From NCBI GenBank assembly GCA_051747385.1, contig JBNJGB010000031.1, positions 9,454 through 73,453 of the forward strand: a stretch of 64,000 nucleotides of DNA, in the 5' to 3' direction. Origin of the DNA: Myxococcota bacterium. Lineage in GTDB: Bacteria; Myxococcota_A; UBA9042; PHBI01; JACKFB01. The notes below the pieces were generated by a model. The model searched no databases. It had not been told where the DNA came from and worked only from the letters and a program-made list of their open reading frames with translations. The position numbers and the translations under genes are program-made. Shown one piece after another: positions 1 to 64,000 of the stretch (within the stretch, counting starts at the first letter, position 1; each line of letters starts with the position of its first letter).

Positions 1-450
1 CCCAACGAGCTTCGGGCCCTGGGCGCGCGGGTGCCATACTGCTTCGCGACCCTCTGCGACCCGGACCCGCCGATCCTCCGCGAGCTTCCCCGGGAGGAGG
101 TGGAGACGGGCGCCTGGGTGGTCGCGCTCGCCGGCGGAGGCCTCTTCCTGTCCGACGACCTGCGGGCTCTCCCGGAGGAGCGGCGCACCTGGGGCCTCGG
201 CGACGGGCGCGCCTCGCTCGCGACGGGCGGGGTCCCCGCCGTGCCGGAGGACCTCCTGCCGGACGACCCGCCCGAGCTGCTGTCCAGCGCCCTCGAGGAC
301 CAGTTCGCCGGCCACAGCACCCACGTGGTGCCGCGGATCTGGCGCCTCCCGGACGGGCGCCGGGTGGCCTTCCACGTCGGGGAGGCGCCGATCACGATCG
401 AGGGGACGGAGGTGCCGGCCCGCGGCGCGCGGATCCTCCCGTCCCGCTGA
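1..450 (+). CDS. 3' end of a CDS running in from upstream of the window; hypothetical protein
   Basis: Frame 1 is stop-free from nt 1 to the stop at 448-450; no recognisable motif in the 149 visible residues. Confidence 0.35.
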   Translation, partial: PNELRALGARVPYCFATLCDPDPPILRELPREEVETGAWVVALAGGGLFLSDDLRALPEERRTWGLGDGRASLATGGVPAVPEDLLPDDPPELLSSALEDQFAGHSTHVVPRIWRLPDGRRVAFHVGEAPITIEGTEVPARGARILPSR

Positions 451-459
451 ACGCCGGAC

Positions 460-1695
460 TCAGGCGTCGTCCGGGATGCAGGCCTGGACGGCCTGGCAGT
501 CGTCCCCCGCGGCCTCGACGCACTGCCGGACCTGGTCCACCGTGCCGGGGTCGTCGCCCTCCACCTCCGAGCAGCCCAACTGGCACTCCAGCTCGGCGTC
601 CGGCTCGCCCGGACTGCACCCCGCGACGGCCTCGCAGATCTCCTGGCAGGCCTCCGACGGCTGCATCACGCAGCCGATCAGGGTCGGGATGACGTCGTCG
701 CCCGCCGGACACTGGCCGACACCCGTCATGCAAGCCCCCGCGTCCTCGGAGGTGTCGGGCGAGCCGATCCCGGTGACGACTCCCGTGCAGAGGCCGGCGC
801 AGAGGTCCTCGGACGGGAGATCGTCCACGGCTCCGCCGCACAGCTCGAAGAGCGCCCCGCAGCCCTCCACGCAAGCGGTGCTCTCCTCCTGCGGGACGTC
901 GAGACAGGGCGTCGGGTCGTCGCAGTCGCGGGCCAGCAGGCAGCCGAACAGGCGCGGCTTCTGTTCCCGATCGAGCTCGCCGCAGGCCTCCTCGCACGCC
1001 GCCGGGCCGGGCCACGTGTCGAAGATGGGCTCCTCCGGGCCGCACGCCTCGTCCCCCTCCGGCGTCAGGAAGTCCTGGCAGATGGCGGGACACAGGTCCG
1101 TCAGGCACGACTGGACGACTTCGGGCGCGCCTTCGCAGCCGCCCGCGAGCCCCTCCTGGAGGCACGTCAGCGAGCTGCCGAAGTCCTCCTCCGCCATCCC
1201 GGCGCCGGAACACGAGGCCAGGCACACGCCCGGCTCGTCCTCGGGGAGCTCGACCAGGCCCAGCACGTCGCAGCCGTCCAGCAGCTCGCACGTCGCCTCG
1301 CAGCCGGCGAACGGGGGCACGGGGTCCTCGCCCTCGAAGCACGTGGCGGCGTCGCAGAAGTCGGCCATGCAGCTGTAGTTGCCCAGCCAGTAGCCGTCCT
1401 CGGCCGCGCGCTGCTCGCAGAGGTCGACGCAGGCCTCCTGGTCGGCGCCCAGGTCGCCGAGATCTCCGCAAGCGTCCTCGATGCCGGCACACAGCACCGT
1501 GCAGTGATCCGTGACGACCGCGGCCTCCAGCTCCAGCGGCTCCACCTCCACCGCGTCGCCGGTCGAGGCGTCGGCGTCCGTGTCCCCCACCCCGTCTGGG
1601 AAGGCGCCTCCTCCGTCGTCGTCGCAGGCGACGAGCGGCGTCCCGAGGAGGGCGAGTGCCATGACGAGCGTGAGAACAGTTCGGCGGAGCACCAT
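460..1695 (-). CDS. Cys-rich secreted lipoprotein (myxobacterial type)
   Basis: ATG at 1695 gives signal peptide MVLRRTVLTLVMALALLGTPLVAC with a lipobox; mature part has more than 40 Cys in repeated CxxxC spacing and is D/E-rich. Confidence 0.6.
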   Translation of the reverse strand: MVLRRTVLTLVMALALLGTPLVACDDDGGGAFPDGVGDTDADASTGDAVEVEPLELEAAVVTDHCTVLCAGIEDACGDLGDLGADQEACVDLCEQRAAEDGYWLGNYSCMADFCDAATCFEGEDPVPPFAGCEATCELLDGCDVLGLVELPEDEPGVCLASCSGAGMAEEDFGSSLTCLQEGLAGGCEGAPEVVQSCLTDLCPAICQDFLTPEGDEACGPEEPIFDTWPGPAACEEACGELDREQKPRLFGCLLARDCDDPTPCLDVPQEESTACVEGCGALFELCGGAVDDLPSEDLCAGLCTGVVTGIGSPDTSEDAGACMTGVGQCPAGDDVIPTLIGCVMQPSEACQEICEAVAGCSPGEPDAELECQLGCSEVEGDDPGTVDQVRQCVEAAGDDCQAVQACIPDDA

Positions 1696-1896
1696 GTTCC
1701 ATCTCCTTCCGGGTCCATGCGCGGCCCCGGTTCCGACTGCACAGCTATCCACGAACCCGGCGCCGCGTCCAGTTCTCCGCGACCGCGGGGTGCTTGGCCT
1801 CCACGGCCGCCCAAACCTGCGCCCGCCGCTTCGGGGTGCCGACGCCCCTTTGAAACATCATCTTCCGGACGCACAGGTAGTCCCCAGCCCCCCGGG

Positions 1897-2631
1897 TCAC
1901 ATCTCCGCGAGCAGCTCCCGGGCCTCCTCACGGAGGGCCTCGATGCGCTCGCGGACGAGCAGCATCAGGTCGTCCTTGTTGTCCGGGTCGTACGGGGACG
2001 TGTCGATGGGATCGCCCACGACCACGGCCACGTCGCTGCTGGACACCCAGTTCCAGCCCTTGGGGAGGATGTCCTGCGTCCCGGCGATGCCCACGGGGAC
2101 GATGGGGACGTGGCGCTGGGTCGCCATGACGAAGCCGCCCTTCTTGAACGGCAGCAGGTGGCCGTCCGACGATCGCGTGCCCTCCGGGAAGACGAGGACG
2201 GTCTTGCCCGCCTCGATCATCCGCGCGGCCCGATCGATGCTCTGGAACGCCTTCTTCTGGTTCGTGCGGTTGATGGAGACCATCCCCATGGCCCACATGC
2301 CCCAGCCGAGGAAGGGATAGCGGAAGAGCGTGTGCTTCGTGAGGAAGCGCACCGGGGGCCGGGTCGTCAGCCACATGAGGGCCGGCGGATCCATGTGGCT
2401 CTCGTGGTTGGCCATCAGGATCACGCCCTCGCGCTGCAGGCCCTCGCGGTTCCGGACCGCCAGGCGGCGCAGCCCGCACGACTTGAGGATGCTCCAGGCC
2501 CAGCCCCGGGCGATGGGCCACCAGACGAGTCCGTCGCGGTCCACGAGGGCCGTGACGAACACGGAGGTCCCGGCCGCGGCGGTGGCGCCGAACAGGGTCA
2601 GGGTGGCGAAGACGGTGCGGAGGCGTCGCAT
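1897..2631 (-). CDS. plsC: 1-acyl-sn-glycerol-3-phosphate acyltransferase (PlsC/LPLAT family)
   Basis: HxxxxD motif (NHESHMD), FPEGTRS motif, N-terminal TM helix; length 244 aa is typical. Confidence 0.85.
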   Translation of the reverse strand: MRRLRTVFATLTLFGATAAAGTSVFVTALVDRDGLVWWPIARGWAWSILKSCGLRRLAVRNREGLQREGVILMANHESHMDPPALMWLTTRPPVRFLTKHTLFRYPFLGWGMWAMGMVSINRTNQKKAFQSIDRAARMIEAGKTVLVFPEGTRSSDGHLLPFKKGGFVMATQRHVPIVPVGIAGTQDILPKGWNWVSSSDVAVVVGDPIDTSPYDPDNKDDLMLLVRERIEALREEARELLAEM

Positions 2632-2850
2632 GAGCCGCGGAGGCTATTCCGGGATTCCCCCATTTGGCAATCCCGGGTTCGGCGGCGGGGCCGCCCTACA
2701 TCGCGGACTCGGGCGCGGCCGGGTCCCCGACGATCCCCCGGAACGGCGGAGCCGGGACACGACCGCCGGCGGCATGACCCGGCCGGCCCTCCCCGGACGA
2801 CCCGGGCGTGTTGCGCGGCCCGCGTGCTCCGCGGTATCTCCTCCCCCGAG

Positions 2851-3426
2851 ATGACGTCCCGTGACGACGAGGACGCGGTCCCCGCCTGGCCGACGGTCGG
2901 CGCGAGCGCCGTGAGCGACCACCGGATCTTCGGCCTGCAGACCGTGGAGCGGCGCTCGCCTCGGACCGGCCGGGTGGGGGAGTTCAAGGTCCTCCACATG
3001 GACGACTGGGTGAACGTCGTCGCCCTCACCCCCGATCGGCGCGTGGTGCTCATCGAGCAGTTCCGCCACGGCACGGAGGAGATCACCCTCGAGATCCCCG
3101 GCGGCCTGGTCGATCCGGGGGAGGCCCCGGCCGAGGCCGCGCGCCGAGAGCTTCGGGAGGAGACGGGCTACGGCGGCGCGGAGCCCGTCCTCCTGGGCGA
3201 GGTCCACCCGAACCCGGCGATCCAGACCAACGTCTGCACGACCTGGCTCGTCCGCGACGCCCGCCCGATCGCGCCACCTCGCCCCGACGACGAGGAGCAC
3301 ATCGCGGTCACCACGGCCGCGCTGGAGGAGATCCCGAGCCTCATCCGGAGCGGCCGCATCACCCACGCCCTCGTCGTTGCAGCCTTCCACCATCTGGATC
3401 TGGCGCTCCGCGCCGGAGAGGTGTAG
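2851..3426 (+). CDS. NUDIX hydrolase (ADP-ribose pyrophosphatase-like)
   Basis: Nudix box GGLVDPGEAPAEAARRELREETG; ATG at 2851 lies within a longer GC-artifact ORF. Confidence 0.8.
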   Translation: MTSRDDEDAVPAWPTVGASAVSDHRIFGLQTVERRSPRTGRVGEFKVLHMDDWVNVVALTPDRRVVLIEQFRHGTEEITLEIPGGLVDPGEAPAEAARRELREETGYGGAEPVLLGEVHPNPAIQTNVCTTWLVRDARPIAPPRPDDEEHIAVTTAALEEIPSLIRSGRITHALVVAAFHHLDLALRAGEV

Positions 3427-3437
3427 CCAGTCCCGCC

Positions 3438-3890
3438 ATGAAGCACGTCGCACGAGTCGTCCCGGTCCTGATCCTCCTCCTCGCCCCCGCCTGCGACTCC
3501 GGCGGAGGCGACACGCCCCACTCCATCGAGGGAGATGCCACGATCCAGGCCGACCAGGGCGTCGACTTCGGCACCGGCGCCGTGGTCGACGGCATCGCCG
3601 TCAGCGACCTGTACGCCACCGCCAGCGATGGTCTCCGGCTGACGGCGGGCGGCCCCAACCAGGCGAACGCCCGCAACGTCCGTTGGTTCCAGAAGAACGG
3701 AGGCCACCGCACGTTCGCGAGCCTGGACGAGGTCCCGGGCACCCCGCTCCCCACGTCGAACTACCCGCTCCCGAACGCCCGCACCGGGTACGGCTTCATC
3801 GTCGCGAACCAGCGGGGCGGCTACACGCGCGGCTGGATCCGGGAGGCCGACGCGGGCTCCGTCACCGTCGAGTTCGCGCCGATCCCGTAG
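3438..3890 (+). CDS. Lipoprotein, hypothetical
   Basis: Signal peptide with lipobox (LLLAPAC), 150 aa, no known domain recognised. Confidence 0.5.
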   Translation: MKHVARVVPVLILLLAPACDSGGGDTPHSIEGDATIQADQGVDFGTGAVVDGIAVSDLYATASDGLRLTAGGPNQANARNVRWFQKNGGHRTFASLDEVPGTPLPTSNYPLPNARTGYGFIVANQRGGYTRGWIREADAGSVTVEFAPIP

Positions 3891-3922
3891 CCAGCCGGAT
3901 CGGCCGGTTCGAGCCCCCCGTT

Positions 3923-3952
3923 CGGGAACGGGAACGGGAACGGGAACGGGAA
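3923..3952. repeat. Hexanucleotide microsatellite (GGGAAC)5
   Basis: Five perfect tandem GGGAAC units in the convergent intergenic space, beginning 60 nt before the batA-like stop (units 3923-3952 plus a partial gggagg unit; stop at 3983); inverted partner at 12881-12940. Confidence 0.9.
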
Positions 3953-3982
3953 CGGGAGGCCGAGAGGGACCGGCGCCCCGGA

Positions 3983-6106
3983 TCAACTCCGGATGACCAG
4001 CCACGCCTCGGAGGCCAGGAGCCAGAAGAGGCCGACCAGCACGAAAGGCCAGATCTTCTGCCTCTGGTCGGAGGGTGCCTCGGCCGCCGCCACCTCCTCG
4101 CCGCCCGGGGCCGGGGCCGCGCCCGGACCGGGTCGCTCCAGGACCGCGCGGACGTCGACCAGGTCGGCGCGCGTGAGATCGCTCTCGGCGCGATCGCCGT
4201 TCACCGCGAAGATGGTCGCCTCCCGGTCGCCCACGCGCCGCCGCAGGGTGTAGTGCCCGACGGCGTCCGTCTCGGTGATGGCGAAGACCTCCTCGCCCGG
4301 CACCGGCTCCAGGGGCGCGACCTCGCGTCCGTCCGGGCGCTCCAGGACCAGGGAGCCCTCGCCCTCGGGCACCGGGACCCGGGCCACCTCCCCGACCACG
4401 GTGCCGCCGCCGCCCCGCTCGGCCAGCTTACCGCCCAGGTAGAGCACGGTCTGCTGCAGGAGCGGCACGAAGCTGGTCCGGATGACCAGGTCGGACCAGT
4501 CCCGGTCGATGGACGAGGTCCACATCATCACCCGCCCGTCGCCTACCTCGGCCTCGGCGATGGCGGGCGCCCCCCCGGAGAATGCGGCCACGACCCGCGC
4601 CCCCTCGCGCCGGATGGTGTCCAGGAGCGCGTAGGTCCACGTCCGCGCCTTGAAGAGGCTCAGGTCCTCGATCCCCGTGAAGTCGGCCATGATGGGGTGG
4701 TCGAAGTCCACGTCGTCCAAACGCAGGGCCGACAGCTCCATGGCGGGGTCGTCGGGGTCGGCCACCTCCTTGATGGAGCGCACCGGGAAGGGCATCAAAT
4801 CTCCGTAGGAGCGGCTCGACTCGGGCGTGAGCTGACCGCCCGCCGTCACCAGCAGCCCGCCGCCCCCCTCGACGAACTCGGACAGGGCGATCTGCTGGGC
4901 CGAGGTCAGGCTCCCCACGTTCGCCAGGACGACCACGTCCATGTGCTCGAGGCGGCTCGGCTCCACGTCCTTCGGGGAGAGGTACACCGGGTGGATGCGG
5001 GCGCGGCGGCTCTCCGCGGCGCCCAGGGCGGCCCGGACGAAGAACAGCTCGTCCAGGTAGGGAACGTTGCGGGGGGCGCCGTTGACCACGCCCACGTTCA
5101 CCGCCCCGCCGAAGTCCACGGTGAAGTACCAGGTGTCGTCCTCCGGCAGGTCGTCCGGGGGCATGGAGGCCGCCCCGCGCACCGTGGACGCCGTCGCCGG
5201 CAGGCGGTCCACGACGCCCACCCGCTCCGTGCCGCGGGCGGGGATGGTCACCGTCGACGCCGACGTGCGGCCTCCCAGGTCCAGGTCCACCCGGCGGGTC
5301 GCCGGCTCCTCCCCGTGGTTCGCGACGGTGATCTCCACGTGGACCTGGCCGGGGCCCACGTCGGGGGCCGGGCGGACGGACACCCCCGTGATCGCGACGT
5401 TGTCGATCGCCTCGTCGGGCTCGCGGACGCTCCGGAGGTCCACGCCCGGCGGCTGGGCAAGGGCCCAGGGCTCCGTCACGTCGGCCCACGCGTGCGCCGA
5501 GTGGTCGGAGAGCACCACGACGCGCCGGCGGGGCTCGGCGCTCTGCGACAGGACCCGCTCCGCCTCGCGCAGGGCCCCCGCCGTATCGGCCGCCCGCGGT
5601 CCGGAGGTGATGCGCTCCAGGGCCCGCTCCAGGGTCTGCCGATCGTAGGTGATGCCGGGGGTGAGGAGCCGGGCGGGCTCCCCCGCTGCGGCCACGGCGA
5701 AGGCCGTCCTATCGCCGCCGGACTCCACGATGGCGTCCGCCTGCGCCAGCGCCCGGTCGAGGAGCGTCTCGTCGCCCCCACCCGGCCGGGCCTGCATGGA
5801 CAGGGAGTCGTCGACGACCAGGGCCACCGCACCCGGCTCCCCCAGGTCGGCGCCCAGGGCCGGCTCCTCCTCGAAGTACGGCTTCGACAGGGCGAACGGG
5901 ATCGCCATCATCAGGAGGACGCGCAGGGCCAGCACGAGGAGCTGGCGCACCTTGAGGCGCCGGGCGACGCGCTTGTCCGACAGCAGCAGGAACTCCACGG
6001 CCGCGAATCGCCGCAGGCGCGCCCGCCGGCGGTTCACCAGGTGGATGACGACGGGGATCGCCCCCGCCGCCATCCCCAGCAGCAGCCATGGGTTCTCGAA
6101 CTGCAC
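3983..6106 (-). CDS. BatA-like aerotolerance-family protein: N-terminal double-TM domain plus VWA-like region
   Basis: N-terminus MQFENPWLLLGMAAGAIPVVIHL matches the Bat/aerotolerance N-terminal domain signature; C-terminal TM; last gene of the MoxR operon. Confidence 0.7.
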   Translation of the reverse strand: MQFENPWLLLGMAAGAIPVVIHLVNRRRARLRRFAAVEFLLLSDKRVARRLKVRQLLVLALRVLLMMAIPFALSKPYFEEEPALGADLGEPGAVALVVDDSLSMQARPGGGDETLLDRALAQADAIVESGGDRTAFAVAAAGEPARLLTPGITYDRQTLERALERITSGPRAADTAGALREAERVLSQSAEPRRRVVVLSDHSAHAWADVTEPWALAQPPGVDLRSVREPDEAIDNVAITGVSVRPAPDVGPGQVHVEITVANHGEEPATRRVDLDLGGRTSASTVTIPARGTERVGVVDRLPATASTVRGAASMPPDDLPEDDTWYFTVDFGGAVNVGVVNGAPRNVPYLDELFFVRAALGAAESRRARIHPVYLSPKDVEPSRLEHMDVVVLANVGSLTSAQQIALSEFVEGGGGLLVTAGGQLTPESSRSYGDLMPFPVRSIKEVADPDDPAMELSALRLDDVDFDHPIMADFTGIEDLSLFKARTWTYALLDTIRREGARVVAAFSGGAPAIAEAEVGDGRVMMWTSSIDRDWSDLVIRTSFVPLLQQTVLYLGGKLAERGGGGTVVGEVARVPVPEGEGSLVLERPDGREVAPLEPVPGEEVFAITETDAVGHYTLRRRVGDREATIFAVNGDRAESDLTRADLVDVRAVLERPGPGAAPAPGGEEVAAAEAPSDQRQKIWPFVLVGLFWLLASEAWLVIRS

Positions 6107-6112
6107 GTCGGC

Positions 6113-7048
6113 TCAGGCTCCGCCGGCCCGGTGGCGGCGGCCGGCCTCCGCCGCGGTGAGATAGCGCAGGAGCAGCCGGTCCGGAGGCTCCCGCGTGTCC
6201 GCAAGCTCGTAGTCGATGCGCGCGTCGAGGCAGCGCCGGCGCACGTCGTCCCGGAACCCGGCCATGCGCTCGAGGTACGCCTCGCGCACCAGCCTGGGCT
6301 CGGCCAGGAGGCGCCGCTTCGACTCCATGCCCTCGAAGAGGGTCATCTCCTCGAAGGGGAACTCCAGCTCGTCGCCGTCCAGGACGTGGAAGACCGTCAC
6401 CTGGTGGCCCCGCGAGACCACCTGGCGCAGGATCGCGAACAGGCTGTCGCGATCGCCGAAGAAGTCGCTGAACACGAAGACCAGCCCGCGCTTGCCCGCC
6501 TGCTCCATGATGCGGCGGAGGCCGGCCTCCAGGGACGTCCCGCCGCGGGGCCGGGCGTGTTCGAGTTGCTCGCAGAAGTGGGTCAGGTGGCTCATGCGCC
6601 CCCGGGTCGGCAGGACCGCCCGGACGTCGTCGGCGAACGTCACCAGCCCGATGGAGTCGGACTGGCGCAGGAGCAAAAAGCCCAGGCTCGTGGCCAGCAC
6701 GCTGGCGTACTCCAGCTTGGTGAGCGTGCCCTCGCGGCCGTAGCCCATGGAGCCGGAGACGTCCACCACGGCCCAGGCCCGGAGGTTCGTCTCCTGCTCG
6801 AACTTCTTGACGTAGTACTTGTCCAGCCGGCCGTACGCCTTCCAGTCGATGTGGCGCACCTCGTCGCCGGGGCTGTACTCCTTGTGCTCGGCGAACTCGA
6901 TGGAGCTGCCGTGGTGGGGGCTCTTGTGGATGCCCTGGAGCATCCCGTCCACCACGAGGCGCGAGCGGAGCACCAGCCCCTTCATCCGCGCCAGCGCCCT
7001 CGGGTCGAGGAGGCGACGCTCCCCGCCCGTGTCGTTCGAGGCGCTCAC
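6113..7048 (-). CDS. DUF58 domain protein (MoxR-associated VWA-like)
   Basis: Typical DUF58 core (HHGSSIEFAEHKEYSPGDEVRHIDWK...), 4-nt overlap with the upstream moxR stop. Confidence 0.85.
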   Translation of the reverse strand: MSASNDTGGERRLLDPRALARMKGLVLRSRLVVDGMLQGIHKSPHHGSSIEFAEHKEYSPGDEVRHIDWKAYGRLDKYYVKKFEQETNLRAWAVVDVSGSMGYGREGTLTKLEYASVLATSLGFLLLRQSDSIGLVTFADDVRAVLPTRGRMSHLTHFCEQLEHARPRGGTSLEAGLRRIMEQAGKRGLVFVFSDFFGDRDSLFAILRQVVSRGHQVTVFHVLDGDELEFPFEEMTLFEGMESKRRLLAEPRLVREAYLERMAGFRDDVRRRCLDARIDYELADTREPPDRLLLRYLTAAEAGRRHRAGGA

Positions 7049-8064
7049 CGGAGCGACCGCTCGACCTCGTCGACGATCGCCCGGGCGTCGACGCGCTCGG
7101 CCTCCGCCTGGAAGTTCACCAGCACCCGGTGCCCCAGGACCGCGTGGGCCAGGGCGTTGATGTCCTCCTTGGAGGCGTTCGGGCGGCCGTCCAGCGCGGC
7201 CCGGGCCTTGGCCCCGAGGATCAGATACTGGCTCGCCCGGGGCCCGGCGCCCCAGGAGACGTACTGGCGGACCATCTCGGGCGCGCGCTCGCTCGTCGGG
7301 CGCGTCCTGGCCACCAGCTCCACGGCGTGGCGGACCACGTCCGGTGCGGCCAGGATGCTCAGGACGAGTTCCTGATACCGGAGGAGCTCCTCCCGCGGGA
7401 GCACCGGCTCCACCTCCTTCTCGGCGGCCCCCGTCGTCTGCGTGACGATGGCCACCTCCTCCTCGAAGGTGGGATAGCGGACGTCGATGGAGAACATGAA
7501 CCGATCGAGCTGGGCCTCCGGCAGGGGATAGGTGCCCTCCTGCTCGATGGGGTTCTGGGTCGCGAAGACCAGGAACGGCAGCTCCAGGGGATAGGTGGTC
7601 CCGGCGGCCGTGACGCGCTTTTCCTGCATGGCCTGGAGCAGCGCCGCCTGGGTCTTCGGCGGGGTCCGGTTGATCTCGTCCGCCAGCAGGATGTTGGCGA
7701 AGATCGGGCCCTTGATGAACTTGAAGAACCGCTTCCCGGTGGTGTGGTCCTCCTCCAGGATGTCCGTCCCGGTGATGTCGCTGGGCATCAGGTCCGGGGT
7801 GAACTGGATGCGGTTGAACTGCAGGCCCACCGCCTCCGCGAGGGTCGAGATGAGCAGCGTCTTGGCCAGCCCGGGCACGCCGATGAACAGGCCGTGGCCC
7901 CGCGCGAACATCGCGATGAGCAGGAGCTCGATGACGTCGTCCTGCCCGATGATGCGCTTGCGCAGCTCGCCCAGGACGCGGGACCTGGCGTCGGCGAGGG
8001 CCTCCACCTCCTCGGCGGTGGGCGTGGCGGGCGCGTCGGCCCGGGGGGTCGGGGATGCGGTCAT
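7045..8064 (-). CDS. MoxR-family AAA+ ATPase
   Basis: Walker A GVPGLAKT, Walker B LLADEINR, characteristic MoxR length (339 aa) and sensor motifs. Confidence 0.9.
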   Translation of the reverse strand: MTASPTPRADAPATPTAEEVEALADARSRVLGELRKRIIGQDDVIELLLIAMFARGHGLFIGVPGLAKTLLISTLAEAVGLQFNRIQFTPDLMPSDITGTDILEEDHTTGKRFFKFIKGPIFANILLADEINRTPPKTQAALLQAMQEKRVTAAGTTYPLELPFLVFATQNPIEQEGTYPLPEAQLDRFMFSIDVRYPTFEEEVAIVTQTTGAAEKEVEPVLPREELLRYQELVLSILAAPDVVRHAVELVARTRPTSERAPEMVRQYVSWGAGPRASQYLILGAKARAALDGRPNASKEDINALAHAVLGHRVLVNFQAEAERVDARAIVDEVERSLR

Positions 8065-8098
8065 CGGATGGCCTCCGGGGGGCGGAGTGGGCGTCGGC

Positions 8099-9670
8099 TC
8101 ACCGCTGGCGGACCAGCTCGTGAGCCCGGGTCTCCCGCTCGGCGAGGGCGTCCTCGCCCAGCTGGCGATAGACGGCGGCCAGGTGCCCGTGCACGTCGGG
8201 ATCGAAGGGGTTGATGCGGATCGCGTGCTCCAGGTGGCGACGCGCCTCCTCGAGGTTGCCCAGTCGGAGGTGCGCCTCGCCGAGGTAGACGCGTAGTAGC
8301 ATGTAGTCCGGGTACAGCGAAAGCGGGGGCTCGAGCGCCGCCGCGGCCTCCTCCACGAGGCCCAGCTTCAGCAGCGCGTGGCCCAGCTTGGCCTGCACGA
8401 TGGGCGTCTCGTCCCCCACGGCGCCCACGGCCTTGCGATACTCCCGCGACGCCGCCTTCCACCGCTCCCGGAGGCGCATCCGGTCGCCCAACCAGACGTG
8501 CTTGCGCGCCGCCTCGCCCTTCAGGGCCTGGAGCTCGTCGGCCTCCGTGTCGTGGCCCTTGAACAGCAGGCGCATGTCGAACGCGTCGTCCATGGTCCGC
8601 AGGCGCTTCCGCTCCAGGTGGCGGCGCCAGGTGGGCTCGAAGCGACGCCACGACAGGCCGGCGACCTTCGCCACCGCGTCCTGGTCGGACACACCGTCGC
8701 CCATGAGCGACACCAGGCGCTCCGCGACCGCATCGCCACCGCGGGAGACCAGGAAGCCGATGACGGTGAAGACCTCCGCGAACGCCGTCGCGGTGGCCTC
8801 CTGGCTGGGGAGCTTGGCCATGGACGGGCTCATCTCCTCGAAGGGGATGAGGGCGTCGTCCTCGAGGGCCCGGGCCAGCAGATCCTCGCTCCGGCGCTCC
8901 AGGGCCGGCTGCCTGCCCTCCCAGTAGGCCTCGAAGTACTTCGCCAGGCCCTCGTGGAGCCAGATGGGCACCCGGTTGGCGCTCTTCTGGGTGATGAGCA
9001 GGTGGATGAACTCGTGGGCCAGGGTGTCCGCCCAGCCGTAGCCGTAGACCAGGTCCCGCGGGGACGTGAACATCAGCCGGTTGTACTTGCACAGGGCGAT
9101 GGTCCCGGACGTCTTGATCTCGTCGACCGTCAGGCTGCTCACCGCGCCCAGGACGTCCACCTCGGGGTAGATCTCCACCCGCACCGGCGTCGGGGGCTCG
9201 TGTTCGAAGACCGGCACCAGGCGCTCCCAGGCGCCCTCCAGCACCTCCTCCACGTACGGGACCATGACCTCCTCGACCCCGTCCGGGTAGCGGATGAGGA
9301 AGTGTCCGTCCGCGGTCAGGTGCTCCTGATATCCCCGGGTCTCCTCCAGGACGTTGTGGGCCAGGCGGCGGAAGTGCTCCGCGGTGCCCCCCGCGCCCAG
9401 GTGGACCGCCTGCTCCAGGTGCTCGACGGCGGTGGCGTAGCGCCCCTGCATGAGGTGCAGCCGCCCCGACAGGGTGAGCGCCGCACGGTCCGACGGACGG
9501 GCGCTCAGGGCCCGGTCCACGGCCTGCTCCGCGGCGGGCATGTCCCACGCCCGGAGGGCCTCGGAGGCCGACTCGAGGTCGTCCTGGAAGTCCGCCCTCG
9601 CCGGCGCGGCCGCGGCCACGAGCAGGGCGAGGATCGCCACGATCCGGGTTGCGATTCGACGCACGGTCAC
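8099..9670 (-). CDS. Secreted TPR-repeat protein with HExxH (peptidase MA-like) motif
   Basis: GTG start at 9670 overlaps the upstream stop (GTGA); signal peptide IATRIVAILALLVAAAAPARA; AHEFIH plus downstream E (HExxH...E); C-terminal TPR-like helices. Confidence 0.6.
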   Translation of the reverse strand: MTVRRIATRIVAILALLVAAAAPARADFQDDLESASEALRAWDMPAAEQAVDRALSARPSDRAALTLSGRLHLMQGRYATAVEHLEQAVHLGAGGTAEHFRRLAHNVLEETRGYQEHLTADGHFLIRYPDGVEEVMVPYVEEVLEGAWERLVPVFEHEPPTPVRVEIYPEVDVLGAVSSLTVDEIKTSGTIALCKYNRLMFTSPRDLVYGYGWADTLAHEFIHLLITQKSANRVPIWLHEGLAKYFEAYWEGRQPALERRSEDLLARALEDDALIPFEEMSPSMAKLPSQEATATAFAEVFTVIGFLVSRGGDAVAERLVSLMGDGVSDQDAVAKVAGLSWRRFEPTWRRHLERKRLRTMDDAFDMRLLFKGHDTEADELQALKGEAARKHVWLGDRMRLRERWKAASREYRKAVGAVGDETPIVQAKLGHALLKLGLVEEAAAALEPPLSLYPDYMLLRVYLGEAHLRLGNLEEARRHLEHAIRINPFDPDVHGHLAAVYRQLGEDALAERETRAHELVRQR

Positions 9671-12600
9671 CTCACGAGCTCCTCGTAGTAGCGCTCGATG
9701 GCGTCGTGATAGCGCTCCGGCGCCCGCTCCTTCATATTCTCCAGGACCTCCTGGCGGAAGGCCTTCGGCGCCCGGTAGTCGTCCTCCTCCGGGATGGAGA
9801 CCTTCCGCCGCGGGTCGTTGACGCCGGGGCCTTCGCCATCGCCCTCCTGGCTCCGGGCGCGCTGCCGCCGCTCGTCCATGGACTCGCGGGCCTTCTTCAG
9901 CTGCTGGAGCGCCTCGCGCTGGTGCCGGGTCGCCCGCTCGGGCTCGTCCTCGCCGAGCCGCTGCCCGGCCTCCTTCATCTGCCGCCGGGCCTCTTCGAGC
10001 TGCGGCTCCAGGGCCTCCTTCGCCCCCGGGTCCATCTCCTCGAGCTCCTCCAGCTCCCCCTGGAGATCTCCGGCGCCCTCTCCGAGCTTCTGCTGGAGCC
10101 GCTGCAGCCTGCTCGCCTCGCGCTGCTCGCCGGCGCTGGGCGGCCGGTTCATGGCCTGCTCCAGCTTGTCCAGCTCCGAGGCCAGGTCGTCGGCCAGCTT
10201 CCCGCTCTTGCCGAGGCGCTTCATGGCGTCCTGCATGTCGTCCGCGCGCTCCATGTCCAGCTCGCGGGACTCGCCCTCGCCGATCTCGCTGCCGAGGCCG
10301 TCGCACTCGCCGGACATCTCCTTCGCCTGCTCCCGGGCGGGCTCCACGTCGCCGCGCTCCAGGGACTCCTCCATCTCGCGGGCCTTCTGGCGCAGCTCCT
10401 CCAGGGCCTCCTCGTCGGCGGGGTGCAGGGAGTCCTCGGACGCGCCCTCCAGCTCCTCGCGGATCTGCGCCGCCTTGTCGCGCGCCTCCTCCATGGCCTC
10501 ACGTGCCTTCTCCTCCATCTCCCGGCGGCGGCGCTCCTTCATGGACTCGTCCAGGGCCCCGGTCTCCTCGAGCACGCCCCGCTGGCCGTCCTCGATCTCC
10601 CGCTGCTTCTGCTGGAACTCGGCCATCTTCTCCTGGGCCTTCGAGGCCACCTGCCGGCCGCCGAAGTCGCTCTGGAGCCCGGCCATCATCTCCTGGGTCT
10701 CCCGGTTCAGCTCCTCCAGGAGCGCCATGGCCTCGTCCATCTTGCCCTGGCGGATGAGCTCGCGGACGCGCTCGACGCGCTCGCGGATCGACTCCATGTC
10801 GACCTCCTCGTCGCTGCGCTTCCGCTGGAGGTTCTGGTTCTCGTACGGCGTGCGCTCCGCCAGGCGCCCCATCTCCTGCTCCATCTGCCGGAGGCTGTCG
10901 AGCAGGTCGTCCAGCTTCCGCTCGGCGTCCCGGGCCAGGGTCTCGTCGCCGCCCTCCTTCATCTGCTCCAGGAGGCCCATGAGGTCGTTCTGGGCCTCCA
11001 TCAGGTCCCGCCCCTCGTCCAGGAGGCGCTCCTGGCGGCTGCGCTCCAGCTCCTGCTTGAGGGCCCAGACGCCGTCCTCCAGCTCCGTGACGCCCTCCTC
11101 GTTCACCGCGTGGAGCACCTGGGCGAGCTGGCGGGGCCGCCGCTCCATGCCCTGGCCCACCACGGCCTGACGGAGCTGCGAGGTCTCCTGGTCGTGGTGC
11201 GTCTGGAGCCCGTCGTAGGTCGTCCGCACGGTCTCGCGCAGGTCGTCGCTCGCCAGGGAGTCCGTGCTGACCGACGACAGGAGCTCCTCGAAGCTCGCCA
11301 GCATCTTCCCGTTCAGGCCCGAGACCTTCTGCTGCCAGGCCACGTACCGCGGGAGCTCCCCGGCGTCCGCCCGCTCCACGGGGCTCTCCAGGCGCTCGGC
11401 CAGGACGTCGATCATCTCGTCCACGAGGCGCTCCAGGTCCGCCAGGCGCTCCTCGTGCTCCGCGTCCGGGCTGTACATGGCGACGCGCCGGCGGGCCGAG
11501 CGCGACCGCCCCGGCCCCGTGACCGTGTTCAGGTCGGAGGCCTCGAACCAGACCTCCACGGCGTCGCCCGCCTCCAGGTCCAGGGGCTCCACGGCCAGGA
11601 CCTCGGTCCCCCGGGCCGTCCGCTCGCCGCTCGCCGAGCGCACCTCGCGCCGCTCGGGCTTGCGGCCGTCCCCGCGGTCCACGACCAGGTGGACGCGGTC
11701 GAGCCCGTGGTCGTCCGCCGCCTCGTACAGGAGCTGGACCCGGTCCTGCGGGTTCACCTCGACGTCCGTCTCCGGCAGGAGCAGGCGCACCTCGGGCGAC
11801 CGGTCCGGGCGGGACTCGATGCTGCGCCACCGGGTCTCCCGCACGAGGGTCCCGTCCGGCGCCGTCAGCAGGAAGCGATAGCGATCGGTCTTGCCCACGC
11901 GGAAGGCCCCGCGGACCACGCCCTCGTCCGAGAGCTCCACGGGCCAGCGCGACTCCGGGTCGCTCTCGAGCTGGAGCACGACCTGCTTCGCCGGGCGCAG
12001 GGTGGAGCCCGTGAAGCGGACCTCGGTGCCCGCCAGGGCCGAGAGATCCCCGCCCGAGCTGGGGATGTCGCGGGGCTGGAGGTCCAGGTACGCGGGATAG
12101 ACCAGGCGGAAGGCGAGGTCGCCCACCGCGACGTCCACCTCCTCCACCTGCTCGTCGCCGGTGGCCGCCGAGGCCGGGGGCCCCTCGAACATGTGCCGCC
12201 AGCCGTCCGTGAAGACGTCCGGCGACCAGACGCTGAGGGCCAGCGCCACCGCCGCGAGGCCCGCGCCGAGCTTGAAGAGCTGCAGGAGGCGGCCGCGATC
12301 GTCCAGGTCGGCGGGTTCGACCGCGTCGAGGCGCCGCGCGGCCCGGGTCGCCGTGACCCGCGCCAGCTCCGGGGAGAAACCGGGCCACTCGGAGTCGTCG
12401 CCGCGCTCCAGCACGCGCCCGGCCTGGACGCTCGTGATGATCGCCGAGTGGGATCCGCCCACGCGATCCTCGAGCCAGCGGGCCATCTCCTCGTCGGAGG
12501 CCCGGCGCCGGACGGGGCGCCACCACAGCCTCACGACGGCCCAGCCCGCCACCAGGGCGCCCACCGCGAACGGCACCCAGCCCCACCGGCCGTGCCCCTC

Positions 12601-12762
12601 GCCCAGGGCCGTGGCCAGGGCGGTCCCCACCAGCCCGGCGGTCACCAGCGCGATGATCGCCGTGAGGAGCGCCTCCCCCGCGGCGGTCCGATCCAGCCGG
12701 CGCCGTAGCTCCGCGAGGAAGTCGCGTACGCGTTGGAACGAGTCGCTGCTCACCCGGGTCAC
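9667..12762 (-). CDS. Large membrane-anchored coiled-coil protein, DUF4175-like
   Basis: Two N-terminal TM helices, 1031 aa, long E/R/Q-rich coiled-coil stretch; first gene of the MoxR operon as in myxobacterial Bat-like loci. Confidence 0.55.
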   Translation of the reverse strand: MTRVSSDSFQRVRDFLAELRRRLDRTAAGEALLTAIIALVTAGLVGTALATALGEGHGRWGWVPFAVGALVAGWAVVRLWWRPVRRRASDEEMARWLEDRVGGSHSAIITSVQAGRVLERGDDSEWPGFSPELARVTATRAARRLDAVEPADLDDRGRLLQLFKLGAGLAAVALALSVWSPDVFTDGWRHMFEGPPASAATGDEQVEEVDVAVGDLAFRLVYPAYLDLQPRDIPSSGGDLSALAGTEVRFTGSTLRPAKQVVLQLESDPESRWPVELSDEGVVRGAFRVGKTDRYRFLLTAPDGTLVRETRWRSIESRPDRSPEVRLLLPETDVEVNPQDRVQLLYEAADDHGLDRVHLVVDRGDGRKPERREVRSASGERTARGTEVLAVEPLDLEAGDAVEVWFEASDLNTVTGPGRSRSARRRVAMYSPDAEHEERLADLERLVDEMIDVLAERLESPVERADAGELPRYVAWQQKVSGLNGKMLASFEELLSSVSTDSLASDDLRETVRTTYDGLQTHHDQETSQLRQAVVGQGMERRPRQLAQVLHAVNEEGVTELEDGVWALKQELERSRQERLLDEGRDLMEAQNDLMGLLEQMKEGGDETLARDAERKLDDLLDSLRQMEQEMGRLAERTPYENQNLQRKRSDEEVDMESIRERVERVRELIRQGKMDEAMALLEELNRETQEMMAGLQSDFGGRQVASKAQEKMAEFQQKQREIEDGQRGVLEETGALDESMKERRRREMEEKAREAMEEARDKAAQIREELEGASEDSLHPADEEALEELRQKAREMEESLERGDVEPAREQAKEMSGECDGLGSEIGEGESRELDMERADDMQDAMKRLGKSGKLADDLASELDKLEQAMNRPPSAGEQREASRLQRLQQKLGEGAGDLQGELEELEEMDPGAKEALEPQLEEARRQMKEAGQRLGEDEPERATRHQREALQQLKKARESMDERRQRARSQEGDGEGPGVNDPRRKVSIPEEDDYRAPKAFRQEVLENMKERAPERYHDAIERYYEELVR

Positions 12763-12880
12763 ACCTGTCCTTCGTCCTCCGGCGACGGCACAACGCCCGG
12801 AGCCACACCATATTCCCCCGACGGGTCCGCATGATCGAGGGTCCCGGCCGCCGCGGTCAACCGTCGGCCGTCACTCTCGC

Positions 12881-12940
12881 TCCCACTCCCGTTCCCGTTC
12901 CCGCTCCCGTTCCCGTTCCCGCTTCCGTTCCCGTTCCCAA
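12881..12940. repeat. Hexanucleotide microsatellite (TCCCGT/TCCCGC)10, reverse complement of the GGGAAC motif
   Basis: Ten tandem hexamers in the divergent promoter region between the MoxR operon (start 12762) and the ECF sigma gene (13065). Confidence 0.9.
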
Positions 12941-13064
12941 ACGGCGCCGACGGCCCCGGTTGCCGCTACCCCCTGCGTGTGATGGGATACCGCCGGCCTC
13001 CCGCGGCGCGGGTTGAATACGCGGCGCCGTCGCGCGTCGGGACGAGTGACGTTGGAGAGACGTC

Positions 13065-13655
13065 TTGGAACACGCGGATGACGCCGAAATCGTGGAGAAG
13101 GTCGTGGCGGGCGACCACCGGGCCTTCCGGATCCTGGTGGAGCGCTACGAGCGCAAGGTCTACACCATCGCCTACGGGGTCCTCAGGAACGAGGACGCCG
13201 CGATGGACGCGACGCAGGACGCGTTCGTCAAGGTCTACAAGAACCTGCCGAGGTTCAAGGGTGACTCGAGCTTCTACACCTGGCTGTACCGGATCGTGGT
13301 GAACCTGTGCATCGACAAGAAGCGAAAGCAGAAGCGGGCGGCCGAGGTGGAGTACGAGGACACACGCTCCCACGGACTCGGCGAGGCCCCCACGGACGGC
13401 CCGACGCTGGCCTCCATCCACATCGACAACCCGGCGAAGGCCTACGCGCGGCAGGAGCTCCGCGAGCACATGGAGCAGGCCCTCGACGCCCTCAGCGACG
13501 CGCACCGGGAGATCCTGCTGCTGCGCGAGGTGGAGGGCCTGGCCTACGAGGACATCGCCGACACGCTGGACATCCCCAAGGGGACGGTCATGAGCCGCCT
13601 CTATCACGCACGAAAGAACTTCCAGAAGGCGCTGCGCCGCTACCTGGCCGCGTAG
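13065..13655 (+). CDS. ECF (sigma-70 family, RpoE-like) RNA polymerase sigma factor
   Basis: TTG start; region 2 (AFRILVERYERKVYTIAYGVLRNEDAAMDATQDAFVKVY) and region 4 (ILLLREVEGLAYEDIADTLDIPKGTVMSRL) are clear. Confidence 0.85.
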   Translation: MEHADDAEIVEKVVAGDHRAFRILVERYERKVYTIAYGVLRNEDAAMDATQDAFVKVYKNLPRFKGDSSFYTWLYRIVVNLCIDKKRKQKRAAEVEYEDTRSHGLGEAPTDGPTLASIHIDNPAKAYARQELREHMEQALDALSDAHREILLLREVEGLAYEDIADTLDIPKGTVMSRLYHARKNFQKALRRYLAA

Positions 13656-13713
13656 CCGGCAACGGGAGCGAGTTCCCGCATCGGGACTCCTCCTGATACA
13701 ATCGAGGAAGACA

Positions 13714-14397
13714 ATGAACTGTCAGGAAGTCCAGGATCTGCTGCACCCGTACCTCGACGACGAGCTCTCGCCGGAGGAGCACGCCCGCGTCGAGGCCGCC
13801 CTCGCGGACTGCCCGGACTGCCGCGAGGAGCTCCGCGAGATGGAGGCCGTCCGCGCCATGGCGCGCGAGGCCTTCGTCGGACCCGCGGAGCAGGCCGACC
13901 TCACGGGCGTCTTCGACGGCGTCATGGCCCGGCTGGAGGCGGAGGGTGCGCTCCGCACGGCCCCGGCGGGGGCCGCGGCGCCCGGCGCGGGGGCCGTGGA
14001 GCCCCGGGAGGGCCTCCTGGATCGCCTGTCCCGCTGGTTCGGGGCGCTGCTCACGCTCGAGCGACCCGTGGCCGCCCTGGCGACGGCGGCCGCGGTGGCG
14101 GCCCTGGTGGGCGGCGTCTGGTACCTCCAGCAGCAGGAGCAGCGCGCCGGCGCACCGGGTGTGCAGGTGGCCGAGGAGGAGCCTCCCGCCATGGAGCGCG
14201 AGCGCCCCTCCCTGCCGCGCCGGGGCATGGAGACGGAGGTCGCCGCCTCCGGACGCAACGCGGCCCAGGTGGAGGCCATCAGCGCCGACGCCGGCCAGGT
14301 CTTCGTGGACGACAACGCCGACGACCCGGACACGCCCATGGTCGTCTGGCACATCGTGGACGACAACGGCACCGAGGCGCCCGAGAAGGGGCTCTAG
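13714..14397 (+). CDS. Anti-sigma factor, zinc-finger (zf-HC2/ChrR-like) with TM segment
   Basis: N-terminal CQEVQDLLHPYLDDEL...CPDCREEL motif, central TM helix, directly downstream of the ECF sigma gene. Confidence 0.75.
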   Translation: MNCQEVQDLLHPYLDDELSPEEHARVEAALADCPDCREELREMEAVRAMAREAFVGPAEQADLTGVFDGVMARLEAEGALRTAPAGAAAPGAGAVEPREGLLDRLSRWFGALLTLERPVAALATAAAVAALVGGVWYLQQQEQRAGAPGVQVAEEEPPAMERERPSLPRRGMETEVAASGRNAAQVEAISADAGQVFVDDNADDPDTPMVVWHIVDDNGTEAPEKGL

Positions 14398-14426
14398 CTC
14401 GGCGCCCGAACCAAAGGAAGCACGCG

Positions 14427-14891
14427 ATGGTCACCGCCGCCCGCCACATCCCGCTGGTCCTCGTCCTGTCGCTCGGGGTCGCCCTGGCGGCGCCCCCGGC
14501 GCTGGCGGACGCGGGCGGGCAGGCCACCTTCGAGGTGACGGTGATCCACGCCAGCAAGAAGGACGGCGGCGTCGACCCGGCCCTGAAGGGCCTGTCGCGC
14601 TATCTCCGGAAGTCGTTTTCCGGCTACGACCGCTTCACGCGGCTCGCCCAGGAGCGGGTCCGGGTGGCGGAGGGCCGGTCCGGCGAGTTGGTGCTCCCGG
14701 ACGACAAGACCCTCGAGCTGAAGTTCCTCGGCGTGGAGGACGGCTTCGTGAAGGTGCACCTGGCCCTCGACGGCCTCGAGACCACCGTGAACGTGAAGGA
14801 CGGCGGGCTGTTCTTCCAGGCGGGGCGCCGCTACGAGGAGGGCATCCTGGTGCTCGCCATCCGCGCGACGACGGACTCCGAAGGCCGTTGA
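14427..14891 (+). CDS. Secreted hypothetical protein
   Basis: Signal peptide, 154 aa, in the sigma/anti-sigma operon. Confidence 0.45.
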   Translation: MVTAARHIPLVLVLSLGVALAAPPALADAGGQATFEVTVIHASKKDGGVDPALKGLSRYLRKSFSGYDRFTRLAQERVRVAEGRSGELVLPDDKTLELKFLGVEDGFVKVHLALDGLETTVNVKDGGLFFQAGRRYEEGILVLAIRATTDSEGR

Positions 14892-14949
14892 CACCGCCGC
14901 GCGCGCGAGTCTAACGTCCCCTCCGATTCCATCCACGAGGGAGACGTCC

Positions 14950-16134
14950 ATGCCGACCGCCTTCCGCCTGGCGCGCGGGCTGACGATCCTGGCGACGCTC
15001 GCCCTGGCCGTCGCCCCGGCCGCGCACGCCCAGCCGCCGACCGAAGACGCCCCGACGCCGCCACCCGGGGAGGGCGCCGAGGTGGACGAGGCCGCCAAGA
15101 AGAAGGCCTCGCAGTTCTACGAGGAGGCCGAGCGCCTTTTCGACCAGGAGCTCTACTCCGCCGCCGTCGAGAACTACCGGAAGGCCTACGACCTCTACCC
15201 GGCCCCGGCGATCCTCTACAACATCGCCAAGAGCTGGGAGCGCCTCGGGGACGCCGACCGCTGCGTGGAGGGCTACGAGGCCTACCTCGAGGCCTACCAG
15301 GAGGAGCACGGCGGGGATCCCCCGGACATCGTCGACGTCCGGAACAGCATCGCCAAGTGCCGCCTCGGCGCCAAGGTCCGCCTCCGGGTCGACTCGGAGC
15401 CCTCGGGGGCGGCCATCTATATCGACGACAAGACGCGGCAGGTCGGCCAGACCCCCTACACGACCCACCTCGACCCCGGCGACTACACCATCTGGCTCGA
15501 CAAGCAGGGCTACCAGCCCTTCGAGCGCGAGATCACCGTGCGGAGCGGCGAGCCCGTCGAGCTCGTCCTGCCGCTCGAGAAGATCCGCCACGTCGGCAAG
15601 ATCGTCGTCGACGCCAACATCCGCAAGGCGACCATCTTCATCGACGGGCAGCCCAAGGGGCTCACGCCCTACGACGAACCGATCGAGGTGGCAGCCGGGA
15701 CGCACCAGGTCAGGGTGAGCAAGGACGAGTACATCTCCGCGGACGAGGAGGTGACGGTGCCGGCGGACGAGACCCGGACGATGGAGGCGAACCTCTGGCT
15801 CCGGGATCCCCCGTCGAGCTGGAAGAAGCCCCTGGGCTGGACCTCCATCAGCCTCGGGGTGGTGATGGGCGCCGGCGGCTTCGTGGCCGGCCTCGAGGCG
15901 GACAAGCACTTCGCGGGCACCGACGACTTCGACAAGTGGGAGCGCTTCCAGACCATCGGCTACGGCGTGGGCGGTGGACTCGTCGGGGTGGGCGTCATCC
16001 TCCTCATCTGGGAGGCGGTGGACGTCAGACAGGTCAAGGAGTCCGACGAGCTGACCGAAGCCGAGCCTCGCTGGAGCCCGACCGTGGCCGTGGACGGACG
16101 CGGCGCCTTCGCCGGCGCCCGGGTCGATTTCTAG
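14950..16134 (+). CDS. PEGA domain protein with TPR-like N-terminal region and C-terminal TM
   Basis: Signal peptide; repeated PEGA-like segments (AAIYIDDKTRQVGQTP, ATIFIDGQPKGLTP); paralog at 23048. Confidence 0.65.
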   Translation: MPTAFRLARGLTILATLALAVAPAAHAQPPTEDAPTPPPGEGAEVDEAAKKKASQFYEEAERLFDQELYSAAVENYRKAYDLYPAPAILYNIAKSWERLGDADRCVEGYEAYLEAYQEEHGGDPPDIVDVRNSIAKCRLGAKVRLRVDSEPSGAAIYIDDKTRQVGQTPYTTHLDPGDYTIWLDKQGYQPFEREITVRSGEPVELVLPLEKIRHVGKIVVDANIRKATIFIDGQPKGLTPYDEPIEVAAGTHQVRVSKDEYISADEEVTVPADETRTMEANLWLRDPPSSWKKPLGWTSISLGVVMGAGGFVAGLEADKHFAGTDDFDKWERFQTIGYGVGGGLVGVGVILLIWEAVDVRQVKESDELTEAEPRWSPTVAVDGRGAFAGARVDF

Positions 16135-16143
16135 GAGCCTCTG

Positions 16144-17229
16144 ATGCGCATCGCCCTCATCCACCTCGTCGCCTTCGGCCTCTTCGCGAGCTGCGCCACC
16201 GGCATCACCCCGCCGGAGCCCACGGAGATGGTCGAGATCCGCGACGGGCTGACGTTCACGTTCGGGTCGGACGAGCCGTGCTCCTCGGACAGCCTCGCCT
16301 CGGATCCGTTCGACCCCTGCGAGGAGGGAGAGGGCACCCTCGTGCCCGAGACGGATCCGGCCGTCGAGGTGGCCCTGGAGCCCTTCGCCATCGACGAGCA
16401 CGAGGTCACGAACATCCAGTACGAATACTGCGTCGAGGCCGGGGGATGCCCGGAGCTTCCCGCCTTCAACGCCGTGGCGGCGGAGCAGCAGGAGTACTAC
16501 CGCATCGACGAGTTCGACGACTATCCGGTGGTCCAGGTGACCTGGGAGCAGGCGCGGGACTACTGCGCATTCGTCGGCAAGCGCCTGCCGACGGAGTTCG
16601 AGTGGGAGCGGGCGGCCAAGGGCAATCCCGACGAGGGCGTGCAGCGCGAGTGGCCCGCCGAGGGCCTCGACCGCCCGTCCGACTGCCAGGGCACGCAGTT
16701 CCCGTCCCTGTTCTGCCGGGGCGACAACAAGCTCGACCCGGTGGACGTGGCGCCGGCGGACTTCGTCACGGAGGGCGGGCAGCGCATCCACCACCTCTTC
16801 TCCAACGCCGCCGAGTGGGTCTCCAGCTGGTACAGCCCGGACGTGAACACCTGCAAGGAGCCGCTGCCGGACCCGGCGTGCGTCTCCTGCGCAGAGTGCG
16901 GGGACAACGACACGCAGTGCCAGCAGGACTGCCAGACCTGCACGGAGTGCCAGCAGGAGGGAGGCCCCCTCCCCTGCTTCATCGGCTGCGACGGCACGAC
17001 GCGGGACTATCCCGCGTGCGTGGCGTACACGGCCGCGGACCAGCCCCTGGCGCCGAGCGAGCTGGAGGCGACCCAGGACGACAGCGTGCGGGGGAAGATG
17101 ATCCGCGGCGGGAGCGTCACCACGACGAGCGCCCGCGCCTGCGAGTTCCGCAGCTCCAACCGGAACGTCTTCTGGCAGGTCGACCGCGGCCAGGCCTACG
17201 TCGGCTTCCGCTGCGCCAGGTCCCTGTAG
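16144..17229 (+). CDS. FGE-sulfatase (SUMF1/DUF323) family lipoprotein
   Basis: Lipobox LFASCATG; motifs KRLPTEFEWERAAKG, NAAEWVSSWY, RGGS...GFRCAR. Confidence 0.8.
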   Translation: MRIALIHLVAFGLFASCATGITPPEPTEMVEIRDGLTFTFGSDEPCSSDSLASDPFDPCEEGEGTLVPETDPAVEVALEPFAIDEHEVTNIQYEYCVEAGGCPELPAFNAVAAEQQEYYRIDEFDDYPVVQVTWEQARDYCAFVGKRLPTEFEWERAAKGNPDEGVQREWPAEGLDRPSDCQGTQFPSLFCRGDNKLDPVDVAPADFVTEGGQRIHHLFSNAAEWVSSWYSPDVNTCKEPLPDPACVSCAECGDNDTQCQQDCQTCTECQQEGGPLPCFIGCDGTTRDYPACVAYTAADQPLAPSELEATQDDSVRGKMIRGGSVTTTSARACEFRSSNRNVFWQVDRGQAYVGFRCARSL

Positions 17230-17421
17230 GAGCCCGGAAACGCCGGCGGGGACGCCGCCGCAGGTGGATCGGGAAGTGACCGCCGGGGGACGGCGTTCCT
17301 ACTGCATCTTCCCCGCGTTCTCCGCCCCTTCGCGGCGTGGCGCCTTGGCGCGAGCCCTTTGGAACCGGGAAGATGGGCGTGATCGACAGGCGACGACGCA
17401 GGCGCCCCACTCCGTGGGGGA

Positions 17422-19329
<1,908 letters not shown>

Positions 19330-19416
19330 CGCCGCGACTGTAGTCGTGGCCCGGGGGCCGGTCAACGCAGCGCCGATTGTGTTGATCCCGGGGTCACGGC
19401 TGCATAGCCTCGGCCT

Positions 19417-20697
19417 GTGATGAAGGGGAGCCAGGCCATCCGTGCGCTCGCGGCGGCGTCCGCGCTGCTCCTCGCCTGCTCGGGCGAGGAGGGCGAGGCC
19501 CCGTGCCGGGACGAGTCGTGCCCGGTGGACCAGACGTGCGTGGAGGGCGCCTGCCGGCCCATCGAGGTCCCCACGGCCACCGGCGAGCTGGGACAACACA
19601 CGCAGGTGGCCCTGCGGGACGACGGACGGATGGTCGTCGTCACCTGGGATCGGACCCACACGAACCTCGTGCTCGCCCTGGAGCGACCCGACGGCAGCCT
19701 GGACAAGCGCATCGTGGCCGGCTGGCGCTTCGACGACCACCAGCTCCTGGACACCCGCGCCGGGCGCTGGCCCTCGGTGGCGGTGGACGACCAGGACGTC
19801 GTCCACCTCGCCTGGCACGACGGCTTCGAGTCGGCCCTGAAGGTAGCGCGGCTGACGCCCGACGACGACCTGGCCGTGGAGACCGTCGACGGAGCCGGCG
19901 AGGCGGATCGCGGGACCTGGACCAGCCTGGCCGTGGCGCCCGACGGGACCGTCCACGTGGCCTATCGCGACGAGAGCGCCCGCCGCCTGCGCCACGCCGA
20001 GCGCACCCCGGACGGCACGTGGCACGTCGAGTCCGTGGACGGCTGCGCCGGGGAGGCCGACTGCCCCACGGGGGACGAGGACTACGGCGAGTGGGCCAGC
20101 CTCGCGCTCGTGGGCGGCGAGCCGCGCGTGGCCTTCTACGACCGCCTCCGCGGCGACCTGAAGATGGCCGCCCGGCAGGAGGACGGAACCTGGCAGGTCA
20201 CGACCCTGGACGGCCGCGACCCCTCGACCGGCATGGACACCGGAGACGTCGGGCGCTTCGCCAGCGTGGCGGTGGACCCGAAGAGCCGCCTGGGGGTCGC
20301 CTACTACGACGCCACCCGCGGCGCCCTCCGCTTCCTCTTCTCCGGCGGCGCGGAGCCGGCGCCGGTGGTGGTGGACGACGGCGTCTACCACGACGAGACG
20401 AGCGGCAGCCTCCGGAACCACCCCGTGGGGCAGCACGTGGCCCTGCGGTTCGACGGCCAGGAGCGCGCCCACATGGTCTACCTGGACGCCGGGCGGATCG
20501 CTCTGAAGCGCGCGATCGTCGAGGGCTCGAGCGTCGTGGAGCGGGTCGATCTGACCGATCTGCCCGCCGGGGGCTGGATCGACTTCCGCCTCACCCCCGA
20601 CGGTACGCTCCGCGGCGCGTGGGGCCCCTGGCAGGGCACGGGCGACCTTCGGACCCGGCTGGAGACCTTCCACCTCCCCCCGGAGGGTGCGCCGTGA
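19417..20697 (+). CDS. Lipoprotein with repeated beta-propeller-like blades, hypothetical
   Basis: Lipobox LLLACSG; about 5 repeats of the type 'GTWxVxxVDG...ASLAV..DG..HVAY'. Confidence 0.5.
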   Translation: MMKGSQAIRALAAASALLLACSGEEGEAPCRDESCPVDQTCVEGACRPIEVPTATGELGQHTQVALRDDGRMVVVTWDRTHTNLVLALERPDGSLDKRIVAGWRFDDHQLLDTRAGRWPSVAVDDQDVVHLAWHDGFESALKVARLTPDDDLAVETVDGAGEADRGTWTSLAVAPDGTVHVAYRDESARRLRHAERTPDGTWHVESVDGCAGEADCPTGDEDYGEWASLALVGGEPRVAFYDRLRGDLKMAARQEDGTWQVTTLDGRDPSTGMDTGDVGRFASVAVDPKSRLGVAYYDATRGALRFLFSGGAEPAPVVVDDGVYHDETSGSLRNHPVGQHVALRFDGQERAHMVYLDAGRIALKRAIVEGSSVVERVDLTDLPAGGWIDFRLTPDGTLRGAWGPWQGTGDLRTRLETFHLPPEGAP

Positions 20698-22217
20698 CGG
20701 CCCGACTCCCGCACGCCCTCGCAGCGCTGGCGACGCTCGCCGTGTCCGGCTGCCTGGGCGGTGGCTTCTGGCAGGCCGGCCTGTCCGACGGGGACGTGCC
20801 CGAGGCGGCGCCCATCGCCAACGGGATGGCGGTCACCCTGGGCGACGCCGCCTTCGACGCGGCCTCGCTGCAGCTCACCCGGACGCTGAAGGACTCCTGG
20901 CCGGACGGGGTCCTCTTCGACGGCGGGACCTCTACGGGCGGGGACCTCGCTCCCCAGCTCGCCTGGGAGGACGCGGAGCTGACCTTCGGCCCCGTGGACC
21001 TGACCGTGGACGCCGCCGGCCTCGGCCTGGACATCTCCGTGACGATGGACCCGGTGGCGGTGGCGGTGGCCGGGGGCGGGCAGACCCTGTGCGAGGTGTT
21101 CGTGGGCTTCGACCACGGGGTCCTGAAGGGACGCCTCTCCCTGACGCGCACCAAGCTGGGCCGGGTCCAGGGGAGCCCCGAGTCCGGCGCGACGTTCCAG
21201 GTCCCCCAGGCCTGGGTGGACGCGTCCGGCTGCCCGGACTGGCTCCACGAGTCCTGGGAGTCCGACGACGAGACGAGCGACACGGTGCAGATCCTGCTGG
21301 ACGCCCTGGCGGACCAGGCCTTCGAGGAGCTGGCGCCGGACCTGGCGCAGGCCGTGCCGGACGCCCTGGGTCTGGACATCGGCGCCGCGGGCGAGGTCAC
21401 GTGGGGCGACGACGGGATCGGCGAGGGCTCGCTCCGGGCGATGGTCCGCGCCTCGCAGGCGCAAAAGGCTCAGTGGTGGCAGTTCGTCGACGGCCGGCTG
21501 GTCGCACCCTACGCGGTAGCCATCGAGGCGACCCGCCACCCCTGCGTCCCCGACGAGCCGCTCCCGCCAGCGGCGGCCGTGCCGCTGCCCCCGGTGGAGC
21601 GGGACGCGGCCCTGCTCGTCCACGAGGGCGTCGTGCGCCGGTCCATGGCTGCGCTGTGGCGCGCCGGGGGCCTGTGCGGGACGCGCACGACCCGAACCGC
21701 CGCGGCCTGGACCGTGGCCGACCTGGCGCCCCTTTGGCCGGCGCTCGCCGTCCTGGAGGCGGACACGCCCGTGACGGTGCGGATCTGGCCGGACGCCATG
21801 CCCGAGGCCACGTTCCGCTCGACGGCGGAAGGCGTGCGGGCGCGGGTGGCCACCGACCTGTGGACGGTGGAGGTCATGGGCATGGTCGACCATGCCGAGG
21901 TGCGCCTCGCGACGCTGCGCGTGGCCCTCGAGGTGGACGCCGACGTGGTGGTGGGAGGCAAGCGGGCCGTGAGCCTGGCCGCCCGGGACGTGCACGTCGT
22001 GGCCTCGGGCGTGGAGCCCGGCCTCCTGGGGGCGCCCGAGCCCGGCCTCGCCGAGGCCCTCGCCATCCCCCTGACCCGGGAGCTGATCGAGGCGGCGCCC
22101 GTCGCGTGGCTGCCGCCGCTCCCCACGGGCGGGATCCAGCGCGTGGAGCGACAGGGCTCGTACCTCGTCTTCTCCAGGGAGCCGGAGCCCGTTGACAGGG
22201 AGCGCGGGGGCCCGTAA
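20694..22217 (+). CDS. Lipoprotein, hypothetical
   Basis: GTG start overlapping the upstream stop (GTGA); signal LAALATLAVSGCLGG; the ORF track fuses it with the upstream frame. Confidence 0.5.
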   Translation: MTARLPHALAALATLAVSGCLGGGFWQAGLSDGDVPEAAPIANGMAVTLGDAAFDAASLQLTRTLKDSWPDGVLFDGGTSTGGDLAPQLAWEDAELTFGPVDLTVDAAGLGLDISVTMDPVAVAVAGGGQTLCEVFVGFDHGVLKGRLSLTRTKLGRVQGSPESGATFQVPQAWVDASGCPDWLHESWESDDETSDTVQILLDALADQAFEELAPDLAQAVPDALGLDIGAAGEVTWGDDGIGEGSLRAMVRASQAQKAQWWQFVDGRLVAPYAVAIEATRHPCVPDEPLPPAAAVPLPPVERDAALLVHEGVVRRSMAALWRAGGLCGTRTTRTAAAWTVADLAPLWPALAVLEADTPVTVRIWPDAMPEATFRSTAEGVRARVATDLWTVEVMGMVDHAEVRLATLRVALEVDADVVVGGKRAVSLAARDVHVVASGVEPGLLGAPEPGLAEALAIPLTRELIEAAPVAWLPPLPTGGIQRVERQGSYLVFSREPEPVDRERGGP

Positions 22218-22330
22218 GTCGGGGGCGGGCCGGCCACCGGGCGGTCGGGATGTCCCCGGACGGATGAGATCGCGTCGCTCGGCGGTTGGCCCTCGACGCA
22301 TCCACGCGAAGAAGCCACCAGGAGCACGCG

Positions 22331-23038
22331 ATGCGCACCAGCCGACTCCTTGTCCCGCTCACCCTCGCCGCCGTGCTCGGCGCCGGGACCGCGTGGGCCG
22401 CCGAGGGCGGCCGCGTCGTGGTCTACGAGGGCCAGCTCCAGGACGCCGACAGGAAGCCCATCGGCGGCGTCTTCCCCCTGAGCTTCTCCCTGCACGAGTC
22501 CCCTCGCGGCGGCCGATCCGCGTGGACCGAGAGCCACTTCGTCGCCGTCGACAGCGGCGAGTACGCTGTGGAGCTGGGCAAGAAGCGCCCCATCCCGCCG
22601 GACCTGGACATGGACCGGGCCTATCTGGCCGTGTCCATCACGGGAGGGGCCGAGATCGTGCGGGAGCAGGTGGACGCCGACTCGGTCAAGCGGACCGGCG
22701 CCGCGCCAAGCGCCGACGGGAAACCCTCCGAGGCCGGCGAGGGCAAGGGCGGCATGGCCGACTACGCCGATACCGCGGGCCTGGCGTACGAGGCGGAGCA
22801 CGCCAAGGCCGCCGACAAGATCGGCACCCTGTCCGAGGAGGCCCTCCTCGAGAAGTTGAAGGAGGCCGCGGGCGGGGGGAACATCGGCAGCAATCGCCGC
22901 TACACAGGCTCGGCCGGCGGCGAGGGCGGCGTAGCCTACGAGCTGAACTGCCCCGAGGGCCACGTCGTCACCGGGGTCCGGGGAGGATCCGGCATCTACC
23001 TGGACTCGATCCAGCTCATCTGCCAACCGCTCGAATAG
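22331..23038 (+). CDS. Secreted hypothetical protein
   Basis: Signal peptide MRTSRLLVPLTLAAVLGAGTAWA. Confidence 0.45.
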   Translation: MRTSRLLVPLTLAAVLGAGTAWAAEGGRVVVYEGQLQDADRKPIGGVFPLSFSLHESPRGGRSAWTESHFVAVDSGEYAVELGKKRPIPPDLDMDRAYLAVSITGGAEIVREQVDADSVKRTGAAPSADGKPSEAGEGKGGMADYADTAGLAYEAEHAKAADKIGTLSEEALLEKLKEAAGGGNIGSNRRYTGSAGGEGGVAYELNCPEGHVVTGVRGGSGIYLDSIQLICQPLE

Positions 23039-23047
23039 GCGGTCTCC

Positions 23048-24247
23048 ATGCGCCACTCCATCCGCGCCGTCTTCGTCGCGCTGGCCCTCTTCGTGGCCGC
23101 GCCGGCCGCCGGGCAGTCCGACGCCGACCGTGACAAGGCCCGCGCGCTCGTGGAGGAGGGGCTCCGCCATGCCCGCTCCGGCGAGTACGAGGAGGCGGCG
23201 GAGGCCTTCGAGCAGGCGTTCAAGCTCTATCCCCACCCCGAGATCCTGCACAACCTGGCCCGCGCCCGGGAGGAGCTCGGCGAGCTGTCCAACGCGTGGA
23301 CGCTCTTCCGCAGGGCCCTCGACATGGACCCGGACTACACGTTCGCGGAGGACGCCCGGACGCGGATCGGGGACATCGAGGAGAAGCTGAAGGAGACCCA
23401 CGGCCTGCTGAAGATCCGCTCCACGCCCAGCCAGATCGAGGTCTCCGTGCTCCGAGACGGCGACGCCCTGGCGCGCCACCGGGCCACCCCGGTGGATCTG
23501 TGGGTGCCGGAGGGGGACGTGGAGCTCCGCGGTCAGAAGCGGGGCTTCCGGGACGCCGAGGTGGAGGTCGAGGTGGACGCGGGCGAGGAGGAGGAGGTCG
23601 AGATGATCCTCCGACCCGTGCCGAAGAAGGGCTTCTTCGCCGTCACGGCCGGCGGCGTCCCCGGAGCGAAGGTCCTTCTCAACGGCGAGGAGGTCGGCGT
23701 GACGCCGCTGTCGGGCCTGCCGTGGCCTTCCGGGAGCCACGAGCTCCGGGTGGAGTCCCCCGGCTACGCCGCCCACGAAGAGGTGGTCGTGGTGGAGCCC
23801 GACCAGGAGACGAGCGTCGCGGTCGAGTTGAAGCCCCTCGAGGGCGAGGAGGCGCGCGCGGCGCGGCAGGCGGCCGCCGCGGACGGGTCCAACCGCGGCC
23901 TGGCGGGCGGCATCCTGGTGGGCGGTGGCGGCGCGGCGCTGGTGGCGGGCGCCCTGCTCCACGTCTCCGCCTACAAGAAGGCCCAGGACGCCGGCGACGT
24001 CCCCAACATTCCGGGCACCCTGGACGACGACGAGCGCTTCGACCAGCTGGAGTCGGAGGCCGAGCGCCGCCAGGTGGGCGCGTTCATCGGCTACGGGGCC
24101 GCCGCGGTCCTCGTGGGGGTGGGCACCTGGCTGATCCTCTCCGACGACGGCGAGCCCCCGGAGTCCACGGCGGGCGCGCTGGAGTGGACGCCCACCGTCG
24201 GCCCGACGCCGGACGGCTTCGGGATGGGCGCGACCCTTCGCTTCTGA
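23048..24247 (+). CDS. PEGA domain protein with TPR-like N-terminus (paralog of 14950..16134)
   Basis: Same architecture: signal peptide, TPR-like helices, PEGA-like segments, C-terminal TM. Confidence 0.6.
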   Translation: MRHSIRAVFVALALFVAAPAAGQSDADRDKARALVEEGLRHARSGEYEEAAEAFEQAFKLYPHPEILHNLARAREELGELSNAWTLFRRALDMDPDYTFAEDARTRIGDIEEKLKETHGLLKIRSTPSQIEVSVLRDGDALARHRATPVDLWVPEGDVELRGQKRGFRDAEVEVEVDAGEEEEVEMILRPVPKKGFFAVTAGGVPGAKVLLNGEEVGVTPLSGLPWPSGSHELRVESPGYAAHEEVVVVEPDQETSVAVELKPLEGEEARAARQAAAADGSNRGLAGGILVGGGGAALVAGALLHVSAYKKAQDAGDVPNIPGTLDDDERFDQLESEAERRQVGAFIGYGAAAVLVGVGTWLILSDDGEPPESTAGALEWTPTVGPTPDGFGMGATLRF

Positions 24248-24275
24248 GCGGACTTCAGGCACGGGAGACGACGAC

Positions 24276-25028
24276 GTGAAGCGCTTCGAGACCGCCATCG
24301 TGGTGGGCGCGTCCTCCGGCATCGGCGAGGCCATCGCCCGCCGGCTCGGCGCCGACGGGGCGCACGTGGCCCTGCTGGCGCGCCGGGAGACGGAGCTTCA
24401 ACGCGTGGCCGACGCCGTGCGCGAGGCCGGCGGCGAGGCCACGGTGGTGGCCCACGACGTCCGGGACACCGACGCCGTGCCGGAGCTGTTCGACCGCCTC
24501 GTGGAGGCCCTGGGCGGGCTCGACCTCCTGGTGTACGCCTCCGGCGCCATGCCGTCGGTCGAGGAGCACGAGTATGACTTCGCCAAGGAGCGCCTGATGG
24601 TGGAGGTGAACCTCCTGGGCGCCATGGCGTGGCTGAACCCTGCGGCGGCGCACATGGAGGCGGCGCGGCGGGGGACGCTCCTCGGGATCTCGTCCATCGC
24701 CGGCGAGCGCGGTCGCCGGGGCAACCCCGGGTACTGCACGACGAAGGCCGCGCTGACGACCTACCTGGAGAGCCTGCGGAACCGCCTGAGCCGCTACGGC
24801 GTCGACGTGGTGACGGTGAAGCCGGGCTTCGTCGAGACGCGGATGCTGGAGGGCATGGACGGCCACCCGCCCGGCCTGGCGCCCATCCCGGCCGACGAGG
24901 CGGCCGGGAACGCCCTGGCCATGGCGCGGAAGGGTCCGCGCTCGGGGTTCGTGCCATGGCGCTGGTCGCTGGTCGCGTTCATCATCCGCCACATCCCGTC
25001 GTTCCTCTTCCGGAGGACGAACATCTGA
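24276..25028 (+). CDS. Short-chain dehydrogenase/reductase, DprE2-like
   Basis: GTG start; VGASSGIGEAIARRL (TGxxxGxG), YCTTKAA (YxxxK); ATGA overlap with the downstream DprE1-like gene. Confidence 0.8.
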   Translation: MKRFETAIVVGASSGIGEAIARRLGADGAHVALLARRETELQRVADAVREAGGEATVVAHDVRDTDAVPELFDRLVEALGGLDLLVYASGAMPSVEEHEYDFAKERLMVEVNLLGAMAWLNPAAAHMEAARRGTLLGISSIAGERGRRGNPGYCTTKAALTTYLESLRNRLSRYGVDVVTVKPGFVETRMLEGMDGHPPGLAPIPADEAAGNALAMARKGPRSGFVPWRWSLVAFIIRHIPSFLFRRTNI

Positions 25029-26524
25029 TGAGCGACGGTGGGACGCGACGAACGCCCCTCGTGAACGGCCCCCGGCGCGTCCACGACGGATACGGGCGGG
25101 CCGTGCTCTCGGCGGGGATACACGCGGCCGAGCGATCGACGGAGGCCCTGGCCGGCCTGCTCCGGCGCGCGGCCGAGGAGCGCCTGCCCGTCGCCCTGCG
25201 CGGTGCCGGCCGGAGCTACGGGGACGCCTCGCTGAACACCCGCGGGCTCGTCCTGGACATGCGGGGGATGGACCGCGTCCTCTCGTGGGACCCGGACGCC
25301 GGCGTCCTGGAGGCCGAGCCGGGCGCCACCATCGAGGACCTGTGGCGGACGGGCCTCCCGGACGGCTGGTGGCCGGCCGTGGTGCCGGGGACCATGTTCC
25401 CGACCCTGGGCGGCTGCGTCGCCATGAACATCCACGGGAAGAACCACTTCCGGGCGGGCCCCTTCGGCGACCACGTCGACGAGCTGGAGCTGCTCACGCC
25501 GACGGGCGAGCGGCTGGTCTGCTCACGCGAGGACCACGCCGACGTCTTCCGGGCGGCGGTAGGCGGGCTGGGCCTCCTCGGCGTCACGACGCGGGTGCGC
25601 CTCCGCATGAAGAGGGTGGAGACGGGCTACGTGGCGGTCGAGGCCCTGTCCACGCCGAACCTGGAGACCCTCTTCGAGGCCTTCGACGAGCGCCTCGGCG
25701 ACGCGGACTACCTGGTGGGCTGGATCGACTGCTTCGCGAAGGGGAAGGCCCTGGGCCGCTCCGTGATCCACCGGGCCGACTCCGTCCCGGCGAGCGATCC
25801 CCGGGTGGAGGACGCGGCGCGCTCCCTGACCTTGGAGGCCCAGTCCCTGCCGGACCGCTTCTTCGGCGTCATCCCGCGGGGGCTGATGTGGCGGCTGCTG
25901 AAGCCCTGGGTGAACGACCTGGGCATGCGCCTGGTGAACCTGGCCAAGTACCGGGCCTCCTGGCTGCGCGACAGGCCCGGCCGGACGTTCCTCCAGTCCC
26001 AGGTGGCGTTTTCGTTCCTGCTGGACTACGTCCCCCGGTGGCGGGACGCCTACGGCCTGGGCGGCTTCATCCAGGTGCAGCCCTTCGTGCCGGCCGAGGC
26101 CGCGCCCTCGGCCTTCCGCGCCATCCTGGAGACCTGCCACGAGCACGGCGTGCCCCCCTACCTGGGCGTGTTCAAGAAGCACCGCCCCGACGACTACCTG
26201 CTCTCCCACGCCCTGGACGGCTACTCCCTGGCCATGGACTTCAAGGTCACGCGCTCCAACCGGGAGCGGGTGTGGAAGCTGGGCCAGGCCATCGGCGACG
26301 TCGTGGTCGACCACGGCGGGCGCTTCTACTTCGCCAAGGACGCGGTGACTCGCCCCGACCAGGCCCTCGCGACCTTCGGCCGGGAGCGCGTCGACGCTTT
26401 CCTCGACCTCAAGCGCCGCTTGGACCCGGACGGTCTCCTCACCACGGACCTCAGCCGCCGCGTCCTGCCGGGCCTGCCCCACCTCGCCCGGGACTTCGCC
26501 GCGGACGGGGGCGGGACGTCGTGA
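25028..26524 (+). CDS. FAD-linked oxidase, DprE1-like (decaprenylphosphoryl-beta-D-ribose oxidase homolog)
   Basis: LRGAGRSYGD, GTMFPTLGGCVAMNIHGKNHFRAGPFGDHV, FRAAVGGLGLLGV align closely with M. tuberculosis DprE1 from memory. Confidence 0.8.
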   Translation: MSDGGTRRTPLVNGPRRVHDGYGRAVLSAGIHAAERSTEALAGLLRRAAEERLPVALRGAGRSYGDASLNTRGLVLDMRGMDRVLSWDPDAGVLEAEPGATIEDLWRTGLPDGWWPAVVPGTMFPTLGGCVAMNIHGKNHFRAGPFGDHVDELELLTPTGERLVCSREDHADVFRAAVGGLGLLGVTTRVRLRMKRVETGYVAVEALSTPNLETLFEAFDERLGDADYLVGWIDCFAKGKALGRSVIHRADSVPASDPRVEDAARSLTLEAQSLPDRFFGVIPRGLMWRLLKPWVNDLGMRLVNLAKYRASWLRDRPGRTFLQSQVAFSFLLDYVPRWRDAYGLGGFIQVQPFVPAEAAPSAFRAILETCHEHGVPPYLGVFKKHRPDDYLLSHALDGYSLAMDFKVTRSNRERVWKLGQAIGDVVVDHGGRFYFAKDAVTRPDQALATFGRERVDAFLDLKRRLDPDGLLTTDLSRRVLPGLPHLARDFAADGGGTS

Positions 26525-27081
26525 CGACGAGTACGGGCTTGCGCCGCTGGCTCCGGCTGATGCTCCTCGCGACGGTCCTGGTCGCGCTGGCCGTCACCGC
26601 ACGGGTCACCGGCCTCACGGACGAGCTCACCGTGGAGAGCCTGCGGGCCCGGGTGGCGGACACCGGCGCCGCGGGTGTCGTGCTGTTCCTGGCCGCCTTC
26701 GCCGGGGGCAACCTGGTCCAGATCCCGGGCCTCGTGTTCGTCACGGTCGCCTCCCTGTGCTGGCCCGGGCTCCAGGCCGTCCTCCTGGCCTTCGTGGGGG
26801 CCGTGGCGGCCGTGTCCACCAGCTTCCTGGTGTTCCGCACCCTGGGCGGCACCCCGCTCGCCGACGTCGAGCGCCCGTGGGTCCGGCGCATGCTCGACCG
26901 CCTCGACGAGGCGCCGGTCCAGACCATCGCCCTGCTCCGCCTGGTGCTCCTCATGGCGCCGCCGGTCAACGCCGCCCTGGCCCTGTCCGGCGTCTCGTTC
27001 CGGAGCTACCTCCTGGGCTCGGCCCTGGGACTGGTGGTCCCCATCGCGGCCCTGGCGGGCGGGCTGGTGACGCTCTTCTGA
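26521..27081 (+). CDS. TVP38/TMEM64 (DedA/SNARE-associated) family membrane protein
   Basis: GTG start overlapping the upstream stop (GTGA); multi-TM protein with the family-typical central region. Confidence 0.65.
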   Translation: MTTSTGLRRWLRLMLLATVLVALAVTARVTGLTDELTVESLRARVADTGAAGVVLFLAAFAGGNLVQIPGLVFVTVASLCWPGLQAVLLAFVGAVAAVSTSFLVFRTLGGTPLADVERPWVRRMLDRLDEAPVQTIALLRLVLLMAPPVNAALALSGVSFRSYLLGSALGLVVPIAALAGGLVTLF

Positions 27082-27087
27082 CGGATG

Positions 27088-27345
27088 CGCCGGCGACACG
27101 GCTCACAGGTCGTCACATGTCGCAAGACGAAGGGCTCGCGCAAAGACGCGAAGACGCAAAGGAAGACGGCATGCTTCGGCCCCGTGTGCTCGCGGTTGGC
27201 CTGCCGGTGACCCGACGGTCTCGGCCAAACCTGTGTGCAAGCGGTTCGCTGGCCTTTGGGGCTTGGCGGCCTGGCGCGCGATTGTCCGCGCGACCGCAGC
27301 ACCCCGAGATGGGTAGGACCGTGAGGCGACACGGCTTCGACGGGT
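27088..27345 (+). repeat. R1 repeat element copy 1 (about 255 nt), directly after the dedA-family stop
   Basis: About 85% identical to the reverse complement of 52875..53152; core GGCTCGCGCAAAGACGCGAAGACGCAAAGG. Confidence 0.85.
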
Positions 27346-27420
27346 TCCCCGTTGGCCCGCCGGGCCGCGTGGCCTATGCTCGGCGGCGCCGTGCGAACCC
27401 AGGCCAGGAGGCAGACCCCG

Positions 27421-28320
27421 ATGGTGAGCGAGATCTTCGACCCGGAGCGTTGGAAGGCCGTGGAGGGCTTCGACTTCGACGACATCACCTTCCACGAGGC
27501 CCTGAACCACGGCACGGTGCGCATCGCCATCGACCGGCCCGAGGTGCGGAACTCGTTCCGCCCGAAGACCGTCGACGAGCTCCACCGGGCCCTCGACCAC
27601 GCCCGGATGATGAGCCACGTGGGCTGCGTCCTGCTCACCGGAAACGGCCCGTCCCCCAAGGACGGCGGGTGGGCCTTCTGCGCGGGGGGCGATCAGCGGA
27701 TCCGGGGCAGGGACGGCTACCGCTACGCCGAGGGCGACACCGAGGAGACCGTCGACCCGGCGCGCCTGGGCCGGCTGCACATCCTGGAGGTCCAGCGCCT
27801 CATCCGGTTCATGCCGAAGGTCGTCGTCGCGGTGGTGCCGGGCTGGGCGGTGGGCGGTGGACACAGCCTGCACGTGGTCTGCGACATGACCCTCGCCTCC
27901 GCGGAGCACGGCCGGTTCAAGCAGACCGACCCGGACGTGGCGAGCTTCGACTCGGGCTACGGCTCGGCGCTGCTGGCGCGGCAGGTCGGGCAGAAGAAGG
28001 CGCGGGAGGTCTTCTTCCTCGGCCGCACCTACTCCGCGCAGGAGGCCGCCGACATGGGCATGGTCAACGCCGTCGTGCCCCACGCCGAGCTCGAGGAGAC
28101 GGCGCTCGAGTGGGGCGCGGAGATCAACTCCAAGAGCCCCACGGCCATGCGCATGCTGAAGTTCGGCTTCAACATGATCGACGACGGGATGGTCGGCCAG
28201 CAGCTCTTCGCGGGCGAGGCCACGCGCCTGGCCTATGGCACCGACGAGGCGCAGGAGGGCCGCGACGCCTTCCTGGAGAAGCGGCCGCGCGACTTCGACC
28301 GCTTCCCCTGGCACTACTGA
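27421..28320 (+). CDS. menB: 1,4-dihydroxy-2-naphthoyl-CoA synthase
   Basis: Full-length crotonase fold with MenB-specific segments (FCAGGDQRIRG, VPGWAVGGGHSLHVVCD, FDRFPWHY). Confidence 0.9.
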   Translation: MVSEIFDPERWKAVEGFDFDDITFHEALNHGTVRIAIDRPEVRNSFRPKTVDELHRALDHARMMSHVGCVLLTGNGPSPKDGGWAFCAGGDQRIRGRDGYRYAEGDTEETVDPARLGRLHILEVQRLIRFMPKVVVAVVPGWAVGGGHSLHVVCDMTLASAEHGRFKQTDPDVASFDSGYGSALLARQVGQKKAREVFFLGRTYSAQEAADMGMVNAVVPHAELEETALEWGAEINSKSPTAMRMLKFGFNMIDDGMVGQQLFAGEATRLAYGTDEAQEGRDAFLEKRPRDFDRFPWHY

Positions 28321-28339
28321 GTCGACCGGGACGGGAACC

Positions 28340-29650
28340 TCACGCCGCCGCGCGCTCGCCGGCGGTCTCCGCGTCCTCCGAGGCCTCCTTCGGCTCGCCG
28401 CCCAGGCTCACCCGGCCGGACAGCACCGGCACGGCGACCTTTACGCCCACGGTGAGGACCATGAGGCCGAAGGCCCAGATGCCCACGGTGACCTTCCACT
28501 CTGCGAGGCTCGGGAGGTACTCGACGACCTCGTGCAGGGTCGAGGGGATGAAGCCGGGCACGATGAGGCCCATGCCCTTTTCGATCCAGACGCCCACGAA
28601 GGTCATGACGCAGGCCGTGACCAGGAAGGCCATGCTCGACGTGGCCTTCTTCGTGAACAGCATGACGGCGGCGATCGAGTTCAGGCCGACAGCGGTCCAG
28701 ATCCACGGGACCAGGGCGTCGTGGCCGTGCAGGCCGAAGAAGAGGTAGCGCGCCGAGGCCGTGTGCGAGCCGCCGGAGTACAGCTCCGTGAACAGCTCGG
28801 AGCCGAGCATGAAGAGGTTCACCACCATGGTGACGCGCAGGATGCTCACCAGGGTCCGGGTGGGCGCCCTGGGGACGTCGAAGCGCGTGAAGCGGTCCAC
28901 CAGCGCCAGGACGATGACCAGGAAGGCCGGGCCGCTCACGAAGGCGGACACCAGGAAGCGCGGCGCCAGGAGCGCGGAGTTCCAGAGCGGGCGCCCGCCG
29001 AGGCCCGAGTAGAGGAACGCCGTGACCGTGTGGATGGAGATGGCCCACACGATGGAGACCATCACGAAGGGCACGTACCAGCGCGGGTCCGGCTTCCGGC
29101 CGAGGAACCGCTGGTAGAGCATGTAGCCCACGATGTGCAGGTTCAGCAGCAGGTAGCCGCTCAGGACGACCACGTCCCAGGTGAGCATGGACACCGGCCA
29201 GTTGAACCTGCCGAGGCCGGGGATCATGTGCCAGGCGCGGTCCGGGCGGCCCAGGTCGACGATGACGAAAGCCAGGGCCATGACGATGGCCGCGATGGCG
29301 ACGATCTCGCCGAAGATGACCACGTGGTGCATCGGGCGGTTCCGATACAGGTAGGCGGGGATGACCATCATCACGCCGCCGGCCGCGACGCCCACCATGA
29401 AGGTGAAGTTGGCGATGTACAGGCCCCACGACACGTGGTCGGTCATGTTCGTGACGACCATCCCGTCCACGACCTGCTGGGCCCAGGTGTTCACGCCCAC
29501 GAGGCAGAGGGCCGTGAGCAGCGTCATCCACGCGTAGAACGGTAGCTTCCCGTCCGTGGCGATGCTCAGGATGCGCCAGAGGAAGCGTGGATAGCCGATC
29601 AGGTGGATGCGGGGCCGGGACTCCTCTTCCGGCTTCGGCGCGGCGTTCAT
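28340..29650 (-). CDS. NrfD/PsrC-family polytopic membrane subunit (quinol-interacting)
   Basis: About 10 TM helices, NrfD-like family pattern; downstream of the FeS subunit. Confidence 0.8.
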   Translation of the reverse strand: MNAAPKPEEESRPRIHLIGYPRFLWRILSIATDGKLPFYAWMTLLTALCLVGVNTWAQQVVDGMVVTNMTDHVSWGLYIANFTFMVGVAAGGVMMVIPAYLYRNRPMHHVVIFGEIVAIAAIVMALAFVIVDLGRPDRAWHMIPGLGRFNWPVSMLTWDVVVLSGYLLLNLHIVGYMLYQRFLGRKPDPRWYVPFVMVSIVWAISIHTVTAFLYSGLGGRPLWNSALLAPRFLVSAFVSGPAFLVIVLALVDRFTRFDVPRAPTRTLVSILRVTMVVNLFMLGSELFTELYSGGSHTASARYLFFGLHGHDALVPWIWTAVGLNSIAAVMLFTKKATSSMAFLVTACVMTFVGVWIEKGMGLIVPGFIPSTLHEVVEYLPSLAEWKVTVGIWAFGLMVLTVGVKVAVPVLSGRVSLGGEPKEASEDAETAGERAAA

Positions 29651-29659
29651 CCGTGGCTC

Positions 29660-30613
29660 CTAGTTGTCGAAGAAGTAGAAGAAGTTGGGCTTCGTGCCGG
29701 CGTCCTGCTTGAGGACGAACACGCGCTTGTTCTCGAGGACCCAGCGGATCTCGCTGTCCGGGTCCAGGAGGTTGCCGAAGACGCGGGCGCCGGTCGGGCA
29801 GGCCTCCAGGCACGCGGGCAGGCGGCCCTTGCGGGTCCGGTGGAGGCAGAAGGTGCACTTCTCCATGACCCCGCGAGGGCGGATCCGGTTCGAGAGGTAG
29901 CCCTGGTCCGGGTTCACCTCCTCGGCCGGGATCTCCGGCTTCTTCCAGTTGAAGCGGCGCGCGTGGTACGGACACGCCGCCTCGCAGTACCGGCAGCCGA
30001 TGCACCAGTTGTAGTCGACGACGACGATGCCGTCCTCCTCCTTCCAGGTGGCCTCGACGGGGCAGACGTCGACGCAAGGCGGCTCGTCGCACTGGTGGCA
30101 CTGGACCGGCATGTAGTAGCGGTCCTCCGCCGGCACGGGGTGGTCGTACCAGGCGTTGCCCTGCTCCAGGTCGATGGAGCCCTTCTTCATCTCCAGGACC
30201 CGGATGTAGGAGTTGTTCGTCGGCCGGTCGTGGTTGTTCTCCTCGTGGCACGCCTCGGCGCACTTCCGGCAGCCGATGCACACCGAGAGGTTCAGCGCGT
30301 AGCCGAACTTCACGCCCGGCTGCGGCCGCGGGTCGGAGATGGAGACCTCCGCGCCGTACTGGTCGCGCGCCTCCTGCTCCAGCCGCGCGAACACCTGCTC
30401 CTTGTCCTCCGGCGACAGCTCCTTGTAGTGGCGCTGGAGGATCTCGTCGATGGAGGTGTCGGCCCGGAGCTCCGTCAGCGGCGCCATCGCGCGGGCGAAG
30501 GCGGCCGCTCCCAGGGTCGCCCCGGCGGCCTTCATGGCCGTCCGCCGTCCGAAGCGTCGATTCCAGAACCCGTCGTCCGTCGGGTCGTCCTTGCGCGTAT
30601 CGTCGTGGCTCAT
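29660..30613 (-). CDS. Tat-exported 4x[4Fe-4S] ferredoxin subunit (PsrB/NrfC/HybA-like)
   Basis: Twin-arginine signal RRFGRRTAMKAAGATLGAAAFARA; four CxxCxxCxxxCP clusters; ATGA overlap with the upstream cytochrome gene. Confidence 0.85.
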   Translation of the reverse strand: MSHDDTRKDDPTDDGFWNRRFGRRTAMKAAGATLGAAAFARAMAPLTELRADTSIDEILQRHYKELSPEDKEQVFARLEQEARDQYGAEVSISDPRPQPGVKFGYALNLSVCIGCRKCAEACHEENNHDRPTNNSYIRVLEMKKGSIDLEQGNAWYDHPVPAEDRYYMPVQCHQCDEPPCVDVCPVEATWKEEDGIVVVDYNWCIGCRYCEAACPYHARRFNWKKPEIPAEEVNPDQGYLSNRIRPRGVMEKCTFCLHRTRKGRLPACLEACPTGARVFGNLLDPDSEIRWVLENKRVFVLKQDAGTKPNFFYFFDN

Positions 30614-31293
30614 CGGCGCGCGCTCCTGTCGGGGTGTGCGTCGTCGTGGGCGGGGGCGGGGTGCTCCGAGGCGGGCCCGTGGCCCTGCAGGAAGCGATCC
30701 CTCGGCGGGAAGGCCGGGACCATCCCGCGATAGGCCGGGGCGTGGGCGTCGTGGCAGTCCAGGCAGTGGCTCCGCGTGCGCGGGCCCGCGTCCAGGTCCC
30801 AGTAGCCGGTCATCCCGCCGTGGGCCCCGTGGTCGTAGTCCCGCTTCTGCGGGCCGTGGCACTGGGCGCAGAGGTCCATCGAGTCCCGGAGCGCGACCCG
30901 CTCGCCGTCCGCCAGGCGGAAGTCGTCGTAGCCGGGCGGCGCGTGGCAGGACCGGCACGACAGCTCGCCGTGATCGAAGGTCAGGCCCGCGTGGAACTCC
31001 TCCAGGTCGGCGGCGTCGCGCACGGCTTCCGGAGAGGGCTCGCGGAGCGTGTGGCACGTCGCGCAACCCACCTTCACGGCCCCTTCGCCGTCGGTCACGG
31101 TCACCCGCAAGTCCCCGTCAGGATGGCGAATTCGCGTTGTGTGGGATTTTGACCGGGCTTTTTCGCCCACCCCCTCCGACCCGGGGACGTTTGCCACATC
31201 GGACTCCCCGGCGGCGCAGCCCATCAGGGCCGAGATCAGGGTGATCGCCAGCAGGCGTGTCGGGCTCCGGTCCAGTCTGCGCGAACGGTTCAT
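30610..31293 (-). CDS. Tetraheme c-type cytochrome lipoprotein
   Basis: Lipobox LMGCAAG; four CxxCH motifs (CATCH, CRSCH, CAQCH, CLDCH). Confidence 0.75.
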   Translation of the reverse strand: MNRSRRLDRSPTRLLAITLISALMGCAAGESDVANVPGSEGVGEKARSKSHTTRIRHPDGDLRVTVTDGEGAVKVGCATCHTLREPSPEAVRDAADLEEFHAGLTFDHGELSCRSCHAPPGYDDFRLADGERVALRDSMDLCAQCHGPQKRDYDHGAHGGMTGYWDLDAGPRTRSHCLDCHDAHAPAYRGMVPAFPPRDRFLQGHGPASEHPAPAHDDAHPDRSARR

Positions 31294-31460
31294 CCAGGGC
31301 TCTCTCGCCGAGTGCATGGGGCGGCCTCCTTTGCTCACCGGGCACGACCCTTGCAAGGAGCAGGCCACCGAGACGACGCCGGACCCGATGTTCCTGTTTG
31401 AGAACAGGCGGTTCCACGGGTCCGTCCGGCGAGCCACCCATCACGAGCCTGGAGGAAGCC

Positions 31461-31733
31461 GTGGCCATCAGCGGCCTCATCGCGACCCTGGATTCAGACG
31501 CGCGACGCGCGGAGGACGCCGTCGCCGCGCTGTCGGAACACCCCGCCGTCGAGGTGGGCGAGCGGAGCGGCCTGCGCCTGCCCCTCGTCCTCGACACCCC
31601 GTCCTGGCGCGAGGACCGCACGGTCTACCGCTGGATCGAGGCCCTCGACGGCGTGCTCCACGTGGACGTCGCCTGCGTGTGGCTCGACGAGGAGACGGAT
31701 CCCCGCGCCCAGGCCCAGGAGGCCACCCGATGA
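31461..31733 (+). CDS. napD: NapD-like chaperone for periplasmic nitrate reductase
   Basis: GTG start 5 nt after a GGAGGA SD; 90 aa; NapD-like pattern (ISGLIA..., PAVEVGE.., GLRLPLVL, VLHVDVACVW); stop overlaps napA ATG. Confidence 0.6.
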   Translation: MAISGLIATLDSDARRAEDAVAALSEHPAVEVGERSGLRLPLVLDTPSWREDRTVYRWIEALDGVLHVDVACVWLDEETDPRAQAQEATR

Positions 31734-34165
31734 CCGATTGGAAGCCCCTCGACCGACGTGAGTTCCTCCGCCGCTCCGCCATGGCGACGGCGACGGCCGC
31801 CGCGGCCGCGCACCTCCCCGCCGGGATCGCCAGGGCCGGCACGCGCCCGACCGGGTCTCCACCGCCGGACATCGACGGCGTGAGGTGGGACAAGGCGCCG
31901 TGCCGGTTCTGCGGCACCGGCTGCCACGTCCAGGTGGGTACCCGCGGTGGCAAGGTGGTCGCGGTCGCCGGCGACGAGGCCGCCGACGTGAACAAGGGCC
32001 TGCTGTGCGTGAAGGGCTATCACGTGGGCGCCATCCTCTACGGCAAGGACCGCCTGACGAAGCCCCTGCTCCGCAAGGGCGGCAAGCTGCGGCCCGTGTC
32101 CTGGGACGAGGCCCTCGACGTCGTCGCCCGCCGCATCATGGCGAAGCCCGACGAGTTCGCGTTCTACGGGTCGGGCCAGTGGACCATCCCGGAGGGCTAC
32201 GCCGCCCAGAAGTTCACCAAGGGCGGCCTGTCCAACAACCACATCGACCCGAACGCGCGCCTGTGCATGGCCTCGGCGGTCACCGGCTTCATCTCCACCT
32301 ACGGCGTGGACGAGCCGAACGGCTGCTACCAGGACCTGGACGAGTGCGACGTGGTCATCACGTGGGGCAACAACCCCGCCGAGATGCACCCCGTCCTGTT
32401 CAGCCGCATCGTCGACCGTCGCTCCCGCGGCGAGGACGTGAAGCTCATCGACATCGGCACGCGCCGCACGCGGACGACGGAGCACGCCGACCACTACCTG
32501 CGCTTCGACCCGCACGGCGACCTGGCCATCGCCAACGGCATCGCCCACCTGCTGCTGGAAAACGGCACGTGGGACCGCGACTTCGTCGAGAAGAACTGCC
32601 ACTTCCGGCAGGACGAGGCGGAGCCCTCGCTCAAGGGCAAGCCGATGACCTTCGAGGCCTACAAGAAGGCGCTCGAGCCGTACACGCCGGACAAGGTCGA
32701 GGAGCTCTCCGGCGTCCCGGCCGACGACATCCGGATGCTGGGCGATCTCTTCGGCGACCCGGAGGTCAAGATCACCAGCCTCTGGTGCATGGGCATGAAC
32801 CAGCACACCCGGGGCACCGCCATCAACCGGCTGGTCCACGGCGTCCACCTGCTGAGCGGCCACTTCGGGAGGCCGGGCGACAACCCGACCAGCCTCACCG
32901 GGCAGCCCTCGGCCTGCGGCACCGCCCGCGAGGTCGGCACCCTGGCCCACGCCCTGCCGGGCGGCCGGATCGTCAAGAAGAAGGAGCACCGGGAGGACGC
33001 CGAGCGCATCTGGAACCTGCCGGCGGGCCGCGTGAACCCGAAGCCGGGCCATCACACGGTGAAGATGTGGGAGAGGTTCTGCACCCCGACGAGCGAGGGC
33101 GGCGACGTCACGACCCTCTGGGTGCAGGTGACGAACCCGGGGCACACGCTGCCGAACCTCCACAAGCTCTTCCGGGCGAAGGAGGGCCTGGAGGACAAGT
33201 TCCTCATCGTCTCGGACGTCTACCCGACGGCCACCACGGAGCTGGCCGACCTGGTGCTGCCCGCGGCCCTGTGGGTCGAGAAGAACGGCATGTTCGGCAA
33301 CTCCGAGCGGCGGACCCAGCAGTGGTTCCGCCAGGTCATGCCGCCGGGCGACGCCCGCGACGACTGCTGGCAGACCATCGCGGTGGCCCGGCGCCTGTAC
33401 GACCTGGGCTTCCCCGGGATGCGCGACAAGGACGGCCACTTCCTGTTCCGCGTGACCGACGACGACGGCCGCGAGGTCCCGGTCTGGGAGTGGGAGCACT
33501 ACTACGACGTCAACGTCGACGAGGCGCTGTTCGACGAGTACCGGGAGTTCTCGTTCAAGAAGCACAAGCACCTGGCGCCCTACAGCGAGTACGTGAAGGC
33601 GCGCGGCCTGCGCTGGCCGGTGGTCGAGCAGCCGGACGGGAGCTGGCGGGAGACGGGCTTCCGCTTCTCGGGCTTCGACGACCCGTTCGTCTCCGAGGGG
33701 AAGGACATCGAGTTCTACCACTCCACCACGGGCGACGGCCGGGCGCAGATCTGGTTCATGCCCCACGAGTTCCCGCCGGAGATGCCCGACGACGAGTACC
33801 CGTTCTGGCTCTGCACGGGCCGCGTCCTGGAGCACTGGCACACGGGGACCATGACCATCCGGGTGCCCCAGCTGAAGCGCTCCATGCCCACGGCCTACGT
33901 GGAGCTCCACCGGGACGACGCCCTGGAGCTGGGCGTGACCAACGGCGACGTGGTCGTCATCGAGTCCCGCCGCGGGGAGGTGGAGGTCCCGGTCTGGATC
34001 GACGGGCGGGGCAAGCCGCCGCGGCGCTACGCCTTCGTGCCGTTCTTCGACGAGACGAAGCTCGTGAACACCGTCACCCTCGACGCCCACGACCCCATCT
34101 CGAAGCAGCCGGACTACAAGAAGTGCGCGGTCCGGATCCGCAAGAGCACCGGGTCGAAGGCGTAG
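31730..34165 (+). CDS. napA: Periplasmic nitrate reductase catalytic subunit NapA (molybdopterin oxidoreductase)
   Basis: Twin-arginine signal DRREFLRRSAMATATAAAAA; N-terminal 4Fe-4S CRFCGTGC...C; full-length NapA-type molybdopterin domains. Confidence 0.9.
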   Translation: MTDWKPLDRREFLRRSAMATATAAAAAHLPAGIARAGTRPTGSPPPDIDGVRWDKAPCRFCGTGCHVQVGTRGGKVVAVAGDEAADVNKGLLCVKGYHVGAILYGKDRLTKPLLRKGGKLRPVSWDEALDVVARRIMAKPDEFAFYGSGQWTIPEGYAAQKFTKGGLSNNHIDPNARLCMASAVTGFISTYGVDEPNGCYQDLDECDVVITWGNNPAEMHPVLFSRIVDRRSRGEDVKLIDIGTRRTRTTEHADHYLRFDPHGDLAIANGIAHLLLENGTWDRDFVEKNCHFRQDEAEPSLKGKPMTFEAYKKALEPYTPDKVEELSGVPADDIRMLGDLFGDPEVKITSLWCMGMNQHTRGTAINRLVHGVHLLSGHFGRPGDNPTSLTGQPSACGTAREVGTLAHALPGGRIVKKKEHREDAERIWNLPAGRVNPKPGHHTVKMWERFCTPTSEGGDVTTLWVQVTNPGHTLPNLHKLFRAKEGLEDKFLIVSDVYPTATTELADLVLPAALWVEKNGMFGNSERRTQQWFRQVMPPGDARDDCWQTIAVARRLYDLGFPGMRDKDGHFLFRVTDDDGREVPVWEWEHYYDVNVDEALFDEYREFSFKKHKHLAPYSEYVKARGLRWPVVEQPDGSWRETGFRFSGFDDPFVSEGKDIEFYHSTTGDGRAQIWFMPHEFPPEMPDDEYPFWLCTGRVLEHWHTGTMTIRVPQLKRSMPTAYVELHRDDALELGVTNGDVVVIESRRGEVEVPVWIDGRGKPPRRYAFVPFFDETKLVNTVTLDAHDPISKQPDYKKCAVRIRKSTGSKA

Positions 34166-34168
34166 GCG

Positions 34169-34951
34169 ATGGAGGACAAGCCCGTGAAGAGCGACACCTC
34201 CGAGCGTTCGCCGGTCCTGACGGTGGCCCTGGCCGTGATCATCGGCGTGGCCCTGGCCGGCTTCTTCGTCGGCATCCGGCCGCTGCCCGAGTCCGCGCCC
34301 CCGGCCGCCGCCGCATCGGAATCCGACGGCGCCGCCCCGCAGGTGAGCGTCCAGCCCGCGAAGAGCTACACGGAGCTGTGGGAGACCGATCGTGGCCCCA
34401 ACGCCGGCGGCTTCTCCGACCTGGCGACCCTGCGCAAGAACGCGCCGGAGGCGCCCGGGACCGCCCCCGGGATGGAGGCGAAGCTGGCCTCCCTGGAGGC
34501 TCGGTCCGACAACCGCGCCTACGACGGCGCCCCGCCCACGGTCCCCCACGCCATCGACCCGCGGGACGCCTCGTCGTGCCTGACGTGTCACGGCGAGGGC
34601 GTGACCATGGCGGGCCGGACCGCCTCTCCCATCCCGCACCCGCCGTACGCGAACTGCACACAGTGCCACGCCCCGGACGGCGGGCCGCGCTGGGCGGACG
34701 AGCCGACTTCGACGGACAACTCCTTCGTCGGCCTGGCCGCGCCCACCGGCGGCCCCAAGGCACACCCGGCCGCGCCGCCGCAGATCCCGCACCCCACGCG
34801 GATGCGCTCGGACTGCGGAAGCTGTCACGGCCCCTACGGCGCGCCGGGGCTCCGGAGCACCCACTCGGACGACCGCCGGAGCTGCACCCAGTGCCACGCC
34901 CCGTCGGCGCAGGAGGACCGGCGCGACTGGTTCGACCAGGTGGAGATGTAG
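34169..34951 (+). CDS. Membrane-anchored tetraheme cytochrome c built from tandem NapB-like diheme modules
   Basis: N-terminal TM; two repeats each with PP.(V/I)PH...C(L/G)(T/S)CHG and C(T)QCHAP, as in NapB. Confidence 0.65.
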   Translation: MEDKPVKSDTSERSPVLTVALAVIIGVALAGFFVGIRPLPESAPPAAAASESDGAAPQVSVQPAKSYTELWETDRGPNAGGFSDLATLRKNAPEAPGTAPGMEAKLASLEARSDNRAYDGAPPTVPHAIDPRDASSCLTCHGEGVTMAGRTASPIPHPPYANCTQCHAPDGGPRWADEPTSTDNSFVGLAAPTGGPKAHPAAPPQIPHPTRMRSDCGSCHGPYGAPGLRSTHSDDRRSCTQCHAPSAQEDRRDWFDQVEM

Positions 34952-34959
34952 GGGGACGT

Positions 34960-35613
34960 GTGAGCCGAGCCGCCACCAGCCGCCGCGGGTTCTTCCGCGG
35001 CTTCGTGCGCGAGCTTGCGGGGGCGGCCGGCTCCGTCGCCCGGGAGCTGGAGGCCCCACGGGAGGAGCCCCCGCCCCCGGCGGACGAGTCGGCCCCTCCC
35101 GCGCCGCGCCGCCGTCCGCCGCCGCCGGTGCATCGCCCTCCGGGGGCCATCGACGAGGCCTCCTTCCTGGAGGTCTGCACGGGCTGCGACGCGTGCGCCG
35201 AGGCGTGCCCCCACGGCTCCATCGTCCCGGCCCCGCCTCGCCTGCGCCACGCCGCCGGCACGCCGGTCATCGACCCGCACCGCGCGCCCTGTCACCTGTG
35301 CCCCGACACGCCGTGCATCTCCGCCTGCGAGCCCGGCGCGCTGCGCCCCGACCAGCCCCGCCGGATGGGCACCGCCCACATCCAGAAGCACCAGTGCCTC
35401 TCCTGGCGGAACGAGATGTGCTCGGTCTGCATCGAGCGCTGCCCGGTGCCGGGCGCGCTGACCTCGGACCGCGGTCGCCCCGTCGTGGACGGGTCCCTGT
35501 GCGACGGCTGCGGCCTCTGCATGTGGTACTGCCCGGCGCCCGTGAACGCCATCCTCGTCCTGCCGGCCCGCGATCGACCCGCCCCACCCACGGAGACTCC
35601 CGATGCAGGCTGA
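34960..35613 (+). CDS. napG: NapG-like Tat-exported ferredoxin
   Basis: GTG start; SRRGFFRGF twin-arginine motif; RPPGAIDEASFLEVCTGCDACAEACP and PCHLCPDTPCISACEPGAL align with NapG. Confidence 0.8.
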   Translation: MSRAATSRRGFFRGFVRELAGAAGSVARELEAPREEPPPPADESAPPAPRRRPPPPVHRPPGAIDEASFLEVCTGCDACAEACPHGSIVPAPPRLRHAAGTPVIDPHRAPCHLCPDTPCISACEPGALRPDQPRRMGTAHIQKHQCLSWRNEMCSVCIERCPVPGALTSDRGRPVVDGSLCDGCGLCMWYCPAPVNAILVLPARDRPAPPTETPDAG

Positions 35614-35917
35614 CGCCCCCGTCCGGACCGAGGACCTGCCCCCCGTCTACAGGGCGGACCTGGACCCGGAGACCCTGGACGCCCTCTTCGCCGACGTGGC
35701 CGCCCACGCGGACCTCCTCGGCTGCGTCCTGAAGGGCGGCGCCGAGGAGTACGCCGACGGCGTCTGCCCCCTCGGACGCGCACACGACCTGCTGTCCACC
35801 CGCGCCGTCCGGGGCGTCCAGCTCCGCTACCGCCACGACGGCAACGAGTGGTGGGACACCCTCATCTCGGCCGACCCCGACACCGTGCGCCTCGTCCGCA
35901 TCCGGCACGAGGTCTAG
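35603..35917 (+). CDS. Hypothetical protein co-transcribed with nap genes
   Basis: 104 aa, 11-nt overlap with napG; no family recognised. Confidence 0.4.
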   Translation: MQADAPVRTEDLPPVYRADLDPETLDALFADVAAHADLLGCVLKGGAEEYADGVCPLGRAHDLLSTRAVRGVQLRYRHDGNEWWDTLISADPDTVRLVRIRHEV

Positions 35918-36208
35918 TCGCACAGGACGGCGCTCACCGCTCCGCGTCGCGGCCGGGTCGCGAACGGCCCCACCCGTCGCCGCCCTCGGCGCCGAGGCGC
36001 TCCAGCAACCAGGCCTGGAGGCGCGCCTGGATCTGCTCCTCGCTCTCCTCGGGGTGGCGGCGCCGCAGGTTCTGGTGCATCAGCGCGCCGCCCTCGTCGA
36101 AGAGGTCGAGCGCTGCCCGGAGGCGGTCCGCAGGGGTCTCGGTCGGGAGGTCGGTCCTCCACGGCCCGTTGTACCGGTTGCCTCGGGCGCCGTCATCGCA
36201 CGGCCCGT

Positions 36209-37537
36209 CTACGCCGGCCCCTCGCGCAGGAACTGCCGCAGCGTGATCCCGCGGATCCGGTCCGTCTCGAACGGCTCGCTGCCGACGACGACGAGGCGAC
36301 GCGAGGGCAGCGTCTTCGGGAACCACCCGAAGTCGAGGGGCCCGACGCGGCCGCGCTTCACCTCGACCATGGTGTCGTCGCCCACGACGAAGTCGACCTC
36401 GTGCTTGCGGCTGCTCCAGTAGGGGAGGAGCTCGGGGGCCTCGACGCCGGCGATGGCTGCGCGCCGCCACAGCTCCTGGGCCACCAGCCACTCGATCCAG
36501 GAGGCCTGCTGCTCCGGGGGCAGCCCGCGGAACTCGTCTACGGAGCGGAGCCGGGCCGGGTGCCAGCAGACGGCCGCCAGCAAGTTGATGAACGGGTACT
36601 TCGCCGGTCTTCGCGTGGCGCGGACCTGCTTCGACTCATCCCAGGCGTGGGAGAGCCCCAGCACCAGGATGTCGGCCAGCTGCTCGACGTAGCCGGCCGC
36701 CACGGTGTTGTTGGCCAGACCCGCCTCCCGGGCCAGCCGTGCCTGGCCCACCGGGGTCCCGCCTCGCCGCAGCAGGACGTCCATGACCGCCATGAGCGCG
36801 GCGCGAGACCGCCCGGAGCGGGCCATCTCGCCGTGGATCCAGTCCCGCACGATCTCGACGACGAACGGGCTGAGTCGCCCCTCCGTGGCCAGCTCGGCGA
36901 GGGCGACGGGGCTCCCTCCGGACAGGAGGTAGACCCACACTGCGTCATCCGGGCTCACCCGGGGCTCGTGGCCCTGGCAGCAGGCCTCCTCGAAGGCGGA
37001 GAAGGACACCGGCGTGAAGTACCAGCTCGTGCGCTCGAGCCGCCCCTTGCGCCCGGGGAGACGCTCGGCCCCGCGCCTCAGGTCCGTCGCGCGAGAGCCG
37101 GTCGTGATCACCAGCACGCGCTCCAGCGTCCCCGCGTCCACCAAACGCTTGAGGGCCCGCTCCCACTCGTCGACGGCGGTGATCTCGTCGATGAACAGTC
37201 GCCGCACCGCCGCCTCGCGGGCATACAGCGGGACGACCGCCTCCACGGCCTCGCGGAGCGCAGCGGCGTCCGTGATCTCGTCCCCGTTCAAGTAGAAGGC
37301 CGAGCCCGGCCCGAACTCGTCGATGGTGCGCCGGACCTGCGCCTCCAGCCACGTGCTCTTGCCGTACTGCCGGGCGCCCCGGATCAGCAGGATACCGGGC
37401 TCGGTCGGCAGACGCTCCAACCCGAAATCCACGTCGAAGCGCACAGCCCGGCGCTCCACCCGGTCCAGGTGTGGCAGGACCCCCGGCTGGTCGATGGCGC
37501 CGCGGAACAGCGCGTCGTTGATATCACTAACGTCCAC
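36209..37537 (-). CDS. AAA-family ATPase with DUF4143-like C-terminal region
   Basis: Walker A GARQYGKST, Walker B RRLFIDEI; 442 aa; GTG start embedded in a palindromic operator. Confidence 0.75.
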   Translation of the reverse strand: MDVSDINDALFRGAIDQPGVLPHLDRVERRAVRFDVDFGLERLPTEPGILLIRGARQYGKSTWLEAQVRRTIDEFGPGSAFYLNGDEITDAAALREAVEAVVPLYAREAAVRRLFIDEITAVDEWERALKRLVDAGTLERVLVITTGSRATDLRRGAERLPGRKGRLERTSWYFTPVSFSAFEEACCQGHEPRVSPDDAVWVYLLSGGSPVALAELATEGRLSPFVVEIVRDWIHGEMARSGRSRAALMAVMDVLLRRGGTPVGQARLAREAGLANNTVAAGYVEQLADILVLGLSHAWDESKQVRATRRPAKYPFINLLAAVCWHPARLRSVDEFRGLPPEQQASWIEWLVAQELWRRAAIAGVEAPELLPYWSSRKHEVDFVVGDDTMVEVKRGRVGPLDFGWFPKTLPSRRLVVVGSEPFETDRIRGITLRQFLREGPA

Positions 37538-37569
37538 ACCGTTAGCCTACCTAACGATATGACCGTTAG
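37527..37569. promoter_or_regulatory. Tandem palindromic operator CTAACG-N7-CGTTAG-N5-CTAACG-N7-CGTTAG overlapping the AAA ATPase start codon
   Basis: Perfect 6-bp arms repeated four times in alternating orientation inside a locally AT-rich stretch; divergent region shared with the Trx-CcdA gene. Confidence 0.55.
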
Positions 37570-37662
37570 CAACAATCAGTCCTCCGTCTCACGCCTTGAC
37601 GCCCACCGGAGGAGGGTCATCCTCGGGGTGAGACCTCCCCTTCGCGAGGCGCCGAGGTGCCC

Positions 37663-38853
37663 ATGCGGACCGCGCCGCACGTCCTCGTCCTCCTCGTCGC
37701 CGTGTCCCTGCCGGCCGGGGCGGCGGCGCCCGAGCCCTGCGATCCGGACGAGGCCCTGTGCGAGGCGCCGGCCGTCCCGGAGGGGCCGGCGGCCGAGGAG
37801 GCGGCCACGGAGGCGGCTTCGGACACCCTGGTCGTGTTCTGGGGCGTGGGCTGCCCGCGCTGCGAGGAGGCCCGGCCGTTCGTGCGCGAGCTGGTTCGAC
37901 GCACCCCCGGGCTCGAGGCCGAGTGGGTCGAGGTCCGCCGGAGCGAGGAGGGGCGCCGCCGCTTCGAGCGCACCATGCGGCGCCTCGACGCCCGCGCGGT
38001 GGGCCTGCCGACCTTCGTGCTCGGCGACGGCTACGTCGTCGGCTGGCAGGCCGGGGTGACGGACGAGCGGCTCACGACGCTGGTCCGCGGGTCGGAACCC
38101 GGCTCTCCGGCCGCCCTGGTGCTCCCGCTGGTCGGCGAGATCGACCCCTCGGCCTGGTCGCTCCTGGCGCTCACCCTGGTCATCGGCCTGGTAGACGGCG
38201 TGAACCCCTGCGCCATGTGGGTGCTGGTGGTCCTGCTCAGCATCCTCGTCCACGTGCGCTCGAGGCGCCGCCTGCTCCTCTTCGGCGGCACGTTCGTCCT
38301 CGTCTCGGGCTTCGTCTACTTCCTGTTCATGACGGCCTGGATCGGCGTGTTCGGGCTCCTCGGCCTGTCGCGCGCGGTCACGATCGTCCTGGGCGCCGTG
38401 GTCACGGCCATGGGGCTGGTGAACCTCAAGGAGGTCTTCTGGTTCAAGCGCGGGCCGTCACTCATGATCCCGGAGAAGGCCAAGCCCGGCCTCTACCGGC
38501 GCATGCGCGGCATCGCCCGCTCCGGCCGCCTGCCCGCGGCGCTGGCCGGCATCACCGCCCTGGCCTTCCTGGTGAACCTGGTGGAGCTTGGCTGCACCCT
38601 CGGCCTGCCGGCCATCTACACGCGCCTCCTCAGCCTGCGGACCGAGCTGTCCACCGCCGAGCGCCTGGGCTGCCTGGCGCTCTACAACACGGCCTATATC
38701 GTCCCCCTGGCCCTCATCGTGGTCACCTATGCCGTGACGCTCCACCGCGTGACGCTGGGCGAGCGCAGCGCCCGCGCCCTCAAGGGCATCAGCGGCGTGG
38801 TCCTGGTGATCCTCGGCCTCCTGCTCCTCCTCGCGCCGGAGGCCGTGGGCTAG
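37663..38853 (+). CDS. Thiol:disulfide interchange protein: periplasmic thioredoxin-like domain fused to CcdA/DsbD-like transmembrane domain
   Basis: Signal peptide; WGVGCPRCEE (CxxC); TM core with GVNPCAMW and LGCTLGLP cysteines typical of DsbD/CcdA. Confidence 0.75.
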   Translation: MRTAPHVLVLLVAVSLPAGAAAPEPCDPDEALCEAPAVPEGPAAEEAATEAASDTLVVFWGVGCPRCEEARPFVRELVRRTPGLEAEWVEVRRSEEGRRRFERTMRRLDARAVGLPTFVLGDGYVVGWQAGVTDERLTTLVRGSEPGSPAALVLPLVGEIDPSAWSLLALTLVIGLVDGVNPCAMWVLVVLLSILVHVRSRRRLLLFGGTFVLVSGFVYFLFMTAWIGVFGLLGLSRAVTIVLGAVVTAMGLVNLKEVFWFKRGPSLMIPEKAKPGLYRRMRGIARSGRLPAALAGITALAFLVNLVELGCTLGLPAIYTRLLSLRTELSTAERLGCLALYNTAYIVPLALIVVTYAVTLHRVTLGERSARALKGISGVVLVILGLLLLLAPEAVG

Positions 38854-38881
38854 AGCACCGCCCGGTGGTAGCAAGGGCGCC

Positions 38882-39198
38882 ATGAGCGCCCAGCCTACCA
38901 CCCTTTACGTCGGGCCCGCCTTCCACACGGGGGAGGCGGGCTCGCCGGATCATGCCGCGGTGGAGGCCGACGCGAGCGGCCGGACGAGCGGCTCGACCTC
39001 GACCGGGCCCTCGCCGCCTTCACGCACGGCGCGGCCCGGGCCGTGCAGCGGGATCACGACCTCGGGCGCCTGCGCCCCGGCCACCGCCTGGACCTCACGG
39101 TCCTCGACCGGGATCCGCGGCGCGATCCCGCAGCGTGGCTGCACACACGCGCCACCGCCACCGCCACCGTCGTCGACGGGGTGGTTCGCCGGGCGTGA
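38882..39198 (+). pseudogene. Amidohydrolase-family gene remnant (N-terminal about 30 aa and C-terminal about 70 aa joined across a frameshift, core deleted)
   Basis: Frame 2 TLYVGPAFHTGEAGSPDHAAVEADASGR resembles an amidohydrolase N-terminus; frame 1 LDRALAAFTHGAARAVQRDHDLGRLRPGHRLDLTVLDRDP...TVVDGVV is a classic amidohydrolase C-terminus. Confidence 0.4.
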
Positions 39199-39411
39199 CC
39201 GGCCTCTCTCGAAGCTCGTCCACCGGGGTCTGGGGCGGGCCGTGGCGGGGTGGCCTGTTCAGGCAGGCTCCCGAGGTGCGACCGGACGCAGGCCTCCGGG
39301 TGGTGCTCGATTGGCCCGAGGCCCCGGGCTCGATGCCTCGGGGGCCGCGGACCCCGGCGATCCGGCGCACCCGCCCTCGGGCGAGAAGCCGAACCGCCGG
39401 ACGTGTGGACG

Positions 39412-39609
39412 CTAGTCCAGCGCCGTGACGTTCTCGGCGCGCGGACCCTTCGGCCCACGACCCTCGTCAAAGGAAACCCTCTGACCCTCGCGCAGATCCT
39501 CGAACTGCCCGTTGACGTTCGACATGTGGAAGAACATGTCGTCCGACCCGCCGCTCGAGATGAAACCGAAGCCGCGGTCGGTCAGTCGCTTGATCGTGCC
39601 TTCTGCCAT
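39412..39609 (-). CDS. Cold-shock protein (CspA family)
   Basis: 65 aa, KRLTDRGFGFI (RNP1) and VFFHMS-like RNP2 motifs. Confidence 0.9.
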   Translation of the reverse strand: MAEGTIKRLTDRGFGFISSGGSDDMFFHMSNVNGQFEDLREGQRVSFDEGRGPKGPRAENVTALD

Positions 39610-39744
39610 GATGACTCAACTTGTCTTGGATGATGCTCTGCCGAAGGGCAACGGGCCCAACGGCAGAGCGACAGTGAACCACTTCGACGCGAAAAGCCAG
39701 CGCCGGGTCATTTGCCCGAGAAATCTTCCACTCACCGGCGAGGT

Positions 39745-40668
39745 CTAGACCCCGCTCTCCAGCGGTTCGCGCGCCTCCAGCCAGGTCGCCGGGACGCCCT
39801 CCCGGCCGGTGAAGGCCGCCACGATGCCGCCCACGATGGCGCACGTGGTGTCGCGATCGCCCCCGGCGGACACGGTGGTCCACATGGCGGCCTCGAAGTC
39901 CTCCAGGTGGCGAGCCGCGGACCAGAGGCAGAAGCCGACGGTGTCCTGGGCCGTGATGCGGCTGCCGTTGCCCAGGTTCGCGACCGCCGTCGTGACGGTC
40001 TCCTCCGGGTCGAGGCCGCGGGCGGTCTCCACGTGATCGCGGACCTCGCTGTCGGGCGTGACGGCGAGCGCCGCGTCGAACAGGGCCCTCGGCTCCGTCT
40101 CGCCGTCCGCGCCCTGGCGCGCGGCCTCGCCCGCGGCCGCCGAGACCGCGATCGCGCCGGCGCGGCCCTCCGGGTGGGCGTGGGTGACCCGCGCGGAGAC
40201 GTCGGCCTCCTGGGCGAGCCGCTCCGGGTCGTCGGCGAAGTACGCCCCCAGCGGGGCCACGCGCATGGCGCCGCCGTTGCCGAACGAGCCCGAGCCGCGG
40301 AACAGCGCCGGGGCCTCCACGCGCCAGTCCGCGCCGCCCCCGAAGGCCGGAAGGAGCCGGTGCGCTCCGGGCCCGTAGCCGCGCCCCGGCCGCCGCGCGT
40401 AGCGGTGGGCGAAGCGCCTCGCGAGCGCGTCCGGGTCCACGCGCCCGTGGGCCTCCAGGACGTCCACGATCGCCAGGGCCATCTCGGTGTCGTCCGTGTA
40501 GCGCCACGGCGATCGGGGGAGCGCCCGTCGGGCCACCAGCTCGGCGAGGCGGTCCGAGTGCGCGAAGAAGCGCTCTCCGAACGCGTCCCCGACGGAGAGC
40601 CCCTCGAGGGACGTGCGCGCCCGCTCCAGGCGCGCCTCGGCGTCTGTCGACATGCTGTTGCGAGCCAT
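39745..40668 (-). CDS. ADP-ribosylglycohydrolase family protein (DraG-like)
   Basis: GDAFGE, WRYTDDTEMALAIV, GNGGAMRVAPLGAYF, GGDRDTTCAIVGG motifs; start at 40668 (alternative 40653). Confidence 0.8.
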   Translation of the reverse strand: MARNSMSTDAEARLERARTSLEGLSVGDAFGERFFAHSDRLAELVARRALPRSPWRYTDDTEMALAIVDVLEAHGRVDPDALARRFAHRYARRPGRGYGPGAHRLLPAFGGGADWRVEAPALFRGSGSFGNGGAMRVAPLGAYFADDPERLAQEADVSARVTHAHPEGRAGAIAVSAAAGEAARQGADGETEPRALFDAALAVTPDSEVRDHVETARGLDPEETVTTAVANLGNGSRITAQDTVGFCLWSAARHLEDFEAAMWTTVSAGGDRDTTCAIVGGIVAAFTGREGVPATWLEAREPLESGV

Positions 40669-40862
40669 GTCGTCCAGCCTATCATTCCGGGCCGGGAGCG
40701 GGCGACGCGGTGAAACCGCCTGCCCTGCCCGATTCTTGGTCGACCGGGTGTCTGTGATAGCTTGCCGCCCGTGATCCCGGGGGAGGGAGCAGGCCACCCA
40801 CGGCCGGACGATGCGGCAGCAGGACCGCCGTCTCCGCCGGCGGAACCAGGAGGACAGCCCGA

Positions 40863-43187
40863 GTGAGCAGCCGCCGCCGCGCCCTGTTCGTCAACCCGCC
40901 GCTGTTCGTGGGGACGGACTTCATCGACTACCCGTACTTCGCGGACTACGGCCTCCTCGTGTCGGCGGCCTGGACCGCGCGCGCCGGGTGGGCGGTGGAC
41001 GTGGTGGACGCCTTCGCGCGGCCCGGCTCGGGCAAGCACCCCCACGGCGACCACTTCCTCCTGGGCGTCCCCAACGACGCCATGCTGGAGGCGATGCCCG
41101 AGGAACCGGTCGACGTGGTGGCCGTCGCGAGCACGCCGTTCCTCAAACCCCAGGACCCGCGGCCGGAGACCCGCGAGCTGATCGCGGCCCTCCGCGAGCG
41201 CTATCCCGACGCCGCTCTCATCCTGGCGGACTGCCACTTCGGCGGCATGCACACGGTCGAGGTGGACCTCGAGGACGTCCTGGCGGCCATGCCGGACCTC
41301 GACGCGCACCTCCGCTACGCCGGGGACGCCTGGTTCTCGGAGCCGGAGCGCCTCCTGGACCTGAAGGGCACGAAGCAGGCCGTGGACGCCGCCGCGCACC
41401 CCTGGCGGAGCTCCCACAGCCCGCCATTTCCGCTCCTCGACGCGCTGGACCGGGAGCACCACCGGCGCTTCCTGGCGTCCTGCTTCGCGGACGGCTCCTG
41501 GTCGAACCCCTTCGACGTCACGCCGGACACCCTGCCCTTCATGACCAGCGGCGGCTGCGTGCACCGCTGCATCTTCTGCACCTCCAACCCGGGCTGGCAG
41601 ACCGTGGGCCGCAAGCCGTACCGCGCCGTGCCCCTGGAGTGCATCGAGCAGTGGGCCTATCTCCTCGTGAAGGGCCTGGGCGCGCGGAAGCTGATGATCC
41701 TCGACGAGATCGCCAACCTGCGCCCCGACTTCGAGGAGGTCCTGGAGGTCTTGGAGAAGCTGGACCTCCGCTACGACTTCCCCAACGGCGTGCGGGCGGA
41801 CTACCTCGCCGACAGCGCCATCGAGCGGATGAAGGGCCGGGTGAACAGGCTGTCCGTGTCGGTCGAGAGCGGGGACGCGGCGGAGCTCTCGGGCCCCATC
41901 GCCAAGCGCCTGGACCCGAACGAGGTGGAGCGCGTCGCGCGGACGGCGCACCGGGTCGGCGTGCCGCTCATGGTCCACTACATCATCGGCTTCCCGTGGG
42001 AGACGCCGCGGCAGGTGCTCGACACGCTGGAGTTCGCCTGGCGGCTCCACGAGCAGTACGGCGCCGAGCCGGCGGTCCAGTACGCGACGCCGCTGCGGGG
42101 CACGCCGCTCCACGAGATGTGCCTGGAGCAGGGCCTCACCACGAAGCAGGGCGCGGACTCCACGGACCCGGCGCTGTTCCAGCACGAGCCCTCCTACGTC
42201 CCGCCGAACATCCCGCCCGGCTGGCTCGAGACGGCCAAGGGCGCGCTGGAGGCCAAGCTGAAGGCGGCGCGCGAGCGCAAGGTGATCATGAACATCACCT
42301 ACTCGTGCGACAACAACTGCGAGTTCTGCGCCACGGGCGACCGCGTGCGGAAGATCATCCCCTGGCCGCGGGTCGAGCGCATCCTGCGCGAGCACTGGGA
42401 CCAGGGCATCGGCCAGCTGGACATCGACGGCGGCGAGCCGACGCTGCACCCGAACCTCGTGGACGCCATCCGGCTGGCGACGGACCTGGGCTATCACCGC
42501 ATCAACATCACCAGCAACGGCCGGCGCCTCGCGGACCCCGAGCGCGCCCGGGAGCTGGTGCAGAGCGGCCTGACGAGCCTGCTCATCTCCATGCACGGCC
42601 ACACGCCGGAGCTGCACGACCGCATCGTGCGGAAGCGCGGCGCCTTCGATCAGACCGTCGCCGGCATCCGGAACGCCCTGGCGTACATGTCCGAGGACGT
42701 GGACTTCGGCGTGAACATCACCATCGTGCGGAACAACGTGGACCACCTGGAGGAGTTCACGCAGCTCGCCTGGGACCTGGGCGCGCGGAAGGTGAACTAC
42801 CAGATGCTCACGCCGTTCGGGAACGCCGAGACCCGCTACACGGACGAGGACATCGTCCCGCCCGAGCGCGAGGTGGCCGCCCGCCTCTGCGAGGTCATCG
42901 AGCGCTGGAGCGACCGGCTGCGCATCTTCGTCGTCAACGCGCAGCCCTGCCTCTTCCCGGGCTACGAGCGCTACGTCCTGCCGGACCTCCAGAAGCTGGG
43001 GCGCACGATGGTCTTCGTGTGGGACGAGGAGGTGAACCTCTTCGAGTACCTCGGCGCGCGCCGCGAGCGCGTGGAGATCTGCGAGTCCTGCCCCCACAGC
43101 ATCAACTGCCAGGGCTTCTTCGACTTCGAGTCGGACTACGAGCCGCCCCGCGAGGTCCGCGACTTCCTGGGAGGTGCCCGTGCCTGA
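40863..43187 (+). CDS. Bifunctional radical-SAM protein: cobalamin-binding class-B radical SAM domain fused to a SPASM-type radical SAM domain
   Basis: GTG start 8 nt after AGGAGGA; N-terminal B12-binding-like region (ALFVNPPLFVG...GLLVSAAW...VDVVD); CVHRCIFC (Cx3Cx2C); second core NITYSCDNNCEFCATGD...IDGGEPTLHPN...ITSNGRRL and C-terminal CESCPHSINC auxiliary-cluster cysteines. Confidence 0.8.
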   Translation: MSSRRRALFVNPPLFVGTDFIDYPYFADYGLLVSAAWTARAGWAVDVVDAFARPGSGKHPHGDHFLLGVPNDAMLEAMPEEPVDVVAVASTPFLKPQDPRPETRELIAALRERYPDAALILADCHFGGMHTVEVDLEDVLAAMPDLDAHLRYAGDAWFSEPERLLDLKGTKQAVDAAAHPWRSSHSPPFPLLDALDREHHRRFLASCFADGSWSNPFDVTPDTLPFMTSGGCVHRCIFCTSNPGWQTVGRKPYRAVPLECIEQWAYLLVKGLGARKLMILDEIANLRPDFEEVLEVLEKLDLRYDFPNGVRADYLADSAIERMKGRVNRLSVSVESGDAAELSGPIAKRLDPNEVERVARTAHRVGVPLMVHYIIGFPWETPRQVLDTLEFAWRLHEQYGAEPAVQYATPLRGTPLHEMCLEQGLTTKQGADSTDPALFQHEPSYVPPNIPPGWLETAKGALEAKLKAARERKVIMNITYSCDNNCEFCATGDRVRKIIPWPRVERILREHWDQGIGQLDIDGGEPTLHPNLVDAIRLATDLGYHRINITSNGRRLADPERARELVQSGLTSLLISMHGHTPELHDRIVRKRGAFDQTVAGIRNALAYMSEDVDFGVNITIVRNNVDHLEEFTQLAWDLGARKVNYQMLTPFGNAETRYTDEDIVPPEREVAARLCEVIERWSDRLRIFVVNAQPCLFPGYERYVLPDLQKLGRTMVFVWDEEVNLFEYLGARRERVEICESCPHSINCQGFFDFESDYEPPREVRDFLGGARA

Positions 43188-44106
43188 ACGCCCCGGGACC
43201 ATGATCGACCTGATCATGGGCTACGAGTGCAACGTGCGGTGCGACTACTGCTCCATCTTCGACGAGCTTCGCCCGAAGAACATGAGCACCGCCCAGATCC
43301 TGGCGGAGCTTCAGCGTGCCTGGGCCCAGGGCATCCACCGCGCGGCCTTCGGCGGCGGCGAGCCGACCATCCGGAAGGACTTCCTGCCGCTCGTCCGATG
43401 GTGCCGGGATCGGGGCTTCGACCACGTGAAGGTGGCCTCGAACGGGATGATGTACTCCTACGAGGACTACGCCCGAAAGGCCGTCGACGCCGGAGTCACG
43501 CAGTTCAACATCTCCGCCATGGGCCACACGGAGGCCCTGTACAACCGCATCATGGCCACGCCGAAGGCCCTCGGCCTGGTGCGGAAGGGCGTGGACAACC
43601 TCATCGCCCTGGGCCAGGAGCCCGCCCTGGACCTCATCGTCAAGGCGGACACCTGGCGCCGGATCCCCGACACCGTCGCCTGGTGGGCCGACCAGGGCGT
43701 GAAGACGTTCAGCCTCTGGCTCGTGTCCCTGACCGACCGGAACGCGCAGTTCCCCGAGTCCATGCCCCGGGTGAGCGAGATGCGCGAGGGCTTCACGGGC
43801 GCCTTCGACATCGCCCGCGAGCGGGGCCTGAAGGTCACCACGCGCCACGTCCCCCGCTGCATGCTCCGCGGCTACGAGGACCACGTCGAGGACGTCAGCA
43901 CCCAGGACGTCCTCATCGTCACGCCGGGCGAGCGCTTCCACATCACCGACTCGGTCATCAGCCCGAACGCCCTGACCGACAAGTGCGAGGGCTGCCGCTT
44001 CGCCGGCGACCCCTGCATCGGGATGCGCCGGGATTACCTGGAGCGCTACGGCGACGACGAGATCGAGCCCTATTTCGACGACACGGCCGGCGCCGCCACG
44101 GCATGA
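43174..44106 (+). CDS. Radical SAM protein with C-terminal twitch/SPASM-like cysteines
   Basis: GYECNVRCDYCS (Cx3Cx2C), FGGGEPTI, ASNG; C-terminal CEGCRFAGDPC; start at GTG 43174 or ATG 43201; overlaps the upstream stop. Confidence 0.8.
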   Translation: MPVPERPGTMIDLIMGYECNVRCDYCSIFDELRPKNMSTAQILAELQRAWAQGIHRAAFGGGEPTIRKDFLPLVRWCRDRGFDHVKVASNGMMYSYEDYARKAVDAGVTQFNISAMGHTEALYNRIMATPKALGLVRKGVDNLIALGQEPALDLIVKADTWRRIPDTVAWWADQGVKTFSLWLVSLTDRNAQFPESMPRVSEMREGFTGAFDIARERGLKVTTRHVPRCMLRGYEDHVEDVSTQDVLIVTPGERFHITDSVISPNALTDKCEGCRFAGDPCIGMRRDYLERYGDDEIEPYFDDTAGAATA

Positions 44107-46064
44107 GGGCGCTCGTCGACGTCGGCCACGGGTGCAACAACCGGTGCACCTTCTGCAGCGTGGCCCCCACCCGCGAGTCGGAGGCCTCCACGGAGGCCCT
44201 GGCCCGGAAGATCGACCGCGCGGCCGCTCTGGGCCACACCATGGTGGTCCTCACCGGCGGCGAGCCGACCATCCGCCGCGACCTCCCGCGCCTGGCGAAG
44301 CGCGTCGCGGCCCGCGGCATGGATCTGGGCCTCGTCACCAACGCCCGGATGCTGGCCTATCCGAAGCTGGCCGATCTCCTCGCGGACCGCCGCCTCACCT
44401 GGGTCCACGCCTCCGTCCACGGCGGCACGCCCGAGGTCCACGACGCCATCGTCGGCGACGCGGCCTTCGAGCAGACCCTCGCGGGCGTCCGCACCTGCCT
44501 CGCCCGCGGCGTCGCCGTCCACCTCCACTGCGTCGTGACGCGCGCCAACCTCCACCACCTCCGCGGCGTGGTCGACCTGCTGTCGGACCTCCCCGGCGGC
44601 ACCCTGGCTTTCGCCCCGGTGGAGCCGGTGGGCGACGCCGCCCGCGACGACTCGCAGGTCCCCTCCCCCGAGGAGGCCGCCCGAGCCATCGCCGACGCCA
44701 TCCGCCACGGCGACTCGCGAGAGCACCGATCGGGCGTGCGGACCGCGGGTCTCCGAGGGATTTCCGAGTGGATCGGCCAGGCGCGCAGCGCCGGTGCTGC
44801 GTCCCGAGCCATGCCATCAGGCATGGCGCAGCGGTCGCGGCAGGCCGAGGCGCCGGAAATCGCCGGTAGCCCAACGGGAGCACGGTCGTTCGGTGCTCCA
44901 GGCCTCTCCGGCCGCGTGGCGCACCAGGACGTGCCCCTGTGCCTGCTGCCGGGCCTGGAGGACCGCTGGACCGACCCCCGCGCCCGGGGGTTCACGCGCC
45001 GCAGCCGCGTCGCGGACGACGACCTCCTCCCCCTCGACCGGGGCGGCCGGGTGCAGCCCGAGCCATGCACCGACTGCGCCCTGCGCGGCCGCTGCCCGGG
45101 CCTCCACGAGGCCACGCTGGAGACCTTCGGCGCGGGCATGCTGACGCCGAAGCTGGCGCACCGCTCCAACTCCTACAACTTCGTCCCCGGCGGCTCGGCC
45201 ACCTGGGAGGCCGGGGCGCCCTGCCCGCTCCTGGACCGCGGCCCGCACGTGCTCGACCGCACGCGCGACGTGTTCCTCCGACAGGGCGAGACGATGACGC
45301 GCTACGAGACGGCCACCCGCGACTTCGCCGAGGCCGAGCTTCGCGCCACCAAGCACGTCCACGGCCAGGTCTACGTGGACATCACGGACAAGACGGCCCC
45401 GGACGACTTCGCCGCGGACCTGCGCAAGCTGGTGCGCGTCCCGGAGTGCGCGCCCTGCCCGGCCCGCGACGCCTGCCCCAACTGCTACGAGGCCCTGGAC
45501 GAGGACGTCTTCACCCGCGACGACGCCCTCCTCCGGGACCTCATCGCCGGCCTGGAGGGCGACGTCCTCGACGTCGGCTGCGGCGACGGCCGCTACGGCG
45601 ACGTCCTGGGCCCCCTGGTCGAGTCGGGCCGCATCCGCTACCGCGGCCTCGACCCGCACGCCCCGACCGTCGAATCCCTCCGGGAGCGCTGGCCCTGGGC
45701 CACCCTCGAGGTCGGCCGCGCCGAGGACCTGGACCTGCCGCCCGAGTCCCTCGACCACGCCTTGGTGCTCCGCTCCTGGAACCACCTGGAGCGCCCCCGC
45801 GACGTCCTCACGGTCCTCACGAAGGCCCTCCGCCCCGGCGGCACCCTCCTCGTCGCCGACAACGTCGCCTTCGGCCTGCTCCGCAGCCCCACCCAGGCCA
45901 GCCGCGCCGAGACGGGCCCCTCCGAGTTGGAGCACTTCCGCAACCACAGCGCCACCCAGGCCCGAGCCCTCCTCGAAGCCCTCCCCCTGACCGTCGAGGC
46001 CTTCCACGAGGTCGGCCCCCGCACCAGCAACCAGTGGGTGCTTCACGCGCGGCGGACGGGTTGA
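44103..46064 (+). CDS. Radical SAM (SPASM-type) domain fused to a class I SAM-dependent methyltransferase domain
   Basis: ATGA overlap with the upstream gene; GHGCNNRCTFCS, LTGGEPTI, VTNARM; CTDCALRGRCPG and CAPCPARDACPNC cysteine clusters; C-terminal VLDVGCGDGRYG (MTase motif I) and LLVADN (motif II-like). Confidence 0.8.
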   Translation: MRALVDVGHGCNNRCTFCSVAPTRESEASTEALARKIDRAAALGHTMVVLTGGEPTIRRDLPRLAKRVAARGMDLGLVTNARMLAYPKLADLLADRRLTWVHASVHGGTPEVHDAIVGDAAFEQTLAGVRTCLARGVAVHLHCVVTRANLHHLRGVVDLLSDLPGGTLAFAPVEPVGDAARDDSQVPSPEEAARAIADAIRHGDSREHRSGVRTAGLRGISEWIGQARSAGAASRAMPSGMAQRSRQAEAPEIAGSPTGARSFGAPGLSGRVAHQDVPLCLLPGLEDRWTDPRARGFTRRSRVADDDLLPLDRGGRVQPEPCTDCALRGRCPGLHEATLETFGAGMLTPKLAHRSNSYNFVPGGSATWEAGAPCPLLDRGPHVLDRTRDVFLRQGETMTRYETATRDFAEAELRATKHVHGQVYVDITDKTAPDDFAADLRKLVRVPECAPCPARDACPNCYEALDEDVFTRDDALLRDLIAGLEGDVLDVGCGDGRYGDVLGPLVESGRIRYRGLDPHAPTVESLRERWPWATLEVGRAEDLDLPPESLDHALVLRSWNHLERPRDVLTVLTKALRPGGTLLVADNVAFGLLRSPTQASRAETGPSELEHFRNHSATQARALLEALPLTVEAFHEVGPRTSNQWVLHARRTG

Positions 46065-46087
46065 GACCGCCTAGGTAGAGGTCGGGA

Positions 46088-46381
46088 TCACGCGACACGG
46101 GTGAGGTCGTCCTCGATCCGGGTCCGCAGGCGCGGCTTCACCATCCTGTCGGTGGCGAGGTCCACGGGGCGCTGGAGAAGCTCCTCGAGCCGATCCTCGA
46201 GGGCGAAGTAGCCGCGGAGAGTGGGCCTCGCGCGGAAGGTCACCACGACGTCGACGTCGCTGTCGGGCCGAAGGTCACCGCGCGCGGCGGAGCCGAACAC
46301 GGCCAGCGAGGCCACGTCGAACTCCTCTCGGAGCTCATCGGCGTGGCTTCGCAGCGTGGCCAGGACGTCCGGTTTGCTCAT
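46088..46381 (-). CDS. Nucleotidyltransferase-domain protein (MNT-type, antitoxin-like)
   Basis: LAVFGSAARGDLRPDSDVDVVV (GS...D.D motif). Confidence 0.7.
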   Translation of the reverse strand: MSKPDVLATLRSHADELREEFDVASLAVFGSAARGDLRPDSDVDVVVTFRARPTLRGYFALEDRLEELLQRPVDLATDRMVKPRLRTRIEDDLTRVA

Positions 46382-46661
46382 GGCGGGACCCGTCCGGTTT
46401 CGGAGCATCGGCTTGCGCCGTCACGGAGAGGATAGCGCGGGGTCGGCCGACGCGCGAACCGTGGAGCAGAACACGCTCTTGCGGAAGCGCCACGTAGCGG
46501 AACACCACGATGAGTCCGCGGAAGCGTCTCCGGATCGGGGCTTCCGGGGCTCGAAGCCCCTGGCCCAGGTTGATCCCGCCCAGCCGGCGACACTCCCGCG
46601 TCATGTAGCGGATGTCCGACTGGACGAGCCCCTCGAGCCGACTCGAACGGAACGTCGACAT
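46335..46661 (-). CDS. Hypothetical protein upstream of and overlapping the MNT gene; possible degenerate HEPN-like partner
   Basis: Position and size fit a TA partner, but no clean Rx4-6H HEPN motif is seen. Confidence 0.25.
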   Translation of the reverse strand: MSTFRSSRLEGLVQSDIRYMTRECRRLGGINLGQGLRAPEAPIRRRFRGLIVVFRYVALPQERVLLHGSRVGRPRAILSVTAQADAPKPDGSRHEQTGRPGHAAKPRR

Positions 46662-46733
46662 GGCGGCCTCCTCCCACCGCCACTGTAGGAGAGGTCGCGC
46701 CGTCACCCGACCCGGGTCGGGAGTCGCGCTCGC

Positions 46734-47996
46734 CTATGGAGGACCCGGGCTTCCGAGGCGCCTCCGGACCTCGGCGAGGCCCGGGATCGGCTCGTCGGCC
46801 CCGTCGCCCGCCAGGAACGACAGGTGGTCCACGGGCAGGACCGCACGGTCGTCCACGCCGTCGAGACGCTGGCTCTCCAGGGTGACCGCGCCGTCGCCCC
46901 GAGGGCCGGAGACGGCCCGGGCCGCCTCCACGAGTCCCTCGAGCCAGGTCGCGGCCGTCCGCGCCATGGCGTCCTCCGAGCGCGCGAGGCGCGCGAGGGT
47001 GGCGTCCGCCACGGCGAAGACCTCGGGGCCCACCACGTCGCCGTCGCCCGCCAGGATGCTGTAGCGGACGCCCTCCCGACGCTCCGCGGCGCGGAGGTCC
47101 CGCATGAGGGGGGAGTCGGGCTGGAGGTCGCGCGCCGCCTGGCCCAGGCCGTCGAAGACGAACAGCCCGCCGAGGCCCTCGCCCAGCAGGTCGCTGAGCG
47201 TCTCGGGGATCTCCCGCACGGCGTGGTAGCGGGCCAGCGGCGCGCCCCCGAAGGGCGGGCAGCACGCGATGAAGCGGGCCACCTCGCCGCCGTAGTCGGG
47301 GTCCGTCTCCAGGTAGGTCCTCGCGACGACGCCGCCCATGGAGACGGTCACGAGGTCGATGCGCCGGCCGGTGTCCCGGTGCAGACCGCGCAGGAGGCGC
47401 CCGAGGGCCCGGGCCGTCCGCCGGATGCGCCCGTCGTCGGGATAGCGGAACAGGTAGACGTCCCGACCGTCGTGCGCCAGGGCGGCCGCCGCGCCGTGGA
47501 GGCTCTCCGGGCCCGAGTCCAGGCCGTGGACGAACACCACGGGAGGTCCGCCCTGAGCGGAGCCCTGGACGCGGTCCAGGGCGAACACGGGCGGGCGGCG
47601 GCCGAGCACGCGGCGCAGGACGCCCTCCAGCTCGTCGATGCGGGCGTCCAGCTGGCGGCGGTCGATCGCCACGATCAGCGTGTCGTCGCGGAGAGCGAGG
47701 TCCACGCCGATTCGGTCCAGCGCCATGTCCAGGCCCAGGACCGCCGCTCGCCCGATCGCGTCGGCCACCGGGATGCGCGTGTCCGGGAGCGACCCCGGCA
47801 GCGCGATCGGACCGCCGACCTCGGCCAGCAGCACCGACACCACGTCGGCGATCGCGACTCCCCCGTCCCGGACCTCCAGGCGGTGCACCGCCCGGTCGCC
47901 CGAGGGAGGCTCCGCCGGCTGGGCCGCGGCCCCGGCGACCAGGGCCGCGAGGGCGACCAGCGTGGCGGCGGCGCGGCGGATGGGACCGGGGCGCAT
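46734..47996 (-). CDS. Secreted alpha/beta hydrolase (lipase/esterase-like)
   Basis: Signal peptide; nucleophile elbow TVSMGG; HGLDSG oxyanion region. Confidence 0.65.
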   Translation of the reverse strand: MRPGPIRRAAATLVALAALVAGAAAQPAEPPSGDRAVHRLEVRDGGVAIADVVSVLLAEVGGPIALPGSLPDTRIPVADAIGRAAVLGLDMALDRIGVDLALRDDTLIVAIDRRQLDARIDELEGVLRRVLGRRPPVFALDRVQGSAQGGPPVVFVHGLDSGPESLHGAAAALAHDGRDVYLFRYPDDGRIRRTARALGRLLRGLHRDTGRRIDLVTVSMGGVVARTYLETDPDYGGEVARFIACCPPFGGAPLARYHAVREIPETLSDLLGEGLGGLFVFDGLGQAARDLQPDSPLMRDLRAAERREGVRYSILAGDGDVVGPEVFAVADATLARLARSEDAMARTAATWLEGLVEAARAVSGPRGDGAVTLESQRLDGVDDRAVLPVDHLSFLAGDGADEPIPGLAEVRRRLGSPGPP

Positions 47997-48142
47997 GGGG
48001 TGTCTCCTCGGGCGGGCATGGGGGAGGCTCGGGGGCAACGTACCAGCGGGCGCCCGTGTTCCGGCGGGCCTCGGGAAACATGCTGGTATCCCGGCCCCGT
48101 ATGGCTATCATCCCGGCGTCCCCCGGCGGTAGGAGAGGAACC

Positions 48143-49060
48143 ATGCGCGTCCCCGCGAAGCACATCCTTCGGCAGGGGCCGGTGCTGGCGGCCATGGGGC
48201 GGACGGCGCTCCTCGCCGTGGCCCAGCGCCTCGAGGGCGAGCGAGGGCCCATCCCGACGACGCCCGGCCCGACGTACTCCGAGGTGGTGCCGCCGAGGCC
48301 GAGCGACCTCGTCCGGGACCTGGTCCGCTGGGCCGGCGGCGATCCGTCGGCCTACCGCGACCACCTGCCCATCTACATGTTCCCGCAGTGGGGCTTCCCG
48401 CTGGTCTCGCGGACGCTGGAGTCCATCCCGTATCCGCTGACGCTCGTGCTGAATGCGGGATGCTCGATGACCATGCGGGCGCCCATCCCGACCGGGAAGC
48501 CGCTCGATGCCTCGGCGCGGCTCACGAGCATCGACGACGACGGACGCCGCGCCATCCTGAACCAGCGGCTGATCACGGGCACCGCGGACGTGCCCGAGGC
48601 GCTGGTGGTGGACTTCCAGGCCCTGGTCCCCCTCGTGAAGGGCGGCAAGGGGAAGAAGAAGGACAAGCCCCGCGTGCCGAACGACGCCCGGGAGATCGCC
48701 TTCTGGAGGCTCCCGGACGACGCGGGCCTCGAGTTCGCCCTGCTGACCGGCGACTTCAACCCCATTCACTGGCTCCGGCCCTACGCCCGCATGTCCGGCT
48801 TCCGGAACACCATCCTCCATGGCTTCGGGTCCCTGGCCCTGGCGGTGGAGGGCATGAACCGGGCCCTGTTCGCCGGCGACCCCCACCGGCTGCGCGCCCT
48901 GGAGGTACGCTTCACGCGGCCCCTGGTGCTCCCCGCCGCCGTGGGCCTGTACGTGGACGACGAGGGCGGCGTCTGGGTCGGGGACGCCCCGGGCGGTCCC
49001 GCCTACATGGCCGGCACGTACACGACGCGCGACTCCGACACCCCCGAGGAGGCATCATGA
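48143..49060 (+). CDS. MaoC-like (R)-specific enoyl-CoA hydratase/dehydratase (HtdX-like)
   Basis: AGGAGAGGAA SD before ATG; hot-dog signature LLTGDFNPIHW. Confidence 0.8.
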   Translation: MRVPAKHILRQGPVLAAMGRTALLAVAQRLEGERGPIPTTPGPTYSEVVPPRPSDLVRDLVRWAGGDPSAYRDHLPIYMFPQWGFPLVSRTLESIPYPLTLVLNAGCSMTMRAPIPTGKPLDASARLTSIDDDGRRAILNQRLITGTADVPEALVVDFQALVPLVKGGKGKKKDKPRVPNDAREIAFWRLPDDAGLEFALLTGDFNPIHWLRPYARMSGFRNTILHGFGSLALAVEGMNRALFAGDPHRLRALEVRFTRPLVLPAAVGLYVDDEGGVWVGDAPGGPAYMAGTYTTRDSDTPEEAS

Positions 49061-50493
49061 GCGACTTCCTGGTCGACCTGGGCGACAACCCCCGCGCGCG
49101 GAAGCTCATCCGCTCCCTGGGCCTGCCGATCCCGCTGCCCCAGAAGCTCCGGCGGCCCACCGGCCCCTGGCAGGAGCGCCCGCTGCAGGATCGGGACGTC
49201 CTGGTCGCGTGCAGCGACGGCGCCGATCTCGACGGGGCCATCGCGGACACCCTGGCTCCCGCGGGCGCCAACCCGATCCTGGTGGGCGAGGAGGACGAGG
49301 CGCGGTCCTACGTGGAGCCCGGCGAGGCCTACGGCCGCCCGCCGGTCGTCATCGCCCCCGGGGAGCCGAGCGACGACGTGGAGCCCCACGGCATGATCTT
49401 CGACGCCACCGGGCTGAGGTCGCCGTCGGAGCTTCGCTCCCTGTACGACTTCTTCCACGCGTGGATCCGCCGCATTCGGCGGTGTGGGCGAGTCGTCGTG
49501 CTCGGGCGGCCGCCCGAGGGCGAGCGCAAGGTGGTGGAGTCGGCGGCCCAGGGCGCCCTGGACGGCTTCGTGCGGAGCGTCTCCAAGGAGGTCGGCGCGA
49601 AGGGCGCCACGGCGAACCTGATCACCGTGGAGCGGGGGGCCGAGGACCGCGTGGCGCCGGTGCTGCGCTTCCTCCTGTCCGACCGCTCGGCGTTCGTGAC
49701 GGGTCAGCCCTTCCGCGTGACCGGGGAGGCGAAGGCCGTCGGCGCGACGCGCTGGGTGCGCCCCCTGGAGGGCAAGGTGGCCCTGGTCACCGGCGCCGCC
49801 CGGGGCATCGGCCGGGAGACCGCGCGCCTCATGGCGGACGAGGGCGCCCACGTGGTGGTCCTCGACCGGCCGGAGGACGACGGCCCGGCGAGCCGGACGG
49901 CGCGCGAGATCGGCGGCTCGGTCCTCCTCGCGGACGTCGCGGACCCGGAGGCGCCCGCGACCATCGCGAAGAGCCTCGCGGAGGAGTACGGCGGCGTGGA
50001 CATCGTGGTCCACAACGCCGGCGTCACGCGCGACAAGACCCTGGCGAAGATGTCCGACTCCCAGTGGGACCTCACCATCGCGGTGAACCTGCAGGCGGTG
50101 GTGGACATGACCGCCGCCATCGTGGACGGGCCGCTCCGGGACGGGGGCCGCATCGTGTGCCTGTCGTCCATCGCCGGCCTGGCGGGCAACTTCGGGCAGG
50201 CCAACTACTCGGCGTCGAAGGCGGGCATCGTCGGCTTCGTGCGGGCCCTGGCCCCGACCCTGGCGAAGCGCGGGGTCACCGTGAACGCCGTGGCCCCCGG
50301 CTTCATCGAGACGCGCATGACCGCCGCCATCCCGCCCATCAACCGGGAGGTCATCCGGCGGCTGTCCAACCTGTCGCAGGGCGGGAAGCCGCAGGACATC
50401 GGCGAGGCCATCACCTTCCTGGCGAGCCCCGGCGCCTCCGGGCTCACGGGCCGCGTGATCCGCGTCTGCGGCGGCAACTACGTCGGGGCCTGA
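49057..50493 (+). CDS. High-molecular-weight 3-oxoacyl-ACP reductase (FabG4-like): N-terminal flavodoxin-like domain plus C-terminal SDR
   Basis: ATGA overlap; GKVALVTGAARGIGRETA, NAG, YSASKAG motifs in the C-terminal half; total 478 aa. Confidence 0.8.
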   Translation: MSDFLVDLGDNPRARKLIRSLGLPIPLPQKLRRPTGPWQERPLQDRDVLVACSDGADLDGAIADTLAPAGANPILVGEEDEARSYVEPGEAYGRPPVVIAPGEPSDDVEPHGMIFDATGLRSPSELRSLYDFFHAWIRRIRRCGRVVVLGRPPEGERKVVESAAQGALDGFVRSVSKEVGAKGATANLITVERGAEDRVAPVLRFLLSDRSAFVTGQPFRVTGEAKAVGATRWVRPLEGKVALVTGAARGIGRETARLMADEGAHVVVLDRPEDDGPASRTAREIGGSVLLADVADPEAPATIAKSLAEEYGGVDIVVHNAGVTRDKTLAKMSDSQWDLTIAVNLQAVVDMTAAIVDGPLRDGGRIVCLSSIAGLAGNFGQANYSASKAGIVGFVRALAPTLAKRGVTVNAVAPGFIETRMTAAIPPINREVIRRLSNLSQGGKPQDIGEAITFLASPGASGLTGRVIRVCGGNYVGA

Positions 50494-50509
50494 GGGCCCG
50501 GGAGGGGAC

Positions 50510-51901
50510 ATGGCGACGAAGAAGAAGAGCGGCACCACGAAGAAGGCCGCGGGCGGCACGACGAAGCGGAAGAAGCCCGCCGCGAAGGGCAAGGCGAAGG
50601 CCGCGGAGGCGACGAAGCCCTCCCGGCGCGCCGTGATCGTGGCGGGCGTGCGGACGCCGTTCGTCCGCGCCTTCCGCGAGTTCATGAAGCTGGACACCAT
50701 CGACCTGGGCGTGGCCGCGACCCGCGCGCTCCTCGAGCAGACGGAGCTTCCCCGGGACGAGGTGGACGCCATGGTCTGGGGCGGCGTCATCCTGCCCGGC
50801 ACGACGCCGAACGTGGGCCGGGAGATCGTGCTCGACCTGCGCCTGCCGCCGAGCGTGGAGGCCCGCACGGTGACACGGGCCTGCGCCTCCGGGCTCCAGG
50901 CCATCACGGACGCCGTGGAGAGCATCGAGCGCGGACACGCCGACGTGGTGATCGCGGGCGGGTCCGACTCGACCTCCAACGCGGAGCTGACCCTGCCCCA
51001 GAAGCTGGTCCACGCCCTGGCCCCCCTGGCCTTCGGCAAGCCCAAGCCGGCGGACTACCTCGCCGTGGCCTCGCAGCTCATGCCCATCACGGACCTGCTC
51101 CCGAAGCCTCCGCGGATCGCCGAGCGCACCACCGGCGAGCTGATGGGGGAGTCGGCCGAGAAGATGGCCCGGCGCAACGGCGTCACCCGCGAGAGCCAGG
51201 ATCGCTTCGCGGCCACGTCCCACGCCCGGGCGGCCGCGGCCATCGCCTCCGGCCGCCTCACGCGCGAGGTGGCCCCCGTGCGGACGCCCGCCGGCGACGT
51301 CGTGGCGTCCGACACCCTCGTCCGCGGGGACACCAGCCTGGAGAAGCTCGCGCGGCTCCGGCCGGCCTTCGCGAAGGACGGCACGCTGACGGCCGGGAAC
51401 TCCAGCCCGCTGACCGACGGGGCCGCGGCCGTGCTCCTCATGAGCGAGGACAAGGCGAAGGCCCTCGGCTACGAGCCCCTGGCCGCGTTCCGGAGCTGGT
51501 CCTACGTGGGCGTCGACCCGGCGGATCAGCTCCTGATGGGCCCGGCGCTGGCCATGCCCCGGGCGCTGGAGCGCGCCGGCATGGACCTGGAGGACGTGGA
51601 CGTCGTGGACATGCACGAGGCGTTCGCGGCGCAGGTGCTCTCCGTGCTCCAGATGCTCGGGAGCGACGGCTTCGCGCGGGAGCGGCTCGGTCGGCGCCGC
51701 GCCGTGGGCACGATCGCCACCAGCCGGCTCAACCTGCACGGCGGCTCGGTGGCCCTGGGGCACCCGTTCGGGGCCACGGGCGCGCGCATCGTCACGACCA
51801 TGGCGAACGAGCTCCGCCTGTCGGATCGCGAGACGGCGCTCATCGGGATCTGCGCCGCCGGCGGGCTCGGGGCCGGGGCGGTGCTGGAGCGCGTGGGCTG
51901 A
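50510..51901 (+). CDS. Acetyl-CoA C-acyltransferase (thiolase, FadA2-like) with unusual Lys/Ala/Thr-rich N-terminal 40-aa extension
   Basis: GGGAGGGGA SD; thiolase motifs (VIVAGVRTPF, catalytic Cys in RACASGLQAI, NLHGGSVALGHPFGATGARI, CAAGGLG). Confidence 0.88.
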   Translation: MATKKKSGTTKKAAGGTTKRKKPAAKGKAKAAEATKPSRRAVIVAGVRTPFVRAFREFMKLDTIDLGVAATRALLEQTELPRDEVDAMVWGGVILPGTTPNVGREIVLDLRLPPSVEARTVTRACASGLQAITDAVESIERGHADVVIAGGSDSTSNAELTLPQKLVHALAPLAFGKPKPADYLAVASQLMPITDLLPKPPRIAERTTGELMGESAEKMARRNGVTRESQDRFAATSHARAAAAIASGRLTREVAPVRTPAGDVVASDTLVRGDTSLEKLARLRPAFAKDGTLTAGNSSPLTDGAAAVLLMSEDKAKALGYEPLAAFRSWSYVGVDPADQLLMGPALAMPRALERAGMDLEDVDVVDMHEAFAAQVLSVLQMLGSDGFARERLGRRRAVGTIATSRLNLHGGSVALGHPFGATGARIVTTMANELRLSDRETALIGICAAGGLGAGAVLERVG

Positions 51902-51907
51902 TCCGGC

Positions 51908-52052
51908 AGGGCAACCGCAAGGTCGGAAAAGCGAGGGTCGCGCGGCGGTACGGCGCCCGGCGCCGGATTGCATCCGCTCGCAAACGATGGATTTTGCGGG
52001 TCTGAGAGCGGGCAAGGGCAAGGGAGGGCGGTCGACTTTGCGACCGCCCTGG
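51908..52052 (+). repeat. R2 repeat element copy A (about 145 nt): two GC hairpins flanking a (GGGCAA)n microsatellite
   Basis: About 90% identical to the reverse complement of 54221..54385; palindrome CGGCGCCCGGCGCCG and hairpin GGGCGGTCG-ACTTTG-CGACCGCCC. Confidence 0.85.
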
Positions 52053-52148
52053 CTGATCCGGTCTTCGGCCTTGCGTTCGGGGCCGGACCGGTTGTAAACG
52101 ACACGGCCTCGAATCATTCGAGGGCATCGGCGGATCGGAGAGGAATCC

Positions 52149-52451
52149 ATGGCGGTTCAGAAGAAGGCGAAGCTCGCACACGAGAAGAAGGCCGGCGGCG
52201 CCGAAGAGGGCTTCAAGGGCCAGTTCAACTTCAGGTCGGTGGTGGAGCTCGTGGAGTTCTCCAGCGGCGAGAAGGCCGCGATCGTCGACCTCGACGGCAA
52301 CGGGACCCTGGGCATCGTCGACCGCCACTACGTGTCGACCGACCCGAAGACCGGTGAGCACCGGCCCTCGCCCATGGCCTGCCCGGCCGTGTACGACGAG
52401 ACCGCCCGGCAGCTCGCGATCGAGCGCCACAAGAGCTACACGGCGGGCTGA
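52149..52451 (+). CDS. Hypothetical protein (100 aa) with Lys-rich N-terminus
   Basis: GGAGAGGAA SD 6 nt before the ATG; no family recognised. Confidence 0.45.
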   Translation: MAVQKKAKLAHEKKAGGAEEGFKGQFNFRSVVELVEFSSGEKAAIVDLDGNGTLGIVDRHYVSTDPKTGEHRPSPMACPAVYDETARQLAIERHKSYTAG

Positions 52452-52456
52452 GCCCG

Positions 52457-52861
52457 GTGGGCACCCTGGTCCACCGGACCCACGACGACGGCAAGGTCCG
52501 GATGGACCTGGCCTTCGGCGACGACCACCGGCTGGTCGTGCGCTTCGAGGGCCGCGGGACGATGCCCGGCACCTACGCGTTCGTGGAGGGCCTGCAGGAG
52601 GTCTTCGAGGCCGCCGGCCCCGACGGGCGCGTCGAGGGCATGGTCGACCTGTCGAAGCTCCGCGGGGCGCCCCTGCGCGGGCAGATCGTGACGGCGAAGG
52701 GCATCCTCCCCTATCGGAAGCAGATCGGGAAGGTGGCCATCGTCGGCGCCGGCAAGGCGGAGCGAAAGTTCGCGACGGCCGCGCTCAAGATCGTGCGCAT
52801 CGACACGGTCCGCTACTGCGACGACGAGGCCGAGGCCCGCGACTGGCTCGGCTGGGGGTAG
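52457..52861 (+). CDS. STAS/SpoIIAA-like domain protein (PF11964-like)
   Basis: GTG start 6 nt after the previous stop; C-terminal pattern VRYCDDEAEARDWL typical of SpoIIAA-like DUF proteins. Confidence 0.45.
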   Translation: MGTLVHRTHDDGKVRMDLAFGDDHRLVVRFEGRGTMPGTYAFVEGLQEVFEAAGPDGRVEGMVDLSKLRGAPLRGQIVTAKGILPYRKQIGKVAIVGAGKAERKFATAALKIVRIDTVRYCDDEAEARDWLGWG

Positions 52862-52874
52862 GACCGGCGTCCTC

Positions 52875-53152
52875 GCCTCACAGCCATCCGATGACCGCCG
52901 GCGACGGCTCACAGTCCTACACATCTCGGGGTGCCGCAGCCTCGGCGAGAATCGCGCGCCAAGGCGCCAAGACGCAAAGGCCAGCGAACCGCTTGCACAC
53001 AGGTTCGGCTGCGACTCTCGGGCCACCGGCAGGCCCACAGCGAGCATACCGGACCGAATCATGCCGTTTTCCTTTGCGTCTTCGCGTCTTTGCGCGAGCC
53101 CTTCGTGTTGCGACGTGTGACGAACTGTGAACCGGCGACGGCCGTCCTACTC
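52875..53152 (-). repeat. R1 repeat element copy 2 (inverted relative to copy 1), abutting the DAGK stop codon
   Basis: See R1 copy 1; in both copies the element begins within 10 nt of the stop codon of the gene it follows on its own strand. Confidence 0.85.
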
Positions 53153-54163
53153 CGAGCCCACGATGATCCGGACCCGCGGGCCGGTCCGCACGATCAGGGG
53201 CGGCCGGGCCTCCAGCAGGTCCCCGTCGACCATGTGGGGGAACACGTCCGCCTCCGGCTCGATGATCACCTCGCGGGGCGTGCGATCGAAGCCGGCCCGG
53301 GGTCGCAGGCCCCTGCCCGCGTAGAGCCGGCCGAGGTCCCGCGCCACGGCGCCGGCCGTCCCGGTGAGGCCGACCAGGTGGAAGCGGTCCAGGTCCCGCC
53401 GGCACCAGGCGAAGGGCTTGAAGCCGAGGCCGAGCTCCGGCGCGGTGCCGGCGCCGACGCCCAGGTAGTCCGCGGTGGGCATCCGCTCCCCGTCCACGGT
53501 GAGGGTGGCGACGACCCGCTCGCTCATGCGGCGGATGAGGCGGCCGCGGACCAGGATGCTGCCGAGTGTCGCGGACAGGGTGGTCACGGCGGTCACGGGC
53601 GTCGGATAGGGGTCGCCGCGGCGGTAATACTCGGCCAGGAAGCCGTGCAGGACCCCGAACCCGAAGAGGAACCCCAGGCGGCCGCCGGCGTCCATGGTGG
53701 CGACCTCGGTCGTGCGCAGGCGCTCGCCCCGACGTAGCCGGGCGACGAGGGCGCGCAGGAGGCCCTCCGGCTTCCCCCGCGGCGCGCCCACGCCGTTGGC
53801 GACCGTGTTCATGGTGCCGCCACGCAGGAGCGCGAGGAGCGGCAGGGGCGCGTCGCCGTAGACCTCCCGGAAGGCCGTCAGGACCATGGAGTTGGTGCCG
53901 TCGCCGCCGCTCACCGCGAGGACGTCGAGGCCCTTTCGGCGGAAGTCCTCGGCCGCGCGCCGGAGGCTGTCCGGGTCGGCGCAGCGGAAGACCTCGCCCC
54001 GGTCGCCGACGATCCACTCGAGCCGGTCGATGGCCTCGCCGCGGCCCCGGTTCCGCCCGGACATGGGGTTCAGGATCACCCCGACGCTCGACGCCTCCTC
54101 GATGGGACGGCGAGGGGCGGGGCCGGGCTCCGAGAGCCTGCTCTTGGCGGTGTGCGGGGCCAT
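53147..54163 (-). CDS. Diacylglycerol-kinase catalytic-domain lipid kinase (YegS/BmrU/sphingosine-kinase-like)
   Basis: ATG at 54163; NPMSG, DRGEVFRCADPDSLRRAAEDFRRKGLDVLAVSGGDGT, GTMNTVANGVG motifs. Confidence 0.8.
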   Translation of the reverse strand: MAPHTAKSRLSEPGPAPRRPIEEASSVGVILNPMSGRNRGRGEAIDRLEWIVGDRGEVFRCADPDSLRRAAEDFRRKGLDVLAVSGGDGTNSMVLTAFREVYGDAPLPLLALLRGGTMNTVANGVGAPRGKPEGLLRALVARLRRGERLRTTEVATMDAGGRLGFLFGFGVLHGFLAEYYRRGDPYPTPVTAVTTLSATLGSILVRGRLIRRMSERVVATLTVDGERMPTADYLGVGAGTAPELGLGFKPFAWCRRDLDRFHLVGLTGTAGAVARDLGRLYAGRGLRPRAGFDRTPREVIIEPEADVFPHMVDGDLLEARPPLIVRTGPRVRIIVGSE

Positions 54164-54220
54164 GGACACCGGTCGTATACCACAGCGCGTCCGCAGGTCG
54201 GAGGACGCCGTGGACCGCGC

Positions 54221-54385
54221 CCAGGGCGGTCGCAAAGTCGACCGCCCTCCCTTGCCTTTGCCCTTGCCCGTGCCCTTGCCTGCTCTCAGACGCGCAGAAC
54301 CCATCGTTTCCGAGCGGGTGCAATCCGGCGCTGGGCGCCGTACCGCCGCACGGCCCTCACCTCTCCGACTTTGCGATTGCCCTGG
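54221..54385 (-). repeat. R2 repeat element copy B (inverted), with expanded (CTTGCC-like)5 microsatellite, directly upstream of the DAGK start
   Basis: See R2 copy A. Confidence 0.85.
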
Positions 54386-54518
54386 GACCGCGCGCGGCTT
54401 CGAGGTCCCGGCAAGAGTCCCGTCCCTTCCGGTGTCCCGCCCCTCCGCCGAGGATGAATAGTCGGGGGACCCCGTCGTCTCCCTGGCGTCTCCCACCGCA
54501 CGGATGGAGGACCCGCTC

Positions 54519-55292
54519 ATGCCCACCCCTACCCGAACGCTCACCACCGCCCTGGCCGCCGTGCTGGTCGCGTCGCTCTCCGCCGCGGCGCTCGCCCGCG
54601 TCACGGCCGTGGAGCCCGACGACGGCGTGGAGCGGGCCTACCGCTACGAGCTTCGGGCGCTGGGCAACGCCGCCGGCGAGGCGGTCCTGACCATCGGTCC
54701 GCGCAAGCGGGTCGCCGGCAAGTACCTCCGGGCCGTGCGCCTCGAGGGGCGGACCCGCGGGTTCGCCGCCAAGGTCTTCGAGGCCGTGGCCGACGGCACC
54801 ACATGGCTGGACGACGCCTGGCTGCCCGTGGCCGCCGGCTGGAGGACCCGCACCGACACCGGGAAGAGCCGCGTCAAGGCGACCTATCCGGGCAACCGCA
54901 CCCGGGGCGAGTACCGGAAGAACGGTGAGTTGAAGCGCCGCATCGACGAGGCGCACGACGTGCGGCCCCTGGACATCGTCAGCGCGTTCGCCTGGCTGCT
55001 CCGGACCGACCTCGAGGCCGACGCCTCCTGGGATCGCCCCCTGTTCGACGGCCGGAAGATCTACCGCTTCCAGGCGAAGGTCGGCGACCCGAAGGAGATC
55101 GCCGTGCCCCTCGGCGTGCGCAAGGCGTGGCCGGTGCACGTGAAGGTCTCGCGCGAGGACTTCTCGCGTCGGCTGACCTACTGGGTGGGCGTCGACGACC
55201 GCGTCCCCTACAAGCTCGTCTTCCACTACGGCCTGCTGGGCGAGGTGGAGGCGCGCCTCACATCCAAGCGCGAGCGCGAGCCGGACGCATAG
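54519..55292 (+). CDS. Secreted DUF3108-like protein
   Basis: GGAGGAC SD 8 nt upstream of the ATG; signal peptide; YRYELRALGNAAGEAVL pattern suggestive of DUF3108. Confidence 0.45.
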   Translation: MPTPTRTLTTALAAVLVASLSAAALARVTAVEPDDGVERAYRYELRALGNAAGEAVLTIGPRKRVAGKYLRAVRLEGRTRGFAAKVFEAVADGTTWLDDAWLPVAAGWRTRTDTGKSRVKATYPGNRTRGEYRKNGELKRRIDEAHDVRPLDIVSAFAWLLRTDLEADASWDRPLFDGRKIYRFQAKVGDPKEIAVPLGVRKAWPVHVKVSREDFSRRLTYWVGVDDRVPYKLVFHYGLLGEVEARLTSKREREPDA

Positions 55293-55321
55293 CCAGGTCT
55301 CGTGACCACGCGCCGGCCGGG

Positions 55322-56575
55322 CTATCCGGTCGCGCGCTCCGAGGCGACTTCGGTCGGCACCCGCCCGGCCTCCAGCGCGCGGACCACGTCGGCGACCAGG
55401 CGGTCGAGGCGACCGTCGGAGGCCAGGACCTCGGGCATGGTCACGGCGATGTCCGTGTGGTCCGGGCCGCCGCCCATGGCCATGAAGCAGGCCGTCGTCT
55501 CCGTGCCCGGCGGGATGAAGAAGCCCGTGGCGGCCTGGAACCCGGCGCCACGGTAGCGATCGAGGGGGAGGCGCCCCAGGTTGGACAGGACCGCCGTGGC
55601 ACCGTACCGCCGCCGGCGGTGCAGCTTGGCGGTGCCCCGATCCCCGACCACCCGCATGAGCCACAGGGGCACGCGCCCCAACACGGACGACGCGACCACC
55701 GAGTCCAGGTCGCGCCCGTCGCCGATCTGCCCGCGGATCTCGTCCGACAGGGAGACGACGGAGGAGTCGTCGGGCGCCGTCACGTCGATCATGCCCGTGA
55801 GGTTCGCCGTGCTTCGCGGGGCGTCCTCCGTCAGGCGGGGGCGGAGGTCGACGGGGATGGAGAAGCGGACATCCGCCTCCTCGCCGTCGTCGGCCGCGCG
55901 GTGGGCCCGGGCGGAGCGCGCCAGGGTGTCGGCGATGCGGGGCAGGAGCCTGGAGAAGCGCCCCGGCACCTTCACGCGCCGCCAGGTGACGCCGCCGCGG
56001 AGGCCGTCGGCCTCTCCGGTGGGGGCGAGGCAGTCCTCCTTCTGCCAACCCGGGTGGCTGCCCCCGAGGTCCCGCGCCAGCGCCAGGTCCGTCACGGTGG
56101 AGCGCGCGCCGACGGGCGCCTGTCCGCGGAGGGCGCGGAAGACGTCCTCGACCCAGATCATGGTGCCGCGGCCGTCCATGACGGCGTGGTGCGTCCGGAA
56201 GACGACCCGGGGGACGTCGCCGTGCACGAGGAGGACCTCGCAGGTGGGGCCGCCGAAGGGGGGCAGGGGATCGAGGAGGAACGGCGCGCCCTCGGGAGAG
56301 CCGGCGTCCCACGCGCTCCCGTCGGCGACGCGGACGGGAGGGGTCGTGCCGGAGTCGACCCAGCGCCGCCGGCCCCAGGGCCCGCGCACGACCAACCGCG
56401 CGCCGGGGTTGGCGGCCGAGGCGATCGCCACGGCCTCCTTCCAGGCCTCCCGGTCCAAGGCGCCCTGCCCGGGCTCGGCCTCCATCACGAGCTGGTTCAC
56501 GAAGGGCGGCCAGACGCCGTCCACGGCGATCCAGAGGCGCTCCACGGGTGCGATACGGCGTGTGAAGGGCTCCAT
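55322..56575 (-). CDS. Condensation-domain / WS-DGAT (PapA5-like) family acyltransferase
   Basis: HHAVMDGRG (HHxxxDG catalytic motif), about 417 aa, soluble. Confidence 0.6.
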   Translation of the reverse strand: MEPFTRRIAPVERLWIAVDGVWPPFVNQLVMEAEPGQGALDREAWKEAVAIASAANPGARLVVRGPWGRRRWVDSGTTPPVRVADGSAWDAGSPEGAPFLLDPLPPFGGPTCEVLLVHGDVPRVVFRTHHAVMDGRGTMIWVEDVFRALRGQAPVGARSTVTDLALARDLGGSHPGWQKEDCLAPTGEADGLRGGVTWRRVKVPGRFSRLLPRIADTLARSARAHRAADDGEEADVRFSIPVDLRPRLTEDAPRSTANLTGMIDVTAPDDSSVVSLSDEIRGQIGDGRDLDSVVASSVLGRVPLWLMRVVGDRGTAKLHRRRRYGATAVLSNLGRLPLDRYRGAGFQAATGFFIPPGTETTACFMAMGGGPDHTDIAVTMPEVLASDGRLDRLVADVVRALEAGRVPTEVASERATG

Positions 56576-56652
56576 CGGGCGACGCATCCCACACCTGCGG
56601 CCGGGACACAACCCGCAGGCGCGGCCGAGGTCGTCACCCGCCCGCTCCGCAG

Positions 56653-56934
56653 TCAGAGCAGCGGGTCGTCCTCGCCGGGCGGAGGCGCCGGGAGGTGCAT
56701 CATCAGGTACAGGCCCAGGGCGCCCGCGAGGCCCATGATCACCAGGGCGACGGGATAGAGCGTCGAGAACGGCGCCGCGTCGCGCAGGACCGCCGGCACG
56801 AGCTGGCCCACGACGAACAGGGCCATGGGCGCGAACCCGAGCAGCCGCCCGCGCCCCGTCGCGCGGCGGAGGTGGATCAAACCGCCGACGAAGGCGACGA
56901 CGAGGCTGACGAGCTCGACCACGGCTCCGAGCAT
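56653..56934 (-). CDS. Small membrane protein, hypothetical
   Basis: Three predicted TM helices in 93 aa. Confidence 0.35.
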   Translation of the reverse strand: MLGAVVELVSLVVAFVGGLIHLRRATGRGRLLGFAPMALFVVGQLVPAVLRDAAPFSTLYPVALVIMGLAGALGLYLMMHLPAPPPGEDDPLL

Positions 56935-57029
56935 GGAAGCCTCATACCACGCGGGCCTCCGCGTTGACACGACCACCCCGCTCCGACCACTCTCCAGCGT
57001 CCCAGACGCACGAACAGAAGGGGAAGACG

Positions 57030-57419
57030 ATGCGGATCAGGATCCTGCTCACGACGCTCATGCTCGCGATGGCCATGGCCCTCGGCGCCTGCGACAGCGA
57101 CGGCGACGGCACGTTGTCGCCGGGCGACTTCCAGGACAACGGGCGCTGCTCCCAGGACAACGCCGCGCAGCCATGCGACGGGGACTGCGCCTTCGACCCG
57201 GCCAGCATCGACTGCCAGGTGGCGTGTCAGCACGTGGCCGACGTCTGCGCCTCCGGGGAGTGCAACGCCCAGTGCGACGCCCAGAACCAGGACGTCCAGT
57301 CGTGTATCAGCGGCTGCGAGGGCGCCAAGTCCTTCAACTGCGGCAACGTCACCTTCGGCTGCTGGGCCTCGAGCGACACCTGCCAGGGCGTCTCGTCCTG
57401 CTTCCTGAACAACATGTAG
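57030..57419 (+). CDS. Small Cys-rich lipoprotein
   Basis: SD GAAGGGGAAGA; lipobox MALGAC; 16 Cys in 129 aa. Confidence 0.5.
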   Translation: MRIRILLTTLMLAMAMALGACDSDGDGTLSPGDFQDNGRCSQDNAAQPCDGDCAFDPASIDCQVACQHVADVCASGECNAQCDAQNQDVQSCISGCEGAKSFNCGNVTFGCWASSDTCQGVSSCFLNNM

Positions 57420-57444
57420 CGAGGCGCGCGGCCGGGCCCGGCGC

Positions 57445-59190
57445 TCAGCGGGCGTCGAGCCGGGCCGCGTCCCACGTCGACGGGTCGGAGACCAGTTCGC
57501 AGTCCACCGGCGGCACGCCCGCCGGGTTCCGGAACGGCGACCAGCAGTAGTCCATGACCGCCGCCATGTCCTCGGGGCGGATCAACTGGACGGCGCCGTC
57601 CTCCGTGGTCTCCTGGTGGGGCGGGCGGTACTCGTAGGAGCCGTCCGGGATGCTCCCGTCCCACAGGTCCCAGTGCGGCCACTCCGCGTACCGCTCGGCG
57701 GAGCGGCGATAGTACCTCTGCACCAGGCGGGCCTCCTCGCCGTTCAACGGATAGCCCAGGGCCGCCGCCTGCATCATGCTGGCCGCCAGGTCCCGGTCGT
57801 ACTTGTCCTGGGACTGGTTCAGGGTCGCCGGATCCCGGGCCATGTCGTGGGCATAGCGCCCGGCGAGTCCCTCGAGGAGCGCCCTCGCCGCGGCCCAGTC
57901 GCGGTGGATCAGCGCCTGGGCGATGGCCGCCAGGTGGTGCGAGCGGATGATCCAGATGTTGAAGTAGTGGATGTCGACGGCGATCTCCTCGTACTCGTTG
58001 CCCCAGCCGCCCTCGCCGCAGTCGTTGCCCCGGTCGTCGCCGTAGCCCAGGTAGGACACGGCCAGCTTGGCGTTGCACTCCGCGTTCGGGATGAACTCCT
58101 CCCAGCTCACGTAGCTGGAGATGTCCGTGTGGTCCTCCTTCATGGGGTCCTCGTCGGTCCCGGGGCGATAGGGCTGTCCGTCCTCGTCCTTCGAGCGGAT
58201 GTAGTAGCCGCTGTCGACCACGTCCCGGCCGAAGTCCTGCAGGAGGTCGTAGGCCTCCGCGCAGGCCGCCTGCACCTCGCCGTCCGTGCGCTCGACGGCG
58301 TAGGCGACGGTGGTGGCCACCCGGAGGATGCGCGACACGTCGTCCTTGGACCGGAGCGCCGTCACCCACACCTCGCCCCAGTAGGGGTTGTCCGGGTAAT
58401 GATAGCGGCACGTGTTCCAGCGGCAGCCCTCCCGGTGCCAGTTCTCGTAATCCACGACCTTCTCGCGCCCGTCGTGCGTCGTGTACGTGTGGCTGAACGG
58501 GATGACGTTGCGCCCCATGATGTGGTCGATGGGGTCGTCCTCGTCGTAGACCATGCCGAGCATGGTGGCGCTGACGCCCTTGCAGTACTGCTCGGCGAGG
58601 GTCCCCATGGTCTCGTCGCCGGTCAGCAGGTAGCCGGCGATGTTCGACGCCAGCAGCTTCGACGTGCGCGTCATCATGTTGTGGCCGCCGCCCGCCGGAT
58701 CCTCCCTCTCGTGGACGATGGTCACCACGTCCCCCTCCTTCCGGGCGTGGGTCGTCGTCCACCACGCCGAGAAGTCGCGCTTGCCGGTGGACTCGTGCAC
58801 GCCGTGGCTGATGCGGAGCAGCCAGTCGAAGTAGCCCACGCGGTCGTAGAAGGCCGTGATCGTGCGCGTCACCTCCCCGGTCTCCTCGGACGTCGGCGGG
58901 TCGTCACCGGCCGGCCGCTCGAGCTCGAAGCCCAGGTCGGTGGGCAGGGTGTCCGGCTCCGGGACCTCGGCGTCCGCGTCGGTCGCCGTCGTGTCGGCCA
59001 CGTCCGGGCCGGTGTCGTCGACGGCGTCCGCGTCGGTCGCCGTGTCGGGACCGTCCGCGTCGGCGCTCACGTCCTGCACTCCCGTCGCGTCCGTCGCGTC
59101 GGGGTCGGCCGCGGCCTCCCCGCCGTCGCCACCGCACGCGCACGCCAGGACGGCCGCCAGGACACACGTCGCCTTCAGTCTCACGCTCAT
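57445..59190 (-). CDS. Secreted lipoprotein with D/T-rich linker, hypothetical
   Basis: Lipobox VLACACGG; low-complexity DATDATG linker then about 470-aa globular region with no recognised family. Confidence 0.5.
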   Translation of the reverse strand: MSVRLKATCVLAAVLACACGGDGGEAAADPDATDATGVQDVSADADGPDTATDADAVDDTGPDVADTTATDADAEVPEPDTLPTDLGFELERPAGDDPPTSEETGEVTRTITAFYDRVGYFDWLLRISHGVHESTGKRDFSAWWTTTHARKEGDVVTIVHEREDPAGGGHNMMTRTSKLLASNIAGYLLTGDETMGTLAEQYCKGVSATMLGMVYDEDDPIDHIMGRNVIPFSHTYTTHDGREKVVDYENWHREGCRWNTCRYHYPDNPYWGEVWVTALRSKDDVSRILRVATTVAYAVERTDGEVQAACAEAYDLLQDFGRDVVDSGYYIRSKDEDGQPYRPGTDEDPMKEDHTDISSYVSWEEFIPNAECNAKLAVSYLGYGDDRGNDCGEGGWGNEYEEIAVDIHYFNIWIIRSHHLAAIAQALIHRDWAAARALLEGLAGRYAHDMARDPATLNQSQDKYDRDLAASMMQAAALGYPLNGEEARLVQRYYRRSAERYAEWPHWDLWDGSIPDGSYEYRPPHQETTEDGAVQLIRPEDMAAVMDYCWSPFRNPAGVPPVDCELVSDPSTWDAARLDAR

Positions 59191-59345
59191 GGCTCTCTCC
59201 CCGCCACGGCTCCCCCGCGGCGCCGCCAGCGTAGGGGACCCGCTGTGTGCGTCCAAGCCGGTATCCACCGCTTCGGGGGGATGGACGTGACCTGCCCGGG
59301 TCGGATCGCTATCGTGCCGCCGCGCCCCGAGCGCGGGAGGACGAG

Positions 59346-60509
59346 ATGAAGACAGGTGTCGCGGGTTGGCTGGCGTTGGCGATGCTCGGAGCCGTGGCGT
59401 GCTCCGGGGACGGCGGATCCGGGGAGACCGCGCCGGACACCGCCGAGGACACGACCACGGGCGAGCACGACGCCTCGCCGGACGGGACGAACGCCCCGGA
59501 CGGCACCGACGCGGGCCCGGACCGGAGCGACTGGTGCCAGGGCCCGGTCGACTGCGCCGCCCCGACGCCGTTCTGCGATCCGGGCACCGGCGACTGCGTG
59601 GGCTGCCTGTTCGACCTCCACTGCGAGTCGAACGAGCGGTGCGTGGACACCACGTGCCGGCCCGAGAGCGTCTGCGACGAGCCCGGCGTGGACTGCGAGG
59701 CCGCCGCCGCGCCCCCGTGCGAGGACGACTGCTTCCCGTGCGAGGCGGATTCGTGGTGCCCGGGGATATATCACTGCGAGGATGGGCGCTGCGTCCTCGA
59801 TCGATGTCACCAGGACGAGGGGACCTGCACCGACGACGGCCTGATCGCCTGCAACGAGCGGGGCGACGGCTGGATCGAGGCCACGCCCTGCCCCGACAAG
59901 CACACCTGCGTCCAGGACGGCTGGGCGGGCTCCTGCGAGGAGTGGAAGTGCGAGCCTGGCGGGACCTGCCAGGGCGAGGACCTGATCGTCTGCCGCGAGG
60001 ACGGCCTCGAGGTCCTGGAGTCCGTGGACTGCGAAGACGAGGGCGCCCTCTGCAAGCACGGCGAGTGCGTGCCCATCGTCTGCGAGGCCGGGGAGGATTT
60101 CTGCGACGAGGAGGCCCTGGGCCGGAAGTTCGCCTGCTCGGACGACGGGACCGAGATCGTCGACAAGGGCCCCTGCCAGCCGCTGACCTTCTGCCTGTCG
60201 GGCCAGTGCGTGCCCCAGGCCTGCCAGCCCGGCGAGCCCACCTGCAACTTCGACAGCGTCGCCACCTGCGACGAGTTCGGCTCGGGCCCCGTGGACGAGG
60301 GCACGCCCTGCGGCGAGGACGAGGTGTGCGTGAAGGGCGCCTGCGAGGAGGTCGTCTGCGAGCCGAATTCGTTCTTCTGCACCGACGACCAGAAGGCCCT
60401 GGCCGAGTGCAACCCCACCGGCACGGACTTCACCGCCACGGCCTGCCCCACCGGGACGACGTGCCGGGACAACGAGAACCTCCCGGACGGACCGGGCTGC
60501 TCCGGATAG
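59346..60509 (+). CDS. Cys-rich repeat lipoprotein (myxobacterial cysteine-rich repeat type)
   Basis: Lipobox AVACSG; about 10 tandem repeats of the C-x-D/E-G-x-C-V-x-x-x-C type. Confidence 0.6.
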   Translation: MKTGVAGWLALAMLGAVACSGDGGSGETAPDTAEDTTTGEHDASPDGTNAPDGTDAGPDRSDWCQGPVDCAAPTPFCDPGTGDCVGCLFDLHCESNERCVDTTCRPESVCDEPGVDCEAAAAPPCEDDCFPCEADSWCPGIYHCEDGRCVLDRCHQDEGTCTDDGLIACNERGDGWIEATPCPDKHTCVQDGWAGSCEEWKCEPGGTCQGEDLIVCREDGLEVLESVDCEDEGALCKHGECVPIVCEAGEDFCDEEALGRKFACSDDGTEIVDKGPCQPLTFCLSGQCVPQACQPGEPTCNFDSVATCDEFGSGPVDEGTPCGEDEVCVKGACEEVVCEPNSFFCTDDQKALAECNPTGTDFTATACPTGTTCRDNENLPDGPGCSG

Positions 60510-60513
60510 GGTC

Positions 60514-62874
60514 TCAGGGGGCCGGCGTCAGGAACTTCGCGACGATCCGCTTCTCGACGCCGCCGGCGAAGCGGACCCGGACGCGGGCGGACGGCCCCGA
60601 GCCCGACAGGTCCACGACCTTCCCCTCCCCGAACGTCGGGTGGAAGACCGGCGCGCCGGGACCCAGGATGAACTCCTCCTGGCTGAAGCTCTCGTAGTCC
60701 GGCATCGCCTGGGAGAAGTCCGGCGCCGGGGCCGGGCGCTCGCGCTTGGGGCGGCGACGGACGGTGGACCGGGTCGGCCGCGGGAAGTCATCGAAGAAGG
60801 CGCCCCGGTGGTGGCCGCCCAGGTCCGGCTGGACGCACTCCCCGGGCAGATCCTCCAGGAACGGGCTGGCGATGGCCGCCTGGATGGTCCCGAACCTCCG
60901 CCGGTACTCGGCGTGGCTCAGGTGGAGGTGATGCCGCGCGCGGGTCATGGCCACGTAGGTCAGGCGCCGCTCCTCCTCCTGGCCGTGGCCCGTCGGGTCG
61001 TCGATGGCGTTGAAGTGCGGCAGCAGGCCGTGCTCCAGGCCCGTGAGGAAGACGACGTCGAACTCCAGGCCCTTCGCCGTGTGCGCCGACATCATCACCA
61101 CCGCGTCGTCCTCGAGCTCTGCGCGGTCGATGTCGGCCACCAGGGCCACCTGCTCCAGGAAGCCGGCCAGGGTCGAGTCCCCGGTGCGGTCCTGGTACTC
61201 GTCGATGGCGTTCAGGAGCTCGTGGAGGTTCTCGATGCGGGCGTCCGCCTCGGGCGTGCCCTCGGCTCGGAGGCGCTCGATGTAGCCGATGCGCTCGAGG
61301 GTCGCCTGGGCCGCCGCCAGGCCGCTGCCGGACTCCGCGACGCGCATCAGCTCCTCGACCAGGTCCACGAACGGGCGCAGCTTCTTCTGCATCCCCTTCG
61401 TGCCCGTGGCCGCCACGTTCCGGCACGCGTCCCACATGCTCACGCCGGCCTCGACGGCGTGGCCGCGGATGCGCTCGACGGTCCTGGCCCCGATGCCGCG
61501 CGTGGGCGTGTTGATGATGCGCTCCAGGCTCACCGCGTCGGACGGGTTCACCAGCACCCGCAGGTACGCCATGAGGTCCTTCACCTCGGCGCGCTCGTAG
61601 AACTTCAGCCCGCCGATGATGACGTAGGGGATGCGGTGCTGCCGGAGCGCGTCCTCGATGGCGCGGCTCTGGGCGTGGGTGCGGTAGAATACGGCCATCT
61701 CGCGCAGGGGGTGGCGATCCCGCAGCGCCTCGACCCGCTTCGCGATGTACTCCGCCTCCGCCGTGTCCGTGGCCGCCGTGTGCAGGCGGATGGGCGCGCC
61801 GGCCTCCCGCTCCGTCCAGAGCTTCTTGTCGTGGCGGGTGCGGTTTTTGCGGATCAGCTCGCCCGCCGCCTCGAGGATGTTGGCCGAGGAGCGGTAGTTC
61901 TGCTCCAGACGGATGACGGTCGTGTCGGGGAACTCGTCCTCGAAGCCGAGGATGTTCTCCACCTCCGCGCCGCGCCACCGGTAGATACTCTGGTCGTCGT
62001 CGCCCACGACGCAGATGCGGCTCGCGTCGTTCAGCACCGCCTTGAGCAGGTCGTACTGGACCTTGTTGGTGTCCTGGAACTCGTCGACGAGGATGTACTT
62101 CCAGCGCTGCTTGAACTCGCTGGCGATGACCGGGTACTCGCGCACCAGCAGCAGCGGCAGCAGGATGAGATCGCCGAAGTCCACGGCCCCGGACTCGCGC
62201 ATCCGCTGCTCGTAGAGCTTGTACGCCTTCAGGAGCGGGTCGTGGGGGTCCAGGCGCCGCGCGTCCTGCTCCTTCGCCGGCGTCCGGCCGCGCTGCTTCG
62301 CCCGGTTGATGAACTTCTGGACCTGCTTCGGGTCGATGGCGTCCTTGGAGTAGTTCAGCTCCTTCAGGACGCGCTTCACCATCGCCTTCTGGTCGTCCTG
62401 GTCGTAGATGGTGAAGCGCGGGTCCACGCCGATGGACTGCCCGTGTCGCCGCAGGATCTGCACGCCGATGCGGTGGAAGGTCCCGAGCCAGAGGTCCTCG
62501 GTGTTCTCCGGGCCGATCAGCTCCGTGCAGCGCTCCTTCATCTCCCGGGCGGCCTTGTTGGTGAAGGTCACGGCAAGGATGTTCCACGGCGCGTAGCCTT
62601 CTCGCCCCACGAGCCAGGCGATCTTGTGCGTGATCGCCCGGGTCTTGCCGGAGCCGGCCCCCGCCAGGATCAGGACGGGGCCGTCGTTGGCGAGGACGGC
62701 GTCGCGCTGGGGGGCGTTGAGGCCGGAGAGGATGGGATCGTCTTCGTGCAAGGCATGCTCGGGGCTCGGGCGGCGGGTCCGGCCGAACGTGGCAACGGTC
62801 GGGGTCGTCGTCAAGGCTCGCGCCGGGCACCCCGACACGCCGCGGTGCGCGCTTCGTGCAGCCCCTGGGAACAC
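60514..62874 (-). CDS. UvrD/PcrA/Rep-family ATP-dependent DNA helicase
   Basis: GLNAPQRDAV, Walker A AGAGSGKT, TFTNKAAREM, DEFQDTN, YRS motifs; true start may be TTG at 62751 rather than ATG 62874. Confidence 0.85.
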   Translation of the reverse strand: MFPGAARSAHRGVSGCPARALTTTPTVATFGRTRRPSPEHALHEDDPILSGLNAPQRDAVLANDGPVLILAGAGSGKTRAITHKIAWLVGREGYAPWNILAVTFTNKAAREMKERCTELIGPENTEDLWLGTFHRIGVQILRRHGQSIGVDPRFTIYDQDDQKAMVKRVLKELNYSKDAIDPKQVQKFINRAKQRGRTPAKEQDARRLDPHDPLLKAYKLYEQRMRESGAVDFGDLILLPLLLVREYPVIASEFKQRWKYILVDEFQDTNKVQYDLLKAVLNDASRICVVGDDDQSIYRWRGAEVENILGFEDEFPDTTVIRLEQNYRSSANILEAAGELIRKNRTRHDKKLWTEREAGAPIRLHTAATDTAEAEYIAKRVEALRDRHPLREMAVFYRTHAQSRAIEDALRQHRIPYVIIGGLKFYERAEVKDLMAYLRVLVNPSDAVSLERIINTPTRGIGARTVERIRGHAVEAGVSMWDACRNVAATGTKGMQKKLRPFVDLVEELMRVAESGSGLAAAQATLERIGYIERLRAEGTPEADARIENLHELLNAIDEYQDRTGDSTLAGFLEQVALVADIDRAELEDDAVVMMSAHTAKGLEFDVVFLTGLEHGLLPHFNAIDDPTGHGQEEERRLTYVAMTRARHHLHLSHAEYRRRFGTIQAAIASPFLEDLPGECVQPDLGGHHRGAFFDDFPRPTRSTVRRRPKRERPAPAPDFSQAMPDYESFSQEEFILGPGAPVFHPTFGEGKVVDLSGSGPSARVRVRFAGGVEKRIVAKFLTPAP

Positions 62875-63148
62875 TGGGACACTCCGGCCGAGGAGGGCGA
62901 CTTGGAGCAGCGAGGTCCTTCGCGTAGTGCTCGACCACTGGAGGCCGACGTGGTCATGGCTTCACGACGCCGAGGAGGCCGGAGGGAGTACACGCCGAAG
63001 ACGCGGGTGCATCCCGAGTGGCGACCATCGGAGGATGGAGAGGTCGGGCCAGCCACGTGGCGACCGCGCGGTCTCACGGCGTGGGGCCGGGCGGTTGTCC
63101 CCCGGACCTGTCGCCTCCTACTCTCTCGGCAGCTGGTGCCGCGACCCG

Positions 63149-64000
63149 GAGGTGCGACGTGGTCGAAGGAGGAAGGACGACCCTCGCGGGCGCCGCCGCG
63201 CTCGCCCTGGCCCTCGCGACCGTCGGCTGTGACGACTCCGGAGCCACGGAGGCCGCGCCCGACGCCGACGCCACCCAGGACGTCGCCGCGGACGTGGCGC
63301 GGGAGGTCGGAGGACCGGACGTCGACGACGCGGACACGATCCTGGCGCAGGACGCCGACGTCACGGACGCGGGCGACGCGACAGCCGACGCGGACGCCTC
63401 CGAGCCCGCCCCGGACCCTCCGCCGGGCCCCGGCTGGCACCGCCGGGGCGCATTCATCGTCGACGCGCAGGGCCGGACGATCGTGCTCCACGGCGTGAAC
63501 GCCTCCAACGACGCCAAGTGGGACGAGGAGCGCCTGCCCTGGCAGGGTCCGGAGGACTTCCAGGACCTGGCCGACGCCGGCTTCGACAACGTCCGGCTGC
63601 TCACGTTCTGGGCCGCGATCATGCCGGAGGAGGGCGTCGTCGACGACGACTACCTGGACGCCTACGCCCAGCGCGTCCAATGGGCCGCCGACGCCGGGCT
63701 CACGATCATCGTGGACATGCACCAGGACATCTACGGCTACGGGTTCGGGGGCAACGGCGCGCCAGCCTGGAGCTGCGACCAGGAGCACTACGACGCCTAC
63801 GAGTCCACCTCCCCCTGGTGGATGAACTACACGAACGAGCACGTGCGGGCCTGCTTCGACCACCTGGTCGACGACGACGCCACGTTCCAGCACTTCGCGG
63901 ACGCGTGGGTGGCCATGGCGGACCGGGTGGGCGACCACCCCGATGTCGTCGGCTTCGACCTCATGAACGAGCCGAACTGGGGCTCCTACGACGTCCTCGA
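63149..64000 (+). CDS. Glycoside hydrolase family 5 (cellulase-like) lipoprotein, 3'-truncated by window end
   Basis: Signal peptide ALALALATVGC; GH5 motifs (DMHQD, LMNEP with catalytic Glu); start tentative (GTG 63149). Confidence 0.65.

What the first reader, a model, noticed from the sequence alone, without database searches (positions are those of the whole stretch)
40863..46064. Compact translationally coupled module with four radical-SAM domains (one cobalamin-type) plus a methyltransferase and no visible substrate gene
Three co-directional genes with overlapping stop/start codons (stop TGA 43185-43187 of gene 1 overlapped by gene 2, whose start is GTG 43174 or ATG 43201; ATGA at 44103) encode (1) a B12-binding class-B radical SAM fused to a second, SPASM-type radical SAM domain, (2) a further SPASM/twitch radical SAM, and (3) a radical SAM fused to a class I SAM methyltransferase. 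All four Cx3Cx2C motifs are intact, as are the GGEPT and S/TNG motifs. The three SPASM-type cores are clear paralogs. Class-B radical-SAM C-methyltransferases plus radical-SAM epimerase/crosslinking enzymes plus an N-/O-methyltransferase is the enzymatic palette of heavily tailored RiPPs such as proteusins, yet there is no precursor-peptide ORF, leader-peptidase, transporter or NHLP/Nif11 leader within the module or the 195-bp upstream gap. The neighbourhood is rich in membrane-lipid enzymes (plsC-like, DAGK, WS/DGAT-like, thiolase/FabG4/MaoC, DprE1/2-like). The substrate could therefore be a lipid or polyprenyl species (compare B12-rSAM lipid methylases HpnP/HpnR and archaeal tetraether rSAMs) or a peptide encoded elsewhere. 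I do not recognise this four-rSAM plus MTase arrangement as a described system.
Basis: partly seen in the sequence, partly recalled or inferred. Interest (0 to 1): 0.8.

Follow-up and report, generated by a model that had tools for sequence, protein, structure and literature searches.

The report
Orphan His-Xaa-Ser-type radical-SAM tailoring trio
Three tightly coupled genes carrying four radical-SAM domains and a methyltransferase are real and intact, and their closest relatives sit in large gene clusters that modify a peptide made of (His-Gly-Ser) repeats, but no such peptide gene lies in this 64-kb window.

Summary
The anatomy is confirmed. There are three co-directional genes with overlapping or near-abutting stop and start codons, four intact CX3CX2C radical-SAM cores and a class I methyltransferase. 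No precursor gene is present anywhere in the 64 kb.

Two domain labels are over-called:
- The "B12" domain has the right fold, but Pfam scores it only 13 bits, and its best structural match is AprD4, which to my recollection binds no cobalamin.
- No SPASM domain is detected. The three paralogous cores are HxsC-like, each with one 4-Cys C-terminal motif.

Comparative genomics points to the system. Gene 1 belongs to a ~770-aa family found in 232 species-representative genomes. In 38 of 84 loci it lies within 10 kb of His-Xaa-Ser (HXS) markers: HxsB, HxsD, or an HxsA4 precursor with a conserved leader and (HGS)13 to >100 repeats.

The window's gene 1 nests inside a clade whose members carry HxsA4 about 5 kb upstream whenever the upstream sequence is available. 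Orthologues of all three window genes lie in one such cluster, which also holds a true HxsC4.

The window has none of these partners. I read the trio as a peptide-tailoring cassette of the uncharacterised "type 4" HXS system, with its substrate encoded elsewhere. The rival is an exapted cassette with a different substrate. The lipid idea is not supported.

It is a new variant of a known kind, of moderate interest.

The parts
40658..40685 (+). Sigma-70-like promoter match (TTGCGA-16-TATCAT) in the divergent gap upstream of g1
   Evidence: the only site in 39300-46800, against 0.1 expected from shuffles. This is a consensus match only, not evidence of function.
40863..41522 (+). g1 residues 1-220: Rossmann-like N-terminal domain of the kind fused to class-B-type radical-SAM enzymes. 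Cobalamin binding is unproven.
   Evidence: AlphaFold model with pLDDT 89. Foldseek best matches are AprD4 (6fd2), MgmA (9ccb), TokK and TsrM. Pfam B12-binding scores only 13 bits, E 0.092. Invariant residues D19, D22-Y23-P24, G128 and H130 across 40 homologues.
41523..42242 (+). g1 residues 221-460: first radical-SAM core (CVHRCIFC at C232), of the AprD4/HpnJ/MgmA type
   Evidence: HpnJ 50 bits at residues 225-435; 6fd2, E 6.6e-16 at 223-433. C232, C236 and C239 are invariant.
42243..43187 (+). g1 residues 461-774: second radical-SAM core, HxsC-like (CDNNCEFC at C482, GGEP 523), with a C-terminal four-Cys motif C696...C740-X2-C743-X5-C749
   Evidence: HxsC4 119 bits, HxsC 82 bits, both below cutoff; BlsE, PqqE, SkfB, GDGT-MAS, MoaA. 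All seven Cys are invariant in 40 homologues.
43174..44106 (+). g2: single HxsC-like radical-SAM protein (CNVRCDYC, GGEP, C220...C262-X2-C265-X6-C272, numbered from ATG 43201). The start is GTG 43174, GTG 43180 or ATG 43201, so it overlaps or lies 13 nt from the g1 stop.
   Evidence: An orthologue at 52-65% identity sits directly downstream of g1 in 40 of 84 loci, including nearly every locus at >=45% identity that extends far enough downstream. The g1/g2 overlap is conserved in L003, L005, L007 and L209.
44103..45137 (+). g3 residues 1-345: third HxsC-like radical-SAM core (CNNRCTFC, GGEP, C280...C322-X2-C325-X5-C331). It includes a disordered low-complexity insert, at about 44664-44918, that the closest orthologue lacks.
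   Evidence: same frame; GC3 dips to 0.80; pLDDT <50 at residues 229-264; BlsE, GDGT-MAS, SkfB, MoaA.
45138..45542 (+). g3 residues 346-480: conserved Cys-rich middle domain that always travels with the methyltransferase
   Evidence: Invariant C374, C449, C452 and C458 in 40 homologues. The domain occurs fused to the methyltransferase as a separate ~310-aa gene in 12 loci. No Pfam family matches it.
45543..46064 (+). g3 residues 481-653: class I SAM-dependent methyltransferase
   Evidence: Methyltransf_11/25/12; generic small-molecule-type methyltransferases. It is 55-60% identical to methyltransferases encoded next to HxsD-HxsDrel-HxsB-HxsA in metagenome loci L102 and L163.

Best explanation
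The trio is a self-contained operon of tailoring enzymes from the expanded "type 4" His-Xaa-Ser (HXS) peptide-maturation system. The usual substrate of that system is HxsA4, a ribosomal precursor. HxsA4 has a conserved ~55-residue leader followed by 13 to more than 100 His-Gly-Ser repeats ending in Trp.

Shown:
- The genes are intact and translationally coupled.
- Their orthologues lie in HxsA4/HxsC4 clusters.
- The window lacks HxsA4, HxsB, HxsC4 and HxsD.

Inferred:
- The three HxsC-like cores each carry one radical-SAM cluster plus one four-Cys auxiliary site. I propose that they abstract hydrogen atoms from the repeated H-G-S units and install cross-links or oxidative changes.
- The class-B-like half of g1 adds or rearranges a carbon. 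This would be a methylation if it binds cobalamin, or an AprD4-like rearrangement if it does not.
- The Cys4-methyltransferase half of g3 N- or O-methylates.
- In this genome the cassette acts in trans on an HxsA4-like protein encoded outside the 64-kb window. That gene may be missing from the assembly, because HGS repeats break contigs.
For: - Family size. g1 has at least 357 database homologues and relatives in 232 species-representative genomes.
- Neighbourhood. Among 84 non-redundant loci (the window included), 38 have HxsB, HxsD or an (HGS)n ORF within 10 kb. The figure is 20 of 34 where at least 8 kb is available on both sides.
- The partners are bona fide family members by NCBIfam cutoffs. 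HxsB scores 506 bits (cutoff 370), HxsD 55 (50) and the HxsD-like protein 60 (41). HxsA4 scores 120 and 105 (55). HxsC4 scores 534 and 584 (500).
- Clade membership. The window's g1 nests in the clade L004/L005/L009/L209 (57-66% identity; neighbour-joining tree).
- Precursor in that clade. L004 and L009 have HxsA4 4.8-6 kb upstream on the same strand. The L209 contig starts inside the HGS repeat. L005 is truncated.
- Joint orthology. L004 holds orthologues of all three window genes (G1 64%, G2 61%, rSAM-methyltransferase 56-60%) together with HxsA4 and HxsC4.
- g3 family. Six of the eight other loci with the fused rSAM-methyltransferase carry HXS markers.
- Methyltransferase. In the precursor-centred metagenome scan it sits in HxsA-HxsB-HxsDrel-HxsD operons at 55-60% identity to the window's domain.
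- Integrity. All catalytic Cys are intact and invariant.
Against: - No (HxS)n ORF exists in any frame of the 64 kb, not even two consecutive HxS units.
- tblastn finds no HxsB, HxsD, HxsC4 or aKG-HExxH hydroxylase homologue in the window.
- Eleven other genomes carry a stand-alone G1-G2-methyltransferase set with no HXS marker within reach, in at least three different synteny contexts. The cassette may therefore not need HxsA4.
- None of the three proteins reaches any curated HXS cutoff.
- The HxsC-like cores resemble nucleotide- or sugar-acting enzymes (BlsE, MoaA, viperin) about as well as peptide maturases (PqqE, SkfB, SuiB).
- The chemistry is entirely inferred. Even for canonical HxsC only a +8 Da change is known (PMC13128918).
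Confidence: 0.55

Rival explanations
1. Exapted stand-alone cassette. The G1-G2-(rSAM-)methyltransferase set has left the HXS system and works on a different substrate. That could be another protein, or a small molecule such as a nucleotide or sugar. No nearby precursor is then expected.
For: - Eleven loci (L003, L007, L010, L011, L018, L028, L040-L043, L048) have G1-G2-methyltransferase without HxsA4, HxsB or HxsD within reach. They sit in several unrelated contexts, such as FtsK synteny or aroK/aroC synteny.
- The window adds yet another context.
- The cores' best solved relatives include BlsE, MoaA and viperin.
- Related clusters also hold UbiA, a DegT-type aminotransferase and a Tes/TrsS-like radical-SAM enzyme.
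Against: - The window's g1 nests in the HxsA4-linked clade, not with the stand-alone loci.
- g3's fused form is mostly HXS-linked: 6 of 8 loci.
- Precursors often lie 6-12 kb from G1 and break assemblies, so absence within 10 kb is weak evidence.
Confidence: 0.25
2. Lipid or polyprenyl tailoring. The radical-SAM domains methylate or cross-link membrane lipids, as HpnP/HpnR or archaeal Tes/GDGT-MAS do.
For: - MaoC, FabG-like, thiolase and DAGK genes lie 2-8 kb away.
- A UbiA prenyltransferase sits directly upstream of G1 in L005, L009 and L209.
- GDGT-MAS appears among the structural matches.
Against: - Tes scores 46 bits against a cutoff of 450, and HpnJ 50 against 578.
- GDGT-MAS matches only the generic radical-SAM core (TM-score normalised to target length, 0.36).
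- The window's lipid genes do not recur next to any homologue in the 84-locus set.
- In L009 the UbiA gene lies in the same co-directional array as HxsA4.
Confidence: 0.07
3. Decaying remnant. The trio is what is left of a larger HxsA4 cluster and no longer has a function.
For: - Relatives in the same clade have 9-12 genes where the window keeps 3.
- g3 carries a roughly 85-residue disordered low-complexity insert with a lower GC3.
Against: - The reading frames are open.
- All Fe-S ligands, GGEP motifs and the methyltransferase GxGxG motif are intact.
- GC3 is 0.92-0.98 outside the insert.
- Stop/start overlaps are conserved.
- A similar reduced set is kept in at least 11 other species.
Confidence: 0.08

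Closest known systems
Canonical HXS anti-phage system, HxsA-HxsB-HxsC-HxsD (Li et al., Nat Commun 2026, PMC13128918; families TIGR03976-03979, first defined by Haft & Basu as cited in PMC9062424)
   Same: - HxsC-like radical-SAM cores are the best curated matches of three of the four domains.
- Relatives of the module are encoded beside true HxsB and HxsD and a His-Xaa-Ser repeat precursor.
   Different: - The window has no HxsA, HxsB or HxsD.
- HxsC scores reach only 44-82 bits against a cutoff of 268.
- The canonical effector has five HxS repeats plus a peptidoglycan-binding domain, and 99.7% of canonical systems are in Pseudomonadota. The linked precursor here has 13 to more than 100 HGS repeats and occurs in Myxococcota and Binatia.
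- The canonical system has no class-B-like domain and no methyltransferase.
NCBIfam "type 4" HXS families: HxsA4 (NF038313) and HxsC4 (NF038332). Catalogued; I found no publication on them.
   Same: - Orthologues of g1, g2 and g3 share a cluster with a true HxsA4 and a true HxsC4 in L004.
- HxsC4 is the top NCBIfam hit of g1 and g2.
   Different: - g1, g2 and g3 score 119, 75 and 78 bits against a cutoff of 500, so they are paralogues and not HxsC4.
- Neither HxsA4 nor HxsC4 is in the window.
- No curated model exists for the G1, G2 or rSAM-methyltransferase families.
Radical-SAM enzymes with a B12-like N-terminal domain: AprD4 (6fd2; cobalamin-free to my recollection), MgmA (9ccb), TokK, TsrM, CysS
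   Same: The N-terminal half of g1 has the same two-domain fold. Foldseek E values are 1e-15 to 1e-10, and TM-score normalised to target length is 0.64-0.66 for AprD4 and MgmA.
   Different: - Sequence identity is 14-18%.
- Pfam B12-binding is sub-threshold at 13 bits. A neighbouring class-B enzyme in a related cluster scores 45 bits.
- This half is fused to a second, unrelated radical-SAM core. Cobalamin use is unknown.
Proteusin-type RiPP pathways such as polytheonamide (recalled from memory as an analogy)
   Same: Several radical-SAM enzymes plus a methyltransferase act iteratively on one long ribosomal peptide.
   Different: There is no NHLP/Nif11 leader. No curated epimerase or class-B C-methyltransferase family reaches its NCBIfam cutoff. 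The precursor family linked to these enzymes is HxsA4.

Membership tests
Canonical HXS system (HxsABCD) | HxsC radical-SAM maturase, TIGR03977 at or above 267.9 bits | tested here: not met
   g1 82.4, g2 44.3 and g3 77.4 bits.
Canonical HXS system (HxsABCD) | HxsB radical-SAM/SPASM maturase (TIGR03978) in the locus | tested here: not met
   No tblastn hit outside the trio in 64 kb. Relatives have it: L001 scores 506.5 bits against a cutoff of 370, and it is present in 29 of 84 loci.
Canonical HXS system (HxsABCD) | HxsD small partner protein (TIGR03976) | tested here: not met
   No hit in the window. It is present in 27 of 84 related loci. tblastn at 1e-3 could miss a very divergent copy.
Canonical HXS system (HxsABCD) | His-Xaa-Ser repeat effector or precursor (HxsA) | tested here: not met
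   The six-frame scan finds no (HxS)x2 or longer run anywhere in the window.
Type 4 HXS system (NCBIfam HxsA4/HxsC4) | HxsA4 precursor, NF038313 at or above 55 bits | tested here: not met
   Absent from the window. Present in 18 of 84 related loci and in the window's own clade.
Type 4 HXS system (NCBIfam HxsA4/HxsC4) | HxsC4, NF038332 at or above 500 bits | tested here: not met
   g1 119, g2 75.5 and g3 78 bits. True HxsC4 is a separate ~340-aa gene in L004 (534 bits) and L049 (584 bits). The window has no orthologue.
Type 4 HXS system (NCBIfam HxsA4/HxsC4) | Orthologues of the genes are encoded inside clusters that hold HxsA4 and HxsC4 | tested here: met
   L004 holds G1 at 64%, G2 at 61% and rSAM-methyltransferase at 56-60% identity, together with HxsA4 and HxsC4. 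The tree places the window's g1 inside this clade.
Class B (cobalamin-dependent) radical SAM | N-terminal cobalamin-binding Rossmann domain (PF02310) | tested here: inconclusive
   13 bits, E 0.092, cutoff 32.1. The fold matches both AprD4, which I recall as cobalamin-free, and the cobalamin enzymes MgmA, TokK and TsrM.
Class B (cobalamin-dependent) radical SAM | Bound cobalamin and methyl transfer | not testable with these tools
   This needs cofactor analysis of purified g1.
SPASM/twitch radical SAM | SPASM domain (PF13186) with the seven-Cys pattern for two auxiliary clusters | tested here: not met
   No hit even at E <= 10. Only C...CX2CX5-6C, four Cys, is present in each of the three cores.
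Tetraether lipid synthase Tes / GDGT-MAS | NF045702 at or above 450 bits | tested here: not met
   g1 46.1 and g2 45.9 bits. The structural match is limited to the shared radical-SAM core.
Proteusin RiPP pathway | Precursor with an NHLP or Nif11-type leader near the enzymes | tested here: not met
   There is no small precursor-like ORF in or beside the module. The only small gene nearby is a cold-shock protein at 39412-39609.

The most novel reading that the evidence does not exclude
The G1-G2-(rSAM-)methyltransferase cassette recurs without any HXS partner in at least a dozen Myxococcota genomes. It may be an autonomous pathway in which HxsC-like radical-SAM domains have been exapted to a non-HxsA substrate: a small molecule, a lipid-linked intermediate or a housekeeping protein. 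Four radical-SAM active sites plus a methyltransferase in three polypeptides would then make a product of a kind not yet described.
Probability: 0.25. Interest if true: 0.75.

Novelty: new variant of a known kind. Interest (0 to 1): 0.5.

Why it matters
**Scale and status of the families.** The three protein families are large. g1 has relatives in 232 species-representative genomes, and g3 has at least 510 homologues. They are conserved, and no curated model covers them.

**Link to an unstudied system.** They tie into a His-Xaa-Ser system whose precursor is an extreme repeat, (HGS)n with n up to more than 100. In relatives that precursor is served by ten or more radical-SAM domains. I found no study of this system.

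**Open chemistry.** Only the four-gene gammaproteobacterial form has been studied, and even there the chemistry is known only as a +8 Da change. A compact three-gene cassette is a tractable way to ask what HxsC-like enzymes actually do to His/Gly/Ser repeats.

**A practical warning.** HGS repeats break assemblies. "No substrate gene" near such enzymes in metagenome-assembled genomes is therefore weak evidence.

Tried and rejected
- **Reaching the rest of the 81-kb source contig.** Exact-sequence look-ups of g1 and of P0001 found nothing on record. The 17 kb outside the window could not be read.
- **A precursor between the G2-like gene and HxsD in relatives.** Small ORFs exist there, but they are not conserved.
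- **A precursor or repeat peptide in the window.** There is no (HxS)n run, no relevant tandem repeat and no Rfam hit. The 860-bp gene-poor stretch at 38.9-39.7 kb holds only a cold-shock gene.
- **Conserved partners in the stand-alone loci.** Only lineage synteny was found: FtsK, aroK/aroC, a type II secretion ATPase.
- **Defence-system libraries.** PADLOC gives only weak viperin-like hits to the radical-SAM cores. It also gives a PDC-S09 hit to the neighbouring MNT nucleotidyltransferase.
- **Substrate clues from structure.** Both AlphaFold models are confident, but the matches are generic radical-SAM cores and generic class I methyltransferases.
- **Literature.** Searches for HxsA/B/C/D, HGS or HxS repeats and histidine-rich RiPPs returned only the canonical HXS paper and a passing mention.
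- **Lipid reading.** Rejected on the scores and on non-conserved neighbours.

Full report
**1. What is in the sequence**

The window has 72% G+C. Its proteins match a Myxococcota MAG at 100% identity. Three + strand genes fill 40863-46064.

- g1 is 40863-43187 and encodes 774 aa.
- g2 runs to 44106. Possible in-frame starts are GTG 43174, GTG 43180 and ATG 43201. They overlap the g1 stop (TGA 43185-43187) or lie 13 nt after it.
- g3 is 44103-46064 and encodes 653 aa. It is joined to g2 by an ATGA overlap.

Third-position GC marks these as the coding frames, and no frameshift is seen. g3 has an insert of about 85 residues of low-complexity sequence (44664-44918) that its closest orthologue lacks. 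The insert is in frame and is predicted to be disordered.

The trio is bounded by opposite-strand genes: an ADP-ribosylglycohydrolase upstream and an MNT-type nucleotidyltransferase downstream. A single sigma-70-like site lies in the upstream gap. It therefore looks like a self-contained operon.

**2. Domains**

Pfam finds two radical-SAM stretches in g1 and one each in g2 and g3. It also finds a class I methyltransferase at g3 residues 486-626.

All four CX3CX2C motifs are present. The second core of g1, g2 and the g3 core are paralogues at 28-32% identity (E 1e-14 to 1e-22). Each carries GGEP and a C-terminal C...CX2CX5-6C motif. These Cys are invariant in 40 homologues of g1 and of g3. Between its core and its methyltransferase, g3 has a conserved domain with four invariant Cys and no Pfam match.

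- SPASM is not detected, even at E <= 10. Four Cys are enough for one auxiliary cluster, not the two of a SPASM domain.
- The "B12-binding" domain scores 13 bits against a Pfam cutoff of 32.

A confident AlphaFold model (pLDDT 89) shows that residues 1-460 of g1 have the two-domain fold of enzymes with a B12-like domain. The best match is AprD4, which to my recollection binds no cobalamin. The cobalamin enzymes MgmA, TokK, TsrM and CysS follow. The fold class is right, but the cofactor remains open.

**3. No curated family fits**

Against NCBIfam every hit is far below its cutoff. The best are HxsC4 (119, 75 and 78 bits against 500) and HxsC (82, 44 and 77 against 268). Tes reaches 46 against 450 and HpnJ 50 against 578. 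PADLOC gives only weak viperin-like matches.

**4. Relatives and their neighbours**

The g1 architecture of about 770 aa has at least 357 homologues. It has relatives in 232 species-representative genomes. Most are Myxococcota and Binatia, with some Thermodesulfobacteriota and Terriglobales. The cultured Plesiocystis pacifica SIR-1 is among them.

I called genes in 84 non-redundant loci (the window plus 83 fetched loci) and clustered them.

- A g2 orthologue follows g1 directly in 40 of the 84 loci, including nearly every locus at >=45% identity to the window's g1 that extends far enough downstream. The stop/start overlap is often the same.
- Recurrent partners are a 619-aa radical-SAM protein (40 loci), HxsB (29), HxsD (27), an HxsD-like protein (20) and an aKG-HExxH peptide hydroxylase (20).
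- The Cys4-methyltransferase occurs as a separate ~310-aa gene in 12 loci. It is fused to a radical-SAM core, as in g3, in 9 loci.

The HXS partners pass their curated cutoffs: HxsB 506 against 370, HxsD 55 against 50, HxsD-like 60 against 41.

**5. The substrate in relatives**

Eighteen loci carry, within about 12 kb of g1, an ORF with two parts. The first is a conserved leader (..KKNGLPSLRKKPLDFLSP.EARQAVKP...LLAQHMSHAS). The second is a run of His-Gly-Ser units ending in HGSW, with between 13 and more than 60 repeats within the locus.

NCBIfam calls this ORF HxsA4 (120 and 105 bits against 55). The repeats use mixed synonymous codons, so the protein sequence is what is conserved. The true HxsC4 is a separate ~340-aa gene in these clusters (534 and 584 bits against 500).

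I then scanned metagenomes for the repeat DNA. This gave 80 His-X-Ser repeat loci (X = Gly, Ala or Ser), mostly next to HxsB and HxsD. Methyltransferases 55-60% identical to the window's lie in HxsA-HxsB-HxsDrel-HxsD-methyltransferase operons (L102, L163). One full-length g1 homologue sits tail-to-tail with a precursor (L171).

**6. Where the window fits**

A neighbour-joining tree puts the window's g1 inside the clade L004/L005/L009/L209.

- L004 and L009 have HxsA4 4.8-6 kb upstream on the same strand.
- The L209 contig begins inside the HGS repeat.
- L005 is cut short.
- L004 contains orthologues of all three window genes, plus HxsA4 and HxsC4.

The window has none of HxsA4, HxsB, HxsC4, HxsD or the other cluster genes in 64 kb. 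It holds a reduced cassette that descends from HxsA4-linked clusters.

**7. Interpretation**

I put 0.55 on this reading: a tailoring cassette of the type 4 HXS system that acts on an HxsA4-like repeat peptide encoded elsewhere. That gene may have been lost from the MAG, because the repeats break contigs.

The mechanism is inferred. The HxsC-like cores would carry out radical hydrogen abstraction and cross-linking on H-G-S units. The class-B-like half of g1 would methylate or rearrange a carbon. The g3 methyltransferase would N- or O-methylate.

The main rival (0.25) is that the cassette has been exapted. Eleven other species keep G1-G2-methyltransferase with no HXS marker nearby, in several different genomic contexts. 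The cores also look as much like BlsE, MoaA and viperin as like PqqE and SkfB.

The lipid reading (0.07) rests on neighbours that are not conserved and on generic core similarity. UbiA, a DegT-type aminotransferase and a Tes/TrsS-like enzyme in some related clusters keep it from being zero. A decaying remnant (0.08) is unlikely given the intact motifs and the conserved coupling.

**8. Comparison with what is known**

The canonical HxsABCD system was shown in 2026 to be an anti-phage system. In it, HxsB and HxsC mature a periplasmic effector with five HxS repeats, adding a +8 Da change, and 99.7% of such systems are in Pseudomonadota. NCBIfam lists HxsA4 and HxsC4, but I found no paper on them.

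The window's trio fails every membership test for the canonical system and for HxsC4 itself. It meets only the test of orthology to genes inside type 4 clusters. I therefore file it as a new variant of a known kind: uncharacterised accessory families of an uncharacterised branch of HXS systems, here in an orphan arrangement.

**9. Verdict**

The "peptide encoded elsewhere" reading gains specific support and a named candidate substrate. The lipid reading does not. Interest is moderate (0.5). The window alone is an orphan enzyme set, but it points to a large and chemically unexplored repeat-peptide system and gives a compact way to test it.

Noticed in passing
L209:1-75; also the edges of L049, L051, L078, L171 and L199: Contigs or loci begin or end inside the (HGS)n repeat; L209 reads ...GSHGSHGSHGSW* from base 1. 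These repeats seem to break short-read assemblies, so HxsA4 genes are probably under-represented in MAGs.
   Followed up: partly
L004:5724-6032, L009:4493-4801, L001:3781-3996(-), L049:375-851, L077:16095-17255(-): HxsA4 precursors vary widely in repeat number, from 13 to more than 100 HGS units, and some loci carry two copies. The repeats use mixed synonymous Ser and His codons, which points to selection on the peptide and not to recent slippage.
   Followed up: partly
L209:4346-5200, 10316-11614(-), 11611-12930(-); L005:3370-4230 and 7722-9221: Clusters closest to the window's also encode several extra enzymes. These are a UbiA-family prenyltransferase directly upstream of G1, a DegT/PseC-like aminotransferase, and a radical-SAM enzyme with a Zn_ribbon_HMPTM domain (TrsS 142 and Tes 131 bits, both below cutoff). 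There is also a clear B12-binding class-B radical-SAM enzyme. This suggests prenyl or amino-sugar decoration.
   Followed up: partly
window 44664-44918: g3 has an insert of about 85 residues of Ala/Arg/Gly/Ser-rich sequence that the L004 orthologue lacks. It is in frame, GC3 drops to about 0.80, and it is predicted to be disordered.
   Followed up: yes
window 46088-46408 (-): An MNT-type nucleotidyltransferase (PADLOC PDC-S09 family) is convergent with g3, 24 bp from its stop. No HEPN partner gene is apparent beside it.
   Followed up: no
window 39412-39609 (-) and 38880-39400: A 65-aa cold-shock protein gene lies in an otherwise gene-poor stretch. About 500 bp at 38.9-39.4 kb shows no clear coding periodicity.
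   Followed up: partly
window 28340-34951: A respiratory-type gene set: an NrfD-like membrane subunit (-), a molybdopterin oxidoreductase (31781-34165) and a multihaem cytochrome c (34169-34951). It appears unrelated to the module.
   Followed up: no
window 36209-37537 (-): An AAA_14/DUF4143 ATPase lies 3 kb upstream of the module. With the MNT gene and the ADP-ribosylglycohydrolase it gives a faint defence-island flavour, which I did not test.
   Followed up: no
L001:19707-20987 and 19 other loci: An aKG-HExxH-type peptide beta-hydroxylase (TIGR04267, 81 bits against a cutoff of 40) is a regular last gene of the Binatia-type clusters. This is further evidence for a peptide substrate there.
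   Followed up: partly

What the first reader, a model, noticed from the sequence alone, without database searches (positions are those of the whole stretch)
40863..43187. Single polypeptide carrying two complete radical-SAM cores (B12-class N-terminal, SPASM-class C-terminal)
Residues about 1-450 form a cobalamin-binding radical SAM (B12-like N-terminus, CVHRCIFC). Residues about 455-774 form an independent radical SAM (YSCDNNCEFC, GGEPT, SNG, C-terminal Cx2Cx5C auxiliary-cluster motif). Fusion of a class-B methylase to a second radical-SAM catalytic domain is rare and implies two successive radical reactions on one substrate, e.g. C-methylation followed by epimerisation or crosslinking. The continuous frame with no stop between the halves argues against a sequencing-error fusion, though a single-nt indel could hide a gene boundary near residue 450.
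Basis: seen in the sequence. Interest (0 to 1): 0.6.

Follow-up and report, generated by a model that had tools for sequence, protein, structure and literature searches.

The report
Conserved two-headed radical SAM enzyme
This gene really encodes one protein with two complete radical-SAM catalytic cores, a widespread but unstudied family that in related bacteria sits in clusters modifying a His-Gly-Ser repeat peptide, so it is a lead for new enzyme chemistry and not an assembly error.

Summary
ORF 40863-43187 (+, 774 aa) is one uninterrupted coding frame. It has two CX3CX2C radical-SAM cores and a 4-Cys auxiliary-cluster motif, all invariant in 65 homologues.

The fusion is not an artefact. 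More than 120 protein clusters of 746-779 aa and 152 species-level genomes carry it, mainly Myxococcota and Binatia. NCBI calls the same 774-aa protein.

- The N-half belongs to the "B12-binding-like domain + rSAM" group, but its closest structure is AprD4, which does not bind cobalamin. Methylase activity is unproven.
- The C-half is HxsC/BlsE/MoaA-like with one auxiliary cluster. It is not a full SPASM domain.

The gene heads a tightly packed three-gene module: the dual enzyme, a 310-aa HxsC-like rSAM, and a 653-aa rSAM fused to a class I methyltransferase.

In relatives this module lies in expanded "type 4" His-Xaa-Ser systems. These carry an HxsA4 precursor with 13-29 His-Gly-Ser repeats ending in Trp, plus HxsB and HxsD.

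The window has no precursor, HxsB or HxsD. A peptide-maturase role here is therefore inferred (about 0.5), with the substrate encoded elsewhere. No curated family or paper covers the dual protein.

The parts
40849..40854 (+). Shine-Dalgarno sequence GGAGGA, 8 nt before the GTG start
   Evidence: Read directly from the sequence.
40863..43187 (+). Dual radical-SAM gene, 774 aa (NCBI MGM0577865.1)
40863..41525 (+). N-terminal Rossmann-like (B12-binding-like) domain, residues about 1-221; cobalamin binding not established
   Evidence: The model shows alternating beta-alpha elements at E6-11, H29-40, E44-49, E85-89, H101-113, E118-122, H136-142 and E148-152. The whole N-half superposes on AprD4, MgmA, TokK and TsrM. 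PF02310 is hit only weakly in 5 of 65 relatives and in P0127.
41526..42167 (+). Radical-SAM core I, residues about 222-435, with CX3CX2C at 41556-41579 (C232, C236, C239)
   Evidence: HpnJ and AprD4 profiles align to residues 225-435. AprD4 chain 6fd2 aligns to profile positions 222-431. The Cys triad is invariant, as are the D281, S333/E335 and G376-T381 positions.
42168..42278 (+). Conserved connector between the halves, residues about 436-472, containing helix 454-470
   Evidence: Invariant F439, Q440, H441, P443, G453 and A458. The region is modelled with high confidence, and pTM is 0.88 for the whole chain.
42279..42842 (+). Radical-SAM core II (HxsC/BlsE/MoaA-like), residues about 473-660, with CX3CX2C at 42306-42329 and GGEP at residues 523-526
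42948..43109 (+). Auxiliary-cluster region: C696 (42948-42950) and C740-x2-C743-x5-C749 (43080-43109)
   Evidence: All four Cys are invariant in 65 sequences, while C676 is not. There is no PF13186 SPASM hit.
43174..44106 (+). Second gene: HxsC-like radical SAM of 301-310 aa. The start is ambiguous: GTG 43174, GTG 43180 (GGAGG five nt upstream) or ATG 43201. With either GTG start it overlaps the stop codon of the dual gene. CX3CX2C is at 43228-43251. Auxiliary Cys are C229 and C271-x2-C274-x6-C281.
   Evidence: Orthologues (54-65% identity) follow the dual gene directly in 46 of 46 loci that have at least 47% N-half identity and downstream sequence.
44103..46064 (+). Third gene, 653 aa (NCBI MGM0577867.1): an HxsC-like radical SAM (CX3CX2C at 44133-44156, Cx2Cx5C at 45066-45095), a Cx2Cx5Cx2C motif (from 45447) and a class I SAM methyltransferase (motif I from 45564). 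Its ATG overlaps the previous stop codon (ATGA).
   Evidence: Orthologues in L005 and L008 are 47-60% identical.

Best explanation
Shown: the ORF encodes a genuine, conserved enzyme with two radical-SAM active sites. Residues 1-435 form a Rossmann-like (B12-binding-like) domain plus radical-SAM core I. A conserved helical connector follows. Residues 473-774 form an HxsC/BlsE/MoaA-like radical-SAM core II with a single four-Cys auxiliary [4Fe-4S] site. The protein should therefore bind three clusters and cleave SAM at two separate sites.

Strongly inferred: it works as one module with the two tightly packed downstream genes, a 310-aa HxsC-like rSAM and an rSAM-methyltransferase fusion. Together they supply four radical-SAM domains and one conventional methyltransferase.

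Inferred, about 0.5: the module is a tailoring set of a 'type 4' His-Xaa-Ser system. Its substrate would be an HxsA4-type peptide, with a leader followed by ...AQH(C/M)SHASHGS(HGS)nW. The fused enzyme would carry out two different radical steps on the repeats. Fusion would keep the two sites together in fixed one-to-one proportion on a substrate carrying 13-29 repeats. In this genome the precursor and HxsB/HxsD would have to be encoded outside the window.

Speculative: the chemistry of each half. The N-half could perform methyl transfer if cobalamin is bound, or otherwise an AprD4-like non-methylating radical reaction. The C-half could perform H-abstraction followed by cross-linking or oxidation assisted by the auxiliary cluster.
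For: A single frame with GC3 near 1.0 throughout.

Two PF04055 stretches. Both Cys triads, GGEP and four auxiliary Cys are invariant in 65 homologues.

The model is confident, with pLDDT 90.2 and pTM 0.88. Fold matches are AprD4, MgmA, TokK and TsrM for the N-half, and BlsE, SuiB, SkfB, viperin and MoaA for the C-half.

The family is conserved: more than 120 clusters at 49-66% identity with 96-100% coverage, and 152 relatives among species-representative genomes.

The 310-aa rSAM follows the dual gene in 46 of 46 close loci.

The same modules recur in other fusions: N-half + methyltransferase (L066), methyltransferase + N-half + rSAM (P0138) and a triple rSAM (P0127).

An HxsA4-like gene lies within 10 kb in 24 of 52 loci that have at least 5 kb on both sides. 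HxsB is present in 24 and HxsD in 22 of those loci.

The precursors score 102-144 bits against NF038313 HxsA4 (cut-off 55). HxsB scores 506 bits (cut-off 370), and HxsD and HxsD_rel score above their cut-offs.

The window's closest relatives (L005, L008, L009; 57-67% identity) carry HxsA4, and L005 and L008 also carry the same rSAM-methyltransferase gene.

Precursor copies also occur far from maturase genes (L012, L022, several metagenome loci), so encoding the substrate in trans is plausible.

In the canonical HXS system, HxsB, HxsC and HxsD are all needed to mature the HxS-repeat protein HxsA (PMC13128918).
Against: The 64-kb window has no HxS-repeat ORF, no HxsB and no HxsD.

None of the related 'dual + 310-aa rSAM + methyltransferase' loci carries them either. 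In L011 this triad is flanked by FtsK, a TPR protein and a secretion ATPase.

The reverse association is weak. Among about 15 metagenome HxsA4 loci longer than 5 kb that showed any rSAM or Hxs neighbour, the dual protein appeared once (L141). HxsB and HxsD were the usual neighbours.

The C-half scores far below the HxsC cut-off (82 against 268) and the HxsC4 cut-off (119 against 500).

A UbiA prenyltransferase sits directly upstream of the dual gene in L006, L008 and L009, which leaves a non-peptide substrate open.

No experiment on any family member was found.
Confidence: 0.5

Rival explanations
1. The N-half is a cobalamin-dependent class-B C-methyltransferase and the C-half is a SPASM epimerase or cross-linker. 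They act in succession on one RiPP.
For: The N-half superposes on the true cobalamin-dependent methylases MgmA, TokK, TsrM and CysS. It also gives weak hits to P-methyltransferase and MCR glutamine-methylase profiles. PF02310 is weakly detected in relatives.
Against: The best structural and near-best profile match is AprD4, which does not bind cobalamin. PF02310 does not match the window protein. The module already contains a conventional class I methyltransferase. There is no SPASM hit, and there are only four auxiliary Cys.
Confidence: 0.25
2. The module modifies a small molecule, lipid or cofactor rather than a peptide. In this window it is a self-contained three-gene pathway.
For: The triad-only loci, including the window, have no precursor, HxsB or HxsD, and at least one has housekeeping flanks. 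UbiA prenyltransferase is adjacent in L006, L008, L009 and L090, and a DegT aminotransferase is present in L008. The closest solved structures for both halves act on small molecules: AprD4, BlsE, MoaA and viperin.
Against: HxsA4, HxsB and HxsD co-localise in about half of the well-flanked loci, including the window's nearest relatives. An aKG-HExxH peptide hydroxylase homologue sits in the clusters. The UbiA-containing clusters L008 and L009 also carry HxsA4.
Confidence: 0.2
3. One half is catalytically dead and serves only as a scaffold or substrate-binding domain.
For: No direct evidence supports this. Degenerate radical-SAM domains are known in other families, for example the NCBIfam 'pseudo-SAM' model listed.
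Against: Both CX3CX2C triads and the SAM-contact motifs of both halves are invariant across 65 sequences that are only 50-66% identical to the window protein.
Confidence: 0.05
4. The fusion is an artefact: two adjacent genes joined by a sequencing or assembly indel.
Against: The codon-position signal is continuous. The fusion recurs in hundreds of independent assemblies from different sources and in cultured Nannocystis and Chondromyces genomes. The connector is conserved and confidently modelled.
Confidence: 0.01

Closest known systems
HXS antiphage system (HxsA/HxsB/HxsC/HxsD; TIGR03976-03979; Li et al., Nat Commun 2026, PMC13128918)
   Same: The C-half, the 310-aa rSAM and the N-terminal domain of the third gene all resemble HxsC (NF038332 HxsC4 is the top NCBIfam hit for the first two). 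Each carries one extra Cys cluster motif. Relatives of the dual gene sit beside bona fide HxsB and HxsD and a His-Xaa-Ser repeat precursor.
   Different: The canonical system has four genes and one HxsC. [quoted passage not shown] The clusters here carry up to about 12 rSAM domains, a B12-like rSAM domain, methyltransferases and a 100-130 aa precursor with 13-29 HGS repeats. The window itself lacks HxsA, HxsB and HxsD, and the C-half fails the HxsC and HxsC4 cut-offs.
NCBIfam 'type 4' Hxs models: NF038313 (HxsA4) and NF038332 (rare HxsC4)
   Same: The precursors next to relatives of this gene pass the NF038313 cut-off. HxsC4 is the top hit for the C-half.
   Different: No gene in the window or in the inspected clusters reaches the HxsC4 cut-off of 500 bits. 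No NCBIfam or Pfam model describes the dual protein. No paper in the searchable library mentions HxsA4 or HxsC4.
AprD4 (PDB 6fd2) and the cobalamin-dependent class-B radical SAM enzymes (TokK, TsrM, MgmA, CysS)
   Same: The N-half has the same two-domain layout, a Rossmann-like domain followed by the radical-SAM core. It superposes on these structures with E = 4e-14 to 1e-9.
   Different: Sequence identity is only 14-18%. Cobalamin binding is undetermined. None of these enzymes carries a second radical-SAM core.
FbiC (FO synthase, a CofG-CofH fusion)
   Same: It is one polypeptide with two radical-SAM domains, each generating its own 5'-deoxyadenosyl radical for one product. It also exists as two separate polypeptides in other organisms (PMC11917521).
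   Different: The domain families are unrelated. FbiC has no B12-like domain and no auxiliary-cluster domain, and its substrates are small molecules.
BlsE, MoaA, SkfB and PqqE (the twitch/SPASM branch of radical SAM enzymes)
   Same: The C-half matches their core with E = 1e-16 to 1e-9. Its C-terminal Cys motif is compatible with one auxiliary cluster.
   Different: The seven-Cys SPASM signature is absent and PF13186 gives no hit. All equivalog scores are far below their cut-offs.

Membership tests
Radical SAM superfamily (PF04055), present twice | A CX3CX2C motif binding the SAM-cleaving [4Fe-4S] cluster, within a partial TIM barrel | tested here: met
   Two PF04055 stretches, 137 bits against a cut-off of 29.5. 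C232/236/239 and C482/486/489 are invariant. Both barrels are modelled and match solved rSAM structures.
Radical SAM superfamily (PF04055), present twice | SAM-contact motifs (GGE-type and later strands) present in both halves | tested here: met
   In the C-half, GGEP 523-526 is invariant. In the N-half, D281, S333/E335 and G376-F-P-W-E-T381 are invariant. Assigning these N-half residues to the SAM-contact motifs rests on my knowledge of class-B/HemN-type motifs.
Cobalamin-dependent (class B) radical SAM methyltransferases | An N-terminal cobalamin-binding domain (PF02310) | tested here: inconclusive
   A Rossmann-like fold is predicted and superposes on class-B enzymes. PF02310 is not hit in the window protein. 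It is hit weakly in 5 of 65 relatives (best E = 0.011) and at 27.8 bits (below the 32.1 cut-off) in P0127. The best match, AprD4, lacks cobalamin.
Cobalamin-dependent (class B) radical SAM methyltransferases | Methyl transfer to the substrate via methylcobalamin | not testable with these tools
   This needs cofactor analysis and an activity assay.
Curated class-B equivalogs (HpnJ, AprD4 family, PhpK, MgmA and others) | Score above the NCBIfam cut-off | tested here: not met
   HpnJ 51.5 against 577.6. AprD4 40.3 against 500. PhpK 25.9 against 600. MCR Gln-methylase 19.1 against 360.
SPASM domain (PF13186) | A seven-Cys motif binding two auxiliary [4Fe-4S] clusters | tested here: not met
   No PF13186 hit at E below 1 in any of 65 members. 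Only C696, C740, C743 and C749 are invariant after core II.
Twitch-like or partial SPASM domain (one auxiliary cluster) | A C-terminal extension after the barrel with three or four conserved Cys | tested here: met
   Four invariant Cys. The same C...Cx2Cx5-6C pattern occurs in the two downstream rSAM proteins. Cluster binding itself was not tested.
HxsC (TIGR03977) and HxsC4 (NF038332) | Score above the curated cut-off | tested here: not met
   C-half: HxsC 82.4 against 267.9, and HxsC4 119 against 500.
His-Xaa-Ser (Hxs) system, type 4 | A neighbouring HxsA-type His-Xaa-Ser repeat precursor | tested here: not met
   In the window there is no run of three or more H-x-S triplets in any frame and no match to precursor leaders. 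Relatives do meet this feature: 24 of 52 well-flanked loci, with NF038313 scores of 102-144 bits against a cut-off of 55.
His-Xaa-Ser (Hxs) system, type 4 | Neighbouring HxsB (TIGR03978) and HxsD (TIGR03976) | tested here: not met
   In the window, tblastn with HxsB and HxsD from L001 found no hit at E = 1e-3. In L001, HxsB scores 506.5 against 370 and HxsD 55.2 against 50. HxsB is present in 24 and HxsD in 22 of 52 well-flanked loci.

The most novel reading that the evidence does not exclude
The dual enzyme is a tailoring component of an uncharacterised, very large radical-SAM pathway. Some clusters hold at least 12 rSAM domains plus methyltransferases, a peptide hydroxylase and a prenyltransferase. 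The pathway would hyper-modify His-Gly-Ser repeat peptides (HxsA4), some of which carry twin-arginine export signals. The fused protein would carry out two chemically distinct radical reactions per repeat, one from a B12-like core and one from an HxsC-like core. This would be an enzyme architecture and a product class that nobody has described. It may relate to the periplasmic antiphage role just shown for the simple HXS system, or to metal binding.
Probability: 0.35. Interest if true: 0.8.

Novelty: new variant of a known kind. Interest (0 to 1): 0.55.

Why it matters
Single polypeptides with two radical-SAM active sites are hardly studied. FbiC is the textbook case. Here a B12-like core is fused to an HxsC-like core in a family found in more than 150 species-level genomes, including cultivable Nannocystis and Chondromyces, yet no curated family or paper describes it.

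The link to HxsA4 repeat peptides gives this family a concrete candidate substrate. It also connects the family to the HXS system, which was shown in 2026 to block phage DNA entry and whose chemistry is still unsolved (a +8 Da change).

Working out what four or more radical-SAM domains do to a (His-Gly-Ser)n peptide could reveal new post-translational chemistry. It would also test whether fusion serves processive modification of repeats.

Tried and rejected
- **My first gene calls downstream were wrong.** I called 44132..44869 and 44939..46078. The frame plot, tblastn and translation showed one gene, 44103..46064, and NCBI's model confirmed it.
- **PADLOC gave only generic viperin-type rSAM hits.** No defence-system assignment came out of it.
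- **No precursor was found in the window.** Regular-expression scans of six frames, Tandem Repeats Finder and relaxed tblastn with five precursor leaders all found nothing.
- **A 40-aa ORF between the 310-aa rSAM and HxsD in L001 was considered as a precursor and rejected.** It is not conserved, because L002 has only an 83-nt gap there.
- **Apparent split versions of close relatives were rejected.** L049 is broken into three ORFs. L091 changes frame near residue 190, not at the domain junction. Both look like frameshifts or pseudogenes.
- **Most short 'C-half only' hits lie on 1-2 kb contigs.** They are truncated fragments.
- **The 338-aa gene after the stand-alone N-half in L089 is not a degenerate C-half.** BLASTP gives E = 0.98.
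- **The window's neighbours do not belong to the module.** The ADP-ribosylglycohydrolase (included as a tblastn reference) matched none of the 88 related loci. The MntA-like, AAA_14/DUF4143 and thioredoxin-like membrane protein genes have no counterpart among the called genes of the inspected related clusters.
- **The promoter and terminator scan was uninformative**.
- **The window protein is not in the contig index,** so the remaining 17 kb of its 81-kb contig could not be read.
- **Literature searches found nothing on this family.** Searches for multi-domain radical SAM proteins and for HxsA4/HxsC4 returned no relevant paper.
Full report
**1. The observation**

The window is about 72% G+C, so long spurious ORFs occur in every frame. 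I separated real genes from these using codon-position G+C.

The frame of ORF 40863..43187 keeps third-position G+C at 0.93-1.00 in all sliding windows from 40870 to 43119. This includes the suspected junction at 42150-42300, and there is no phase change.

The translation is 774 aa. A GGAGGA Shine-Dalgarno sequence lies 8 nt before the GTG start. NCBI's annotation of the source MAG, a Myxococcota bacterium on an 81-kb contig, calls the identical protein, MGM0577865.1.

Pfam's Radical_SAM model matches twice, E = 6.5e-40.

| Motif | Residues | Window coordinates |
|---|---|---|
| CVHRCIFC | C232, C236, C239 | 41556-41579 |
| CDNNCEFC | C482, C486, C489 | 42306-42329 |
| GGEP | 523-526 | not computed |
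| Auxiliary Cys | C696, then C740-x2-C743-x5-C749 | 42948-43109 |

**2. The fusion is real**

A search of 5.8 billion proteins returned more than 120 clusters of 746-779 aa. They cover 96-100% of the query at 49-66% identity and come from NCBI, JGI, ENA and Logan assemblies.

A scan of one genome per species found 152 relatives. Most are Myxococcota, including cultured Nannocystis punicea FL3, Nannocystis sp. RBIL2 and Chondromyces apiculatus DSM 436. Others are Binatia, Thermodesulfobacteriota and Terriglobales.

Of 88 loci inspected, 84 have both halves contiguous in one frame. Two are cut by contig ends, and two (L066, L084) carry a different fusion.

In an alignment of 65 full-length members, both Cys triads, GGEP and four auxiliary Cys are invariant. 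So are several residues of the segment between the halves: F439, Q440, H441, P443, G453 and A458.

AlphaFold2 with this alignment gives pLDDT 90.2 and pTM 0.88 for the whole chain, with a confident helix at 454-470 joining the halves. This indicates an integrated two-domain enzyme and not two genes joined by a loose linker.

**3. What each half is**

*N-half.* The rSAM core (about residues 222-435) aligns with HpnJ, AprD4, PhpK and MCR-glutamine-methylase profiles, all far below their curated cut-offs.

Residues 1-221 are predicted as an alternating beta-alpha, Rossmann-like domain. The whole N-half superposes on AprD4 (6fd2, E = 4e-14, TM 0.65-0.68 on the target), and on MgmA, TokK, TsrM and CysS. 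The PDB profile search agrees, with AprD4 at 4.6e-15.

So the half belongs to the "B12-binding-like domain + rSAM" group. Three results argue against assuming a methylase:
- Pfam's B12-binding model does not match this protein, and matches only 5 of 65 relatives weakly (best E = 0.011).
- The closest structure, AprD4, is a diol dehydratase. A 2026 review lists it among enzymes of this group that do not bind cobalamin (PMC12931638).
- The module already encodes a conventional class I methyltransferase.

"Class-B methylase" is therefore a possibility, not a finding.

*C-half.* The best hits are the NCBIfam models HxsC4 (119 bits, cut-off 500) and HxsC (82 bits, cut-off 268), followed by ScmF, MoaA, AhbD and PqqE. 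The best structures are BlsE, SuiB, SkfB, viperin and MoaA.

There is no SPASM (PF13186) hit in any of the 65 members. Only four Cys after the barrel are invariant, which is enough for one auxiliary cluster. The half is a partial SPASM or twitch-like domain, not a full SPASM domain.

**4.

Two further radical-SAM genes follow the dual gene.

- **43174 (or 43180, or 43201)..44106** encodes a 301-310 aa HxsC-like rSAM. With either GTG start it overlaps the dual gene's stop codon. The 43180 start has GGAGG five nt upstream.
- **44103..46064** overlaps the previous stop as ATGA. I mis-called this region at first (section 8). It encodes 653 aa: an HxsC-like rSAM, two further Cys motifs and a class I SAM methyltransferase. 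Methyltransf_11 matches at 5.5e-12. NCBI calls the same protein, MGM0577867.1.

The three genes thus carry four rSAM domains and one methyltransferase.

The 310-aa rSAM directly follows the dual gene in 46 of 46 loci that have at least 47% N-half identity and downstream sequence.

The flanking genes in the window do not appear to belong to the module. The divergent ADP-ribosylglycohydrolase matched none of the 88 related loci when used as a tblastn reference. The MntA-like nucleotidyltransferase, the AAA_14/DUF4143 ATPase and the thioredoxin-like membrane protein were identified. None has a counterpart among the called genes of the inspected related clusters.

**5. Context in relatives**

Four recurring arrangements emerged:

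| Type | Lineages | Gene order |
|---|---|---|
| A | Binatia and various 'Deltaproteobacteria' MAGs, about 50% identity | rSAM617 - rSAM626 - rSAM345 - DUAL - rSAM310 - HxsD - HxsD-like - HxsB - aKG-HExxH peptide hydroxylase homologue |
| B | Includes the window | DUAL - rSAM310 - methyltransferase (or rSAM-methyltransferase). In L011 the flanks are FtsK, a TPR protein and a secretion ATPase |
| C | The window's nearest relatives, 57-67% identity (L005-L009) | Many rSAM genes; a UbiA prenyltransferase directly upstream in L006, L008 and L009; the same rSAM-methyltransferase gene in L005 and L008; lipobox proteins with 18 Cys |
| D | Polyangia, Archangium, Nannocystis; 33-41% identity | DUAL alone or next to a 554-aa rSAM |

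In type A, HxsB scores 506 bits (cut-off 370), HxsD 55 (cut-off 50) and HxsD_rel 60 (cut-off 41). The hydroxylase homologue scores 81 against TIGR04267 (cut-off 40).

Reading the small genes of these clusters revealed a conserved precursor of 100-130 aa. Its sequence runs ...LPxLRKxPLDFLSxxEARQAVKP...LLAQH(M/C)SHASHGS(HGS)nW-stop, with 13-29 His-Gly-Ser repeats in the complete copies.

The three precursors tested pass NCBIfam NF038313, "His-Xaa-Ser repeat protein HxsA4", at 102-144 bits against a cut-off of 55.

Such a gene lies within 10 kb of the dual gene in 24 of 52 loci that have at least 5 kb on both sides. These span types A, C and D. HxsB is present in 24 and HxsD in 22 of the same loci.

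**6. Domain shuffling supports a shared function**

A HMMER search of 1.8 billion cluster representatives with the N-half alone found 86 proteins below 1e-30. Fused proteins of 745-790 aa were the commonest length class among the best hits. Other architectures also appeared:

| Architecture | Example |
|---|---|
| Stand-alone N-half homologues, 465-486 aa, 30-43% identity | P0131 in L089 |
| N-half + methyltransferase | L066, L084 |
| Methyltransferase + N-half + rSAM | P0138, 1055 aa |
| Triple rSAM | P0127, 1069 aa |
| Five rSAM and four B12-binding domains | P0197, 2331 aa |
| C-half with only the tail of the N-half | P0297 in L090, inside an HxsB/HxsD/UbiA cluster |

The same partners recombine repeatedly. 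That is the pattern expected of proteins that work on one substrate.

**7. Mechanism and its limits**

*Shown.* There are two intact SAM-cleaving sites and one auxiliary-cluster site in one conserved polypeptide. The gene is tightly packed with two more rSAM proteins and a methyltransferase.

*Inferred.* The module tailors an HxsA4-type repeat peptide, and fusion keeps two different radical catalysts together on a substrate with many identical repeats. The precedent is the canonical HXS system. There, HxsB, HxsC and HxsD are all required to process and modify the HxS-repeat protein HxsA, which then blocks phage DNA entry from the periplasm (PMC13128918).

*Against, for this window.* No HxS-repeat ORF, HxsB or HxsD occurs in the 64 kb, nor in any type B locus.

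A reverse test points the same way. I pulled 80 HGS-repeat loci from metagenomes by DNA pattern. HxsB and HxsD were the usual neighbours, and the dual gene appeared only once, in L141. The dual enzyme is therefore an accessory of a subset of HxsA4 systems, not a core part.

The same data show precursor copies far from any maturase gene: second copies in L012 and L022, and long loci with a precursor but no rSAM. A substrate encoded in trans is therefore plausible.

I put the peptide-maturase reading for this window at about 0.5. A small-molecule or lipid role (UbiA, DegT, housekeeping flanks) is at about 0.2. The specific chemistry of each half remains speculation.

**8. Comparison with known systems, and novelty**

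The closest known systems are:
- the HXS system and NCBIfam's partial "type 4" models (HxsA4, HxsC4);
- AprD4 and the class-B enzymes for the N-half;
- BlsE, MoaA and SkfB for the C-half;
- FbiC as the established example of two rSAM domains in one chain (PMC11917521).

The protein fails every curated equivalog cut-off tested. No paper in the searchable library mentions HxsA4, HxsC4, HGS-repeat peptides or a fusion of this type. I rate it a new variant of a known kind: a radical-SAM maturation system of the Hxs type with an undescribed two-headed enzyme.

**9. Dead ends and limits**

- My first downstream gene calls (44132..44869 and 44939..46078) were wrong and were corrected as described in section 4.
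- Apparent splits in L049 and L091 are frameshifts away from the domain junction.
- Short "C-half only" hits are contig-end fragments.
- The remaining 17 kb of the source contig, and the rest of the MAG, could not be examined.
- Model coordinates cannot be inspected with these tools. The geometry between the two active sites and the presence of a corrin pocket therefore remain untested.

Noticed in passing
window 44103-46064 (+): The third gene fuses an HxsC-like radical SAM domain to a class I SAM methyltransferase. An extra Cx2Cx5Cx2C motif (residues 449-461) lies between them. In other triad loci the equivalent gene is the methyltransferase part alone, about 310 aa.
   Followed up: partly
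L005 3792-5672 and 6388-8262; L008 213-2060: These 615-626 aa proteins each contain two HxsC-like radical-SAM domains. This is a second, different dual-rSAM architecture. In L005 the two such genes flank the HxsA4 precursor gene. The 22-kb L005 cluster carries at least 12 rSAM domains.
   Followed up: partly
P0197 (2331 aa), P0243 (2279 aa), P0164 (1318 aa), P0127 (1069 aa): These are giant multi-rSAM fusion proteins. P0197 has five Radical_SAM stretches, four B12-binding domains and a SPASM domain. P0127 and P0164 each have three rSAM stretches. P0243 showed four matched stretches to the N-half but was not scanned against Pfam.
   Followed up: no
L006 898-2142; L005 8268-9605 and 13354-14571: These proteins have a lipobox signal peptide, an Ala/Pro-rich linker and a domain with 18 Cys. 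They have no Pfam family and recur in the clusters closest to the window. They could be a second substrate class or an export partner. They are absent from the window.
   Followed up: partly
L088 6836-6979, L085 17898-17987, L075 7958-8218: The HxsA4-type precursors in L088 and L085 carry twin-arginine motifs (TRRDLL and TRRDFL) followed by a hydrophobic stretch. The L075 precursor has a hydrophobic, signal-like segment without the RR motif. This suggests export after cytoplasmic maturation.
   Followed up: no
L012 (3610-3753 and 20393-20536), L022, L096, L110; L092, L108, L114, L140: HxsA4 precursor genes occur in two copies per locus, or on long contigs with no radical-SAM gene within the flanks. 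Precursors can therefore be encoded away from their maturases.
   Followed up: partly
L066 10001-12421; L084 (same MAG as the full-length copy in L049): The N-half is fused to a methyltransferase instead of the HxsC-like C-half (806 aa in L066).
   Followed up: partly
window 36209-37537 (-), 39745-40797 (-), 46088-46408 (-): Three neighbours look defence- or toxin-antitoxin-like: an AAA_14/DUF4143 ATPase (PADLOC PDC-S01), an ADP-ribosylglycohydrolase divergent from the dual gene, and an MntA-like nucleotidyltransferase antitoxin. Only the ADP-ribosylglycohydrolase was searched against the related loci, and it matched none.
   Followed up: partly
window 28340-34951: This region holds a molybdopterin oxidoreductase (1038 aa) with adjacent multihaem cytochrome c genes and an NrfD-type membrane subunit. 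It looks like a respiratory complex. The overlapping ORFs at 30610-31437 (-) and 31049 (+) need proper gene calling.
   Followed up: no
window 37657-38853 (+): A 398-aa protein has a signal peptide, a thioredoxin-like GCPRC motif and a polytopic membrane domain (DsbD/CcdA-like by eye). It has no Pfam or NCBIfam hit.
   Followed up: no

What the first reader, a model, noticed from the sequence alone, without database searches (positions are those of the whole stretch)
51908..54385. 2.4-kb three-gene cassette bounded by inverted 145-nt repeats (R2) and internally carrying an R1 element
R2 copy A (51908-52052, just after the thiolase stop) and R2 copy B (54221-54385, reverse complement, just upstream of the DAGK start) are about 90% identical and form terminal inverted repeats around a hypothetical 100-aa gene, a STAS-like gene, an R1 element and the DAGK-family gene. 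Each R2 has a perfect palindrome CGGCGCC-C-GGCGCCG, a 9-bp-stem hairpin GGGCGGTCG/CGACCGCCC and a G-rich hexanucleotide microsatellite whose copy number differs between copies (2-3 vs 5 units). TIR-bounded cassettes without a transposase resemble MITE-mobilised or invertase-targeted segments. Alternatively R2 is a promoter/5'-UTR element, since in its own orientation it lies immediately 5' of a gene in both copies (orf100 and DAGK).
Basis: seen in the sequence. Interest (0 to 1): 0.6.

Follow-up and report, generated by a model that had tools for sequence, protein, structure and literature searches.

The report
Two small transposon relics flanking ordinary genes
The two inverted 145-165-nt repeats are separate insertions of a miniature non-coding transposon with ISAs1-family ends, sitting in the spacers of an ancestral gene row of a Myxococcota genome. 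The 2.4-kb segment between them is not a mobile or invertible cassette, so the finding is ordinary.

Summary
R2 copy A (51907-52052, +) and copy B (54221-54385, -) are about 90% identical apart from an 18-nt difference in a (GGGCAA)n run.

The cassette reading fails:
- Each R2 copy has its own 19-20-nt terminal inverted repeats, CAGGGC...CGCAAAGTCG.
- Each copy has its own 9-10-bp target-site duplication: GCTGATCCGG for A and GGACCGCGC for B.
- The same termini flank ISAs1-family transposase genes in three unrelated genomes. They match published ISAs1 ends (CAGGG, 10-bp duplication).
- The same termini also bound other transposase-less short elements, including a multicopy one in a Myxococcales MAG.

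R2 is therefore an ISAs1-type MITE that inserted twice independently.

The nearest relatives (80% thiolase identity) keep the same order and orientation, thiolase - orf9x - DAGK (reverse) ... DUF3108 - UvrD, and contain no R2. A conserved promoter-like block for orf100 lies outside R2A, downstream of it.

R1 is a second MITE-like element of 222 nt with 11-bp duplications in both copies.

The genome-wide copy number and the partner transposase could not be checked, because only this window of the source MAG was readable.

Verdict: new member of a known kind, low interest.

The parts
50510..51901 (+). Thiolase (acetyl-CoA C-acyltransferase) gene. Its stop codon TGA (51899-51901) lies inside the R2A target-site duplication.
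   Evidence: Pfam Thiolase_N/C. 100% identical to P0001, 'MAG: Myxococcota bacterium'.
51897..51906 (.). Left target-site duplication of R2A, GCTGATCCGG (9 bp, CTGATCCGG, if the element is taken to end in ...CCCTGG).
   Evidence: Read from the sequence. Direct repeat D5. Exact-match scan.
51907..52052 (+). R2 copy A, a 145-146-nt MITE. 5' inverted end 51907-51925 CAGGGCAACCGCAAGGTCG. 3' inverted end 52033-52051 CGACTTTGCGACCGCCCTG.
   Evidence: Folds with the two ends paired.
52010..52028 (+). (GGGCAA)2-GGGAGGG G-rich run inside R2A. It matches a G-quadruplex motif and is the length-variable part of R2.
52026..52049 (+). Hairpin GGGCGGTCG-ACTTTG-CGACCGCCC. It is formed by the 3' inverted end plus a short inverted copy of its own tip.
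   Evidence: (D3).
52052..52061 (.). Right target-site duplication of R2A, GCTGATCCGG.
52070..52099 (+). Promoter-like block cTTGCGTtcgg...N...TGTAAAC upstream of orf100. It is conserved in the R2-free relatives and lies outside R2A.
   Evidence: Three-way alignment after removing R2A. Its function as a promoter is inferred. The strict sigma-70 scan found nothing.
52149..52451 (+). orf100, a conserved hypothetical gene.
   Evidence: No Pfam or NCBIfam family. Orthologues 65-67% identical at the same position in L107, L108 and L111.
52457..52861 (+). SpoIIAA-like/STAS gene. It is present here and absent at this position in L107, L108 and L111.
   Evidence: Pfam PF11964. No tblastn hit in the relatives' loci.
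52898..52908 (.). Left 11-bp target-site duplication of R1 copy 1, CCGGCGACGGC.
52909..53130 (+). R1 copy 1, a 222-nt MITE-like element with ends TCACAGTCCTAC.../...GACGAACTGTGA and a long internal hairpin (52955-52980 / 53071-53096).
   Evidence: I3; I1.
53132..53142 (.). Right 11-bp target-site duplication of R1 copy 1, CCGGCGACGGC. One extra A at 53131 separates it from the element.
53147..54163 (-). DAGK-family lipid kinase gene.
   Evidence: Pfam DAGK_cat. Orthologues 51% identical, same position and strand, in L107, L108 and L111.
54212..54220 (.). Target-site duplication of R2B, GGACCGCGC. This copy lies next to the element's 3' end on the DAGK side.
54221..54385 (-). R2 copy B. With family-style ends CAGGG...CCCTG it is 54222-54384 (163 nt). 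It carries about 5 imperfect GGGCAA units.
54385..54393 (.). Second copy of the R2B target-site duplication, GGACCGCGC. The boundary with the element is ambiguous by 1 nt. Read as 10 bp it matches at 9 of 10 positions.
54504..55292 (+). DUF3108 gene, divergent from DAGK. It is the syntenic right-hand anchor.
   Evidence: Pfam. Orthologues in L107 and L111.
27092..27335 (-). R1 copy 2 (27103-27324) with perfect 11-bp target-site duplications GCCGTGTCGCC (27092-27102 and 27325-27335, read on the - strand). It lies between two + strand genes.

Best explanation
R2 is a miniature inverted-repeat transposable element (MITE), a 145-165-nt non-coding derivative that carries the terminal inverted repeats of an ISAs1-family insertion sequence.

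**Inferred mechanism.** An ISAs1-family DDE transposase encoded elsewhere bound the 19-20-nt ends (CAGGGC-nnn-CGCAAAGTCG). It integrated the element with a staggered cut 9-10 bp apart, which left the flanking duplications.

**What happened here.** Integration happened twice, independently, into two intergenic spacers of an ancestral Myxococcota gene row:
- once 5 nt beyond the thiolase stop codon;
- once in the DAGK/DUF3108 divergent spacer.

The inverted orientation of the two copies and the genes between them are incidental.

**Shown:** element anatomy, duplications, end similarity to ISAs1 elements, synteny without R2 in relatives.

**Inferred:** mobilisation in trans by an ISAs1 transposase of the same genome, and multicopy status genome-wide.

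R1 is a second, unrelated MITE-like element (222 nt, 11-bp duplications) inserted between the STAS and DAGK stop codons. Its parent family is unknown.
For: 1. **Each R2 has its own inverted ends.** The four termini are the only matches to the end motif in 64 kb, against 0.01 expected. The ends pair in the folds.
2. **Each R2 has its own direct flank duplication.** These are GCTGATCCGG for A and GGACCGCGC for B. Two random 9-mers of this window match with P = 2.6e-5.
3. **The same end sequence bounds ISAs1-family elements elsewhere.**
   - L018:2152-3347 (1196 bp) holds a 384-aa ISAs1-family transposase (NCBIfam NF033564, 331 bits, cut-off 70; Pfam DDE_Tnp_1_assoc + DDE_Tnp_1) and has a 9-bp duplication.
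   - L040:917-2153 is a frameshifted ISAs1 element with a 10-bp duplication.
   - L002 has an ISAs1 transposase next to the end motif.
4. **The literature agrees.** ISAs1 inverted repeats are 14-22 bp, start with CAGGG and give a 10-bp direct repeat (PMC11946415). ISArsp11 has IRL CAGGGCTGATGCAAAGTCG, IRR CAGGGCTAATGCAAAGTCG and a 10-bp direct repeat (PMC6305408, Table 3).
5. **Transposase-less elements of 155-390 bp share these ends.** Their interiors are unrelated and they have 9-10-bp duplications. They occur in Deinococcus, Planctomycetota and delta/Myxococcota MAGs. One has at least 3 copies in Myxococcales MAG TH-Jun18-32, two of them at contig ends, and its 3' end is identical to R2's over 19-22 nt.
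6. **Relatives keep the gene row without R2.** L107, L108 and L111 keep thiolase(+)-orf9x(+)-DAGK(-)...DUF3108(+)-UvrD(-) with no R2 or R1.
7. **The conserved promoter-like block upstream of orf100 lies outside R2A**.
8. **R2 matches no protein or RNA family.** Both copies are intergenic and no Rfam family matches.
Against: - Only two R2 copies are known, both in this window.
- No further copy turned up in a 22-mer scan of JGI metagenome contigs, among predicted proteins searched with six-frame R2/R1 peptides, or in plasmids.
- No ISAs1 transposase is present in the 64-kb window. No full-length ISAs1 element from a Myxococcota genome was recovered. The partner transposase is therefore inferred.
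- The R2B duplication is 9 bp with a 1-nt boundary ambiguity, or 9 of 10.
- The nearest relatives are distant (80% thiolase identity). The 'empty sites' are shown by gene order and a conserved spacer block, not by a base-for-base empty-site alignment.
Confidence: 0.85

Rival explanations
1. The two inverted R2 copies act as the ends of a composite, transposase-less transposon that brought orf100, STAS and DAGK into this locus as one cassette.
For: Two inverted copies of one element flank three genes. In principle a transposase could use the two outermost ends. The STAS gene is absent from the relatives' loci.
Against: Each R2 has its own intact duplication. The outer flanks (GCTGATCCGG and GGACCGCGC) differ, so the unit was not inserted as a whole. 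orf100 and DAGK are at the same place and strand in R2-free relatives.
Confidence: 0.03
2. The segment is an invertible switch. Recombination between the inverted R2 copies, either homologous or by an invertase, flips orf100-STAS-DAGK relative to flanking promoters.
For: Inverted repeats of 146-165 nt at 90% identity, with a 43-nt stretch at 98%, could support occasional homologous recombination. IS-bounded inversions are documented in other bacteria, with reciprocal duplications as their mark (PMC5756416).
Against: The duplications are not reciprocal; each copy keeps its own pair. The assembled orientation equals the ancestral one in relatives. No recombinase was found among the cassette genes or the neighbours scanned. 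The repeats are complete MITEs, not short invertase sites.
Confidence: 0.05
3. R2 is, or has become, a cis-regulatory element for the gene downstream of its 3' end: a promoter, 5'-UTR structure, terminator or G-quadruplex/repeat-length switch.
For: In both copies the G-rich, length-variable 3' end points toward the next gene start, 97 nt from orf100 and 58 nt from DAGK. The run forms a G4 motif in copy A. One inner hairpin shows a double compensatory change between the copies (columns 68/86). MITEs inserted in promoter regions often alter expression (general knowledge).
Against: With two copies, a shared orientation has a 50% chance. R2B lies between divergent genes and R2A between co-directional ones. 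Orthologous genes lack R2. A conserved promoter-like block lies outside R2A. The scans found no sigma-70-like promoter or terminator in R2 and no Rfam family. R2A does not fold much better than shuffled sequence (z = -1.35).
Confidence: 0.1
4. R2 is a REP/BIME-type palindromic element spread by a RAYT (IS200/IS605-like) transposase, not a DDE-type MITE.
For: It is GC-rich, intergenic and hairpin-forming.
Against: REP elements are much shorter and create no target duplications. R2 has 19-20-nt inverted ends shared with ISAs1 DDE elements and 9-10-bp duplications.
Confidence: 0.01

Closest known systems
ISAs1-family insertion sequences (for example ISAs1, ISArsp11, and the L018 element of the Deinococcus radiomollis plasmid NZ_CP129908.1)
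   Same: The terminal inverted repeats have the same length and sequence pattern, CAGGGC-nnn(n)-GCAAAGTCG. The target duplication is 9-10 bp (PMC6305408, PMC11946415).
   Different: R2 is 145-165 nt and encodes no transposase, whereas these elements are 1.2-1.6 kb. Its interior is unrelated to the full-length elements recovered. It carries a hexanucleotide microsatellite.
Bacterial MITEs in general (for example the MaeMITEs of Microcystis, PMC2779907, and the roughly 186-nt element of Myxococcales MAG TH-Jun18-32, L072:1332-1517)
   Same: Small, non-coding, with inverted ends and target duplications, located in intergenic spacers. The TH-Jun18-32 element shares R2's end sequence, has a 10-bp duplication and also carries a G-rich run next to one end.
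   Different: The interiors are unrelated. R2's copy number is unknown, whereas classical MITE families are documented at tens to hundreds of copies.
Composite transposons and IS-bounded inversions (for example the ISAs18-bounded 27-kb inversion in Aeromonas, PMC5756416)
   Same: Two inverted copies of one mobile element bracket host genes.
   Different: There is no shared outer duplication and no reciprocal duplications. The gene order equals the ancestral order.

Membership tests
MITE (non-autonomous DDE-type element) | Small size (under about 600 bp) and no transposase gene | tested here: met
   145-165 nt. Both copies lie in intergenic spacers and no gene is predicted inside them; several reading frames are stop-free across the short element, but a six-frame peptide search found no homologue.
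MITE (non-autonomous DDE-type element) | Terminal inverted repeats | tested here: met
   The 19-20-nt ends pair at 16-17 of 19 positions. The four termini are the only matches in the window.
MITE (non-autonomous DDE-type element) | Target-site duplication at each copy | tested here: met
   A: 10/10 GCTGATCCGG. B: 9/9 GGACCGCGC. P is about 2.6e-5 per 9-mer pair.
MITE (non-autonomous DDE-type element) | Multiple dispersed copies in the genome | tested here: inconclusive
   Two copies 2.2 kb apart in the window. The rest of the source MAG was not readable. Searches elsewhere found none.
MITE (non-autonomous DDE-type element) | Ends shared with an autonomous IS in the same genome | not testable with these tools
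   No ISAs1 transposase in the 64-kb window. The source genome is not retrievable.
ISAs1-family-derived element | Inverted repeats of 14-22 bp beginning CAGGG | tested here: met
   CAGGGCAACCGCAAGGTCG / CAGGGCGGTCGCAAAGTCG, compared with ISArsp11 CAGGGCTGATGCAAAGTCG (PMC6305408, PMC11946415).
ISAs1-family-derived element | The same ends flank an ISAs1-family transposase somewhere | tested here: met
   L018 (NF033564, 331 bits), L040 and L002.
ISAs1-family-derived element | Direct repeats of 8-10 bp | tested here: met
   9-10 bp in R2A, R2B and nine other elements with these ends.
Composite transposon | One target duplication flanking the whole unit | tested here: not met
   The outer flanks differ. 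Each R2 has its own pair.
Composite transposon | Cargo absent from the orthologous site in relatives | tested here: not met
   orf100 and DAGK are present in the same order and strand in L107, L108 and L111. Only STAS is extra.
Invertible DNA switch | Adjacent site-specific recombinase | tested here: not met
   None among the cassette genes or the ten neighbouring or other window genes scanned. The whole window was not exhaustively annotated.
Invertible DNA switch | Both orientations observed | not testable with these tools
   No reads available. The assembly and the relatives show one orientation.
Cis-regulatory RNA or 5'-UTR element | Conserved upstream of orthologous genes, or a match to a known RNA family | tested here: not met
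   Absent upstream of the orf9x and DAGK orthologues. No Rfam hit at gathering threshold or at E<=1.

The most novel reading that the evidence does not exclude
R2 has been co-opted. Its length-variable G-rich (GGGCAA)n / G-quadruplex-prone 3' end, which points at orf100 and at DAGK, would act as a repeat-length-dependent (phase-variable) modulator of two lipid-related genes. Alternatively the inverted pair supports occasional flipping of the 2.2-kb segment. Neither is excluded, because no expression or read-level data were available.
Probability: 0.06. Interest if true: 0.45.

Novelty: new member of a known kind. Interest (0 to 1): 0.15.

Why it matters
It matters little beyond annotation. The result adds an ISAs1-type MITE, and a second MITE-like element (R1) of unknown parentage, to the repeat inventory of an uncultured Myxococcota lineage.

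It also shows that ISAs1-type ends bound transposase-less short elements in several phyla: Deinococcota, Planctomycetota and Myxococcota. That is useful for repeat masking, for explaining contig breaks in MAGs, and for IS curators.

It removes a false lead. The thiolase-orf100-STAS-DAGK segment should not be treated as a mobile or invertible cassette.

Tried and rejected
1. **Genome-collection scan** with the degenerate end motif CAGGGCRRYCGCAARGTCG. No full R2 or R1 copy was among them. It still yielded the paired-end elements and the ISAs1 transposases that identified the family.
2. **Metagenome scan** with the R2-specific 22-mer GGCGGTCGACTTTGCGACCGCC. The single hit is an unrelated terminator-like hairpin.
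3. **Exact-protein look-ups** of window genes to reach the source contig. Nothing was on record, although the thiolase is 100% identical to an NCBI MAG protein.
4. **Protein search** with a concatenation of the open conceptual translations of R2 (five frames) and R1 (three frames), aimed at spurious ORFs called across other copies. No hits.
5. **blastn against plasmids**. R2 gave only (GGCAAG)n microsatellite matches and R1 gave none.
6. **Rfam** at gathering threshold and at E<=1. Nothing relevant.
7. **Sigma-70 promoter and terminator scan** of 51.8-54.6 kb. No promoter, and one terminator-like site inside orf100 at chance level.
8. **R1 parent family.** The ends TCAC...GTGA with an 11-bp duplication did not match any element in the fetched loci. 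I could not assign a family.
9. **More distant relatives** L110 and L112 are not syntenic downstream of the thiolase, so they are uninformative for the empty-site question.
Full report
**Observation**

The region was read directly and scanned for repeats. R2 copy A (51907-52052, + strand) and copy B (54221-54385, - strand) align over their whole length. There are 14 mismatches over 146 aligned bases, about 90% identity, and one 18-nt indel that falls entirely in a GGGCAA hexanucleotide run. Copy A has 2 units and copy B about 5 imperfect units. The last 43 nt are 98% identical.

The 9-bp-stem hairpin GGGCGGTCG/CGACCGCCC is in both copies. The 'perfect palindrome' is perfect only in copy A.

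Pfam confirms the gene content:
- thiolase, 50510-51901
- a 100-aa ORF with no family, 52149-52451
- a SpoIIAA-like/STAS protein, 52457-52861
- a DAGK_cat protein on the minus strand, 53147-54163
- a divergent DUF3108 gene, 54504-55292

R1 (52909-53130) has a second, inverted copy at 27103-27324 that is 87% identical.

Each R2 is a complete element in its own right.

*Inverted ends.* The 5' end CAGGGCAAYCGCAARGTCG is the inverted complement of the 3' end CGACTTTGCGACCGCCCTG. A search for this end with up to 3 mismatches finds exactly the four termini of the two copies in 64 kb, against 0.01 expected.

*Direct duplications.* Each copy is flanked by its own direct duplication.
- R2A has GCTGATCCGG at 51897-51906 and 52052-61. 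The left copy contains the thiolase stop codon.
- R2B has GGACCGCGC at 54212-20 and 54385-93.

Two random 9-mers of this window are identical with probability 2.6e-5.

The duplications are not reciprocal between the copies, and the outer flanks of the pair differ. The pair was therefore not inserted as one unit. No inversion by recombination between the copies is recorded in the assembly; reciprocal duplications are the mark of such inversions (PMC5756416).

**Family**

Re-analysis of the 106 loci still showed many paired inverted ends.

Two pairs are about 1.2 kb apart:
- L018:2152-3347, on a Deinococcus radiomollis plasmid, holds a 384-aa ORF that is an ISAs1-family transposase. NCBIfam NF033564 scores 331 bits against a cut-off of 70, and Pfam finds DDE_Tnp_1_assoc plus DDE_Tnp_1. 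It has a 9-bp duplication.
- L040:917-2153, from a Phycisphaerae MAG, is a frameshifted ISAs1 element with a 10-bp duplication.

L002, from a Chloroflexota MAG, has an ISAs1 transposase next to the motif.

The literature agrees. ISAs1 inverted repeats are 14-22 bp, start with CAGGG and give a 10-bp direct repeat (PMC11946415). ISArsp11 has IRL CAGGGCTGATGCAAAGTCG, IRR CAGGGCTAATGCAAAGTCG and a 10-bp repeat (PMC6305408 Table 3).

Seven further pairs are 155-390 bp apart. They have unrelated interiors, no transposase and 9-10-bp duplications. They occur in Deinococcus, Planctomycetota, Phycisphaerae and delta/Myxococcota MAGs. One of these is present at least three times in Myxococcales MAG TH-Jun18-32, twice at contig ends. 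Its end is identical to R2's 3' end over 19-22 nt, and it also has a G-rich run beside one end.

R2 is thus an ISAs1-type MITE. The window itself has no ISAs1 transposase, as expected for a non-autonomous element.

**Is the segment a cassette?**

The thiolase is 100% identical to a protein of an NCBI 'Myxococcota bacterium' MAG. The next best hit is only 80% identical.

That relative, represented by two assemblies (L107, L108), and a JGI metagenome contig (L111) show the following order:

MaoC - SDR - thiolase(+) - orf97/98(+) - DAGK(-) - one or two large genes(-) - DUF3108(+) - UvrD(-)

tblastn confirms orthology: orf100 65-67%, DAGK 51%, DUF3108 45%. The window has the SDR and UvrD at the matching places. 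R2 and R1 are absent from these loci, and so is the STAS gene. The genes between the R2 copies are therefore ancestral residents in their ancestral orientation.

After removing R2A and one duplication copy in silico, the thiolase-orf100 spacer aligns with the relatives' spacers. A conserved block, cTTGCkTyCGG...TGTAAwC, appears in all three and lies at 52070-52099, downstream of R2A. Its promoter role is inferred. What it shows is that the conserved upstream signal of orf100 is not R2.

**Regulatory and RNA readings**

- Rfam gives nothing at gathering threshold for the whole window. For 51.8-54.6 kb it gives only one chance-level sRNA match inside DAGK.
- The consensus promoter and terminator scan finds nothing in R2.
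- R2A folds little better than shuffled sequence (z = -1.35). R2B folds better (z = -3.1). Both are dominated by pairing of the two ends.
- Between the two copies there is one double compensatory change in a small inner hairpin. With two sequences this is anecdotal.
- In both copies the G-rich 3' end faces the next gene, but with two copies that has a 50% chance.

A secondary regulatory effect of the insertions cannot be excluded and is listed as a rival.

**R1**

Both copies are 222 nt, with imperfect inverted ends TCACRGTCCTAC.../...GACGAMCTGTGA, a long internal hairpin (z = -3.2) and 11-bp flank duplications:
- GCCGTGTCGCC, perfect, at 27092-27102 and 27325-35
- CCGGCGACGGC at 52898-908 and 53132-42, with one extra A

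Two random 11-mers match with P = 2.9e-6. R1 is a second MITE-like family. No parent IS could be assigned.

**Limits**

Only the 64-kb window of the source genome was readable. Exact-protein look-ups found no record. No additional R2 or R1 copy was found in JGI metagenome contigs with a 22-mer, among predicted proteins with six-frame peptides, or in plasmids. Genome-wide copy number and the partner transposase therefore remain inferred.

**Verdict**

The repeats are real and non-random. They are two independent insertions of an ISAs1-type MITE into spacers of a conserved gene row. The '2.4-kb cassette' is a coincidence of two nearby insertions. This is a new member of a known kind, of low interest.

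Noticed in passing
window 27092-27335 and 52898-53142: R1 is a separate 222-nt MITE-like family. It has ends TCAC...GTGA, a long internal hairpin and 11-bp target duplications in both copies. Its parent IS family is not identified.
   Followed up: partly
window 3918-3958 (+) and 12889-12944 (-): (GGGAAC)n hexanucleotide microsatellites fill two other intergenic spacers. Like the (GGGCAA)n run in R2 they match G-quadruplex motifs. No R2-like ends were seen around them by eye.
   Followed up: partly
window 17290-17375: A short stretch in a convergent intergenic spacer weakly resembles parts of R1 (33 nt at 82%, blastn). It may be a decayed R1-related fragment.
   Followed up: partly
L112:1340-1960 (Myxococcota MAG GCA_036149055.1): An intergenic array of roughly 200-nt repeats contains the motif TTTGCGTCTTTGCGTCTTTGCGTGAG and its complement. 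This is nearly the same as the inner hairpin arms of R1, which hints at a wider Myxococcota repeat family.
   Followed up: partly
L072:1332-1517; L058:1-148; L061:1-176 (Myxococcales MAG TH-Jun18-32): A roughly 186-nt MITE has ends identical to R2's 3' end, a 10-bp duplication (TGGCCTCATG) and a G-rich GGGGGTGAGGGGGTGAGGG run beside one end. Two copies sit at contig starts, which suggests the element breaks the assembly.
   Followed up: partly
L100:1-579 (Deltaproteobacteria MAG TH-Jun18-130): A 579-bp stretch is bounded by the same ISAs1-type ends and contains a 114-aa ORF with no NCBIfam match. It could be a larger non-autonomous derivative carrying a passenger ORF. The left flank is cut by the contig end.
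   Followed up: partly
window 52457-52861 and 54164-54503, compared with L107:12965-17068 and L111:9801-13909: Compared with the relatives, this lineage has an extra STAS gene directly after orf100. It lacks the one or two large genes (faint Cu-binding MopE-like hits) that lie between DAGK and DUF3108 in the relatives. The R2B spacer may therefore be a deletion junction.
   Followed up: partly
window 40761-45000: A row of radical SAM paralogues: two stop-to-stop ORFs (40761-43187, which contains two Radical_SAM stretches, and 43036-44106) match Pfam Radical_SAM. Direct repeats about 900-925 nt apart (42395, 43320 and 44246) indicate three copies of a shared GGCGGCGAGCCGAC stretch, the third lying beyond the ORFs scanned.
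   Followed up: partly
L082:4634-4655 (Thermoleophilia MAG): An exact 22-nt match to the R2 3' end lies inside what reads as coding sequence (…VDFATAL…). It has no partner end and appears to be a chance match. This shows that single hits to the end motif are not evidence of an element.
   Followed up: partly
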